In this document: positions 1 to 64,000 of the stretch, piece by piece | Position numbering within the stretch: the stretch's first letter is position 1 | Layout of the letters: every line of letters begins with the position of its first letter | Origin: Ascidiella aspersa | Taxonomy: Eukaryota | Reading direction: 5' to 3' | DNA length: 64,000 nt | Assembly: GCA_963924565.1 (NCBI GenBank) | Contig: OZ004614.1 | Location: 25,606,001 to 25,670,000 of the forward strand | Translations under genes and position numbers: made by a program | Notes under the pieces: generated by a model | Seen by the model: the letters and a program-made list of their open reading frames with translations, nothing else | The model's database searches: none | What the model was told of the DNA's origin: nothing

Positions 1-899
1 TTAACAACAAACAGCATGAGAGGATCGAGTCCCTTGCATCCAGCAACGCAGAACAAGATAAGAAGATCAACTCTCTCCTGGAAACTGTTCAGAACATCGC
101 TGAAATCACCACCAAGCTCGTGAAGGAATTGCTTCTCGAGTTCAGTAAGAAGGTTAACAAGTGCGTGTTCAGCAACGACATGTTCTCCTGTATGTTGGCT
201 CCTGTCCCAAGGCCGGCCTACACCTTCACACAAAGCAGTAGCCTTGGTGAGTTTGACAGAAATAATATGATGTAGCTTGAAAATGAATCTCAAAGTCAAA
301 CAGGTCGAGTAAATCGGCATTTTCTTGATAAAGGCCGGCCTACACTTTCACACGAAGCAGTAGTGAGAATGGCAGTGATACCACGTTGGAGTATGACATT
401 TGTAAATACTGAAGTTGTTTTGCAAAAGAATTCCCGAAGAATTCGGGCAGTTTTCGGTTAAAGTACATTTGGGTTTAATATTTAGAAAAACTATTGTTGT
501 CCTTTAGCTTCGAATAGTATAAGATTGGAAACTTGTATAAGCTTGGAAACCTTACATTTTGAAATAAATACGAGTTAATTAGGCTATCTGCCAAGATCTT
601 TTTGCTATTAGCTTTGAATGCTTCTAATAAGTTAAAAATTGTAAACGATTTATTTGTGTACACTATGTACGGATTTGTAATGTAGCTTGGTAATAAACTG
701 CAAAGCCAAAAAGAGTAAATCAACACCATCCTGATTAAGACGTTTCGATTCGAACTTCTATCATGATCAGTCAATGTTACTTGTTGATGTCGATCTACTC
801 AACCTCTTCGGTGTTGATTTTCATTTCAGTTGCTAAGTCTGTTGAACCTTGCATTTTATTTCAGATGCCGCTAAGATCTTGGCCGAAGTTGCCGAATAA
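1..899 (+). CDS. 3' end of an unidentified, probably coiled-coil protein gene (exons <1..246 and 865..899)
   Basis: Open frame from base 3: NNKQHERIESLASSNAEQDKKINSLLETVQNIAEITTKLVKELLLEFSKK... with heptad-like character. Donor CTTG|gtgagt at 246/247 and phase-matched acceptor tttcag| at 865 give ...SL-DAAKILAEVAE*. If unspliced, the frame stops at 273-275. Confidence 0.6.
670..835. mobile_element. Repeat family B copy (hammerhead-like motif 734-775 -) with inverted partial copy
   Basis: ATTGA CTGATCA T GATAG aagttc GAATC GAAACGTC TTAAT; homologous to 17670-17915 and 41020-41125. Confidence 0.65.
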
Positions 900-1015
900 T
901 CGACTTCGCCAGCCCTCAAAAGCGAAACGTGATTTCCTCGTCCGTTTTAATAGTTTTATTGATGTTGGTTCTTAGAAAAGCAACGAAGCTATCGTTGTTT
1001 AGCGTGGGTCTTTAG

Positions 1016-1439
1016 TAGGGATGTCCAATAATATCGGATCAAAGCCGATACCCGATACCAAGTGGTAGTATCGGTACTCGTACGATACTAAGGTGCTATC
1101 AGTGCCGATTAAATTCCCAGTTGATACAAGTTTTTAAGCATAATTTGGGGTTCACTGCAGCTTTAAAAGTAAACTCTTAACAGTTAGTGTGATTAACAAA
1201 CTTGTAAAGGCTAAATCACATTTATAATTAACCTGGAAAACATTATAATGCATTGGTTAACAATTACAATTACCAGAGGAGCTGTTCTTGATTTATATTA
1301 TAATGCATATTTTAACTGTATCATTTTTTTATTTGATTTGATTTGAATAATGACGTCAGTTGGTATCGGATCAAACGGCCGATACTTTTACTCAAAATAT
1401 CGGGTATCGAATTAAATTGCAAAGTATCGGACATCCCTA
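1016..1439. mobile_element. hAT (Ac/Ds-like TAGGGATG ends) non-autonomous element
   Basis: TIR tagggatgtcc/ggacatcccta; 8-bp TSD gtctttag/gtctgtag; subterminal CCGATA repeats. Related fragments at ~5870-6200, 7220-7360 and 33290-33360. Confidence 0.85.
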
Positions 1440-1715
1440 GTCTGTAGTTTTTGTTTTCTGTCCCTTGTTTTTCGTTCAATGAAGTCGCTTTTTCGCTTTG
1501 CACGCCACACGTTTCACTCTCAGGCAACCCTTATCACATGTTTCGCCGAATACATGAAAAAATAAACGAGAATAGAAGTTTGGTGATGGCGCAGCTGTAA
1601 TCTTTACTCTGTGTTAGGTGAAAGCGTGACCAAAGTCCATTAGAAATGTACATTTCTTCCTGGGCTGTATTGTACTAGTTACCTTCCTTTACATCGACAG
1701 ATCTTTCTACCTAGC

Positions 1716-1985
1716 ATAATTGTTGGAGGTTCTAGTAGAAACATCGAAGTCACTACAGAAGTAGGTAGCATTTTGTAAAAGTTTTCAATAAATCTTAAGA
1801 TAATGGCTGGAGGTTGTAGTTAGACGTAACATAAAATAAAGCCCATACATAACTAGGTAACACTTTGAACGTTTCAAATAAATCTTAAAGATGATTATCA
1901 ACGCCCATACATAGGTGCGTATCATTTTGTGAATGTGTTTGTGTAAATCTGTAGATAATGGCTGAAGGTTGCAGTTAAAGAATAT
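1716..1985 (-). repeat. Tandem degenerate copies of family A (Penelope terminal repeat)
   Basis: Repeated ataatggctggaggttgtagt...aaagcccatac...gtagg...ttttg units. Confidence 0.7.
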
Positions 1986-2734
1986 TCCTGAACATTCCCA
2001 AAATGCTACATATTGGATTTAGTTAGAGACAAAATTGCCAAAAGCGTTATCTAATATTAATTTATTCATGCAGTAACGTTTACGGAACAATGAATTGTTA
2101 CACATAGAAAACTAAATAAGCTACACTTGAAGATCACAGTATTATCTTAAAATTGATTTGATGTGCAAAAGCGAATAAAACAAAATAGGCAACAATGCGG
2201 AGTTGGTCCACCAATGAATTTTTTTGCGTTTTACTTGAGGTTTAGTGCTATGGAATGAACATTAAAAAAGATTTACATGATTGTAGCCACGATAATATGG
2301 TACAACAACTTTTGGTAAAGGTGACATTTAGCTTTCAGCAAAAACGAACACACCAGAAATTCTTTGTCATGACACTGATCACAACATTCAAAGCAAAAGC
2401 CAACTGAAAAGATAAAAAATACTTGTTATAGACCAAAGCCATCTTCTCCACAGCAGGTTATTTGCTGATTGAATAAAGAAAATTGCTTATGAAAAAACAA
2501 TTCCTGCAATTTTATGCAATGGCACGATTATTGTATAAAACTCCATTCACCATCAGTTTGGCAAGCTTTGGTGTTCTGAGAACTTTGTTTCTTTCTTTTT
2601 TGCTTTATTGACATAAAAACAACTTTTGTCGTAATTCATAAACTTTCATTTCTCATTATTTATGTCACACCTGTCTAAAAACAACTTTAGTCAAAAGGTA
2701 AAGACTTTCATTTCTTTTTAACAAAAACCACTGA

Positions 2735-2823
2735 TTAGCTGAGACTAAACTGCGAGAGACCCCCTGGTGGTACGGAGTAACGGAAATTAGTCTTCTTCTC
2801 TCTCTCGTCATCGGTTTGATCAC
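2735..2823 (-). CDS. CRMP: CRMP exon 11 (terminal)
   Basis: DQTDDEREKKTNFRYSVPPGGLSQFSLS*. Confidence 0.9.
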
Positions 2824-5800
2824 CTGGAAGTAAGAGTTGATTGTATTTGTTAGAAAAGGTTTGTATACTTCAGTTTAAATTTATACACAATCTTGCAAGA
2901 TCAGATCACGTTATATCAGCTAAAAGTTTGCCGAAGCGCTTGTGAACGCAGTTTGTGTTGGACTAGCTAGTCCATTTAATTTAAATCCTCTCAAAAAAAT
3001 GCCACTTTGTGTTTTTATTTATCAAAAAAAATTCCACAACTGATAAGAATATATGGCTGAAGTTTTAACGAACGTTCAATCTAACACTTGTGATGAAGAT
3101 TAAGACACTGAAGTTATCAATTTCCAAATTCACGGTTGTTAACTAAAATACGTTCCAGCGAAGCTATTCACTGCATGAGCTTACAAATTCTATTGTTTGG
3201 TTGAAGTTTATGGCAATAAATAATAAGAACCTAGGTATAAAATAAAGCTTTCGTTTGTACGAATCGAGTTTTGACCAGGGCTGCGGAGTCGGTTAAAAAT
3301 AACCCGAGTCCCGAGTCCCGAGTCCCGAGTCCCGAGTCCCGAGTCCCGAGTCCCGAGTCCGCAGCCCATGCTTTGACAGGTTTACATAAATTTGGATTCC
3401 ATGCGAAAAATGGAATCACGATTCCCACGGGTTTCCCGTCCCCATTAAACCCAATCCTCACCCGAAAAGCTCCATCCTGATTGGTGCATGGCTCTATGGC
3501 CAGAAGTCCGAGTGAACCTTTCTGGCCTTTCGCCCCCAGAGGGGTTTTCTCTCATCCGTGGCCCGTTGGTCGACGGCGAGGGGCTGGGGGCCCTGGCGCC
3601 GCTGTTTCTGCCTGGGGTAAGTCCCTGCTTTGCCTCGTCCCTGGCGTCCAAACGGTTGTAAATGGTTGGAGGTCTGAGAGGTCTTTCAACAACGCTGCCA
3701 TGAGATTGGACAACGTGGATCTGTGGGAAAAAATGCTTGAAAGTTATTATTTGACGTTAAAAAAAGACTAACAAAAACCCATAAGCATGCATGAGGTTTC
3801 ATTGGCTAAATACTTCAGCAAACAGTTGTTTTTCGGTTTTGCAAAGGCATCAAAATTGTAGAAATAGGGCTGGGAAATTTTAAGTGTGTTATTTGCACAT
3901 GGAGGTATAGATCATTGTGAAAATAATTTAAAACTATGGTTTGAAGATGGAGGCTAAAACACGCACATGTGCATTGCGTTGCGTATTCCAAATAAAACAG
4001 TTGCATTAATTAAATTGTAGGAATACAATTAGGAAATACAACAGGTAAAGAATCAATAAAAGAAAAATGTTCTGTTTATCCTGGTACGACGTAAATTAAA
4101 AAACACATACACAGAATTACTGTGTTTTTGTTGGCTTGACTGGAGTGTTTTAAGTTGACTTAAGTCACATTTTCAGTTGACTCGATTTCAGTAAACCTTA
4201 GTTAACATTTTAGGCTGACTTCATTGGACTTCGGAGCACTTTTAAATTGACGTGATATAGACTTAATTGCGTTAAAGTCGCATATTTTTGTTAAATATCT
4301 AAAGTTACATAAGTGATCTTAATTCTCAGTTTTTAGTCGACATGACCTAAGTGCACTTAAATTATTTTTTTGAGTTGACTTGACGCTGACTTCTAAGTTA
4401 ACTGAAGCCGCAGGTTGTGATGAACTTAAATAACAATATATAGGTAACTGCTGTGCAGAAATTTTCCAAGTTGACTGAACTTCATTTGCACTGGTATAAT
4501 TTTTCTCAATAAACTTTTACCTCGTTTTCGTCAAACACAACTTTTCCGCGACTTATCACCACCAGCGGCGCTGCGGAGCTCTCCAGTCCATCGAACGCGT
4601 TCGAACAATCGGCCTTAGTGACGTTGAGGGCGGCGGCGGAGGCGGCCAATGAGACGTGCTGCTTTTCCCGCCAAACGACCAGGTCGGCGTCGGATCCAAC
4701 GGCCACGAGACCTTTGCGCGGGAAAATGTTGAAGATTCGCGCCTGATTGGTGCTCGTCATGGCAACGAACTGATTCTGGTCGATGAAGCCTGGCTCCTGG
4801 ACACAGAGAAAAGGCGTTCGATAATATTAGAGCAGTTCTATTATAACTGAAGTTGTGATTAATACAGTGTGTGAATCTAACACTAGAATGCATTTTTTTA
4901 ATATATACTTTCTTTTTTCTTGCACCTTATTATTGGAGCGAATAATACAGCGTTTAACAACACAACCATAGCACCGTTGCCTGTTGCATCCTGTTCATAA
5001 AACTAGGCTGCAGTGAGGTTCGAACTCACGACCTCGGTCAAACTGGGACCGTCGCTCTACCAACTGAGCTATTCAGGCTCTTTGGCCTTTTCAAATGCCT
5101 CAGGTGACAGGGATATTATATATGCATTAATATCAAACATAGAATACTCACCACTGCGACGCTCCACAGCGCCATCATGCGTTCATAAACTCCATTAGTT
5201 CCTGGTGGGATTCGTGAAAAGTCAGCTTTACCGAGTCTGCTCTTGATGGTGTTGGTAAAGACGGAATGACCGCTCGATACGCACTGAAGTGTGCCACTGG
5301 ATGTAAAATATTTGGTTTAGTTATAGAGGGCAAACTATACTGAATAATTATCTGAAGGGTGCCACTGGATACAACATAATGCGAGAAGTTGTAGTGGGAG
5401 TTGGGATTACCGGAGTGTACTAAATGTATTAACTACATGGGATGATGATGTCTGATAGTTTTCAGATCGGAGCTCATACTCAATACCAAGTAATAGTGTA
5501 AGGTGCTCGTTCGATAGCCTATTATATGATGGTATTGCTGCCGATCCTATGTCAAAATCTTTTTGTGTTTTATGCTGTTTTCCGTATGTTTGGATAGCTT
5601 TTATCCAAAATTTTTAATAGAAAAACAACAATAAAAAACAACAATATTTTATTGAAAGAATCCACAAAATAGGCAGTACTGTTCGCCAAAATTTCAGGGA
5701 TCAGAATAAAATATTAAGTAGAGCTCCGTGATTATAGACGACTGTAACCGATGCCACTGGATGTAAACTGTGTGGTTAGCTGGAGCTTTTACTTAATTCT

Positions 5801-8800
5801 TGGTCATCCAACTAAAGCGTGAAGATATATATATATGGGTATCTACTGTGTCTAGTGGTTATGAAGTATTAGAGCAGATATCTGATGCAAAGTGGTAGTA
5901 TCAGTACATGCCCGACGTCATTAACGTATCGGCGTTGACCCGATATTAATCCAATTCAGTATTGAATCCATGGTATTCAATCTAACGTGTCAGTTATTTA
6001 CCTTTCGTACAACATATTGCAAAGTAAATCTCCTAACACACCTGCAAATGTCAGCCTAAAAAAACACTTTACTATTATATTTACAAACTAAGTTATTTTT
6101 GCCGGTTGAACCATCATTTGTTGTCGGATTACGCAACCATTATCGTTGGCCAAATATCGGTATCGGGTATCGGAGCAACATACCAAGTATCGGATTAATA
6201 CAAATAACGACTAAAACTGCCCGTTATTTCCCCCGTTTATTACAAATTTTTGATTTTATTCTTTATTTTTTAAATCTTTCAAATCGAAAATCGAAAATCG
6301 AACAAACGCGAAAGTTTTAAATTCACCCAAAAAGTTAATTTCCTTACCTTCCCAAGGCCTCTAGGAGTCGCTGTTGAGCATCCGGGTGGTCACGGATGGG
6401 TGGCCACGTCACGCATGATGCGGCACGGTTCCAGGCTGCTTGGTTGTATGAAGTTCCATTGCGGTACAAGGCAACTGCGTGAGCTTGCCCGTATACTGGC
6501 TGGCCTGGGGGAATAAAGGCAGCTTGTAATGTAAATACAAAAATATAATGTCGGATGGAAATTAGAAATCCGATTAATTTTTTTGTTCTTTTTTAGTTGA
6601 ATTTTGCATATCTGACCTTCGCAATGGCGTGTTTCTGCATCCGGTCGGGTAGCAGTAATTTTATCTGAAATATCGTTTTTACATATACCGGGTGATAAAA
6701 AATGATTGTACACTGGTTGGCCTGGTCAAATAAAGTCAGGTTGTATATCAGTGGTTCTCAACCTTTTTGTTCTCACGACCCCTTTTAAGTGTTCGATAAC
6801 TTGCGCGACCCCCAGTTATAGTGTGTGATACATAAACCAGAGTCAATAAAAAACACATTTCAAAATTGGCAAAATTCAAATTGGGAAAAACTTCAAACGG
6901 AATATATCAACATTTGGCTAAAATGTCCGGATTTAAGTATATGCACAACAAGCTAAGTTACGATTTGAGCGTTCAATAATTTTCTGTTAGACATTTGACT
7001 GAAGAATCATTAATAGACAAGTGTAATGGTGACGTCATAAACACGACTGGTTCATTGCAGCAAAAGCCACATAAACACAAATGTTAGACTTGCTTTTGCT
7101 TCTTCTATGCTGTTAAACTTCTAGTTCATATTGCTTATATCAAATACTAAAGGGCGACCACCCCCAGACAAACCGTTGCGACCCCAGGTTGGGAACCACT
7201 GTTGTAAATGAATGCGATAATTTAATATCGGGTGAAATCCGATATCCGATAAAAAATAAATTCCCTATTGTACGTTTTAAACTAATTTTGCATGTCTTAA
7301 CTTGGTAATGACGTATTTTGCTATCGGACGAGTACTGATACTACCGCTTGGCATCGGGTAGTTAAATCTTATTTTCTTTCTCACGTATACATAACGATAA
7401 GACGACTTTACCTGATCTTTGCGCTTCATTGATTGCGTCGAGCGCTTTTTTGCCGGTGACGCTGTAGAAGAATATTGGACACGAAACTTGCTTCGCGATG
7501 ATAAGTACTCGGTTCACCGCCTCGTATTCCACCTAAAGACACAAAATGGCGGTGAAAATACAAAAGAAAATAACAATAAAATATTCATTTCTGAATAGAA
7601 CTGTATTTTTTTGGGAAGCGACATGTAAAAGTAGAAACTTGACAGATTATTTTTTCAAGACAACCGCTTCGTACAAAATATTCACAAAAGGTCGTTAAAA
7701 GCACTATATTACAAACAATACTGTAAACTTAAAGTGATCTTTCATGACGCAATTTTTAAAATATAACCGAAATTAAAATATTGTTTGTTAGGAATTTTTT
7801 TTAGGGACAATTTGGATAAAGTTACTGCTCTTTGTAGCACTTTAGTTAAAAACCACTCACATTTTTTTATTATTTTATAAATATTCTTTCGGTTAAAACT
7901 CACGTCCTCGTTTCTTGCGGACAGGATGCCAGCCGGTTGCGTCACTCCTTCTGCTCGATACTCCTCACTGATTTTGCGGATGAGCGCACCGTTTTCCGCA
8001 TGAACGACCGCTACGCCACCTAGTGACTTGATGTGACGTAAAACGTCGTAAATCTGAAAAAAAAATTAGAAGCTATGTTAGAGGATGATGGCTAAAAAAC
8101 GAAAATTTATCGTTAAATTTCTATAGAAGATATGAACACCGCAATTTTTTACTACAATTACCAAACTCAAAACTACCCGGAAGATTGGAATGTAAATTAA
8201 ATTGCAATCGGTTAGTCAGGTGAAAAAAACGATCTATTTTGAAAAATCGTGTTTTATTCCCATAATCAAATTAAAATTTCCGTTATAACCAGTGAATCTT
8301 TCATAATTTTTTTTTTAGTAAAAATGCAGGATATGAAGTTGATTTAAAGAAGTATATACTTTTCCCACCAAGCACACAACCCGGCGATTGCGCAGCAGCA
8401 TTTTAATATATTTCACTGTCTAATTTGTTTTCGGCTGTTTGATTTTCGTTTGTTTGTTTAAAAAGATGGTAATTTTTTGCAGGCAGATAATTTACTTTTA
8501 TATCAAAACAACAAAGGACCGCCCTTTATATCAATTTATTGCCAGATGCCAGACAACTGTTTAAATATTAAATATGACCACATGAAAGAGGCACTTTGGC
8601 CAAATTATAGATTTATATATTTTACTTGCAAGCTATTCCAAGAACGCATACAGTTGTTGGGCGGGTCGATCAAAGCGCCAGCTGTTACAGAAACATCCCC
8701 CCCCCCGCAACACGGCGCATGCGCAGTAGAGGCACGAAATCACCCCCTAATGATTAATTCAGTAGCTACCTGTTCGTTGTCGAGCCAAAATCGATCACTG

Positions 8801-11800
8801 GTCCGCAGCCGGAACGAGTTGACCCCGTGCTCCTTCGACAGCTCCGTCATCGACTTCATGACGTCATCGTTCCATGACGTCACGTCCACGTGGTAGGTGA
8901 CGTCACAGCAGCTGACGTCACCGGACTCCAGTCGCTCCTTGTGGGCGGTTAAGGGGCTGGTTTGATCGGGTGTGACGAAATCGACTGGAAAGGTAAAAAT
9001 AAGTAAGTAAACTATGGAAGATTATTTTAAGAAGTTAATATGAACCATTTGTTTTCACGGTTTTCAAATTGTTTTTAAGTGTTTGTTGTTCGCATTCTTG
9101 AAATAAATGTAAATGTATAAACGCATTAAATTTTAACTTCCATCCCCAAAGGAGATATGTCAAATAAATTATTTATCCCTTTTCCAAAAGCTAGACTAAA
9201 CAAAGGAAATGTTATTTCGTTAACTTGTATATAAAATTGTACATGTGTAATAAATATCTTACACAGATTAATTTGGGATAACATATTTCTCTCAAAAATG
9301 ATATATTAGTCCTTTTTTAAACCAGGGAAGTGTTTGTTATTTTTTTTTTGCAATACTGATTTGGTTTATACTAAATTTTAAACAAGCAAGGTGCGTTTAA
9401 GAAGTGTACCGCTTACAACGAAAGTCAGTTAAAAATAATCAACCAATAATTCGAATAAATTCATCAAACATTTAATTTGGAAGATTCTTTTAAGATTATT
9501 AACGCCTTCCTGACTGACTAACCTTTGTTCGCAGTTGTACAATTCTCCAACTCATACCTTGCTTGTTTAAAATATAAACCATAATCATAATCGCTGACTT
9601 TAAAAAAATGACAAAAACTTCCTGCTTAGAAAAAAGACTAATGTAATTTAATCGTTAGAAAAAATATACATTTTAAACATTTTAGACATTTTAACGTATT
9701 TTTGCTTAAATCATTGATCAACAGGTTCGGTGAGTTTGCGATGGCTTGCGGTGAATTTTTAATTTTTTTTTTTTGAACTATTAACGTTCAAGTAATTTCT
9801 AAACAGCCTTTATCCGCAAAAATCCCGCAATTCCGCCTTTTACTCATTTCCAACTCACACACGGTGGTGGTTCCCCCAAGTAGTGCCGCCCGCGTCCCGC
9901 TGTAGAAGTCGTCGGCCGTTGTGACGTCACAATCGTCCAAGGGGGGTCGGGATGAGAAGTGTGTGGCGACGTCGACCCCCCCGGGCAGGATTAGAGCGTC
10001 CCTGGCGTCGATTATCTTCACACCGCCCGGAACCGTTAGGTCGGTGCCAAGTTGTCTGGAAAAAAAATTGCAAGTTGAGTTATCTCGTTTTGTTTTAGAT
10101 TTTACGATGCAATGAGAAAAAGTGCACCGCAAGAAAAAAAGGTTTTATCTTTTTTTTTTTTTTTTTTTTAATCTTTTTTTTTTCACAATACTAGGAGAAA
10201 AATACGCCGAAAACAACATGGGTTTTCTTGTAAAATTTCACGAACGTGTGCATTGTGCTACTACCGAAAGTGAACGATATCAGTTGCTAATGCACAAATA
10301 TGTGTTTGATTATAATTTTCCATTTATTGAACCGTGAGGTCGGTGTCAAGTTGCCTGTCTGGATAAAAAAAGAGCGCTTCTTCACTTTTGTACGTAGAAA
10401 CTTATGCAAAAAAAAATACCGCATACCACAACGCATATTACGTAATAAGAATATCAAAGCCCATACAGAAGTAGGTATCATTTTGAACGTTTCGAATAAC
10501 TCTTTATTCATTTTCAACACAGAGAGAAGTCACTGATGGTAAGTGTATATATAGTGCTAAGGCAGACATCATAAAGAAGGAAACGTGGATAGATACATAA
10601 TCTAAACCGGGTGTGCGGCGATTAGAAGGTAGGTCGCCGATAGCAGATAAGGCCATCCACGTGATCAGATGTTGAAAAGATAGAGTGGTATAGAAGCTTG
10701 GTCTGCGTTAATTTCCGGGTTGTGCCGTGTTATTTCTACGGTTTCCAACACCGACTTGTCGCAAGAATCTTGGGGTTATCAAAATCTGTTTTGTGACCAG
10801 GATTTTGATGCAAATGCCTTGCCACGTCTGTGTCCTGCGTGGACCGTGATGAAGGGTCGTGGTTGTCCATACGCACTTGTAGGTTACGCTTGGTTTGTCC
10901 AATATATGTAGAACCGCACGAACATTGCACTTTGTATATAACTCCATGTTCTTATTACGTCTTACTACTGATATTCTTATTACGTCTTACTACTGATATT
11001 CCTATTACGTCTTACTACTGATATTCTTATTACGTCTTACTACAACATACAACGCATATTATTTGGGTTAGGGTGCGGGTTAGCGTTTAGATGCTGGTTG
11101 GTCAAGGTCAAGTGTTATTATATTTATTCTAACACTTGACCCACCCTCACCCAAACGCTAACCAAAACAATGTACGTTGTTGTATGCAGTATTTCTAGAC
11201 TGTTTTTTTTGGTTAACTTTTACGTACATAACTTACTCTGTGCCACCAAACAATTATTTTGTTAGTCTAAGTTTAAATCATACAAATCTAACATAGACCT
11301 ATATATTTCACCTTATAGTTCCATTTTCAATGAAGACATCCGCTCTGAAAGTGAGATCGTGATTCACCACCTTCCCGCCTTTTAGTAGGATCTTCTCACT
11401 CTGAAGAAATCATTTCAATGTCAACAGCAAACATTAGCCTCTTACGCCAAGCATGTACGGTCTGGCGTTGCAAAAATGTCATAAATGTGAATTGCCATAA
11501 TTAAATATTCGGCGCTGGTCTAGAATCCTACCACAACACAGAACATTTGGGTTAGGGTGCGGATTAGTGTTAGTGTTTGGGTAGGCCGAGTATTATTATT
11601 AAATACCTGACCCGCCCTAACCCAAATAATATACGTCTCTTACGCTAAGCCTGTACTTTTTGTTGACGTTGCAACAATTGCATAAATGTTCATTGCCATA
11701 ATTAAATATTCCTATTTTCAGATATGGTTCATTCCAACTCAATGTTTTGTAGACTTAAACCTATAAGGCAGCTGTTTAGGTTCAAACTTACACCTGAGAT

Positions 11801-12297
11801 TAAAGCGAGGCTGATAACGTTTCCAACGTTGATTGCTTGAAACACGCGGCGTAAATATAGTGGTAAACGGTCACACCGTGGGTCATAGATTCCTTATAAA
11901 TATTTAATTTTTAAGTCTACTAAAAATCTTGGCTTGCCTAACTAAAAATGTTAAAGCTGTGCTAATAAAGTATTTGTTCGAAAGCAATCAGTCAATAAAA
12001 TGTACACTGCATTCTTAGTTATGAAAATATAGCAATATTTTAACTGGGACTTTTTATTTAGAAATGATAGTAATATTGATTTTTATTCCCTCTATACTTA
12101 TGTTAATCACATTTCTGTGAACCTCTATTGTCGTTCAGTATTGACCTGACGTTTTTTCATTCTTGTATGGGACAAAAACTCTATTGCATTGTTATGATCA
12201 GACTGTGCCGTTATAGCACTAAAACTATATGCACAAAATTATTAAATAAATAGTAACTTACCGCAATCTTCGGGATAGTTTTTTTGCTTTGGTTCAT
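2735..12297 (-). CDS. CRMP: Collapsin response mediator protein / dihydropyrimidinase-like (CRMP/DPYSL), 11 exons, 577 aa
   Basis: Exons 12262-12297, 11312-11400, 9859-10055, 8770-8984, 7904-8053, 7412-7532, 6348-6504, 5152-5296, 4521-4796, 3462-3720, 2735-2823. All GT-AG and phase-consistent, 1734 nt in total. Motifs: N-term [57 protein letters not shown], C-term HQSGWSFSG-DQTDD...PPGG, as in vertebrate CRMPs. Confidence 0.95.
3303..3360 (+). repeat. (CCCGAGT)n heptamer array within a cagggctgcggagtcgg...tccgcagccc element
   Basis: About 8 perfect units; the reverse-complement array is at 32302-32368. Confidence 0.9.
3462..3720 (-). CDS. CRMP: CRMP exon 10
   Basis: IHVVQSHG...APSPSPS...RAMHQSGWSFS; disordered tail with Ser-Pro sites. 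Confidence 0.9.
4521..4796 (-). CDS. CRMP: CRMP exon 9
   Basis: [33 protein letters not shown]...PLVVISRGKVVFDENE. Confidence 0.95.
5005..5078 (-). pseudogene. tRNA-derived element (SINE head or tRNA-Thr(AGT)-like pseudogene)
   Basis: GCCTGAA TA GCTC AGTTGGTA GAGC GA CGGTC CCAGTTT GACCG AGGTC GTGAG TTCGAAC CTCAC TGCAGCC. D, anticodon and T stems are intact, A and B boxes present, T4 just downstream. The acceptor stem is mismatched and the anticodon loop is non-canonical. Confidence 0.75.
5152..5296 (-). CDS. CRMP: CRMP exon 8
   Basis: GTLQCVSSGHSVF...DFSRIPPGTNGVYERMMALWSVAV. Confidence 0.93.
6348..6504 (-). CDS. CRMP: CRMP exon 7
   Basis: QPVYGQAHAVAL...AWNRAASCVTWPPIRDHP...LEALG. Confidence 0.9.
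6749..7201. mobile_element. hAT/Charlie-like MITE
   Basis: TIR cagtggttctcaacct/aggttgggaaccactg; TSD ttgtatat/ttgtaaat. Confidence 0.85.
7412..7532 (-). CDS. CRMP: CRMP exon 6
   Basis: VEYEAVNRVLIIAKQVSCPIFFYSVTGKKALDAINEAQRS. Confidence 0.92.
7904..8053 (-). CDS. CRMP: CRMP exon 5
   Basis: IYDVLRHIKSLGGVAVVHAENG...ARNED. Confidence 0.93.
8770..8984 (-). CDS. CRMP: CRMP exon 4
   Basis: DFVTPDQ...SCCDVTYHVDVTSW...HGVNSFRL...DNEQ. Confidence 0.93.
9859..10055 (-). CDS. CRMP: CRMP exon 3
   Basis: QLGTDLTVPGGVKIIDA...[10 protein letters not shown]...GTRAALLGGTTTV. Confidence 0.95.
10445..11045 (-). mobile_element. 5'-truncated Penelope-like retroelement: GIY-YIG endonuclease fragment, 3' terminal repeat and inverted partial repeat
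   Basis: GVIYKVQCSCGSTYIGQTKRNLQVRMDNH...VARHLHQNPGH..DFDNPKIL (~10736-10945), followed by stops. It runs into repeat family A (10445-10519). Oppositely oriented 24-nt repeats of family A sit at 10950-11045. Confidence 0.85.
10484..10519 (-). ncRNA. Minimal type-I hammerhead-like motif, U3-A8 variant (family A, best copy)
   Basis: TG-TTGAAAA-T-GAATAA-agag-TTATTC-GAAA-CG-TT-CA. Core, 6-bp stem II and palindromic ACGT are present; stem I is only 2 bp. Confidence 0.5.
11312..11400 (-). CDS. CRMP: CRMP exon 2
   Basis: [29 protein letters not shown]; ag/gt flanks. Confidence 0.92.
12262..12297 (-). CDS. CRMP: CRMP exon 1 ([12 protein letters not shown])
   Basis: ATG at 12297, donor gtaagt; resembles the CRMP short-isoform start MSYQGKKSIPHIT. 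Confidence 0.85.
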
Positions 12298-15200
12298 GGT
12301 TCAGATTCCGCTGGTAACAAGTTGTCAGGTTTTTAAATGGCACTTGCTTGTAGTTGTACGATCGATCGAAGCACCAGGCTACTTAAATACCTGTTGAACG
12401 AAAATACTTCGAGTTAAGGGGGCTTTGAAATGGAATGACTTTGACGCCAATGACCAAGAACCACTTCAAAAGCAAAGGGAGTAAAAAAATAAGCAATTTT
12501 ATCAAGTATTGGTCGAGGTTAACAGCTGGTCGAACGTACCTTTTACAATTTTTTTATCTTTATAAAAATATTACAAATCTTTCGACACTGCATAAGCATT
12601 TATTACATTATTTTTTTTAACTAGGATCCCTACGCAAAAAAACAGGCAAATTTGTTTGGTATTTTCTATGGATACTTTCTCTTATACACCCGAATTCGGT
12701 TTCGATGTTTTTCATGAAGTTGAAACAAACGTTCAAAAATCTGCAGAAAAACTTATTTGGTTATTCTACACGACGGTTTTTTTTTTTGGACTGACAGAGT
12801 GCTATTCTTAGTTATTCACGTAATTACAGTTCTATATTGCGTTTACAAATCTCCTATACCAAATAGCAAGCGATTTTATTAATTTGTTAGGCTTAAAATG
12901 CTGACGTTACAAACAGCTCATATCTTAGCAAACTTTGCCAACAAACAAAACAAAAGTGTGATATCTGATACTGAACTTTTCCACCAATTTATAGCGTTTT
13001 CTTGTTGCAAAAATCCTTGCTTGAACGTTATAAATAACTCTTTATTAATGATGTTGAAATTAATTATTAAGTTATTCCAACACAATTGCTACCTACTTTT
13101 GTTTGGACTTATTTTTCTATTATGGTATTTTCATTATGTCTTACTACAACCTTCAACAATTATGCTTCAAAGTAGTAGGTACCTGTTGAATAAATTTCGC
13201 TAAAGCCTTATCCCAACGGAACCTGTCTATTGTCGAATCTGTTATAATAAATTCAATACGAAGTACGACTTAATAAAGCAAACTTGGCCTTACAACTCTT
13301 GTTTACTTAGCGCGTTACAACAACAAAAACTCACTTGGCTTGCTATCTGAAAACCTATAACGCCTTACAAAGTTTAAAACGTAAAAGGACTTTATAAAGT
13401 TCTAAGGCCTTTAACATCTTCAAACGTATGAGATCTGTACAACGTTATAACGCATTTACAAACTTTCAAATAAAAAATACCTTACAACTTTTCATAGTTA
13501 TATCGCATCTATTTATAAGTTTTAAAGATATGATTTATTTACCAAGTTTTAAAGTTATCAGGGTTTACAAAGCTATAACACATTTACAAATCTTCAACTT
13601 AAAAAAAAATGTACAAAAATATAAATAGTTTTAAAGGTATAAGACATTTAAACCATTTTCGTTATACAGCCTTTACAAATTTACTCCCTATACGACTATA
13701 TAGGCACTATACTAGAATGTGTCCAGCAAAGCCAATTACCGGGAATTTGACTGAACAATAATCGATATGGGCGAAAAAGGATTCCAGAAGCGGCCTCTAC
13801 TTGCTAATACACGTTACCTATAGGATCGCCCCTCTGCACTGCTACTTGTGTACATATAGGTCGGCTGCTTTGCCACGCAGAACGAGAATTCATCTGTTCC
13901 TGACGACTCTGCAGCTGAGCTGCAGCTAAATTATTTATGCCGCATTTCTACGGTTGATGGAAATGTAGCCCGCACTGAGAATCTTTTGGAAAAAGGATGG
14001 GTTTATGTTGTAAAACAGAGACCTGCCTGCGGAAATTTAAATGTACAAATACACTGTATAGTTATCTAACAGTGCTTCCTAAAGTTTTGAATCCCTTCAA
14101 TATAATACCATTTACCAATATCCAAACTATATTGCAACTACACATAACAGTGTTTTTTAATTTGTTAAACTTAAAATAGCTACTAAACTATTTGTTGTGT
14201 TATGAGAACATCTTGTGCGTATGTGCTGATCATTATATATCTACGAAAGTAACAAAAGCAATTTCTTCGTCTGAGAAACCAACAACAAAATCAGATTTAG
14301 CAGTTAGCGTGTTATGACTAATAGATGCTTCCAAACTTTTGTAAGCAGTTTTAGAAATCGCAGTTTGACCACGCAAACTAGGAAGTAATGACGTAAAAAG
14401 ATTATAAATGTAAAAAGTAAACTAGAAAAGTGAAAGTAAACTAGAAAGTTGAGTTGCTGTATCGATTTTCTCAGATTGAAACAATTTGTAATTTGGACGA
14501 AACATCAGAGATTGTTTCACTTCAACCAATTTAGAACAAAAACTAGTAAATAAAGAAAGTGCGTTGGCTGGAGTGATTGAAGTTTTTAAAGGGTGTGCTT
14601 GAGTAACCTTATGAGGTTGTATGAGAAGCCACAAATAAATCATTTAAGAATTTTTTTATCATTTAAGTGTTGAAACAGTTACTTCTCTGCTGTAGTGTGA
14701 AAAAAGTAGGCAGCGTTTTAAAAAAGCGTTGCGGAAAGTTAAGAAACCTCTTAGGTTCCTTAAACACCTTTAAAAACTGGAAAAAGGTCTATAGTTGGTT
14801 TGGTTGTATCATTCAGTTGATCAAAAGTGGACCACAAACGTCCACCAAATAGTGTTTAACCCCAAATCAAGCATCGTCGCCGTTCATTCCGTCACACACG
14901 GCATATGCAGAACTAGCACGCCCCTTGCTTATCGGCATCCACGCCACATCGCAACGCAAAAACTTCGCCATCTGTTTGCATTGAGCGCATTTGCAATTCG
15001 CGTCCCTGAGGCTTTGAACGAAGCTGACTGGTCGAGAGATATCGATTGAGCGATGGCGTGCTTTATAAGTTACACAATGCTTAGGTTAAGTTCAAAATCC
15101 GACTTAAATTGGAAGAGGCCATTTCTGAAAAACACTTTAAAAGTGTAATAGCTTGTCATTTTTTTAAACGTGTGACTGAATGGTATTGGCCATTAAAAGC

Positions 15201-17669
15201 GTTGATTTTCACAGCAAAAAAAACAAAATTATGACAAAAATAAAAATATGACAAAAATCCAATTAAAATTCCACTGAGACTTGGTATTTGCAATATATTT
15301 TTTTATTGATTTGACGATTTGTCATAAAAGGGTCTTGAAACAAAACTAGATCAAGAGTGACTAAAATTTATCATTTAATGTATCTTTTTTTCCTTAGATT
15401 TGTTTGTATATGAGCAATTGGGTCAGATTTAATAAGAATATCAAAGCCCATACAGAAGTAGGTGGCATTTGTAAACGCTTCTAATATCTCTTTATTCATT
15501 TTCAACTTTAAGCTTCATGTTCAACCTTTTAAACCTGCTTTTTCTTGCTTTTCTGTAGTTGTTGTTTCCATCCACGCAATTGAGATATGGCGAAATTAGC
15601 ACGTCTAGCATTTACATACCGAAAGCCGGGAAGGAATTCGTTAAACAGAAAGGCTCAAAGTTTGGCGTGTTTTGCTGGTGCCTTAGGCAGATTCAGTTCC
15701 TGCAGAATTGTTGCGCAAATCTTCATATTTGCTTGTGGAAAATAAATTTGCAAAGATTTCGCCACTCTTTGTAATAATTACGCCATTAGTTTGGCATTTA
15801 CAATTTGCCTCTTCCAAATAACTGTTTATTCCTTATTTCAAGTTGAAATGTCGAAGAAATATTTCAAAGATGCAATAAAATGTCTGCAACGGCTGTATAT
15901 ACGCTAAACGTGATTTAATTGTGTTTTTTTACATTCTAAGTTGTGTTAAATTGTTTACTTGAAGAACCAGCTTACTTTATACTTTTCAAAACTCAATATG
16001 CGGTGATTTTCATCATTTGATATTACTTTTTTACTTTATAATATTTTTATTTTCAAATCTAAGTAATTATTTGTTACTTCTTTACTTTTAAAGAATTCCT
16101 AAACTATTTCTTTACAAGTACGATTAGACCTGGGTAACTAGAACTATATTTCGTAAGAAAAGAAAATAAAATTACGCCTGTAAAAAGTTAGCAAATCATG
16201 ACGTCATAACTGCAAAAACAAGATATGACCTAAAATTTCGTCCCGTATAATTGAGAAGTATTTTTTCACAATTATAGGATTTGTGTGGTTTTTAATCAAG
16301 TTGGGAAGGCCAGCACAATGGTGTTGTGAAGTAAAGTTTATTTTTCCTTAAAAGGCGTAATATCAATTAAGGTGCAACAATTTTCTGGACTTAAAATAAA
16401 ACACGTCTGGCTGTTCTAATCAGCTTATCTTCTATTTTAAAATGTAGGAACGCAATTTGTTTATACCCATTTTAACACCTGACCTGTGTCTCTTACACCA
16501 CACCAGAAGTAAATGTGTTACGTCAGACTTGGAAACCATAAGCTATCACGCTCTCATCACGTGACAGGCGCTACAGGAACAACGCAATAACAAGATCGCA
16601 ATAGGCTAGATTTGTTCCGCTTCTAAACTGTGATCTCTATTTTAAAACCCGATTTTAAAACATGTGCCAAGTGTTGCGATCTAGTTAGACTCTTCACTTG
16701 TTTAGCATTTTTTTTTTGCAGAAAAAAATGTTAACAATAACCGTTTTTAAGCAAAATAGGAATCCGGCCTATATTGAAAGAAGCCATTTCTGAGCAATAC
16801 GCTTTGAAACTGCAATAGTTTAAACATTTTTTTTTCATCGCCGAATGTTACGGAAGATTTAAGCCGTTGATTCTCACGAAAAACAACAGCTGATTTCATC
16901 ATCTCCATGTTTTGAGTACAATAAGGCAACTATGGCTAAAGTGAAATATTCCAGTAGTAAACGCCGTTTTAAAACAGGAAGTTTTAAAAACACAATATTG
17001 TTAAACATATTGCCAAATGTTATAGATCGTTTAAACTGTGATTTTCACTAAAATAGAACAGATGATTTCATTTTTTCTCAATGTTTCGTGTAAAATAAGG
17101 CAACTGGTTATACTAAAAGAAGCTAATTGTAAGCGCTGCTTAAAACTGGAATACCGTATTGAAAAACACAATTTTTTTAAACCTGCTGCCAAACATTATA
17201 AATCATATTTTAAATTTGTGATTTTCATTAATTTTGTTAATGTTGGGAGTAAAAAAACAAGAAAGCCGGCTATATTGGAAAAATGCCTTTAAAATTGAAA
17301 ATTTAAGGAACACATTTGTTCAACGTATGAAGAAATTTTAAAGACCAACAAAATAAAAAATAAAAACGCGATTTCATTTTTTAACCGTTTAAAGGTAAAA
17401 AAAGCTTGCTGAATTGCAATAAAGCCGTGGTAACAGGGAAGTGGTTCTTAAGCGTGATCTGTTGCTTTAATGCCCCGAGGCGGCGCCAAATGTTCCTTTT
17501 GGCCTGGCTTGGAACCGCAACCTTCATATACTGGTTAGCTCCTGCCTAAGTCACAAGACGATTTATTTCAGGAGCATTGACGAGATTGGAAACAACCTTT
17601 TCAGAATCATCCGCTACGCAAGTCGAACCACGCAAGTAAGAATCTTTATATTAAATTGTCAATTAATCT

Positions 17670-17915
17670 CAAAGCCTAAAATGTCCAGTCAATCGACATC
17701 ATCTTGATAAAGACGTTTCGATACGAGCTTGTATCTTCAGTTAATGTGGCTGAGAAGTAATTCAAACCTCACTTAAAACTTACGTTCCATCATTTATAAG
17801 TGTAAATTGAATAAAGTTATATTAACTGTTGGTGATACAAGTTCGTATCTAAACGTCTTTATCAAGATGATGTCGATCTACTCGACATTTTTGGCTTTTA
17901 GATTCATTATCAAGC
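17670..17915. mobile_element. Inverted pair of repeat family B with minimal hammerhead motifs (17707-17745 -, 17821-17862 +)
   Basis: ATTAA CTGAA GATAC aagctc GTATC GAAACGTC TTTAT and ATTAA CTGTTGG T GATAC aagttc GTATC TAAACGTC TTTAT, with the arms in opposite orientation. Confidence 0.7.
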
Positions 17916-17961
17916 TACAATACAGATGTGTGTATAGTTTTTAAACATTTTTGTTTTAATG

Positions 17962-18222
17962 CATGGGTTCTCAACCGGTGGGCTACAGAGCATTTCGAAA
18001 ATTGTAAAGTTTGTGAAAAATTTAGTTTTATTTGTTTAATTCTTGAGTGCGTTTTATAGTAGACTCTCAAGCTTCGCTTTGACAGCGTTATGTGTAGGTT
18101 ATTTTTTGATTTCTAACACATTTCAGTTATGTAACCAATTTAAGCAGAACTTTAGGAAGTGAGCCACGAACAATTTTTAAAACAAAAGTTGACCACGACC
18201 ATAAAAAGTTTGAGAACCCCTG
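17962..18222. mobile_element. hAT/Charlie-like MITE
   Basis: TIR catgggttctcaac/tttgagaacccctg; perfect TSD ttttaatg. Confidence 0.85.
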
Positions 18223-18719
18223 TTTTAATGACTTATTCTCGACAGCTCTATAGTTTTCTATTGTGGTTTTATATTATAAACATCTAAGATATATGTTGTC
18301 AGTGTTCTTGAAATATAACGTCGCTGACAATTTATAATTCAAACTATCTTTACTCCCTGATATTTAATCTCGTAAAATCACTTGCAAATATATTTGGGCG
18401 TAATCTGTTTGTTGGCTAAATAAGGGAAAAGTCTATTATAATAGTACGTTGTGGTAAAATAAAATAATTCTGTTATTTTATTGTTTGTATCGGGGTCTAT
18501 GCCTGTTCCAACACTTCTAGTTGTTCATCTTTTACCCATATCGTAAGAACCAAATTTACAAAAAAAGATCTAAACACAGACAGTTGCGCCAACTTTTGGT
18601 GTTACTGTCGTATTTTGTCTTTTAAGAAAGTTGTATTACCTGTTTTTACCCTTGGGTTGTTCTTTTTGGATCGTAATTGCATGTTGTTGTTTTTAAAGAA
18701 TCTTCAGTCTTTGTTCATC

Positions 18720-18767
18720 ATGGATTTCAAGTTGTTGTCCCTGATTTGCGCTTTTCTCGCAACTGCG
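18720..18767 (+). CDS. Acidic TM protein exon 1 (signal peptide)
   Basis: MDFKLLSLICAFLATA then donor gtaagt. Confidence 0.75.
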
Positions 18768-21700
18768 GTAAGTTTATTTTTATTGCTACCAACTTTTATT
18801 TAGTTATGTAAGCCTTAAGTTGATGCTCGAAGGCTTTACACATATATATAGGCCCACGAAATAAGGATCTTTTATTTTAATGGTATAATTTATTAAGCAA
18901 CATTTTGGCTAAAATTTGAATCTTTTTTAAAAACTAAATATTAGACAATTTTATTTTTACGTTTTAAAGAAATCGGAGATTTATTGGTGTAAAAATAGTT
19001 AAGCAACATTGATGCCTGAAATCAATAATACATCACCGAAATTCACCATTTTAAGAAACTAAAAAAAAACAGTGTAACATTTTTGCGATTTAAAATTAAC
19101 TGACAAGGCAAAATTCAATTATATGGAGCTACGAATTGCCATTGAAATCATATCCATTTGTAATTGCAAATTTTAAACATTTAACTGTCATAAAAGTTTA
19201 ACGTATGCCAGTAAGACTTATTTCGTTGACTATTTATACCCTGTCACTTCTTGGTAGTTATCAATTCAAAATTTAATATGTTTTATGAGCGTCATTGTAA
19301 AACACCTGATCTTTGAATTAAGTGATGAACCCTTTTTCAAATTTTCGTACCAGAAATGTGTTGCAATATTTGTAATTCTATGTAAAAAATACGTATATTT
19401 TTTAACCTGCGAATGTTTCGGTTGTGAGCGAAACTAATTTCTCAAATGTTGTCTATCGACACAACACCAATTTAAAATCCGACTTAGATTACAATAAAAA
19501 AAACTATAACTCATTCTCTTTTAAATTGAAACATTACATAAATGCGATGGCCTATAGCCAGGGTTACCATATCGTGCTTATTTCTAAGATTTGTGCTTAT
19601 TTTTGAGTTGTGTGCTTGGTTTGCCTTATTTTACAATTTATAAAGCCCTAATATACTTTTTACTATACAAGTTTGGTGAACCCTGGCCAAATACGTCAAG
19701 CAAGTTTCGCCATTTCAACTTAATAAACTATTTTTTCTTTCTTTAGCTCTGCGCGATTAAGCTGCTTTAAGGTTTATATGGCGCAGAGAGCAATTGTTTT
19801 TGAGAGTATTGTATTTGGGTGCCTCTCCCCAACGAAATCCTGGATCCGCCCCAAGTTATAAAAAGCGTGTTTATTTTTCGTGGTAGGGTGCTTATTTTTT
19901 GGTCTTAGCAGATGGTAACCCTGCCTATAACACCATAATATAATGACTCGTTTGCCAAATTTGGATATGTCACATTTGGGTTCCGAACATCTCTGTAAAC
20001 CACTGATGTCGGTGAAGTAAGATAGCAAAACTGTCATTAGCCTTTTCTTCTTAAATTCGGCGCACCCAATTAATGGCCACCTGTCTAAAAACCAACTGGT
20101 AGTTAAACGCCCAGGCGAGAATATCAACGTGACGCCATTACACACTTAAGAATATTGCGAATGTTGCCATGAAAAGCATCTTAAAACATTTTAGCAGATT
20201 TAACTCGACAAACAGAACTTTTACATGTGTTAGTAAGAAAACTAAAGCTAATTGGTGTGATTTAAGCATGCTGGATGTTGTCGTCAGAATTACGTCATTA
20301 TGATTCATAGACGACCATTATCTTACACTATATCCGTCATCAAACTATGTTTTATCAGATAGCCGTACAGAAATTTTTACTTTTTTATTTATTTAGACAA
20401 AATGAATAGAGAAAGTCTTTAGGCTACTGGATTTAACAAAGAAAGTTGAATGAAAACGTTTTGTTCGGAAGGCCAACGTTTTTAAAGGAACTATTGAGTT
20501 TTTTGGTAATTTTTCAACATCTAAATACATTTGTGAGCTAGAAATGCACAACTAATCCCGTAGTTAATGTTGGGCACTATGATTTCCAGAGTGATTAATT
20601 AAGTTTTTACATCTGCTTAGTATGTGTTTTCACAAAGAATCTTGCCCTCCAACAGAACACATAATGCCGACGATAAAAGTTCTAAAGTGTTTAGTGGCTT
20701 GAAAAACGCACCGCTTAGAACAAAAATCATTCAACAAGTTAAAACTTTTAATATAAAATATGCATTTTTAAATTCTCATTCGAATTAAGATAAACTGAAT
20801 AAGCCATTCATATATATGGCGAAATGCATATTTGTATCAAAGGTTTTGACCTTGTGACTTATTGTTGTTCGAAGCGCTGCGATTTTCAAACTGTTTTTAC
20901 ATAGATGTTTAATGTTTAATTTAAATCCCATACGCACAAGATTCACATAGATATGCTTTTTTTTGGAATACTAAAGCTCTGAACATAAAATTGCATCAGC
21001 AAAAGTTCCGAGTTTTTCTCTTGCGCACGGTATTTTTACTGGAATGATGGAGCCCAAGGATAGGAAATAACCATGTGATAAAACCAAATTGAGTTAAAGT
21101 AGGAGATCACGCTTACCGCGACACTTGAGTAGCCTGAGGCTAACGATTATTTTGACAGATCGCTTGCTACAAGTGCCGCTATTTTCGACTGGAAAGCTTG
21201 TCAGCTTATTTAAGCTAAAACCTCACAAAACATAAAATAACTGCCAATTATTTTTGCGTTTTTGGGAGAAATTTAACACTTTGCGGGACAAAATATTTAA
21301 CTGACAATTATTGTCATAAACATGCGAAGAAATGAAGAGAAAAAAAGAGTAATTACGGTATTTTTTAGTGGATTTCGACCAAACCTCGTAAAATACAATT
21401 GTGACTTTTATCCTTTAAATATCTGTTTTACTACATTTGTAAACCTTTATGTTAATTAGCACTTAAACTCGAAACCACTTTAACATCGCAAAACTTAGTC
21501 CTGATTATAAATATATCCAACCAATGTAGAAACGAAATGAGGTTTTCTTAAATTCAGCTACTGATTTTTATGTTTTATGAAGTTTCAGAAATACATCATG
21601 TCAGCATAATAATAGCAAAAAGTATAGAGTCGAAAGGTTTTTAAATTATGCCATCGATTTTTATGTTTTAAGAAGCTTTACAAATACCTAATGTCATTGT

Positions 21701-24700
21701 TATTATACAAACTAAAAAATGCATAAATTTTAAGCAAAACATCTGTCAAGCCACCAATATTTTAAGTAAAGTTTTTTAACTGTTTTAAATTTCAAATATC
21801 CTGTTTAAGATCATCGATTGGAATCAAAATGCCAAAATACGTTTAATACATTTATCATACCTAAGCATAATAGAATTTCTCTTAAACACACGAAAACAAT
21901 TCTCGGGAAATTGTCGGATAATTACTGCTTGTTTAATCCTGAGCGCTACCGTTCCGCACTTAGTATTCAAAATAGAATCGCGTCTGTAGTTTGATCAGTC
22001 GTTAAGAGTTATATAAAATCGTGACAATTTTTTTATTAAATCACGATGATAGAGCATCGCGTTGAGAACAAAAACTATACTCTTGTTTAATATAACTTGT
22101 ATTAAAACTTAAGAAGAAGTAATACAAAATTGTATATAAAATAACTTTAAGCTAAATAGTGCAGCAACACTGAAAAAACATAATGCAGCAAAATTTATTT
22201 TTTCGGTAAAAAAGGAAAAATGTCAAAAGCTAAAAACTTGTGGCATATGGTAAAATAGAAGATAAATGCTATACATAATATATTTTATATATAAATACCT
22301 CATTTATTCACGCCCAAAAAAAAATGTTGTCAAATGAGATTTTATAATTTATAATGCATTTAAATTGTTTTTGTATGTCCTTTTTCTGTGCAAATATCAA
22401 CATCTTAGCGAAATAATTCAACTTCTTATTTAATTATTGTAATGCAAACTGTCAAATACAAAAAGTAGCATTATTCCTACAATCCAATTTCCATTTACAC
22501 CAAGCTTTGTAAGCACATTTTCTCGCAAGATTGGAATTTGTGGTTTAACGATAACATTTATGCCACGGCAAATGCTTGTTGTAGACTTAAGGCAGATTGA
22601 ATGATCTTCGGTGCATTTATCGCCCAGAGCATTTACCTAATTTGCAAACTAAGCTAAAAACAAGAAAAACTTGTCTGAACTTTATGCCCGATTAAAAGCT
22701 GGCTTTGTAATAGTGACTTGCATTTTATTCTGGCTGCAAATTTCTTTACCATAGGGCACTCGACCAGTTATTGGATAGAAACAAACAATAGACAAAAAAT
22801 CAGACTTTATCAAACAAAAACTTCTATATCTTCAATTTTTTACGGCTCTTCCGGAATTTCCCCTTTTTCCGATGGGAAAAAAATTTGCCGCTCGCATTTT
22901 TTGCTTCCATAATTTCATTATTTTTCCGTCGATCCAACTCCGCAACCACGATCCGCTTATCCGCAATTTACCCTCCACCATTTACACACACATACCCAGC
23001 GTTTTAAACAAGTTATTTGCGAAATAACTTAAGCCCAAGCCATTATTAGAGCAAACCAACTCCAAGTGACATTAATTATATAATATTAAAACGATGCACC
23101 ATTAAAACTGTGAAAATCGTCTGAATATTTTTGAGTAATAATTCAACTAAAAACTAACAAAAAACAGCATCTTGCAATAAACTGTAAAAAGAAAAGCACT
23201 TAATTTTAACCCAAGTTATTTGACTCACTGACCTAAGTCCAAGTCAAGTCATTTTAAAACAATGACTTACGTGCACTTAATTATTACAACAGCGAAAATT
23301 ACCCTCCACCATTTAACCACAGTACTCTCAGGACAAAATGTCCGCCGACCTGTTTAAGCTTTACATTTACCGATCGTAACTTCTGCTTCCGTTATTCCAT
23401 TATTTTTCTGTCGATCCGAATCCGAAACCACTATCCGCTATTCCGCAATTTACCCTCCACCATTTACACACATCACAGCCAGGACAAAATGCCCGCCGAC
23501 AATTCGCTATAGACGCCAAAATAAACGCCCCGTTTAAACTTTAAAATTTTTCGCCTGGTTTTAAAACATTTACCAATCGTAAATTTTTGCTTCCGTCATT
23601 TCCTTATTTTTCCGTCGATCCGACTCTGCCACCTCGGTCTACTTATCCGCTAAGTCAAGTCGAGTTATTTTACAAAAACGTCAAGTCAAGTCAAGTCAAG
23701 TTAAGTAATTTTACCCAAATGACTTAAAGTCAAGTTAAGTCAAGTCAAGTCAAGTTAAGTAATTTTACCCAAATGACTTAAAGTCAAGTTAAGCCATTTG
23801 AAAACAGTGAGTTAAGGAGACTTATTCATTACAACACCGCAATTTATCCTCCACCATTTACCCACAGCACTGCCAGGACAAAATGCCGGCCGACAATTCG
23901 TTTGAAGCTTCCCCGACGGACTTCCAGTTTCCGGATGACGGTAAAATGTGGAACGAAGCGGAAAACATGGATATGAAGCCAGACCGGGAGTTTGTGGGAG
24001 TCGAGGAACTGAGTGAGGACTACAAAGCGGAATTCGAGGAGATCAGAGCCAGTCTCGCGGAAGTGGAAGGAGAGTTGTCCTCGCTCGACGTGAGTCCGCC
24101 TTTTACCACACACCAACTATTATATTAATGTAATTGTCGCTCTAGAACAGTGGTTATCAACTTTTTAGCTTTATGCTAAGAAAATCTCAAATATTTCGCG
24201 GCATACGTTTAACAGAACAACAATAGAGTTAATTTTACAAAAGCCCTTAACACACGACAAAATATAATATGCAAATGTCTCAGTATTGTAAATTTGTAAC
24301 GATAGTGCGTATTTAAGTCAAAAATTTTTCAATATGTTTCGTGGCGTTACATTTTTAGAGATTTAATTTTTAGGCTGGTTATTGTTACACAACAGAAATG
24401 TAATCGTATTGTAGTGTAGGGGGGCATGGCCTGCAAACTTTATTTTACCGAAACACCGTTCCGGACTGTTCAGGCTTACTTTCACTGCTGTTTCTAAGGT
24501 TTTGTGACGGCCATAAAAAGGTAAAATAAATAACTTAAAAAAAAAAAAGGAAAAGTAGAAATCATATATTACGAAAAATGAATAACAAACTAAAATCATT
24601 AACGGATATACTTTGGTTGTGCTAACTCCCCAAATCTGCAAATAAAAACAAATAAGACATTGGGGTTTAAATGACGTCACCAATAGTTATGTGACGTCAT

Positions 24701-27700
24701 TGCAAACAAGTTCTAAACAAGTTGTTTCCCCAGAGCTTGATGCATGCGATTGGATTGGCTTACAACAAAGGATTGAAGTCGGTGATTCTGCCCGACCCAG
24801 CAATGGGAGGCGAAATTACATTGAAGGTTTGTTCTTGTGTGAGACTGATCTTTGATAAGAGATCCTTAATTAGTTGTAAATTAAGTGTTAATTTTAGTTT
24901 TTAAGACTATTCTAGCTTTCAGTTGTCATTCGTATATCTTGGTGGCAATCAATTTGAGGAACTAAGACACAGGATATATGTTTGTTTGGTTGCAAATAAG
25001 GCTATTATTACTTGCGCGATTTTGTGATTTTGAAAAATCGCGATTTCGAGATTTAGTGATTTAGTTATTACGTGATTTAGTAATTTGGCGTTTTCGTGAT
25101 TTCGTGATAACGTGATTTCGTGATTTCGTGATTTCGTGATTTCGTGATTTCGTGATTTCGTGATTTCGTGATTTCGTGATTTCGTGATTCGTGATTTTGT
25201 GTTTCACGAACAGGAGATCAACGCGATCGCGATGAGCGTGACAGCGACTTTGAAAGAGCAAGTTGAGGACATCCAAGCGATGATCACATCAGTACTTGAC
25301 AACATCAAGGAGTCGTCGGATCCAATGAGCAAGTAAGTTAAGCTTATGAAAGAAACATCACACTACCACCTCCCGATGTCGGTGTAAAAGTTGCGAAAAT
25401 GTGACAATCTAGTTGTGACCAGACTTGGTCAACTACGTAATATTGGTTTTCTAATACAATGAATTACAGCAAAATGCGGCTAATTCTGATCTAGTTTGTG
25501 AATAACTTGTGTGCTCTAATTCGAGTTTTAATCTGAGTTAACTGTATTTCTAGTTACTAAATAGAAAAAAAACATTTTAACTAATACTCCTCAGTCGGAA
25601 AACTACGTAATTTTGGCTTTCTAAATCAATGAATTAGAGCAAAATGCGGCTAATTCTAGTCCTAATCTTATTTGTGAATTGCTTGTGTGCATTCTAGTTT
25701 CTTTATTTAGATTTTAACAAAAATTCTAATTTTTTTAATTCTTTGGTCAAAACTTGTAGGCGACTTTTACAGAATGAAAAGCATTGACTATGCTAAAACA
25801 TATAGAAACTAGCACACGCCTTGAAAGTAGGCCTAATAATAAATATTAAGTTCTGTTCTCGTAATTAACTGATTTACAAAGAGGATCTGGTCTTTTAAAG
25901 AAGTTCGGGCATTAAAAACATTTTTTGGGTATGAAAACATTTTCAAAGATGACGTTACAAAGTTATTTCACCACATAACGTCATAAAAAAGTAATTCTAA
26001 AAATATTATAGAATACGTTTTATTTTTAATTCCAAATTTTTTGCACATACGTATTTAAAATAGGCAAAAAGACATTTTTTTGTGGGGGGGGGCATGTCCA
26101 TACCCCCAAGATCCGACACCTGGCCGCAGGGGTTAAATTAAGGCGTATTTCCGTAATGATCCATAACACCTTTGTAATATAACTTTTTATTTAGAGTAAC
26201 ACCTTGCCAACCTAGAACCTCACCAAAATACGAACTTTGTTGTGTTTTTAAAGTTACTTCTCTATCGGTATCGGCCCGACCCGTTTGAGGCTAATAATTC
26301 GCGCCTTGTAATATGAATTAAGGTGAAACTTTTTTAATGGAATGTAATTAGCCCACCCGACCGTAGCCTTACAACCTCCTTTTAAACCCCACTCTCTTCT
26401 ACACAATTGTTGCATTTTTTTGGCACATTTTCACAGATGACGTCACAAAGTTATGTCACGACGTGACGTCATAAAGAAGTTATTCTCAAAAACTACAGAG
26501 TTCGTTTATTTTGTTCAAAAAATTCCCAATTCTGCGTATTTAAAATAGGCAAAAAAAGATTATTTTTTGGGGTATGGCCAAGCGGCCCAGCAATCCAGGA
26601 TCCGACCCTGGTCGTAGTCTAGTGGAACTAACCCATTGGATCGTAGCTTAGTGGCCTTCTTTTAAACCCCACTCTCTTGTTACAGACAGGATTTGGTGAG
26701 CGCCCTTGAAGTGAGTAGAGCTTACCTGGAAACTCGCATCACTGAACTTGAAGGATACAGAGCCAAGCTCACAGTCTGGGGGATGGACATCGGAGGTGGA
26801 GAAGCAACTTCCACTCCGGATGCAGATGAAGATGCAAGTGGGGATCTGGAACTCGCTGTGGATGGCGCGGAGGAAAGTGGAGACTTTGAGCTGTCAACTG
26901 ATGAAGAAGAAGACACATCCTCTGACATGGGAGGAAGCGGGGATGTTGGTTTTGCTCCTGATGAGTCAATGGATGAATTTCAGGAAGAGGCAGACCAAGA
27001 TGGACAAGATGATTTAGGTTTGGCTCTTAATGAGTTGATGGATGAAGCAGATGCAGAAGAACAAGAGGAGAGTGGGGATTTTGGTCTTCCTTCTGATGAG
27101 TCAATGGATGGATCTCCCAAAGAAATAGATGAAAATGAACAGGAGGAAAGCGGGGATTTAGGTATTACTCTTAATGAGTTGATTGATGAATCTCCGGTAG
27201 AAATAGAAGATCAAGATGAACTGGATGAACAGGAGGAGAGTGGGGATTTTGGTCTTCCTATAGATGAGTCAATGGATGAATCTCCGGCAGAAATAAATGA
27301 AGATGCACAGGAAGAAAATCAACATTTGGGTCTGTATCCTGATGATCCTTTGGATGTTGACAATGAAGAAAGTGTAGATTTTGAGCTTCCCATGGATGGA
27401 GCGGATGAGGACTATGAAGAGGAGCAGAGCGGGGACATGAGGCTTCCCTTGGATCCAATGATGCGGGCTGCTGGAGAAATGGAAGATAATGATGATGATT
27501 CAGACGACAAGTTGTCCAAGTTCTTGTCCAGTCTCTTGCAAGGATCGACGCAAACCGAAATGGCTCAGTACTTCGGTCAGAAGATCGTGAAGAGAGAAGC
27601 CGGAGACGAGTTTGACACTACGGTGGTCCCTGATCTTCCGGACATTGACCAAGAGGTTCCAATGCAGAGTGAGTTCGAGCAACTGCTCAGCGAGGGTTTG

Positions 27701-29296
27701 GCTTTAAATGACGACGACACTGACGCAACATCTGGTGATGGTTACGTAATGCCTGGCGATGATGGCGTCATTGACAACATCCATGATGAATTTATACCAA
27801 TAACGCAAACCCGTCTGTTAAAGGTCAACTTCAACTCTATAAATTTTACCATGGATGATCAAACTGAGAGTGATGTGATCATGGAATCAACGGAAAGTCC
27901 AGAAACCGATCAGCCGATGATCCCGGAAGAACCAGAAGATGTTGAAGAACCAGAAGATGTTGAAGAACCAGAAAATGTTAAAGAGCCAGAAAATGTTAAA
28001 GAGCCAGAAAATGTTGAAGAACCAGAAAATGTCGAAGAAATAGAAGATCAAGATGAACTGGATGAACAGGAGGAAAGTTGGGATTTTGGTCTTCCTATAG
28101 ATGAGTCAATGGATGAATCTCCGGCAGAAATAAATGAAGATGCACAGGAAGAAAATCAAGATTTGGGTCTGTATCCTGATGATCCTTTGGATGTTGACAA
28201 TGAAGAAAGTGTAGATTTTGAGCTTCCCATGGATGGAGCGGATGAGGACTATGAAGAGGAGCAGAGCGGGGACATGAGGCTTCCCTTGGATCCAATGATG
28301 CGGGCTGCTGGAGAAATGGAAGATAATGATGATGATTCAGACGACAAGTTGTCCAAGTTCTTGTCCAGTCTCTTGCAAGGATCGACGCAAACCGAAATGG
28401 CTCAGTACTTCGGTCAGAAGATCGTGAAGAGAGAAGCCGGAGACGAGTTTGACACTACGGTGGTCCCTGATCTTCCGGACATTGACCCAGAGGTTCCAAT
28501 GCAGAGTGAGTTCGAGCAAATGCTCAGCGAGGGTTTGGCTTTAAATGACGACGACACTGACGCAACATCTGGTGATGGTTACGTAATGTCTGGCGATGAT
28601 GGCGTCATTGACAACATCCATGATGAATTTATACCAATAACGCAAACCCGTCTGTTAAAGGTCGACTTCAACTCTTTTACCATGGATGATCGAACTGAGA
28701 GTGATGTGATCATGGAATCAACGGAAAGTCCAGAAACCGATCAGCCGATGATCACGGAAGAACCAGAAGATGTTGAAGAACCAGAAGATGTTAAAGAACC
28801 AGAAGATGTTGAAGAACCAGAAGATGTTGAAGAACCAGTGGACGAGGATTCAAATAAGACCGACGACGATTTGGTTGGAGGAAGCTATGCGTCTTCTGAC
28901 TTCTCTGAATGGTTGAAGGCAGTAGATAACTTTGAAGACAGCAAGCCAACATATTCAACAGATCTCGAGGATGAGAGCGACTACGATTTAGCTGGAAATA
29001 GTACATCTTCTGATTTCTCTGAAATGTTGAACGAGTTAGAAATGATTAGACATGAAGACATTGAACCAACCGGCTACGGCGACGATTACAACCCAATAAG
29101 CCGGAGAGACATGCTCATTCTTATTGCCTTTGGCTGCTTTGTCTTCTGTGTAGTAGTTGCTTTGATCCTTCGTGCACTCCGTAAACGTGCTAGGCGCCCA
29201 GGGGTACTTATTGGCGCCAACAGGGTTGGGAGTCGAGTTCCTTACCAGATTTACTGCAACGATGTGGAAAAGGGAGGCTTCAAAGTTCCAATGTAA
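18720..29296 (+). CDS. Uncharacterised acidic type-I transmembrane, proteoglycan-like protein, 5 coding exons, 1030 aa
   Basis: Exons 18720-18767, 23868-24089, 24734-24826, 25214-25332, 26686-29296; GT-AG, in phase, 3093 nt. Signal peptide MDFKLLSLICAFLATAHC, helical N-terminal region, D/E-rich repeats, TM segment MLILIAFGCFVFCVVVALIL followed by basic RALRKRARR. Confidence 0.85.
23650..23830 (+). repeat. (AAGTC)n-rich repeat, probably TE subterminal; relatives at 4130-4490 (reverse), 23220-23290 and 58980-59330
   Basis: Runs of caagt/aagtc plus a ~48-bp duplication. Confidence 0.7.
23868..24089 (+). CDS. Acidic TM protein exon 2
   Basis: cccacag|HCQDKMPADNSF...LAEVEGELSSLD|gtgagt. Confidence 0.85.
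24734..24826 (+). CDS. Acidic TM protein exon 3
   Basis: tttccccag|SLMHAIGLAYNKGLKSVILPDPAMGGEITLK|gtttgt. Confidence 0.8.
25015..25200 (+). repeat. (CGTGATTT)n octamer array
   Basis: Perfect units at 25111-25189, degenerate units upstream. Confidence 0.9.
25214..25332 (+). CDS. Acidic TM protein exon 4
   Basis: cag|EINAIAMSVTATLKEQVEDIQAMITSVLDNIKESSDPMS|gtaagt, phase 2. Confidence 0.83.
26686..29296 (+). CDS. Acidic TM protein exon 5 (2.6-kb repeat, TM and cytoplasmic exon)
   Basis: Contains the 867-aa ORF 26693..29296; acceptor ttgttacag matches phase 2. Confidence 0.92.
27199..28836 (+). repeat. 837-bp in-frame tandem duplication; each unit ends in 18-bp EEPEDV repeats
   Basis: Unit 1 is 27199-28035 and unit 2 starts at 28036; near identical, with a 6-nt indel. 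Confidence 0.95.
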
Positions 29297-30876
29297 AAAG
29301 TTTTCGTTCAAGCTACACACAGTTATCACCATGCATTTGACTTTTGCCAGCTCAATGGAACTATATGATTTCTTGTATCCCCACACAATACGTTTGTTCT
29401 GTTAGCTCCATGAAATTTTATGTTTTCTTGTATCCAACATGTTCAATTTCGTAAGCTCCACAAAATACTTTTGTTTTGCTATCACCACACAATATTTGTT
29501 TTGTATCCACACAACACTGTATGGACTGACCAAAACGATTGATTACACATATGAAAAATGTTGCTTGATTTAATATAAACAGGTACATAATTTTGAAATT
29601 GTACAGTTTTCTCTTTAAGTTCTTTGTATAACATTACATAATGGTTGTTTCTGAAGCATAAAAACATTGTGTTCTCTCTATCTTCTTTTTACCTTTGAAA
29701 AACAAATGGACGTGTATTTTTTCCCTGTTCTTTGCGGTTTTGCTTTTATAAGCTGTAAAATTGCGCTGCAGTTTGTTAAAATTCGTGAAAGCTGTTTAAT
29801 GTTTTCAGCCACTAGTTCAATATAAAGATTACCGGAAAAAGTAATATCTTGTAATCATGTAATGGTTAGATATTGTTAAAAAATATAGCATGGCATTGTG
29901 TAAAAATGAGTTGTAACGTTTGTCTTTCATGTATTTTATATATTTTGTATTTGGTTTGGGATTATCCTAAGTGCGCTTTTGCTTGCCAAACTTACATCAA
30001 TACAAGACAACTTACATTGATGAAAAACAGGCAGAGGTTTATTGATTTAGTCCACATATTTTGCTTTGTTATTTATTTCCAAGCTTGCACTGAATATGTG
30101 ATAATAGAAATCACCTTGAGCCTTGCAAGATAAATGTTGACCTTAATTCCTGATCAGTAACAGCAGAATACTCTAGCAAAGATAGAAATTCACGTCAGAC
30201 ACTATTAAATGATCTTAAAAGATATATTTCGCCAACAAAGGCGCCAAGAGTATTAATTCTATTAAAGCCTAATAACTCTTTATTCATTTTCAACATCTTG
30301 ATAAAGAGTTATTTAGAATCATTTAAAATGCTGCCTACTTCTGTATGGGCTTTGATATTCTTAGCACGTCGTACTACAACCTCCAACCATTATGCTCCAA
30401 GGTAGAATCGCTACTTTAGATCGCAAAAAAAAATCCTCAAAAATCCTATATTACTACAGCATCGGGGCATGTCGCAAAAATCGACCTAAATTTCTACTTC
30501 AAGTACAATAAACCTTATCTGAGCAGTACGTCTTGGTTCAGGATGATTAAAAAATAGGGATTCAGGAATTAATAGCTTCTGGGTTAGACATCGTGCATTT
30601 AAAGAAAAAAATATATATTTTCATGGCATTACTTATAATAGAGTGCGGCCTAAACCGTTCCAGTGATTAATATTATCAACCTTTTATAAGTGGTGAGTCC
30701 TTCCTTTAAGTTCGCAACACATGTTTGAAATATCCGCCATTGGCGTCACAAGGAGGTCTATGACGTCACAATGAATACCGCAAAATTGAGTCAACTGGCT
30801 AACAATTGGGCGAAAAAGAGTTGAGATTCGATAAGCCATGAAAGATTGAGAAAACCAAAAGAGTAACAGGGTTGCG

Positions 30877-31375
30877 GAACAGACTTGGACAACGAGATTT
30901 ATTTTAGCTTTTTAAAATTAGATTAGAATTATATTTCAATCATTTTATTTTTTCGAATGAGATTAGAATTAAAATTAGCGAATTATTTAAAAAAATAAGT
31001 ATCATCTAGAATTTGAACTAGAATTACATTTAACTATTCACAATCAAATTAATGTAAATCGCTTATTATTCTAACAACAAGGAATGGTAAATATTTCCTT
31101 TTAATTTTATGCCTTTTAGCATAGCCCATATTTTTAGGACTCTGAAATTTACATTCAAGTCGCTCCGTTCAAAAAGTTTCAATTCAAATCTTATTTTCAA
31201 CTAAGATACTAAAAAAGCCGTTGGACAAAATATAGTTTTTGGTAATATCCGAATAAGATAAGAACTAAAGTTAGAGCACACATACAATTCACAAGTTAGA
31301 TTAGAATTAGAATTAGCCGTATTTTGCTCTAATTCATTAATTTAGAAAACTAGAATTATCTAGTTGTCCATATGC
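30877..31375. mobile_element. AATTAG-rich TIR element apparently nested in a CAGGG(C/T)TGCGGAGTCGG-type element
   Basis: Ends acttggacaac...gttgtcca, flanked by cagggttgcgga and gctgcggagtcgg. Reverse-oriented relatives at 25420-25740. Confidence 0.55.
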
Positions 31376-32301
31376 TGCGGAGTCGGATAAAACAACCCGA
31401 GCCGGAGTCCAGCCAAAAAAATGAACCCAAGTCCGACTCCTACCAAATGTGCGATTTTATGTACCGCGTCCGGCTCTGCCTCCACTGCCTGTACTTCACC
31501 CATTTACGTAACTAAATTAGGGTGGACATTTAGCATTTCACTTAAAGGTGTTTCATATCAGTGACTGGTTTGTTTTCTAGAAAGGTATAATTAACCATTT
31601 TTACACCATTTTGTATTTCTTTCAATAATTAAGGAAATTAGAAGCTGTAATTTAGTAACAAAATAAATTTGAGTTTTTAGGATATGTAGTAAAATTTTGA
31701 CAAATAACTTAGCACGGCCCAGCACGTAGGCGTAGCCAGGGGGGGCCTGAGGGGCCATGGCGCCCCCCCCCCCCCCCAAAATAAAAATTTATAAACATTT
31801 TACTCTTGTAACTTGTTTTCTTTAGGATTTATGAGCAGTACCACAACAGTCGATCACAGACATGCCACACCTTCAGTTGTCATACATTGTTACGTCACAA
31901 ACGATGTAGTTAATGTAACGTTTGCTATACGATAATGTAGTTTTACTACTTTTAGACAGTTTTTGCTCATTGACTGTTTTTTAAGCGTTAATATCCAGTC
32001 AGTTGCTGCTCGAAACGGTTTGGTAGCATTGTTATTTGTGTTCGTTACGGCAGTTAACACAATGACAAAAGCTAAACAAAAAATTCCAACTTTTTGCCCC
32101 ACCCTACCAAAAAAAATGTTCGGCTTGCTACGCCGCTGGCCCAGCACTTATATTTCACTGATTGAAAAAGAAATATTCGAAACTTTCGAAATGTTACCTA
32201 CTTAAAATGCATAGCTGGAAAATATTCAACCATATGTTCCATTCCGTCTTACAATTTGCGGCCATATCGGTTTCGAAATGTGGCACTGCGCATGCGCACG
32301 T

Positions 32302-32368
32302 CGGACTCGGGACTCGGGACTCGGGACTCGGGACTCGGGACTCGGGACTCGGGACTCGGGACTCGGGT
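32302..32368 (-). repeat. (GGGACTC)n heptamer array, same family as 3303
   Basis: About 9 perfect units. Confidence 0.9.
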
Positions 32369-34267
32369 AGTTTTAAGTTCTTACCCGAGTCGACTTTGAC
32401 TCAGCAGCACTGCCTAGTAAAGAAATAGTCATACCTTGCATAAAATGATTGCAGGCTACTGCTATTGGCTTCTTTTCTTACAGAATATTAGTTTTGATTT
32501 ATAAACTCGAGAGCTTTTGCATTTAAATACGTTTAATGCGACAAGAGCTCACGTTGTATTGCACATATGGTGTCAGACACACAAAAAGAAAAAACGGTTC
32601 AAATAAAAGGAAGAAAAAAATGTATAACGAGGACAGTAAGAAATATAAAACAATAATAAAATAAACTGTAGAATGAAATGAATAGTTATTTAGCCGGAAA
32701 AGCACCATTAAATTCAACATCTGAACATCGAATATTTGGCATAATGGAGGCAGTTCACAACATGTACCTACTGTATTATGATATTCATTCTATAAATAAA
32801 GAATAACCACACTTACCTGTGTACACAATTTTTCAAGAAAAAAAAATGTCTATATAATGGCCAACATATTTAACAATTATGTGGGATATGAATAAAAATA
32901 TCACAAAATTGGGGAATATATTTAAAAAAGAACTGCAGTTGAACAAATATAACATTTGTCGGTTTCATTTTCATAATAGATAAAGATTTGAATAGCTCAA
33001 AAGGAATAGTAAACTTGATCTCGGGCTAATTTTGTAGAAATCATTGAGTGGAAAAGAGAGCTTCACTGTTCTTAGAACCGCAGGAAATAACAGCTCGATG
33101 GTGTCTTGCTACTCAAGTGTAGCCGAGGGTAAAACGGTTAATTTTTAAGGATCTAAGATTACAAAGACATATATATGTGTGTGGTTTATAAAGTGACAAA
33201 CAGCATCGGAACACTTAACAATACACCGGTTGCTATTCGTCAAACTTGGGCATTTTGTCTAGTTAACACCAACTGAGCTACGTTGTGGCCAGAGATATCC
33301 GATAATATCGGAGCCGATGTCCGATACCAAGTGGTAGTATCGGTGCCGGTCCGATACAAAACTAATTAGTGCATTTTAAGTCATAATTTGCGACCCAACA
33401 CAAATAATTCCCAAAATGCTTCACAGAAAGAAGATTCCCCGAAAGCAACTTTAAATTAACTTTCACTTTCAGTGCGTTTTTGTCAAAACACAAAACAAAA
33501 AAGGGTTGTAGTGTGACGTAGGATGAATATCGAAGTTTATACAAGCTCCGACTTGTGTGAAGATAATTTTGTTATTTCAGTTTCATATATAGTGACGTTG
33601 CAGTAAAATCCTAGTAGGCTAGGGATGCTGCAATCTATTTATTAATTTAGTGGGTGCCGTAAACCATAAAATGGAAACCACAGGTTTAAACTTTCGCGCA
33701 AAATGGCTCAATTCCGCTGCGCATTTAGCGAATTCATGTCTCTACCGACTGAGCTACGCGATATAATTCATGAGGCGTTGTTGTTTCAAATCACCTTAAT
33801 GCAACTTGAAATTAACTTTAAATTTCGCTGCGTTTTTTGTCAAAAAAGCGCAAAAATTGTCCTAATTCTGTTGCGGCTTCAGTGTTGTCGCGTGGCAACT
33901 TGCGTCACAATGGACGATGGCGCCACAATGCGCAATGACCACCAATTACGTGACAATGAACGTCTTGAAGCTCAGTCCTGCTGCGCCTTCAACGATAATT
34001 TGCGACCCAACACAACTATTCCCAAAATGCTTCACAGAAAGAAGATTTCCCGAAAGCTTTAAATTAACTTTCACTTTCACTGCGTTTTCGTCAAAAAAGC
34101 GCAAAATTCGTCGTAGTTCTGCTTCGCTTTCAGCGCGTTAATGACTCTACCACTGAATCACGCGGGCTAATTGATGAGGTGTTGTTCGCTCACCTTACAT
34201 CAACTTAAAATTCACTTGAAAATTCAACTTCCGCTGTGTTTTTTTGTCAAAAAAGCGCAAAAACCTC

Positions 34268-35306
34268 CTAGTTCTGCTGCGCCTTGAGCGCGTTCGGAGT
34301 TTCAGTGGTGAGAGATCGAATCCGCTTGAAGCCGCTGCGGAGCAGATTGGAGGGTGAGCGCGCCCTCGTGCGGATCTTCTGCGTGCGTCCGTCGCGACAA
34401 AGTTGCAGGAAAGGTTCGGAAGTGCAGAACTCGTGCTCGCGAAGTACATATTCCTTCTCCTTCAAGTTCAACTGACAGGCGAAACACTCAACACCCTTAG
34501 ACCGCGCGTGGGCACTAGAGGGAGGCGTTGTGACGTCATTCTCGAGGCCAACAAGGTTTAGGCTTTCGGTGCTTCCGGCAGCGCTGGTCGTCCGACTGCT
34601 GTCGTTGCCCTCTGATGACGTAGGCGACTGGATTTCCTGACAGACTGGCGATCCGGCCACTATTAGGGCGCTAGAGAGGCCGCTCATGATGTTGTTGTTG
34701 TTCAAATTTCTCTGGCCATTGTTGACGTTATTGTTGCGTAACAACAGCTTGGATTTCGGCTCCCGGAAGCTGCTGAACTTGCGTCCCAAGCGAGGAGAGA
34801 GCTTACCAATGATGCGCGAATGTCCGAAGCGAGATTTCTTAGGAAGAGCGAGCCTCATCACTGAAGAAGAGCACCTCAGATCATCCCCCTCCTCTTCACT
34901 GTGAGAAGGGGTTCCGGAGTCGGACTTGGGAGCCGAGATAATGCTCACCCTGGGTAGCAGGGGATTCCCCTCGCCGGTGACCCCGCTCGACGAGTTTGAC
35001 CTGTGGTGACCTTTGTGCGCGAGCGCTGATTGGTCGGTTGTAGGAGGCACGACCAACTGAGGTACGAGTCCGACTCCGATGGCGGTTGCGGATGACGCGA
35101 AAGTCCCAAGGATCTCGGAGGAAGGAGGGATGTGGTTGGTGGGTGTCCGGATGCGAGTGATGAGCTTGGACCATCCTTCTCTTGCCGAGGACTCGTAGAA
35201 GTCGCACCTAAGTTGCTCCGCGAGCTCGAATCCCTCCTGGCGGGAAACTTTGCGAGGGAAGTCGAGATCGCATTTGTTGGCGACGAGAACAAACGGAGGA
35301 ACCCGA
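34268..35306 (-). CDS. RASL11: RASL11-like exon 5 (terminal)
   Basis: PFVLVANKCDL...FYESSARE continues in frame into ORF 34268..35056. Confidence 0.9.
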
Positions 35307-38300
35307 CTGAAGAGGAAATTTGGAGGTTATTGTAAGTAATTATGGACTCTAGTCATAAAACCGAAATAAAAACAACATCAACGTGGGAATAAAAACAATT
35401 CTGGATACGACCAAAATAGGAATAATACCAAATAGCCGTAGTAACGTATAAAAAAGTTCTAACCCCGTTGGAAGACGTAACTGGTCCGAATCAGGTCTAA
35501 ACAACATTTTACCCAACCCCAAACCCACCCATAAGTACATCACTAACTCCCCTAATAATTTCAACCCTAAATCCATTTTCTAATCCCACCCAAAAGTTTT
35601 GCCCAACTCTGGTGTAGAAGAACATTGAAAGAGGCGCGAAAAACATAAATCGTGGCGTTAAACAATGTGGGCATTATCAACCAACAAAAAAACGCACGTA
35701 AAACAGTTTAAGACACACAAAGCTCTTATGAGGGCAACAAAACGCCAGAACCGCGCAGAAAGTTAATGTTGCGCGTCAAAACAGCATCTAGTTGTGGGCC
35801 AACATGTGATTTGCCACACACGACAACACAAAGCGTTTTTTCACTGGAGTTAGTGCAACTTGAGGGCGAGGCGGCAAATTGCATTCAACTGTCCAAACGG
35901 TGCGTATCAAAAATGCGTAACATAAACCTTAGGCTTCCCAAATTGGAGCTTTAGTGCGTTGGATTTGGAGGGTTTGTGAGTTTTTACGGTTGTAAGGCAA
36001 CTCTCTGGGCGGATAGAGTCCATATTTTGTCGGTAATTGGATTACTTAACAGAGTTAAGCGGCTAGCAAGGCAGTATATTGGCAAAAGGTTCTTGTTCTA
36101 AACGCTGCATTTTGAGAATTATCCCTGTAAAGTGCACCGGAAATTGGCTTTTACAGCAAAGATTTGGTTTAAAATTAATCCGAGTAATTTCCTCCACAAC
36201 AAAGCGATATTTAAAGTTGTCGTTATAAAAAGTCGACATTGGCCTTTTGAGCTTTTTCACAACGATAAGAGTTATTTCAAAACGGTCACAAAATCTATTC
36301 TGTATGGGCCTTGACATTTATTCATTCCACGTCTAACTACAACCTCAATTTTAAACTACATCCTCAATATTACAAAGTATACCAAGTTATTTTTTACCAG
36401 AATTTTTAGAAGTACAATCAATAGTCCAAAGTATATCCGCCAAAGTATCGTTCCTTTGTAACTCACCTCAGTTCTTTATCGTCCATGTCTCCCATTTTAT
36501 CAGCTATCTTGGTAGCAGTGTCCTTAAGTTGTCTGAAGCCTTCGGGGTCGGTGGTGGAATAAACCAGCATAATGGCTTCGGCCCAGCGGAAGTGATGGTC
36601 GATTGATGCAAGACGCATGCCCTGTAATCAATGCCTTTTGTTAATTGCGTGTTGCGGTAATTGTAGTGTATCTATACCTTATTTTAGAAGCAGAGTTTAA
36701 GTTGTTTAATATAGGCTAAAAAGCCATATTTTTGTAAGTATATGCGACTAAAAAAATGTTTAATAATTATAAAAATATGTAAAATCTTACAGCATGGGAT
36801 CGACTTGTCCTTATTAAGGTCGCAGATCACGTGACTTACCTTGTCGGACGTATCTTGGATTGTGACGCGAAGACTTTCACCATCTACACTTGCTGATCCA
36901 TTGCACGTCATATCTAGAAAAAAGAGGTATTTTTATTTATTTTTGAAAAATCAAGAAGTTGTTTGCGACATTATACGGAATTTGTAAATCAATGGCGACA
37001 ATGATATTTAATTGAAGCTAGTTTTTCACTAAAAAAAGTTAATGATTTTATCAATTCTAATTGTTTTAGGGAGATTTGCACCAAAATAAAACTTACAGAC
37101 ATTTTATTGAGAAAATTTATCACACGAATTGCAATTAATAGACAAAAAATTATTTAAGGCAAACTTAGATTTCTGTCCTGTTAATGGCAGTAAAACAAAC
37201 GTGTTAGGTTGTATGGCTTTTGTATGCAAATAAATGAGCGCTACAGCACGAAAAGGGCAGAGCTATAAAAAACTGAATTTTGACAAGCGCTATATTCTCC
37301 ACATTATTGCACGACCATGTAGTAGTTGAAACAACAGCGTGAAAGAATGCGTAAAACATGGAGGTCCAGTATTTTAGACGAAAAAAGTTCAAAATATTTA
37401 TGAAGGGTTTTTATTGAATCATCCCTCGATATCCACCATTAAAAAAACGATACATGGAAAAAATAATGAGCCCAAGTAGATCGCCATCCATGTTGTGTAT
37501 GGGTTAACAAAAAACTTCCAAAAAACGATTAATATAAAAAAAAATCTAAAATACGGTTAAAACGACGAGTGAACAACTTTTTAGTTCACAGTTAAACTTT
37601 AGCAACTATTGTGTGATTCATCATACGCCTGTATTTTAGAGTTCTATTTTATCACTACATCGCCTATTTATCACCGCATTCATTATGATGACACAATATA
37701 AGTTAACAGGCCCCTAAATCGAGCGGTTCACACATTAACGTAACAATAGCCCAATTATGACGAGTTTTCGAGCAGTTTTAAGGCGGGGTCTTTTATGAGT
37801 AAGAGCTTTCTCGCTAGAAACCATTACAGGGGACTTAAGTTGGTCGCAAAACCTCTTTTTTCATGTTTACCCCCCGGGCGTTCTGGTTACTGCTACTGCT
37901 GTTGGTCGACATTTAGGGTTGGCGGTGTAAAATGCGTCGCGCTGTGTTTGTGACTCATAATGGTCCGCGAAAGTGATTTTATCGCAGCGAAACACGATCA
38001 TTTTTGGCCGAACGATGCTTTATAGTGGGTTAGTGGAAAATGTTGCCAATTCTATTGAAATTGTAGTAAGAATAACAAAGCTCATACACAAGTATATGTA
38101 GCATATTGAATGTTTTGAATAAATCTTCGTTTATTTTCAATTTTCAAGATAGAAAATATATTCTAAACGTTCAAAATGCTACTTATACTTTTGTATGGGC
38201 TTTGATATTCTTACTACGTTTTACTACAACCTCTAACCATTATGCTCCAAAGTCTATTTGAAATTGCGTTATTCATTTTTTTCACCTATTTGCAAAATAA

Positions 38301-41300
38301 GGTATCAAATTTTGTTTTTTTAATAAAGCAAAACGTTACTCACCGGTTTAAACTGTTTTTTCCTATGAGGCACACAATTGCCAGGTTTCAGATTTCACTT
38401 TATTAGATTTTTTACCGAAAGAGGTACTTTCAAGGTTCAATACGTCAAACCGCTTGTGGCAAGAACTCGTTAGTTGGAAGTAATTGGCCACAACGCTGAC
38501 GACCCTGCACGCATTTTGACGTACAACTGCGGCAACAAAAAAATGTTTTTCCGGAAAAATTGCGATTTCGCCACCATACTAGGGTACTATAGTTACACAC
38601 AAATTCACTCCCGAGCCCCCTCTAATTGAGCGTGTTATTGTGACGTCACAGCCAATACGCGCGCGTCCGCGAGGCGTTTCGGCGTTGAGAAAACCAAACG
38701 AGAGTTTAGGCTTTTGAAAGGTTTCTAGTTTCGGGCGCAAATGAAAATATTCACGCAGAAAGATTGGCGCTTTACTTTGTTATGTGTGATGATGAATTGA
38801 TGAGAAATTAGACTTTTACTCTTTCACTTTGCCACTAAAGGTTATTCTTCGATCGTCACTCAACAGTAAAGTTTCTACAGGGATTATCGGGTGAAATTAA
38901 TAATATTTGGTTGTTTGGGCTCTTTTGTCATGTTTTTAAACAACTTAAGTTAGGATACACGGGTTTTTGTTAGTAATTTCTAAGACATAACATTTCATAA
39001 AATCGACATTTCGTTGTTTTCAAACGTTTCGGCAATATCCTAACTATTAATATACAAGTGTGTATTAATAAATAAACAGGTCCTCTGGTAATTGTTATTG
39101 TGAACTCATGCGTATACTAGTTGCAAGTCAACTTTCTGTTGGTGAAAAACAACTTCGGCGCTTGTCTTTGGCGCAAGTGCGACTTACAAAGCAGTTCATC
39201 CTAATATTATCAATATACACAACATGTGCATATTAGTTTCAAGCCAGCCTCTGTGCGATCTTTGATATTTTTCTACATGTCACAATTTCCCTGGACTTGA
39301 TATTTTACTTCAATCTTTGCGAAATCTAAACGACAAAGGCACGTGCGTTGATACTTTAGCCTGTATTTCGATCCTTGATTACAGGTGGATGTTCACCTTT
39401 GTGTGACCCAAGGCTGATGGAAATGACTGGGACAACACAATCAACACCACACACGTGGGGAAATATTATTTAATTTCTATTAAAGGGCGTATTTTAATGG
39501 AATTCAAAACCATTGTCAGCAGGTTTCTGCTTGTCGGTCACTGTTCCGCTGACGCGTATATTAGTAATAAAAACTCAAAGTTTTAAAACCTGAGTAAAAC
39601 CAGGATCAGACATTTTTTAAATAAATATATAATTTGCCTTTACTGGCGATCCCACTCGGGGTTTTAAACTTGATCATTTGATTTATTGTACTCAATCGTG
39701 CACAAAGAGTTTCATCAAAAGGCTTGCCAATAATTGCAAAAATCAAATTCATAAAAATTCCTAATCACCAGTAAATGTGTAGTAAGGTTAGGCCCCTACA
39801 GGATAAGTATCCTTTTGAAGGTTTCGAATAACATTTAATTCATTTTCAATATCCCGATGCCTACTTCTGTATGGGCGTTGATATTCTTATTACGTCTTAC
39901 TACAACCTCAACCATTATGTACCAGTGAATGTAATATTCCATTTTAGTCAGTTTGCAAAGTGTGTTGCAAACGTTAGTAAGTGCCGTTTTGAACTATGTT
40001 ATCCCTGGAGACTCCACGGATTTACCCTCCGCGGTTTGGTGCAGGGAAAAATTCGATTTTGGTGAGAGGTCATATGCAGGTGGAGCAGTACGACTTCCTC
40101 TGGTGGAAATACCCAACCAATTTGACGCACAAGTTTAAAAGGTGGATTTTAAGTTTCAAGTCGTAAAAAAAAACAATTCGTGAAACTACGAGAATAAGAG
40201 GCTAACAAAGGTCTAGTAGAGACCGGTAAGTGGTCCGCAGTCGTACGATCACATAACGTTTAAAATATTATTCCGATGATACAAACAATTCCTTTGTTTT
40301 GCTTTAAATCTTGGAGCATAATGACTGGAGGTTGTAGTTAGACATAGTAAGAATATTAAAGCCCATACAGAAGTAATATTCCTACTTTGTATTGGATTTG
40401 ATGTTCATTCTAGGGTTTTTGTGGTTTTAAATCGTCTGCTCATAGTATTGTCTGCATGAGATTATCTTGCTCACAGAAAATTAGGTTAAAAAAATTACAT
40501 TGTGGTTATTCGTGGAAATTCTAATTAAAAAGGCCCCCAGCGACTCGCGACAACCTCAACGTCGCCCAAGGGAGCGCGACACGCGGTAGTCGAGATGTCG
40601 CGCCGGAGAAAAAGCGCGCGCTATCGCGACCTTGATCGGACAAATGCGCCGCTCTCATCCAGTTGCCAACTGCGAAATGCACTTAGCGTAGGAGAGCAAG
40701 GCTTATCTCGTGACACGTGCTTTGTATACTTGATACTTGCGCGATAAGATCTCTGTGCATCGCAAATTGCGCTGCCTTGAGAAAAAATGCAGGAATAATG
40801 GCTTAGGATGCAAATTGATAAGTTCTATGTGTTGCTCTTTTGGCCCCAAAAGGCCCTGGCTTACTTTGAAGGCGAAAAATGGCCTAAAATGGGGAAAATA
40901 TTGGGTTGGATTTCAAAGATATCTTGGCGAAAGCCTAAAGCAATACACTGGATATAGGCGGTAAATAATACGCTGCTATTGATGGCAATATCCTACAATA
41001 TACTTGGGTACTCTAAGGACGGATTTGTAATGTAGCTTGATATTGAATTTAAAAAGCCAAAAAGGTCAAGTGAGTCGACATTGTCTTAACGTTTAGTTAC
41101 GAACTTGTTCCATCTTCAGTTAATGTTTATAAATCCTACAAGTTTCTTTAATTCTACCATCCGAACAATAGCTAATTATATCGCCTCTTCAGTTTCAAAT
41201 AACGTTTTTATGAAGTTTTGTTGCAATACAAATTTTAACCAATGTTCTAAAACAACGTCAAACAAGCCAAGATCCAAATAAACTTACAACTCCCGAGTCA

Positions 41301-44300
41301 AACTGTACTTCCGCCGCGAACGGATATACATCGGCGTCTAACTGGCCTCAGGGTTGACAAGCAGAAACGTCAAACTTAATTAATTTTCGCTCTGCTGACT
41401 GACAGGCCATTTATAAGTATATTGCTTGTTGCTAAACACCGACTACTGCTGCTTAGTGTTGTACGATTAACATCAGTATTTACACGACTTAGCGCCTTTA
41501 AGGCGGGCCGGTTATACAGGTATGCGTTGCGTACACGGATCTGGGTATTTTTCTTGGGGAGGGGGTTGGGGTGTGATTTAATCTCTGAGAGCAGGGGTAA
41601 CTATTATTCTTTTTTTCAAAAAAGGGCGAGCTGGATATAAGTATAAATACGTTGCATGATTCGGGGGTTATTTAGTACAACAGGGGCAAGTAGGTCAATT
41701 TTTTTTAATAGAGAAACGGATAAGTGTAATGATTGACGATGGCGGGCCGAATTCAAAATTTTGTTCATGTTTGCGACAAACATTTTCGTTAATTTAATCC
41801 ATTGTTACTGTATTTTAGCTCATTCAGTTTCAAAATTAATTTTTCAATTCAATATAAAAAAAAACGATCAAAAATATAAAGAAAACAATTCAACCAGTAC
41901 AAAATTTTCAACTTCAATCGCGAAAGTTTTTTATCTAAATTATATTTCAAACTACATCGTATTTAGAAAACACAGCTTATTTTATACAAGAGAAAAAATG
42001 TTTCCTTTGGACCTTGGCTGTGAATAAATTCAAACTGTTATACGAAAGGTTAAAACAATATTATCGCTTTACTTAAGAACCAAGTTTGTCCCCATTGGTG
42101 AAATTTCAGCGGCCTGAAAGCAGCAATTCAAAATTCCTGCCCATCTAGATATGAGGTTAGCTTACACAGAAGGTATCTACCATCAGCTTCACACTTCTTT
42201 ACAGCGTATTCACTTCTTTGATATTGGACTACATTTTCACCGATAAGACCCCTTTGACATATTTGCGGTTAAATCTGTTTAAATCTTCATATATTTGGAG
42301 CATAATGGTTGGAGGTTTTAAGTGAGATGTCGTAACAATATTAAAGCCCATACAGAGGTAGGTATCATTTTGTGAACTTTTTGAATGTCTCTTGATTGCA
42401 TATCTCTATATTTATGAAAAAATAAATTTTCAAAACGCACAAACTGCTACATTTTTTGTTCTTTGTTTGCTAGTGTTATTTATTTTCGATTTTTTGTGAA
42501 ATCAAATAAATGACGCATTTTGTATATGCTTCGAAATAACCCATAGGCTTCAAAGTAACGAAAAAATGCCATTTTAAGTACCATGTTGACAGCATTTACA
42601 TGAAACGCATTGACAGTTAACAGGAAGTATAGCATTAATTCTGTTTGTAGGTTATCAACAGACTATATTTGGTGACAAAATATTTTAAGCAGGCATGTTA
42701 TTAATCGTTTCCGGTTAAATCTATTTTGCATTACCAGACAGAAAAACAAACACAAAAAATATTGCCGAAAAGTTAATGGATTAAGCATGTAACTTGGATA
42801 TCACCCTTCGAGATCATTCCCCTAGTGATTAATAGTAAACGCAGTTTCTACAAAAACAATCAGACCAGCTTTGCAATAAACATCGGAGTTTTGCAAAACC
42901 TGATCACAAGTTTGCAGCATAATGGTTGGAGGTTGCAGTTGGACGTAGTAAGAATATCAAAGCCCATATACAAGGAGAAAGTATTTTGTAAATTTTAAAT
43001 AAGTCTTAAGATAAGTGCTGGTGTTATAGTTGGATGTAGAATTAATATCAAAGCCCATACAAAAGCATCTTTTCGTGAACATTTCGAATAACCCTAAGAT
43101 AATGTCTGGAGGTTGCAGTAAGACGAAGTCAGAATATGAAATCCCGGATAGAGTAGGTGGCATTTTGAAGGTTTCAAATATATTTTTATTCATTAGATCT
43201 GAGCACAAAGAACGGTAAACTTTGCTTTTTCGACCGGTTGTGTAAATGTTTTGCGAACCAATCGCTACAGCGTGGAATTTAAGCGACCAGGGTGTGGATT
43301 TAAAAGCGATTTGCTGCGACTTGGTTGCGAGTTAGTCGGTTAAATTACGACGCCTCTTAAGGCGAGGTTTTTGCTTTGGTGAGTGCTATTTTGTCAAGAA
43401 CTGTTCACGCAAATACGCGAGCGTTATACAGTAAAAAAACATTACAACGCAATTAAAAGCGGTTTTAAAATCATTAAAAAAAAACATTCGGGCCCGCGTT
43501 GAAAAAGTTTGAGAATCCCTGCACTAAAAATATACTGCATCTACACTGTAAAGGCATTATGGTGGTTTCAACAAGGCATTAAAGATGCGAACAAGATGTT
43601 GTGTTGTTGTGGGCATCCTTTCCACCCGCTGTATACATGTAACGCCCATCAGATAAAGCATAGTCGCGTGGCTAGAAATTTTGGGAGATTTCGAGGAGAG
43701 AAACGCCTTAGAACGCTATTTTGACGTCGGGAGAACGCTATTTTTGACGTTTTTGTAAGCGAACTAAACACAGGAAATAGATATAATAATAATATTTAAG
43801 GTGTCTAATAAGTATAATGTCTTTGTATTTCATTTTACAAAGTTTTGGAGAAATCTTTAACCGATCTCAATTAATCTAACCGTGTGAATTACTGCAGTCG
43901 GTGACCCAGTTAAGGGTCTTATACCATAGGTTGAGAAACACTGCAATAACCGAATGTATATCCTATAACAAGCTACTTTGCTTTAGTAATGGTTCGACAA
44001 ACGTTATAATGGTTTAGAAAACGTAGTAATGGTTTGACAAATGCGAAACACCTGGCGATTAACTAAAAATCATTTTTAAATGCACTCCTCAATTAAAACA
44101 CTGTTGGTTATTTTGGCTTAGACTTAAAACGTTGTTGTGTAACACAAAAGTAACAAGTTTAGGGCGAAATTTACACGTTTAAGGCGATCGTGACACAAAC
44201 AGATTAGGTTGGGATGGAGAGGTAGCAATTTGCGGTGAACCTAGGGCTGTTGGAAGCCACACCGATCATTATGACCAAGTGACAAGACTCCGGCTGGAAC

Positions 44301-47300
44301 GGTTTCCTAGTAACCTGGTATAACGAGCGTACTTAATTTAAAGGTTTCCTGGGTTTATTACAGTTTCGTAAAAGTGCTGGGCAGGGTTTGGTGGTTTGTG
44401 GGCTGCTATTACATCCTTGGTTTTCCAAGTTCATTTTCGCTAATTTGTGACAACAGTAAAATGTCCTGATTAAGTGGTTGCTTCTGGATAAGTAAAATGG
44501 CTAAAATTGCTTTCGTAAATGACGATCAACCTCGTCTAAATTATTTGCCCATTTTTAAACAGACCGCTTTATTCTTTGTGCAGACATCTCTATGATTTTA
44601 CAGGGCAACTAGAGCGTAATTTAAAAAAATATTTAGAAATATTTGGGCCTAAAGAATTACGAAAGACACATTTGCACACATTGCCCGAAATTTCCTTTTT
44701 GACGAAATTAAGATCACTTACTAAACTCTTGCCAAATTAGGTTTAGAAAAGCAATTTATTGCGACTTTATTTGGACGAAATCGACTGGTTCAGGGTATAT
44801 TTGAAAAATGAAAACAAAAACCATATTAAAGGTCATAAACACACGAATGTTTAAAAGTGATTTAAACATGATGTTACAACTAAACAATTTTATGACTTTG
44901 TCCATTTTTTATTTCTTTACCAAGAAACGCACGACATTTTAAAATAAACAAAGAAATATGTTAATGGCAAACTGAATGTGTAAAATAAGAAAACATGTAA
45001 ATGACGACAATGACTTCAAATGGGAGAATATATTCTTTGGACTTTCCTTTCTAGGCAAAGTCGGTCATTTATAAGGAAATTTGTTGCTTATTCTGATCCT
45101 ATGCTTTAAACCAGTTTTCTCAACCTATGGGCCGCGACTTATATTTTAATCGCCGTTTGACGTTGTTTGGAGTGATTTTATGGTCACATTTATTGAGATT
45201 GGTTCTGGTCAAGATTTCTAGACAATTTGAGAAAATTGCGGACTACGGATACATAACTTATTGGATGAGGAGTAATTCATGCTAATTGTCTTGCGTTTTG
45301 TTCACTTACAAGCAGTTGTTTTCGCTGTTATAGTTAACACTACGTATTTGGCTTTAAGAATCACTGCTCTCTTGTTACAGATCCGCTGAAAAGTAGCTTT
45401 AAATGTGCTAGCTTTTATAACTGTAGGGCTATTAACGGCGTCTCATATTTCACACCTATATATTTCCACACTGAAAATATTCCAATATCATCTAATACAG
45501 AGTTAACCATTTTTTTTTCATTAAGGACCGGAAAACTGTAAGGACTGGCAAACGTGAGCCGGATGACCAATTTTGTGTCCAAGAAAACACTGCTTTAGTC
45601 GGTCAACTGCCAACCACAACCCGAGGTTGGCGACGAAGTGAAACCGATATTTTGTTCCGACCTGTCACAACGAGGCTGCTTGGGGTCTATAGTTCTCGCG
45701 CCCTTGCATTATTAATCGCGCTTTCGCGTTCTTTGTCGCGAACTCACCCCCCCATTCTCTCCGCGTTTGAAGGTCAAACGGGGCAAATTTTTGGAATTTT
45801 TGTCTCACCTTTGGACGAAAAATAGAAAAATTGAATTTAATAGATGCAATTTCTTTGCTGAGCTAAACTGGACAAACTTTAGTGGAATTATATGTTTCTT
45901 TTTGCGTGCCAAGTTTAGGAAAGACCCATAATGGTCAATAACCTACTTTGTGTATTCATGAATTACTTCCTGATTTTTGTGGAAGCTTTAGGAGTTATCG
46001 TATGTTGCTGCAACCTTTTCAAAAGATTGAAACAATTGAACGTGGATAAAAAAAATTCAATTTTATTTTTGTACAGAGTTCAACGTCTAAAAAACGTGTC
46101 AGAAAGGAATGAGCGGAAATGACATAAACCCATTATTTATACATTTGACATCTGGAGCATCTTGCAAAAGACGGCTCGTATCTATATTAGGATGTCTCAG
46201 TAATTTTGTAACTGTTTAGAAACGACATAAACCCGACCAAAATGAAAAAAACTTATACCTTAGACTACGCCATGTAAATCTCCAGCGTTTCAGGAATCTG
46301 AAACAAACTGGCCTTGAAAAAATTTAATTTCGCAAATTTGTTGTTGTTACAATAAAATGCGAGTCGCCTCAGTAAATAAACACAGTCAGTGGTTGCGTTA
46401 AAACGTTTATGTTTTCATCAAACATCTCCGAGGTGAAACGAACTATTGCGTCTGCTTTAATGTTAAGCGGGAATAGCGTGAGAGCACCAAACAGCAAATT
46501 GGCCACACGGGAAATGCGCTGTACGCTTTACGAAGGCAAAACTAAACACTGTCTCGTTTTGCGCGACGCCCAAGTTGGTGAGTAGCTGGATATCATGTTT
46601 GTACTACACGAGCAGTACATTTGTGTTTAAAAAAAAAGAGTTTGTATACATCTTGGCGCCTAAACATTACAGCGAATAACCTCATACAAAATTGAGCTTG
46701 ATATGATCAGGGTGCCTTAGAAATAGATTCAATTTTAATCCTAAAATGCTGTTTTTTAGGAAAGAATGTTAAAAAAAGTCCAGCATTTTAGACAATTCTT
46801 CTAAAATCTTCAGGTTAAAAAATATTGGTATTTATTTTATTCGTGGTGTGTGTGTTTCCGTGCCACAAAAAACGTTTAAAATAGACTTTAACTTGCAAAC
46901 ATTACAACCTGCGTTAAAATGGTTGAACTTTTACCCACCTAAGCATATTTTAACAAGAATTGTAAGCCACAGTAAGACATCTTAATATTAAAATGTTGTT
47001 TAAAACTTCCGATAAAAAAACATATTACAGTATACCTAGAAAACTTTAAGTAGGTATCTTCTTTAAGCGATTAAAATTTTAAATACTTAATATTGATTGG
47101 AATTCGGTAAACCGAAAGAAACTTCCACGAACCCGTTCTCTTTGGTTACTAATTGCATAATTGATTCAGTCCAGCGAAATTTTTAGGTCTCTTAATAAAG
47201 TCATTATTTCGCGGAACCCCCCAGAACAGTGGCCACAATCGGATCAGCGGACGGTCTTGTGACGTAGGTCCTTGTCACCGAGGCCGCTTTATGACATCAC

Positions 47301-50300
47301 AAGTGCATCGCGCGGCGCAGGGTTATGAGGGTGCGGGTGTTTGAACAGTTGAATGCGAGAGGGATTAGGAGTTGTAGAGCAGCGGGGGTTATTTTAGGAA
47401 TGCCAGGAATGCTCTTGGTTCCCTTATTCTTTAACTGGGGAGCTTGTTTTGGTGAATATTCTTTAGACTTTCTATTTTAATAAAAGCCAGTTATTTATAA
47501 GTTCTTAAGAGAAATAATAATAACATGGTACCTACTTGTATATAAGCTGGACAGTTCTTTCGTGAATATTTTTTAATCAAAGTCAGTCGATTATAATAAT
47601 AAATTTCTCTTAACAACTTTTACGTCAAGCTTAGTATTAATATTTTTGAGGCTAGGATTTTTAAATCCAGGGTTGAAAGTAACAATGGTCCACCGAAACG
47701 TTCAAAATGATATCTACTTCTGTATGGAATTTGATATTCTTATCACGTCCTACTACAACCTCCAACCATTATCCTTCAAAGAGAAATATATATTTTTCTT
47801 GAGAATTTATAAATGACTGACTTTGATTAAGAAATGAAAGTCTAAAGAACATACTTAAACTTATGTTCATTGCCGTCATTTAGGTGTAAGGGTGAGGAGA
47901 TATGTTTAGCGAGTCACATTCAGTGTGACTTATTTCGCTAAAGCTTGTTTGAATATAGCTAGGACGCATAAATTCGAGTAAAACAACTGTTTTTTGTTGC
48001 AACAGCTTGGGAAAACACCACGGAATGCAGGAGCTTAACTGAGCTCAGTGCTTTATAAATCACCTCCTTGTAACGTTAGTTTCGTGTCAGAAGGACTGTA
48101 ATAACAAGGCCTTGTACGCAGCATTTAAACACTCCAAAACAGCGTTTAAGAGCCGAAATTGCGGAACGTGAAAACCGATATTTATATATGGTTAAGCACT
48201 TAGCCAACGGTATACAGCATTGCTTGTAGCAGTTTAACTAGAAACCTTGCACTTGAAATGCTTTACCCGCTGGAAAAGTCAATTGCGCCAATTAGTAAGG
48301 TGGCGATAATTTTAACTTTTACGTTCGCAAATCATCGGTTGTACTCTTGTGAGATTTCTTGGACTTGTCAGCGAGAGTTTTAATAACGTTTCGATTAAAA
48401 GTTGAAGATTTACGACGACGCTTTCGGCTTTTTTCTGGTAAACAGGCCGAAACTAATCGGGCTTCAATGATTGAAGTTTAACAAAATCCATTTAAAAGAT
48501 CCAAAGGCTTTCAAATTCGCCAGGTGCGAATAAATGGGATTAAATTCTAACTTTTCATATCAGGAGTGGCCGTAAGCAGCTAAAAACAACATGACATGAA
48601 AGAAAAAATTTCGCAGTTATTTTAAATAAGATTTATCCATATGACGTGGAAAATCCAAAAACGTATTTTCAATTATTTTTAATGGACCATCTGTTAGAAA
48701 GAAACGTAAGGCAAAATATCCGGATGTTGTATTTTGAGTAAATAAACGTCAAGACCTATAGAAAATTAGGTTATTTTGTAAAAGTAAAATGAACATAGCG
48801 CATATACAAAACTTAAAATCTAATAAAATAAATAAATATTTATTCGACAAGTTCAAAATACCAACTGTACTTCTTGTATGTGCTTTGGTATTCATTCTAC
48901 GTCTAACTACAACCTTCAGCCATTATGCTACAACATCGAAAACACGATTTAATAATGTATTAGATCAAGAACGTGATGTTTTTGGCTTAATTTCTTCATC
49001 AATTCTCCCATTCTCACACGTTAAAGCAACTTTATCAGTCAAAATTCTCGTATCAGTGGTGCATAAAGCAATGCAATCTGGCACCCAATAGGGGGTATCC
49101 GTTTTCCCGCCCTTTAGAAGGGATTTGGCGGGAAGCACGCAGCGCAAATATTTAAGGAAACAAAAAAAGCGGGATTATATCATTCAGCACGTGTTAAGCT
49201 TGCTTATATTACGAGCAACTGCGTGGCCATTTAAGCTTTTAAATCGAAGGGTGCCGTTTGAAGCACTGACCCCAAAACAGATCTTACTGATAAACCTCGA
49301 CACCAAGATTAGTCGCAGTGTAAATATTTAGCCGCGTACTTATTGGTTTTCGGATGCGGACGGCGAAATGTGGATATAGGACGGACACTCAGACTGCCGC
49401 ACATAATAATTGGCCCTTGGTACAAAACTAAGAAACGGAAAACCCGTTTATTAAGATGTTTTAGTAAATGTAGAACGAATATCAAAGTGCATACTGATTC
49501 GATCGGTGGTCTCTTTGTCATGTTGAAAATGAATAAAGTATTATTCGAAAAATTTATGTGTTGTTGTATGTCTAATGGTCTATGTCTAACTATAACCTCC
49601 AGCCATTATGCCCCGAAGATATACATTTCACACATATGAGAGAATCGTCAATATCTAAACACGCACCAAACATTAACTAATGCACGTGTGAGAAAAATAA
49701 TCAATAAAACTCACTTTTCACCATTAGAAAACAACGTTTGTGAACAACGAAATTTCGATTTGATTGAATATAATGGCTTTAAGGGGGATTGTCACGTGCT
49801 ATTTCAACTCACATTCTTTGTCGTTTCTTTATTTTTTTTACGCTTTTATAGTAATGCCGGTGCACAATCACTAAATACCGGTTAAATTTCGGGTTGTCAT
49901 AACTGTGATCGATTTCACAACCTTCCAATGACGCATTCCCGTGTTTGAACAGTGTTGCTGCAATTGCGCGTCAAAACGTGTGAATTCAAGGCAGGAAATA
50001 TGTGTTTTTCGCTTCGCCCGACTGACGCTAAATAAAAGTTTTACGAAATCTGGCATGGCGCGCCATTAAACATGAAAACACAAACCTCAAAACACTCCCT
50101 AAACATGACGTGCCATGGTTTGCACGCTCTAACGCAAATGTAGAGACCAAAGGTACGGGAACTGGGAAAATATGGCAATAAAAACTGTTTTTTTGGAATT
50201 CAAAACCCGCAAAAAACAGGTGCTTTTATAGTTATAGAAACTGGAAAAATGTGACAGAAAAAACTATTCTTGAGAGTTTAAAACCCGCAAAAACAGCTGC

Positions 50301-52069
50301 TTTATAGTTTATAGCACCCAGGTTTGACCGAATATCAATTTGTGGCCTGTTGAACGACGGTATTAGCTACTTGAAAGAAGTTTTCTCACCTGCGTTTTCC
50401 AGATATTCGTTGATGAAACGACGAGTGAGAAATCGAACAACCAAAGCTGTAAAAAATGAACATAAACTAGTAAGTAAGGTGTCACATCGAATGAAATAAA
50501 TCGTCACGCTCATAACCAAAGTGCCTAAGTCATTTTTTTATGGATGGGTAACAAGGAGTGACTTAAGCAAAAAAAAATAAAAATTTGGAAAAAATGACTT
50601 TAGGCAATTTGGTTATAAGCGTGACGAAACACGAAAACGCTACATATATGACGCTGTGTTACCTCAAGTTTGGATAAATTTGATAAAAAATATTTAGGAT
50701 ATTATAAAACTTAAATATTTTTTCTCTAAATTATAATGGCGACTTTTAACAAAATAATATATATCTTGGTTAGAAAAAAGCTGTAATTAGATACATGTTA
50801 ACAACGGTTTAAATTATATTGTTGCTTTTGCGTTATATTTTGTTGTTTACGAAACTTAAATGTAAAAGCGTTTTGTTAAAAAGTGGGATTAAAATGTCAC
50901 GAGATTTATCTAACGTATTTTTTTTAATAAAGTAAAGTGATTTTTGACCAAAAATAGCAAAATGCGACACTTTTAGTGTTTTGTTAGAAATTGTGGTTAT
51001 AAAAATAACGCTATTCAGAAAAAAATGCCATATTGCAAAACAAAGTGTGATGATTTAGAGATAAAAGATCATACTACTCTTTAAGTGACGCTACTTCGGA
51101 ACAGCTACTAAACTGCCGAAGTGACAAGATACTTAGATGCTTAAAAATTGTGATATTTTATGTGGTAAACTAAAAAGCGATACTACTCTTAACAACAAGT
51201 GACGCAACCTTCAACGTAAGAGCAGCTACTAAAAATGTCAAAGCGACAAGGTACTTTATGCTTGACAACATGACAAGTGCGAACAAATGACGTAATCTTC
51301 CAGTGATGCATTGGCGCGAAGTGGCTTCACATGAGTTACATGTGATTAGATCGCGTGGAATGTGCGCTGGTAAATAGAGGCATTGTGAATGGATGGTGAA
51401 TGGCTTGTGGGTAGTTTACATTGGCACATAAGGGCCCAACTCAAGCCACTGTTTTTTAACTTTCTAGTATTGCTAACTACAGGAAAACTTCATTGATTTC
51501 GACCATTTTTAAAACAATTAGCAGTCAGTTTGTTTTAAAGTAGCACTAACTTGATTTTTTTCTTTTTTCTTAGCAATATACTATGTATAAGTTAGTCAGT
51601 GATTTTTCAACTTTTGGTAACTTTTTTAGTAAATCTCAAAGCCCATATAGAAGTAGATGTAACACTTAAAACGCTTCAAATAACATCTGTGGAAAATAAA
51701 AAAGAGATATTCGAAACGTTTAAAATTATACCTTCTTCGCACTCAACTAAAACCTAATATTGGAATAGTGGACAACTGGACATACTTCAGACAATATTTG
51801 TTTTATTTTGTGACCCATTTACCAACTTTTTCTGTTTCACAGCCAACTCGTTTTCAACATTTTTAATCTTGAAGCCCAACTTTTAAAATGTTTTTTTGTT
51901 TTGTGTAATGATTCTCTTGATTTAACCGGCATTACAAAAACCACAGAGATTATCTTTTTAGCAGTAACTCACCTGATTTTCCGACCTTCCGTGGCCCAAC
52001 CACGACCAGTTTGAACTCGCGTAGGTGGTGCGGGTTAAGTGCGGACCGCGGACTTAAGTCCATAACCAT
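34268..52069 (-). CDS. RASL11: RASL11/RERG-family Ras-like GTPase, 5 exons, 473 aa
   Basis: Exons 51973-52069, 50390-50446, 36840-36913, 36467-36621, 34268-35306; 1422 nt, in phase. G1 GPRKVGKS, ALVVRFLTRRFINEY, G3 QDTSDK, RWAEAIMLVYS, G4 NKCD, G5 ESSARE. C-terminal FLQLCR...RARSP...FKR is reminiscent of RASL11; no CAAX. Confidence 0.85.
36467..36621 (-). CDS. RASL11: RASL11-like exon 4
   Basis: GMRLASIDHHFRWAEAIMLVYSTTDPEGF...KEL|gtgagt. Confidence 0.88.
36840..36913 (-). CDS. RASL11: RASL11-like exon 3
   Basis: DMTCNGSASVDGESLRVTIQDTSDK|gtaagt. Confidence 0.88.
41020..41125 (-). mobile_element. Repeat family B copy
   Basis: ATTAA CTGAAGA T GGAAC aagttc GTAAC TAAACGT followed by the same tail (...ggctttt...aagctacattacaaatccgt) as the 670-775 copy. 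Confidence 0.6.
42915..43195 (-). repeat. Tandem cluster of family A copies
   Basis: About three units of ggaggttgcagt..gacg...gaatatcaaagcccatac. Other copies at ~13130, 15435, 30270, 38055-38250, 39775-39920, 40310, 42295, 47695, 48830, 49460-49620, 51635, 52310, 53395-53570, 60390-60610 and 61160. Confidence 0.75.
45112..45592. mobile_element. Degenerate hAT-like MITE
   Basis: cagttttctcaac...aagaaaacactg; TSD-like ctttaaac/ctttagtc. Confidence 0.55.
50390..50446 (-). CDS. RASL11: RASL11-like exon 2
   Basis: ALVVRFLTRRFINEYLENA; phase 1 at both ends. Confidence 0.9.
50501..50627. mobile_element. Short palindromic MITE
   Basis: ~38-bp TIR tcgtcacgctcataaccaaagtgcctaagtcatttttt / aaaaaatgactttaggcaatttggttataagcgtgacga. 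Confidence 0.75.
51973..52069 (-). CDS. RASL11: RASL11-like exon 1 (P-loop)
   Basis: MVMDLSPRSALNPHHLREFKLVVVGPRKVGKS|gtgagt. Confidence 0.88.
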
Positions 52070-54832
52070 CGTTCAGTTCCGCCTTTTGCAAGAACCCACT
52101 ATAATGCTGATTGCGTCCGTGAAAAGCGAAACGCGGTATTTGCAGACGAGAGCAATTAATTGCGAAAATGCCTCTTGTTGATGGTGATTTAACAACGTAT
52201 ATTTACCTAAAAACATACAAACAATGTGTTAGTTTGTTGTGGGTTTTTATATGGCTGCAATTGATATAAATATTTTTTTTTAGTTATCATGACATTAAAA
52301 AAATAATGAAAGAGCAATTCCAGCAATTCACAAAATACTTTTTACTTCTGTATGGGCTTAATACTGTACTACGTCTAACTTCAATCTCCAAACTTCAGCA
52401 TTTGATTCATAATTCCCATTATTTAAAGCTTTCTAGATTTCTAAATAACAACTGGCACTTTATGCCTGTCACACATTTGCTAAAACATTTTTTATTTATT
52501 TATAAACCTTGTTTTTAATATCAAGGTGAATCTTGGAACAACAAAACTAAAAGATTTCGGCCCTCAGAGCCATAAAGTCCTTTATGCTCTTAGTGAAGTT
52601 TCAAGCGATATATTTAATGAGTAATAAAATGTTGAGAAAATGATGTTATCGCAGTTTTTCAACGCATAACACGATCATAGTGTAATTAGAATCGGGATTT
52701 CATTTCAATTTTGTTAAATTCCTATACGCTAGCTGAAGGTAATGAGGGTATGATTAGGTTTGGAAAAACAAACAGGATTTACTGTGAAAACACCAGAGCT
52801 AGATCAAATTGAGCGATGTTTTTAATTTGACCTAACACAAGAAAATAGAAAAACGCGACAAATATAATCCTCAGAAAACGAAATTTGAAAAAAGTATCTT
52901 CGGCCCAAAATGTGTATAAAATAAATTAAAAAGTATACGCGGATTTTAAGTAAAAAAGCGGCATAATTTAGATTTTAGACGAATAGCGTTGGACATCCAT
53001 TGGCTCATTTCCACCAATTACCAGTTCCCAAAGTTCATTTTAATTGCCCAGCACCGGGAACTACTGTTGCCAATTAACCCTTTAATCTGCACAGGGCAGG
53101 AAATGTAAGAGCGGGCAAAATTAACTGGAATTAGATAATCAATCGATGGAGCTAGAAAATCGATCAGCAAGGTATGAAATATGCATAAGCGGACTCCGAA
53201 CAACAAAACAGCTAATGCTACTTAATACACGACCTCTTTACCTTTCCTCCTATGGGACTTTGCCAAGGAAAACAGCAAAGACCTTTGCAAATGGACTTTT
53301 TGGAAGGCATTTAAATGGCCTTTGTCAGATTCGTTAAGGATAAGCGAAGAGCAGGTAATGGGAGTCTTTTGAGTAATGGTTTGGTCATTTTTATCTCGAT
53401 GTTGAAAATGAATAAAATTATATCCGAAATGTTCAAAATATACCTCCTTCTTCTATACGGGTTTAAAATTTTTACTACGTCTAAATACAACATCCAGCCA
53501 TTATCTTAAGATTTTTTTAAAACGTTCAAAATGTTACCTACTTCTATATTGGCTTTGATATTTTCACAAGTTTAAACCTAATATAACTAATATTTCCTAA
53601 CACTGCATTTACAATGCGAAAATCCCTTTAATACTGCATTTTCAACTCTTTCTAATTCAGTTACAATTTTCGAGTCTAAAAACCGCTGCAAAGATTAGTG
53701 CAAACCGGCTTCTGAATTTTGCAACGACCCCTGCAAACAGTTCTATAAAAACTCGGCGTCCGATGTTTTCCAATTAAACGTCCCAATGACGTCATACGCA
53801 TCAGATATTATTTGCTGTGCGTATTTGCGCTGTCCAGAGGCGACCCAGAACGGCTTGAAGTTTGTCATTTGGCGCCCAGACCCAAACCACTGCTGTGTAC
53901 ACAAGGTCGCCAACAGTCCAATTAAAATATCTCGATCAACATTGCGATGGACTTTGAAGCTAAACCCCGGTGAACCCTGAAAATTGCCTTGTAACCTTTT
54001 TTTTTATTCGAAGCCCATTTTTGCAACATTTTTAATATTGTGGACATACTTTTAACAATATTTTATGTTTTGTGACCCAGTTTTACGACCTTTTTTGTTT
54101 CGCGGCCCATTTGTTTTATTTCATTGGTTTAAGCCACACTTTTAACGATCATTTTTTATTTTGCAACCACATTTTCCCAACTTTTTTGGTTTGGCGGCCA
54201 ACTTTTTTTCAACATTTTTAATCTTTAAGCCCAACGTTAACCGATCTTTTTTTTACTATCTGGCTAACTTTTGCTAAAATTATTGCAAAACTCACAATAC
54301 GGTTTGAGGGCAGAAAAAAAACGATCTTAGCACTTGTATATAAAACTGTTTTAATTTCTTAAACAACTATCAAAAAAATTAACAAGTATCGTGGTTTGAT
54401 TCGAGTTTTTTAATCTGTGAACAAAATAATACGCTTTAAAGCTTTAGTTTTAAGGCAAACCCTCCGAATATATCACTTTCGTATAGTTAGAACCAAAATG
54501 CAAGCAACATTTCCACAAATGCCCTTCGCTCTTAACAACACCAGCTTATATAGAGAATCATTTACGCTTAAATTCGATTTTTTTTTCAGAAGCGTGGAAG
54601 CCATCTGGTGAAATATGCAATGCAGCAGGTGCCTGCAGATTGCAGCATTACGTAAAGCATTGCGTAGATTATATTGGATGCGAAAAGTTTGTTAAATGAA
54701 ATCAGTCTTTTTTTTATTACATAAACCAGTCTCGGTAACAATAGGTAAAACTAAACGGCGACCCAATACTGGGTCGCGACCCATGGGTTAAAAAAACGTG
54801 GTTTAACTAAAATAAACACGATCCCCTTAGGG

Positions 54833-55147
54833 CAGTGGTTCTCAACCTGGGTGACGCGCCACTCTAGGGTTTTTTTAACGCTCAAGGGTGCCGAGAGATA
54901 TTTCAAATTCTTTAGGATTTCAATTTTTGCTCTATGGTTAAGCTTCTTGACACAACTTTTATGTACGATAAAATTGCCAAAAACTACAAAAAATTTTAAC
55001 CCTGTAGCACAGTTAGTGTGCTGTTTCAATCTTGTTTATTGTAACGTTACAGTTAAGCACTCAGCGAAAATACGAGCAGGGGTGCAGCGAACTATTTATG
55101 ATTCTGCAGGGTGCCGCAAGCCAAGCAAAAAAGGTTGTGAACCACTG
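54833..55147. mobile_element. hAT/Charlie-like MITE (partial sister copy at 56471-56610)
   Basis: TIR cagtggttctcaacct/aggttgtgaaccactg; TSD ccttaggg/cattaggg. Confidence 0.85.
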
Positions 55148-56783
55148 CATTAGGGCCACGGTTGGGAAAGGCTGGTTTTGTCTGTGGTTATAACCCCTTC
55201 ACTTTATAATCCGCCTGTACAGTGAATAGGTCTTACTTTTGCTTCTAACACTTAATTTCCACTCGAAGTAGCTGATTGATTGAGCGCTTTATATTTGGTT
55301 CATTTCAAGAACCAATTCCGAATGAAGCGAGTAATTACCACGTATCGATTTTTACAACTCATTTGTTCTTGAGAACTACCACATGGTCTTTAAACTTACC
55401 ACACAATCCGGTACACATTTTTTGCTTGATATTTAAGGTATTGGCGTAATTTTTGCTTGATTGTCGGCTATTTTGCACAGGTTTCTTTTGCTAGGCTTCA
55501 AGTTCCGATCTAAACCTTACTTAAGAACCTTTCTTTTTCGTTTGATTATAAAGTAAGTTATATAATCCGGACAAATTACAACACAAATATGACAAATAGG
55601 TCTTATTTGAATATATAACAAAACTACAAACTTGCTTTTTCACTTTAAAATAGACAGTTTTATTCAAAAGTTTCTAAGTTCTCTTTTTTTACTTACGCAT
55701 AAATTGTTTTACATTTTTTGTTAAATTTTGAGATATTTTTATAAATGATTGTTCAACGTTGCCAAAAAACGCCCCCATATAGAGCATAATGTTTACAGTC
55801 CAGTATTATTCTGCACTGCGCCAGACGCACAACGTATTGAAAACAGCAACTTTGAGCGCACAAACGGTTCAAACACAACTTCACAGTAAGTTCTTTATAC
55901 ATTCGGTTTACCGGCATGGAAACTCTAAACATTTAGGTCTGTTACCTTCGGCAAAAAACGCACGTTTAACTACTAGGCGGCTGTCGTAACGCTTTTATCG
56001 CCTCGCCTTAGGATGGAAAGCAATAAATTTAATAACGAAATACGGCAGTTGTTCCCAAATTTTTGTTTTTGCGACGTCTTTGCAAGGTTTGCTGGAATTG
56101 AGATAGGAATTTTACTAATTTTTATGTATTGGTTTGTTTATTATAGCCTTTTTTTCGTTAAACATATTTGTAATGCACGTGTTGGTTAATATTAACATGT
56201 CTTACCGCAATTGAGTTTAGATACCAAACATAATCATTGCGCGACGGCCTTGGAAAATTAAAACGGCGCACCAGGGCGTCGCGACGCACAGTATGGGAAA
56301 CTCTGAAAAGGTTTGGCTTGCTGTACAGATTAGGAGAACCTTGTACAGTCTGACATTTGACACAAATCAGTTTGTGAAGTGCAATAAAAAGAGACACGCA
56401 TGCCTCGGCGAAATAACAAACACAGCCGCACACATTTTGACTGACGTATAAAATGTCCCAGACACTAACGCAGTGGTTCTCAACCAGGATGCGGCCGCAC
56501 TCCGGGGCGCTGTTTTCAACGCTTAAGGGTGACGAGAGATATTTCAAATTCTTTTGGATTTTATTTTTTGCTCTATTGGTAAGCTTCTTGATACAATTTC
56601 TTGTGTACGATCACGAACTATTTATAATTTCTTGGCATCATCTTTTAATGGGAGGCTGATCTTATTTTGTGGCGAAATAAATTATTTTAAAAGACTAGAA
56701 CTTATTAATGATTGACATTGACCAACAAGCTACGCTTTCATAATAACCAAAGGTTTCGCAGAGCACTTGGAAATTACTCAAGG

Positions 56784-56866
56784 CACAAATGCACTGCTTA
56801 AATTCTTTTGCACAAATGCACTGCTTAAATTCTTTTGCACAAATGCACTGCTTAAATTCTTTTCAC
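56784..56866 (+). repeat. 27-bp tandem repeat x3
   Basis: gcacaaatgcactgcttaaattctttt. Confidence 0.9.
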
Positions 56867-57149
56867 ACACGGATTGTTAATAAGTTCCTTTTCTGTCTCG
56901 CCAGATGCCGATTCTTTCTTATGTAACGCGAACCGCAATTTCCTCTGTATGTGAAATTCACAGCGATAGACAATGTAATGGTGATATTTACACAACACAC
57001 CAATAAATTTTCCCATCCTAAGCATGGTGACGGATCTGAAGGTATTTCGCCAACCGACATTCGATTCTTATTTGGTTCACACGTGTAAAAATATCGAATG
57101 CTAAATTCAAAACTGCAAGAGACAGAAATTAGTTCATAGCACCTGTCAA

Positions 57150-57655
57150 CAAGCAATAAATACAGGTTTTGTTGATTCGTATCAAGGTTGCGCAATTTTG
57201 ACATGTATGAATATTTTGCACCTCGCAAAAGTTGAAAAGCATTTTAACGTTCGACATACGACCTGCCTTACAAATTAGCGTAAAAAAGTAAATTCTACAA
57301 ACGCTATGAAACCAAAGGAAATACGCAGCTTGGAATTTTAATATATCTCCGGAAAAATTAAAAAAAAATACACAAAGTCTGATTGCTGGCTAGCTTAGGT
57401 TGCTTTGAGTAATGTGTAAAAATTTTGATCGATATCTTGTTTACTTCCGGAGATATTACACGATGGAATGGGAGCTGCGTGATTCCCTTTGGTTTCATAG
57501 CGTGAGTCGAATTCAACGTTTTACGCTAATTTGTAAGGTAGGTCGTATGTCGAACGTTAATGCTCTTTAACTTTGCGAGGATTGTGGAAAATATTCATAC
57601 ATGTCAAAATTGCGCAACCTTGATACGAATCAACAAAACCTGTATTTATTGCTTG
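57150..57655. mobile_element. Foldback element with ~200-bp inverted arms
   Basis: caagcaataaatacaggttttgttgattcgtatcaaggttgcgc... is mirrored at 57445-57655; spacer ~90 bp. Confidence 0.85.
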
Positions 57656-60245
57656 CTTACATCTACTGTATATTCAAGCATACAACCACCAACAGCATAA
57701 ACACACAAAGCAACTTGAAGGTGTGAGAGTTTACCAAAAGTGAACCGACAACAGCTGAATACTCTGGCAAAGCTAATTCAGGCCAGATACAATTGAAAGA
57801 TCTTAAAATATATGTATATATATATTTCGCAAAGCATCGTCCGTATATCCAAACTCGACTGAATTTTCCTAACTCACATATTCAGTGCAACAAATACAAC
57901 CAATTTTCAATAATCCAACCTCAATTTTCTGTTACAATTCGTCTAACGCTACAATCCGAAAATCCTCATCCATCTTTCGGCACTAATCCTGCTCCAACAA
58001 ATCCCGTTAAGCATTCTGCCAAAAAGTCGGCTAGCGTTTCAATAAAGCTACATTTCAGAAAGCCGTGTAACCCTACAACGCAGCACAGGAAGCCTGTAAA
58101 ACGAGCCCGTGCACTTAAGCCATCAAGTCCGACGAAACTCGAAGTCCAGTTGCTCGTTTTTTGCGCCAGGCGAGTCTGCCTCTGTCTCACAAAGTGCTGG
58201 TTGCTCGAGCGTCAAGTTAGTTTAAAGCGCTTGGAAATGCGAGAAGAAGGACGAAGGCGTCTCTCAAGTTTTTTTGCGCCAAGTCGGTCTTACTTTGTTG
58301 TGTTCCGGTTGGACTTTGACTGTTTTGTTTGTTTGTGTGTTGTTTTTTAGGGGCTTGGCAACAATGGGGTAATTTTGAGATCAAAATTTCACAAAACGCC
58401 CAACCTAAGCGCGGTAGTATATACGTGGAGTTATTTAAAATGCATCAAAATTTTTCGAATTATTTCACAGTATGATACTTATGAAGTAAAACGAACTTCC
58501 AGCCAGTAACATTGGTATGTTTTTACAATACACATCTTTGTCCAAATTTTATTTCTGATTTTACGTGAGCCTAAATAAAATAATTTTTCGAGCGATTTCA
58601 ACAATTTAACACAAAAAATGTTTTGTTCGTAATTTTTATAAAAAAAGTAACAAAAAACCTTTATTATACATTATTTATTAACAGTCTGATTTTTTTTTTG
58701 TAAAAATAAAAATAACGACTTCGATAAAAACCTAAAGTAATTTAGCCAAATGTTTAAATATTTGAACAAGGTTAAATGAGTTAAAAGAAAAAGTATCCCA
58801 TAATAGGGGATATTTGGCATTAAACAAATGTTTTCTGTGTGAAACTAGCGACGGAAAATCGTTTAAACGCTGACAGCAAAACTACTTCGCACAATCGATC
58901 GTAAAAAAGCTTTCAAAAGTGTGAAATCGACAAAACTGAAAACAGTCGTTTAATATACATAAGTGTTGTAAACAAGTGAATTCCAAGTCAAGTCATTTGT
59001 AGAATAACTTTCAGATTTGTAAAATAACTTAAGTCCCAGCCGAGTCATTTAGTAAAAGTATATTCAAAGTCAAGTCCTTATACAAAATTAAACGTTAAAC
59101 TATCAATTTGGTAAACTTGTTCGATTATGAGCAACAACTAAACTAAAAAACAACAAAAACACCACATTTAGTAAGTTGTTTTAACGTGCAAAAATAACTT
59201 TCATAACCCAATTTTATAAAAAAAATGCCTAATGAAAACATTTCTTTTTTATTACAAGTAATTTGTTCAAAAGACTTAAGTCAAGTCAAGTCAATATACC
59301 TAAAAGGATTCAGTCAAGTCATTACAATCACATATGCAGTGAGAATTAGATTGAAGCCAATGTTATTCGTTACAGGATGGGAACTCTTTAGCAGAAAGAG
59401 CGATAAACTTTCCTCACTGCGTTAATCAACAACTTAAATTCAGGGTCTAGTCTTACACGTCTTCACAAAAATCATCGATTAGTCGCAATAGTCACCGATT
59501 TCTTATTTTTATTGATTGTTTTCAAGCATCAGTCTGACAACACGCGTTGTAAAAGTGCTCCTTTACTTAGGAACGCGGCAAGTTCACTGGGAAAGTCCAC
59601 CTTTGACGAAAATTCACACCTTCGTTAAAACGATAACAAATCAATGGCTTTTACAGGGCGGAAAAACAATGTCATTTAGAAATGGGAGAAGAGGTGTTTC
59701 AAGTGTTACGGCTATTTTCAGGGCTGTGTTTTAAGTCCCAATCAAACGCAAGTACGTCTAGGTTTTGTGCGTAGGAGCTCCTTAAGTGTGATATAGTCAC
59801 CTGGCGAGTGGTCATCAGTTCTTGAGACATACTGCGGGAAAATGACCGGTATTAATCACCATTTTATAATGCGTCCTGGTGACCATCAAAGAAATTATTT
59901 TTACAACAGCTTCTTATTGGTCACTTAATTAGGTTCTGGAAAGTTTTTCATTAAAGTAGTAATAAGCTCCATTTAGCCTCGTTATAATGTTGATGTCCAG
60001 TTGTTCGATGAGTCGTATATATTTGAAGTGCACATATGTACACTTTTAAATCTGTAAAAAGTCTACTTTAAAATCTAAAAAAAAATGATTCTCAAAATTA
60101 AAGTAATCGATGTGACTGCAAAGAAAATTACAGTGGGATAAAATAGATATAAAATACACGCTATTTTTTAAAGTTATCTCAATATATTTCTTTTAAAGCT
60201 GTATGGTGACGCAAATTAAAAATTAAGCTAAAGTATAACTTAGGG

Positions 60246-60372
60246 CAGTGGTCGGCAAAAAAAGTTGTAATAAATTTCCTTTACTGAACATTTGTTGTTT
60301 TTCAAGGCCGGTCCGCGACAAAATTTTAGTTTTAAACCGGTCCCGCAGTGCCAAAAAGGTTGCCGACCCCTG
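60246..60372. mobile_element. 127-bp hAT MITE
   Basis: TIR cagtggtcggcaa/ttgccgacccctg; perfect TSD acttaggg. Confidence 0.88.
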
Positions 60373-63300
60373 ACTTAGGGAAATCGGAGCGTAACTTTGG
60401 AGGTTGTGACCAATAGTAAGACGTGGAATGAATCTCGAAGGGGATCGATAATATTTTAAACGTTTCTAATAAACGTTAAAAAACTACCATATACTACCTA
60501 CTCCTGTATGGGCTAATATTCATTGTACTTCTAACTGCAACCTCCAGCCATTATCTTAAGATTTGTTAGATAATTTCACAAACTGCTTCCTACTTTGTAT
60601 GTCTTTTCTATACGTCTTATTTTGCGTTTCTTTTTATTTTCTGGTTAATTTAGCAATCATTTCAAACCAAAATGCGTGTAAACATATATCGCTCCGCAAA
60701 TGCTTATACAGTAATTAACATATGTGTAGCCTATTATTTGTTTAATAACATGACTTCACTTCATATATTTGTCTTAAAAACGAGTTTTTCTTGCTCAACA
60801 ATCACAACACATTGTCGTCACTCCATTATTTATACGCTTGGTGAGTTTAACCTTATCATCTCTATACGCCTCGACGACAAGGTCACTTCACTTCCTGGCG
60901 AATTACACGCAAGATCAAAGCGTGGGTGGTACCGCAGTGGTCCGGATTAACGCTAGAGCCGCATTAGTAAATAAACAAGCGCTGGTAAGTAACCGAATTT
61001 ACCTGTTAGTTTGACCACCCAAGCTCCGCCATACTTCAGCTACCGGACTGTAATGCTTGACCCTGTCGTTTTGATGCAAGTGTTACGCGATTGCAGATCT
61101 GCCACAAAGCTATAGGCTTACTCAACTTTTAATATCTGTGCTGTTGATCGTTTTAGATTTTGAAAATAAATACAGAGATGTTCCAAAAGTTCAAAATGTT
61201 ACCTATACTTCTGTATGGGCTTCGATATTCATTTTACGTCTAACTAACACCCACAACCATTATTCATATATATATAAAACGTTTTCAAAAAAAGTCTTAT
61301 TTACTCTACGTTTTATTATAATCTTATGCTCCAATAATAATCAAAATTTGCCAATAATAATAAAAAAATCAAAATTTCGCCTTGATCAGGGTGAATGACA
61401 CCGAGACACCGAACGCTCGTACAACAAAAAAACAAAGAAAAAAAAGTATGCTTTAATCTTGGCTACGTTTTATTGTTCTATGGTATGTCATGTTTTTAAC
61501 TAAAAACGGAGTAGCCCATCAAAATATTCGGCGCTTTTTAGAATTAGCCTAAAATAAACTATCGCGTTTGACTTAAATTGTTGGAAGAGGGGTTTCGAAA
61601 AACAAACAAAAGCGCCAGGCAACTTTTTAATGAAGACAAATCGACGAACGTAGGATTAGCGAACGTCTCCCCTGTTCTGTGACGTCATAAACGCAAATAG
61701 GACGCGAGGGTTAGGGGCGGCATCCCCAAATGTGGGTGACCTTTAGGGGGCATGTGCTGCTATTTCAGGGTGAAGTTTTCGACGATTATTTTGTTTGTAG
61801 TAAGGGTTGGTCAAAAACTGGGTCGAGTATGAGACCAAATATGGCGTCGGTTTCGGTTGAGATTGATTGCCATATGGTGGGGTTGGTAACTTTATACGTT
61901 AAATTACTGTTCGACGAATGGCTCTGGTTCTACAGAATCTAGTTTTTTTTAAACTGTTTGCAAAATCGTTTTTTGTGCGGCGACTTAGACCACATGCCGT
62001 GGCCACGATTTATTTGTCATTTATCTTCATAAAACTGCAATTTGTTGCGTATTTAAAATATACGTCGTTACAAAGATAGCCAAAGTAGAAAATAATCGAA
62101 CTTTTGCCATTTAAGTCACGAAAAGCAAACATGCTTATTTGTTGCAGTTTGCCATTTTTCTTCTAAATGTTAAGAGTCACCCCTTAATCTAATTTGATAT
62201 ATTTATGTCATATAGCTCTTTTTGTCATACATTTCCTAGCCAACGAACTAAAAAACGTATCACCCGATTAACACTCTTTGGGGTGTAAATAACACAAAAT
62301 AACAATTTATTTTATTTATAGAGCATTCCTCCTTCCAAATGAGAAAATTTTTTAACCAGCCGTTTAACAATTGGCGTCTATACAAGCAGTACAGCCAACA
62401 GTGTGAAAAAAAAATGCAATTTACAATCAATTTAATTAGTTTATGAAGCATATTATTTCGTTCCGTTTATCCCAAACTATTACAAAAATAAAACCATTCA
62501 TTTAACAATCAGCAGCTCGACTCGATCACCGAACTTTCGCTGTCCTTGTGTTATTCTTTATGTTATTTTGTTTTTCAATGTTTGCAAAGATTCACCAAAA
62601 TAAATTGAATCTGAATCAGCGTCTTAAATACCTTTCAATGTGAACAAACTCACATTTATTTACGTGGACGTTGAGTCGAAGCCAACTAACCCGAAGTTGA
62701 ACTTGCTAATTAAACCGCTGCGCTGATCGGTCCAGCCGCAAAATCCTTGCTGATCTGTGTACGAACCTTAGCCACAGCGCCGGTCATTATACAATTAAGA
62801 ACCGGAAAAATGGGCGATCTTTAGCGGGCTAATACCCGGTTTTGCACACTATTTTGCGCTTGGCAATTGCACAGCTGGCAATTTACTGGCACTGGAAAGT
62901 TTGTTTTTGAGTTTGTTTCTATTCTAAGGCCTGGGTGAAGAACTTTCGAGCAAATGAACCTTCATTTAAACGTAAATAGATTAGCAAGTTAATATTTGCG
63001 ATTAAAATAGCAATTATTAAGGGTTAAATTTTCACCTATATCTATATATAGACGAAAGCTGCATTATTACGTTTGTTAATTTGTTGTTATCTAAAGATGA
63101 TATGACTTCGCAATTTATATTATATATTAGGGTGTTTTTCGTCGCAAAAAAGTCGCAAAGTCTTAACTTGACAAAAATATCAAAACAGCATACTTCTAAT
63201 ATCGTTATATGTGGTAAAATGCCCAATCTTCTCATACACAACCCATAAAAATAAAGTTATTCTCTCATTTTTAAGGGGGCCCCAAAAACTCAAAAACGTT

Positions 63301-64000
63301 GACTTGCTTTCCGAGAAATGAATCACAAAAGTCAGCGGTAAACAATAATTTGTGTTTTCGAGGTTTTTGTCACAAAGATTACATTAAGTCACTGCGCTCT
63401 GAGTTTTTTGTCGCATTGGCAAGCGTACATTCCAAGCCATCTGTTTTGCTACACCGTGACGCAGGATACAGGTCTAATGACGGGATACGCAGTTGCAAAT
63501 AACACGATACGAGGACCTCGATAAGTTGTAACAACACGGGAGTCGACATCTTTCCATGTTTGCTCGGACAAGATCGCGAGAGGATGAATCTATCAAAGGC
63601 CAAAACCCTTGCGATCTTCAGCAATGTTTTCCTAACAGTCCATCCAGGGTTGAATGTAGAATCATTTCTTATCGAAACGATAATTTTTAGAGATGATGAC
63701 GTCATGCAGCTACGTCATAACGGGGCGACTAAACAAGTAAAAAAATAGGAAACCTGAGGTTGTTGTTCGATTTCGTGCACAAATATGAAACTGAAATCTT
63801 GCTTTAAATACGAATGTAGGAGATAACACTTGTGAAAATGGACAATGGCCTAGCAAAAAAACTAACCAATTCTACCGGAAATAAATCAAATATAACCACA
63901 AATAAATAAAATTAAACCTACAAAAATCATATAAAACCAAAAAAAATTAAATAAAACTCTAAAAATGAGACGAAGTCGTTGAGTCAGCGTGACTAGTAAG

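Follow-up and report, generated by a model that had tools for sequence, protein, structure and literature searches.

Damaged minimal hammerheads in a genomic window of Ascidiella aspersa are almost certainly carried by truncated ends of a Penelope-like element

Minimal type-I hammerheads (min-HHRs) have been described in the pseudo-LTRs (pLTRs) of metazoan Penelope-like elements (PLEs) (Cervera and De la Pena 2014, PMC4209133), and EN+ elements of the Penelope/Poseidon type with inverted pLTRs are represented by Pen2a of Adineta (PMC3846280; overview in PMC8557442). The accessible parts of these and related reports further state that PLE insertions are flanked by duplications (TSDs) of 8–10 bp (PMC3846280), and that a G8C change abolishes cleavage in the hammerhead of an Anolis PLE (PMC11167929). 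Among the literature matches listed, none joined Penelope-like elements, ascidians and hammerheads. We analyzed a window of 64,000 nucleotides of Ascidiella aspersa (contig OZ004614.1, positions 25,606,001–25,670,000), in which a sequence-only reading had noticed a family of hammerhead-like repeats. These repeats are almost certainly 5′-truncated PLE ends (pLTR plus tail), inserted singly or head to head and carrying a minimal type-I hammerhead that is likely inactive in the window. This assignment is based on the link to an RT and endonuclease ORF, two classes of 3′ ends, the geometry of the pairs, flanking duplications and paired changes across sister families.

The window contains four minimal hammerhead copies (n = 4; Table 1), and both the sequence and a window BLAST confirmed the positions and strands that the sequence-only reading had given them. 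Alignment of each copy to an intact natural copy (79–85% identity over 123–139 nt) revealed a different lesion in each, also as claimed. The intact core (CUGANGA/GAAA with an NUH cut site) was found in 0 of 4 copies, and the hammerheads, mutated in all four, are likely inactive judging from these changes. An Rfam scan of the 64-kb window detected no hammerhead at E ≤ 5. The earlier term "dead relics" holds for the four window copies, all of which have damaged cores; elsewhere in the genome, no fewer than 551 copies have retained the core intact. The repeat exceeds the 40-nt motif: it reaches ~80–127 nt beyond C3 and, on the other side, a variable distance upstream of it. Of the two loci that had been read as inverted pairs, the one at 0.7 kb has a second arm that lacks a hammerhead. 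The 3′ end of the inverted arm at 17.7 kb was placed at +82 by BLAST and at +101 by local alignment, in which the end matches poorly. Window BLAST also revealed a fifth fragment of the same family at 0.3 kb. A search for TSDs at the 17.7-kb, 0.7-kb and 0.3-kb loci found none that was convincing. The fragment at 0.3 kb and ~28 nt of other sequence are enclosed by a 33-bp direct repeat (94% identical; 209–241 and 331–363), which is long for a PLE duplication and perhaps reflects capture at a repaired break.

Table 1. Positions in the window of the repeat copies, their hammerheads, flanking duplications and the neighboring host-gene features
Feature	Positions	Strand	Remarks
Fifth fragment, same PLE family	270–333	−	+31 to +94; no hammerhead core; from window BLAST, absent from the sequence-only reading
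Second insertion, tailed arm	654–781	−	Full tail; contains hammerhead 734–775
Hammerhead of second insertion	734–775	−	G8 to C and two stem II mismatches
Second insertion, inverted tail-less arm	785–828	+	Spans +42 to +86; without hammerhead
Likely splice donor of host gene, 5′-UTR intron	17636–17641	+	Inferred from sequence (GT); 6–25 nt before insertion
17.7-kb insertion, inverted arm	17642–17778	−	pLTR fragment without full tail
Hammerhead of 17642–17778 arm	17707–17745	−	3-nt deletion at G8-A9-U, one stem I mismatch; antisense to host gene
17.7-kb insertion, other arm	17800–17938	+	pLTR end and most of tail (to +112); 83% identity to intact copy
Hammerhead of 17800–17938 arm	17821–17862	+	A6, A9 and G12 changed
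Likely first coding exon of host gene	18708–18767	+	ATG at 18720, signal-peptide-like; acceptor before 18708
TSD of third insertion, left copy	40990–40998		9-bp duplication
Third insertion, single tailed arm	41004–41126	−	Contains hammerhead 41089–41124
Hammerhead of third insertion	41089–41124	−	G12 changed and 6-nt deletion across cut site
TSD of third insertion, right copy	41133–41141		9-bp duplication

Analysis of the whole genome showed that the consensus rebuilt from the damaged copies is real: the intact core pattern had 551 exact matches in 308.6 Mb, compared with 0 for the reversed pattern, and a looser minimal-hammerhead pattern had 3,256 matches, compared with 8 for the control. The core CUGANGA and GAAA with an NUH cut site, which the sequence-only reading had put up for a genome-wide check in its DNA form (CTGANGA/GAAA), is kept in all 551 exact copies. 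Hammerhead position numbers here follow standard usage. In an alignment of 8 natural sequences from 5 (sub)families, the core was invariant and the stems differed; both partners had changed in 9 of 13 pairs, including four pairs of stem II, the two inner pairs of stem I and C3-G8 (replaced by U3-A8). Pairing cells in the 8 sequences amounted to 86.5%, compared with 68.4% in shuffles and 20–46% with slid partners, figures that are not probabilities because the set is small, its members are related and the structure was drawn from the same sequences. The compensatory changes lie in helices I and II, and helix I is firm only for its first 2–3 pairs. The hallmarks of the type, an extra nucleotide between 9 and 10.1, G10.1-C11.1 and a palindrome at 15–16, were all present; thus, genome matches and covariation together support the earlier proposal of a minimal type-I hammerhead with an extra U. 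A family variant (locus L112, minus strand, near 2715) has a loop II that is 4 nt longer, with the same stems. At minimum energy, intact monomers form stem II alone and not the hammerhead (hammerhead fold −3.1 versus −6.0 kcal/mol).

The sequence-only reading had also suggested looking for a parent PLE, and an ORF with RT and endonuclease was found upstream of the family hammerhead. Upstream of its hammerhead, locus L023 contains the final part of an ORF that encodes a GIY-YIG-type motif and stops 99 nt short of C3, and VYK-CSC-YIGQT-R is visible in the endonuclease translation of the family represented by the window stubs (window-stub family). A search with the 202-aa C-terminal piece of L023 gave 151 matches among the best 150 of 673 candidates. 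All 14 fetched loci with the endonuclease region of the family also contained its hammerhead, and 7 of these 14 (the closest group) held an inverted hammerhead as well. The 433-aa frame of locus L071 matched RVT_1 with 32.1 bits (Pfam cut-off 29.6), and a PDB sequence search with the L071 ORF returned nothing below E 0.2. The 202-aa piece shared 42% identity (E 1e-52) with the C-terminus of an intact 843-aa sister ORF, which itself had a GIY-YIG match of E 7e-4 and 20.2 bits, below the Pfam cut-off of 22.6; Pfam on the family's own 202-aa and 141-aa pieces of L023 gave no GIY-YIG and no relevant match. By homology to the sister ORF, the C-terminus of the family's ORF is a putative GIY-YIG endonuclease. 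Since the repeat joins an RT and GIY-YIG-type ORF upstream, we identify it as the pLTR of a PLE. In the translations examined, RT and endonuclease are not separated by a Cys-rich linker, an absence that, going by the overview (PMC8557442), suggests the Penelope/Poseidon group.

Two sister PLE families have intact ORFs of 843–848 aa in a tandem pLTR-ORF-pLTR arrangement (L081, G000:C3:20855500-20865000; L083, G000:C4:6267500-6276500) and may have been recently active; further sister loci are L082 and L084–L086, and L084/L085 contain a run of near-identical 816-aa frames ~2.67 kb apart. The tail translation matches the N-termini of the intact sister ORFs, so the pLTR includes the first codons of the ORF. 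One sister PLE family has a GUU cut triplet, and a PLE copy at L077:2428-4347 contains a hAT-like 640-aa transposase frame (Pfam matches weak, below cut-off). For the window-stub family itself, no full-length or intact copy was found among the best-scoring candidates searched: the longest copy covers sister ORF residues 209–848 and is broken, and 0 of 18 and 0 of 2 tail matches continued into a long ORF (L152 goes on for ~10 codons). Because no full-length copy of the family was found, the 5′ end of the parent was inferred from the sister families. The copies surviving among those fetched are all truncated and broken, and most insertions are stubs of 130–400 bp. The family is probably unnamed; the supplement of PMC4209133 may list related motifs.

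The other large repeat family of the window is also a PLE. It includes a piece at 10440–10986 (minus strand) and matches the intact 843-aa sister ORF of L083, with 96% identity over the endonuclease end at 10742–10945. Its hammerhead is of the U3-A8 variant and has a core that is intact at 10486–10517 (minus strand). Other pieces of this type lie near 1822, at 15427–15505, 30250–30402, 38060–38260, 39819–39913, 40306–40374, 42916–43005 and 47695–47781, near 49523, 51689 and 53402, and at 61160–61311. An Rfam miRNA-like hairpin (38077–38203) overlaps an inverted pair of this family. The window also contains a tRNA-like match (5005–5078, minus strand; Rfam RF00005, 40.1 bits), which could be a tRNA or the head of a tRNA-derived SINE.

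At the 17.7-kb locus, the putative position of the pair within a 5′-UTR intron of a host gene is consistent with the predicted donor, acceptor and first coding exon (Table 1). Host-sense RNA reads were found on both sides (4 at 17575–17576 and 14 at 18734), and the RNA joints listed did not include one that links the two places. Downstream, 26666–29296 (plus strand) is a very acidic exon of 876 aa that contains an internal duplication of 837 bp (99% over 300 nt) and has a hydrophobic segment at its C-terminus; it likely belongs to one gene with the exons at 18708 and near 23900–24120. The two arms of the pair (94 nt, 84% complementarity) are predicted to pair into a single extended hairpin (−121.9 kcal/mol, z −14.9), in which the hammerhead at 17821–17862, the only copy in the sense of the host gene, is predicted to be locked with the other arm. 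No cleavage of the host transcript is expected, because this sole sense copy is both mutated and paired. That the host gene has co-opted the pair, whether as a hairpin within the intron or as a cleavage element beside the splice donor, is very unlikely: although the pair begins 6–25 nt after the likely donor and forms this hairpin, any inverted PLE pair folds in the same manner, the copies have diverged to 79–85% identity with lesions in the catalytic core, and stubs of this kind number in the thousands in the genome. Most likely, the intron carries the pair as a neutral passenger.

To characterize the form of the insertions, we scored 42 loci. They were drawn from the first 30 of the 551 matches, each of these 30 lying on contig C1, and from the 20 top-ranking of 55 DNA matches, and for that reason are not a random sample; duplicates (L017, L025, L027, L036 and L047) and references (L023 and L038) were left out of the counts, the window locus (L031) was scored apart, and at L041 and L049 the scored pair is a neighboring insertion rather than the central one. 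Head-to-head pairs made up 27 of the 42 loci, none were tail-to-tail, and 15 had no pair. A tail of 30–40 nt was present on exactly one arm in 26 of the 27 head-to-head pairs, pair sizes ranged from 127 to 399 bp, and the inner junctions differed in every copy. The 3′ ends were bimodal, with 28 of 60 arms ending at +80–98, 32 at +110 or more, and none between, while the 5′ ends varied continuously into the coding region. An exact 7–13-mer was common to both flanks at 14 of 29 pair loci, compared with 4.4% of 812 mismatched flank pairs, a difference that shared local composition may inflate slightly.

These data bear on whether the pairs could be MITEs, that is, non-autonomous DNA transposons with terminal inverted repeats. 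The complementary arms and the flanking duplications at 14 of 29 pair loci would suit such elements; however, the ends are asymmetric in 26 of 27 pairs, the sizes and inner junctions vary from copy to copy, 15 of 42 loci contain no pair at all, the length of the duplication is not fixed, and the arm forms the 3′ terminus of an element that codes for RT. The pairs have neither the fixed symmetric termini nor the uniform length and fixed TSD of MITEs. Terminal inverted repeats with TSDs of the DNA-transposon kind had been named by the sequence-only reading as a refuting observation; TSDs are present but are 7–13 bp and variable in length, as in PLEs, and therefore do not argue for a DNA transposon. 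The link to RT and the asymmetric ends already refute a MITE origin, to which we assign next to no probability. The preference of the sequence-only reading for inverted Penelope ends over MITEs is accordingly supported by the RT link, the pair geometry and the variable TSDs.

The same reading had offered retrozyme-like relics as an alternative and had proposed a search for tandem copies. Two same-strand hammerheads within 1 kb occurred at only 2 of 44 loci, and no array was found, which speaks against retrozymes. The RNA reads, from ~6% of one standard RNA-seq run (a weak test of cleavage), included 1,127 records, out of 7.79 million, that mapped to 631 nt of L023 in both orientations, mostly at the pLTR end. 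Of these L023-matching reads, 94% run on into unrelated sequence; they look like PLE stubs carried within host transcripts. In this sample there was no pile-up of read ends at the cut site, where the sequence-only reading had proposed to look for 5′ ends, nor anywhere on the 631 nt of L023, and the reads show no trace of cleavage. The ratio of sense to antisense depth rose from ~0.7 over the hammerhead to ~1.7 over the tail, a rise not counted as evidence of cleavage because a few host transcripts could cause it. A family of non-LTR retrozymes, spreading short non-coding tandem units as circular RNA, would share the type-I hammerhead in a short, high-copy non-coding repeat and, according to the accessible part of a preprint (10.64898/2026.07.22.740005), even a derivation from PLE pLTRs, yet it is scarcely credible here given the rarity of same-strand neighbors, the absence of head-to-tail tandem monomers, the 5′ ends that vary continuously into the coding region, the reads that continue into unrelated sequence and the link to a coding element.

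Under the PLE assignment, the stubs could arise as follows. Judging from the PLE literature, the protein of the element would nick AT-rich DNA, and reverse transcription would start at one of two sites just inside the start of the ORF; these two start sites would yield the short (+80 to +98) and the tailed (+110 to +127) ends. Early termination and a second, inverted cDNA would then give hairpin-shaped stubs. The tandem transcript of the parent would be cut after the GUC only if the hammerhead dimerized at the ACGU palindrome or if the element's protein assisted. Such a dimer is not available from an inverted pair, because any transcript of it has one arm antisense, pairing both arms. The window-stub PLE family is present in hundreds of copies in the genome and is ordinary mobile DNA of a type already described in print. 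The value of the result lies in repeat annotation, since short PLE stubs are readily misfiled as MITEs. In addition, the genome holds more than 3,000 minimal hammerhead motifs from several PLE families, two of them with intact tandem ORFs, and is therefore a convenient natural collection in which to study the function of the ribozyme.

In the PLE hammerhead, A9, the extra U and G10.1 spell AUG. Among the fetched loci, this in-core AUG was out of frame in 58 of 61 copies of the window-stub family and in 2 of 2 of one sister subfamily, and in frame in two sister families; in 56 of the 61 window-stub copies it opens a 9-codon uORF. An in-frame AUG at +36 to +45, 4–13 nt after the cut site, was kept in 4 of 4 groups, and the ORF of the window-stub family seems to start just after the cut site. 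One could suppose that the in-core AUG is a structural by-product rather than a start codon, and that the hammerhead cuts the tandem transcript ahead of the ORF and so sets up translation of the RT-endonuclease; we consider this unlikely. In the accessible text of one report, a viral type-I hammerhead cuts 7 nt before the start of an ORF, and type-I hammerheads of fungal RNA viruses can drive cap-independent translation (PMC13725137); that the PLE hammerheads play a comparable part in translation is conjecture. Leaky scanning, re-initiation or splicing could likewise account for an out-of-frame AUG, and among the fetched copies none that is both intact and full-length belongs to either out-of-frame group. 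Within the accessible portions of the literature on Penelope hammerheads and start codons, we found no statement of an out-of-frame in-core AUG. If true, the proposal would supply a testable function for PLE hammerheads, a matter still in question.

Compared with the min-HHRs, as far as they are described in the accessible text of PMC4209133, the hammerhead here is alike in being of type I without helix III, in its palindromic 15.2–16.2 and short helix I, in the extra nucleotide between 9 and 10.1 and G10.1-C11.1, and in occurring as thousands of solo copies, in opposite-strand pairs and with a U3-A8 variant (here in a sister family). The misfolding of the monomer agrees with the lack of monomer activity reported there, whereas helix II is 5 bp here and 7–8 bp in the Schistosoma families. 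With the EN+ elements outlined in parts of PMC3846280 and PMC8557442, the PLEs here share a single ORF of ~840 aa (here in sister families) with RT followed by GIY-YIG, and the head-to-head inverted 5′-truncated copy with a tail at one end and a TSD of ~9 bp; as in Adineta Pen2a (PMC3846280), the pLTR and tail cover the first codons of the ORF. In contrast to those elements, the family here consists of truncated, broken copies in the loci fetched, and its clade is assigned only by the missing Cys-rich RT-EN linker. Animal non-LTR retrozymes, in the extracts of 10.64898/2026.07.22.740005 and PMC7229834, resemble the repeats in their type-I hammerhead within a short repeat and their kinship with PLE pLTRs, but here there are no tandem arrays and no fixed monomer, and the repeats are directly continuous with a coding PLE. 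Likeness to the Poseidon element of Anolis (PAc; Frangieh et al. 2024, PMC11167929), in the portion of that report at hand, extends to an AUG that opens stem II and lies 26 nt ahead of the cut, to two classes of 3′ ends bounding the tail, which in PAc are two start sites of reverse transcription, and to the absence of RNA-seq read ends at the cut site. In PAc the in-core AUG is taken as the start of the ORF, whereas here it is out of frame in the window-stub family and in one sister subfamily.
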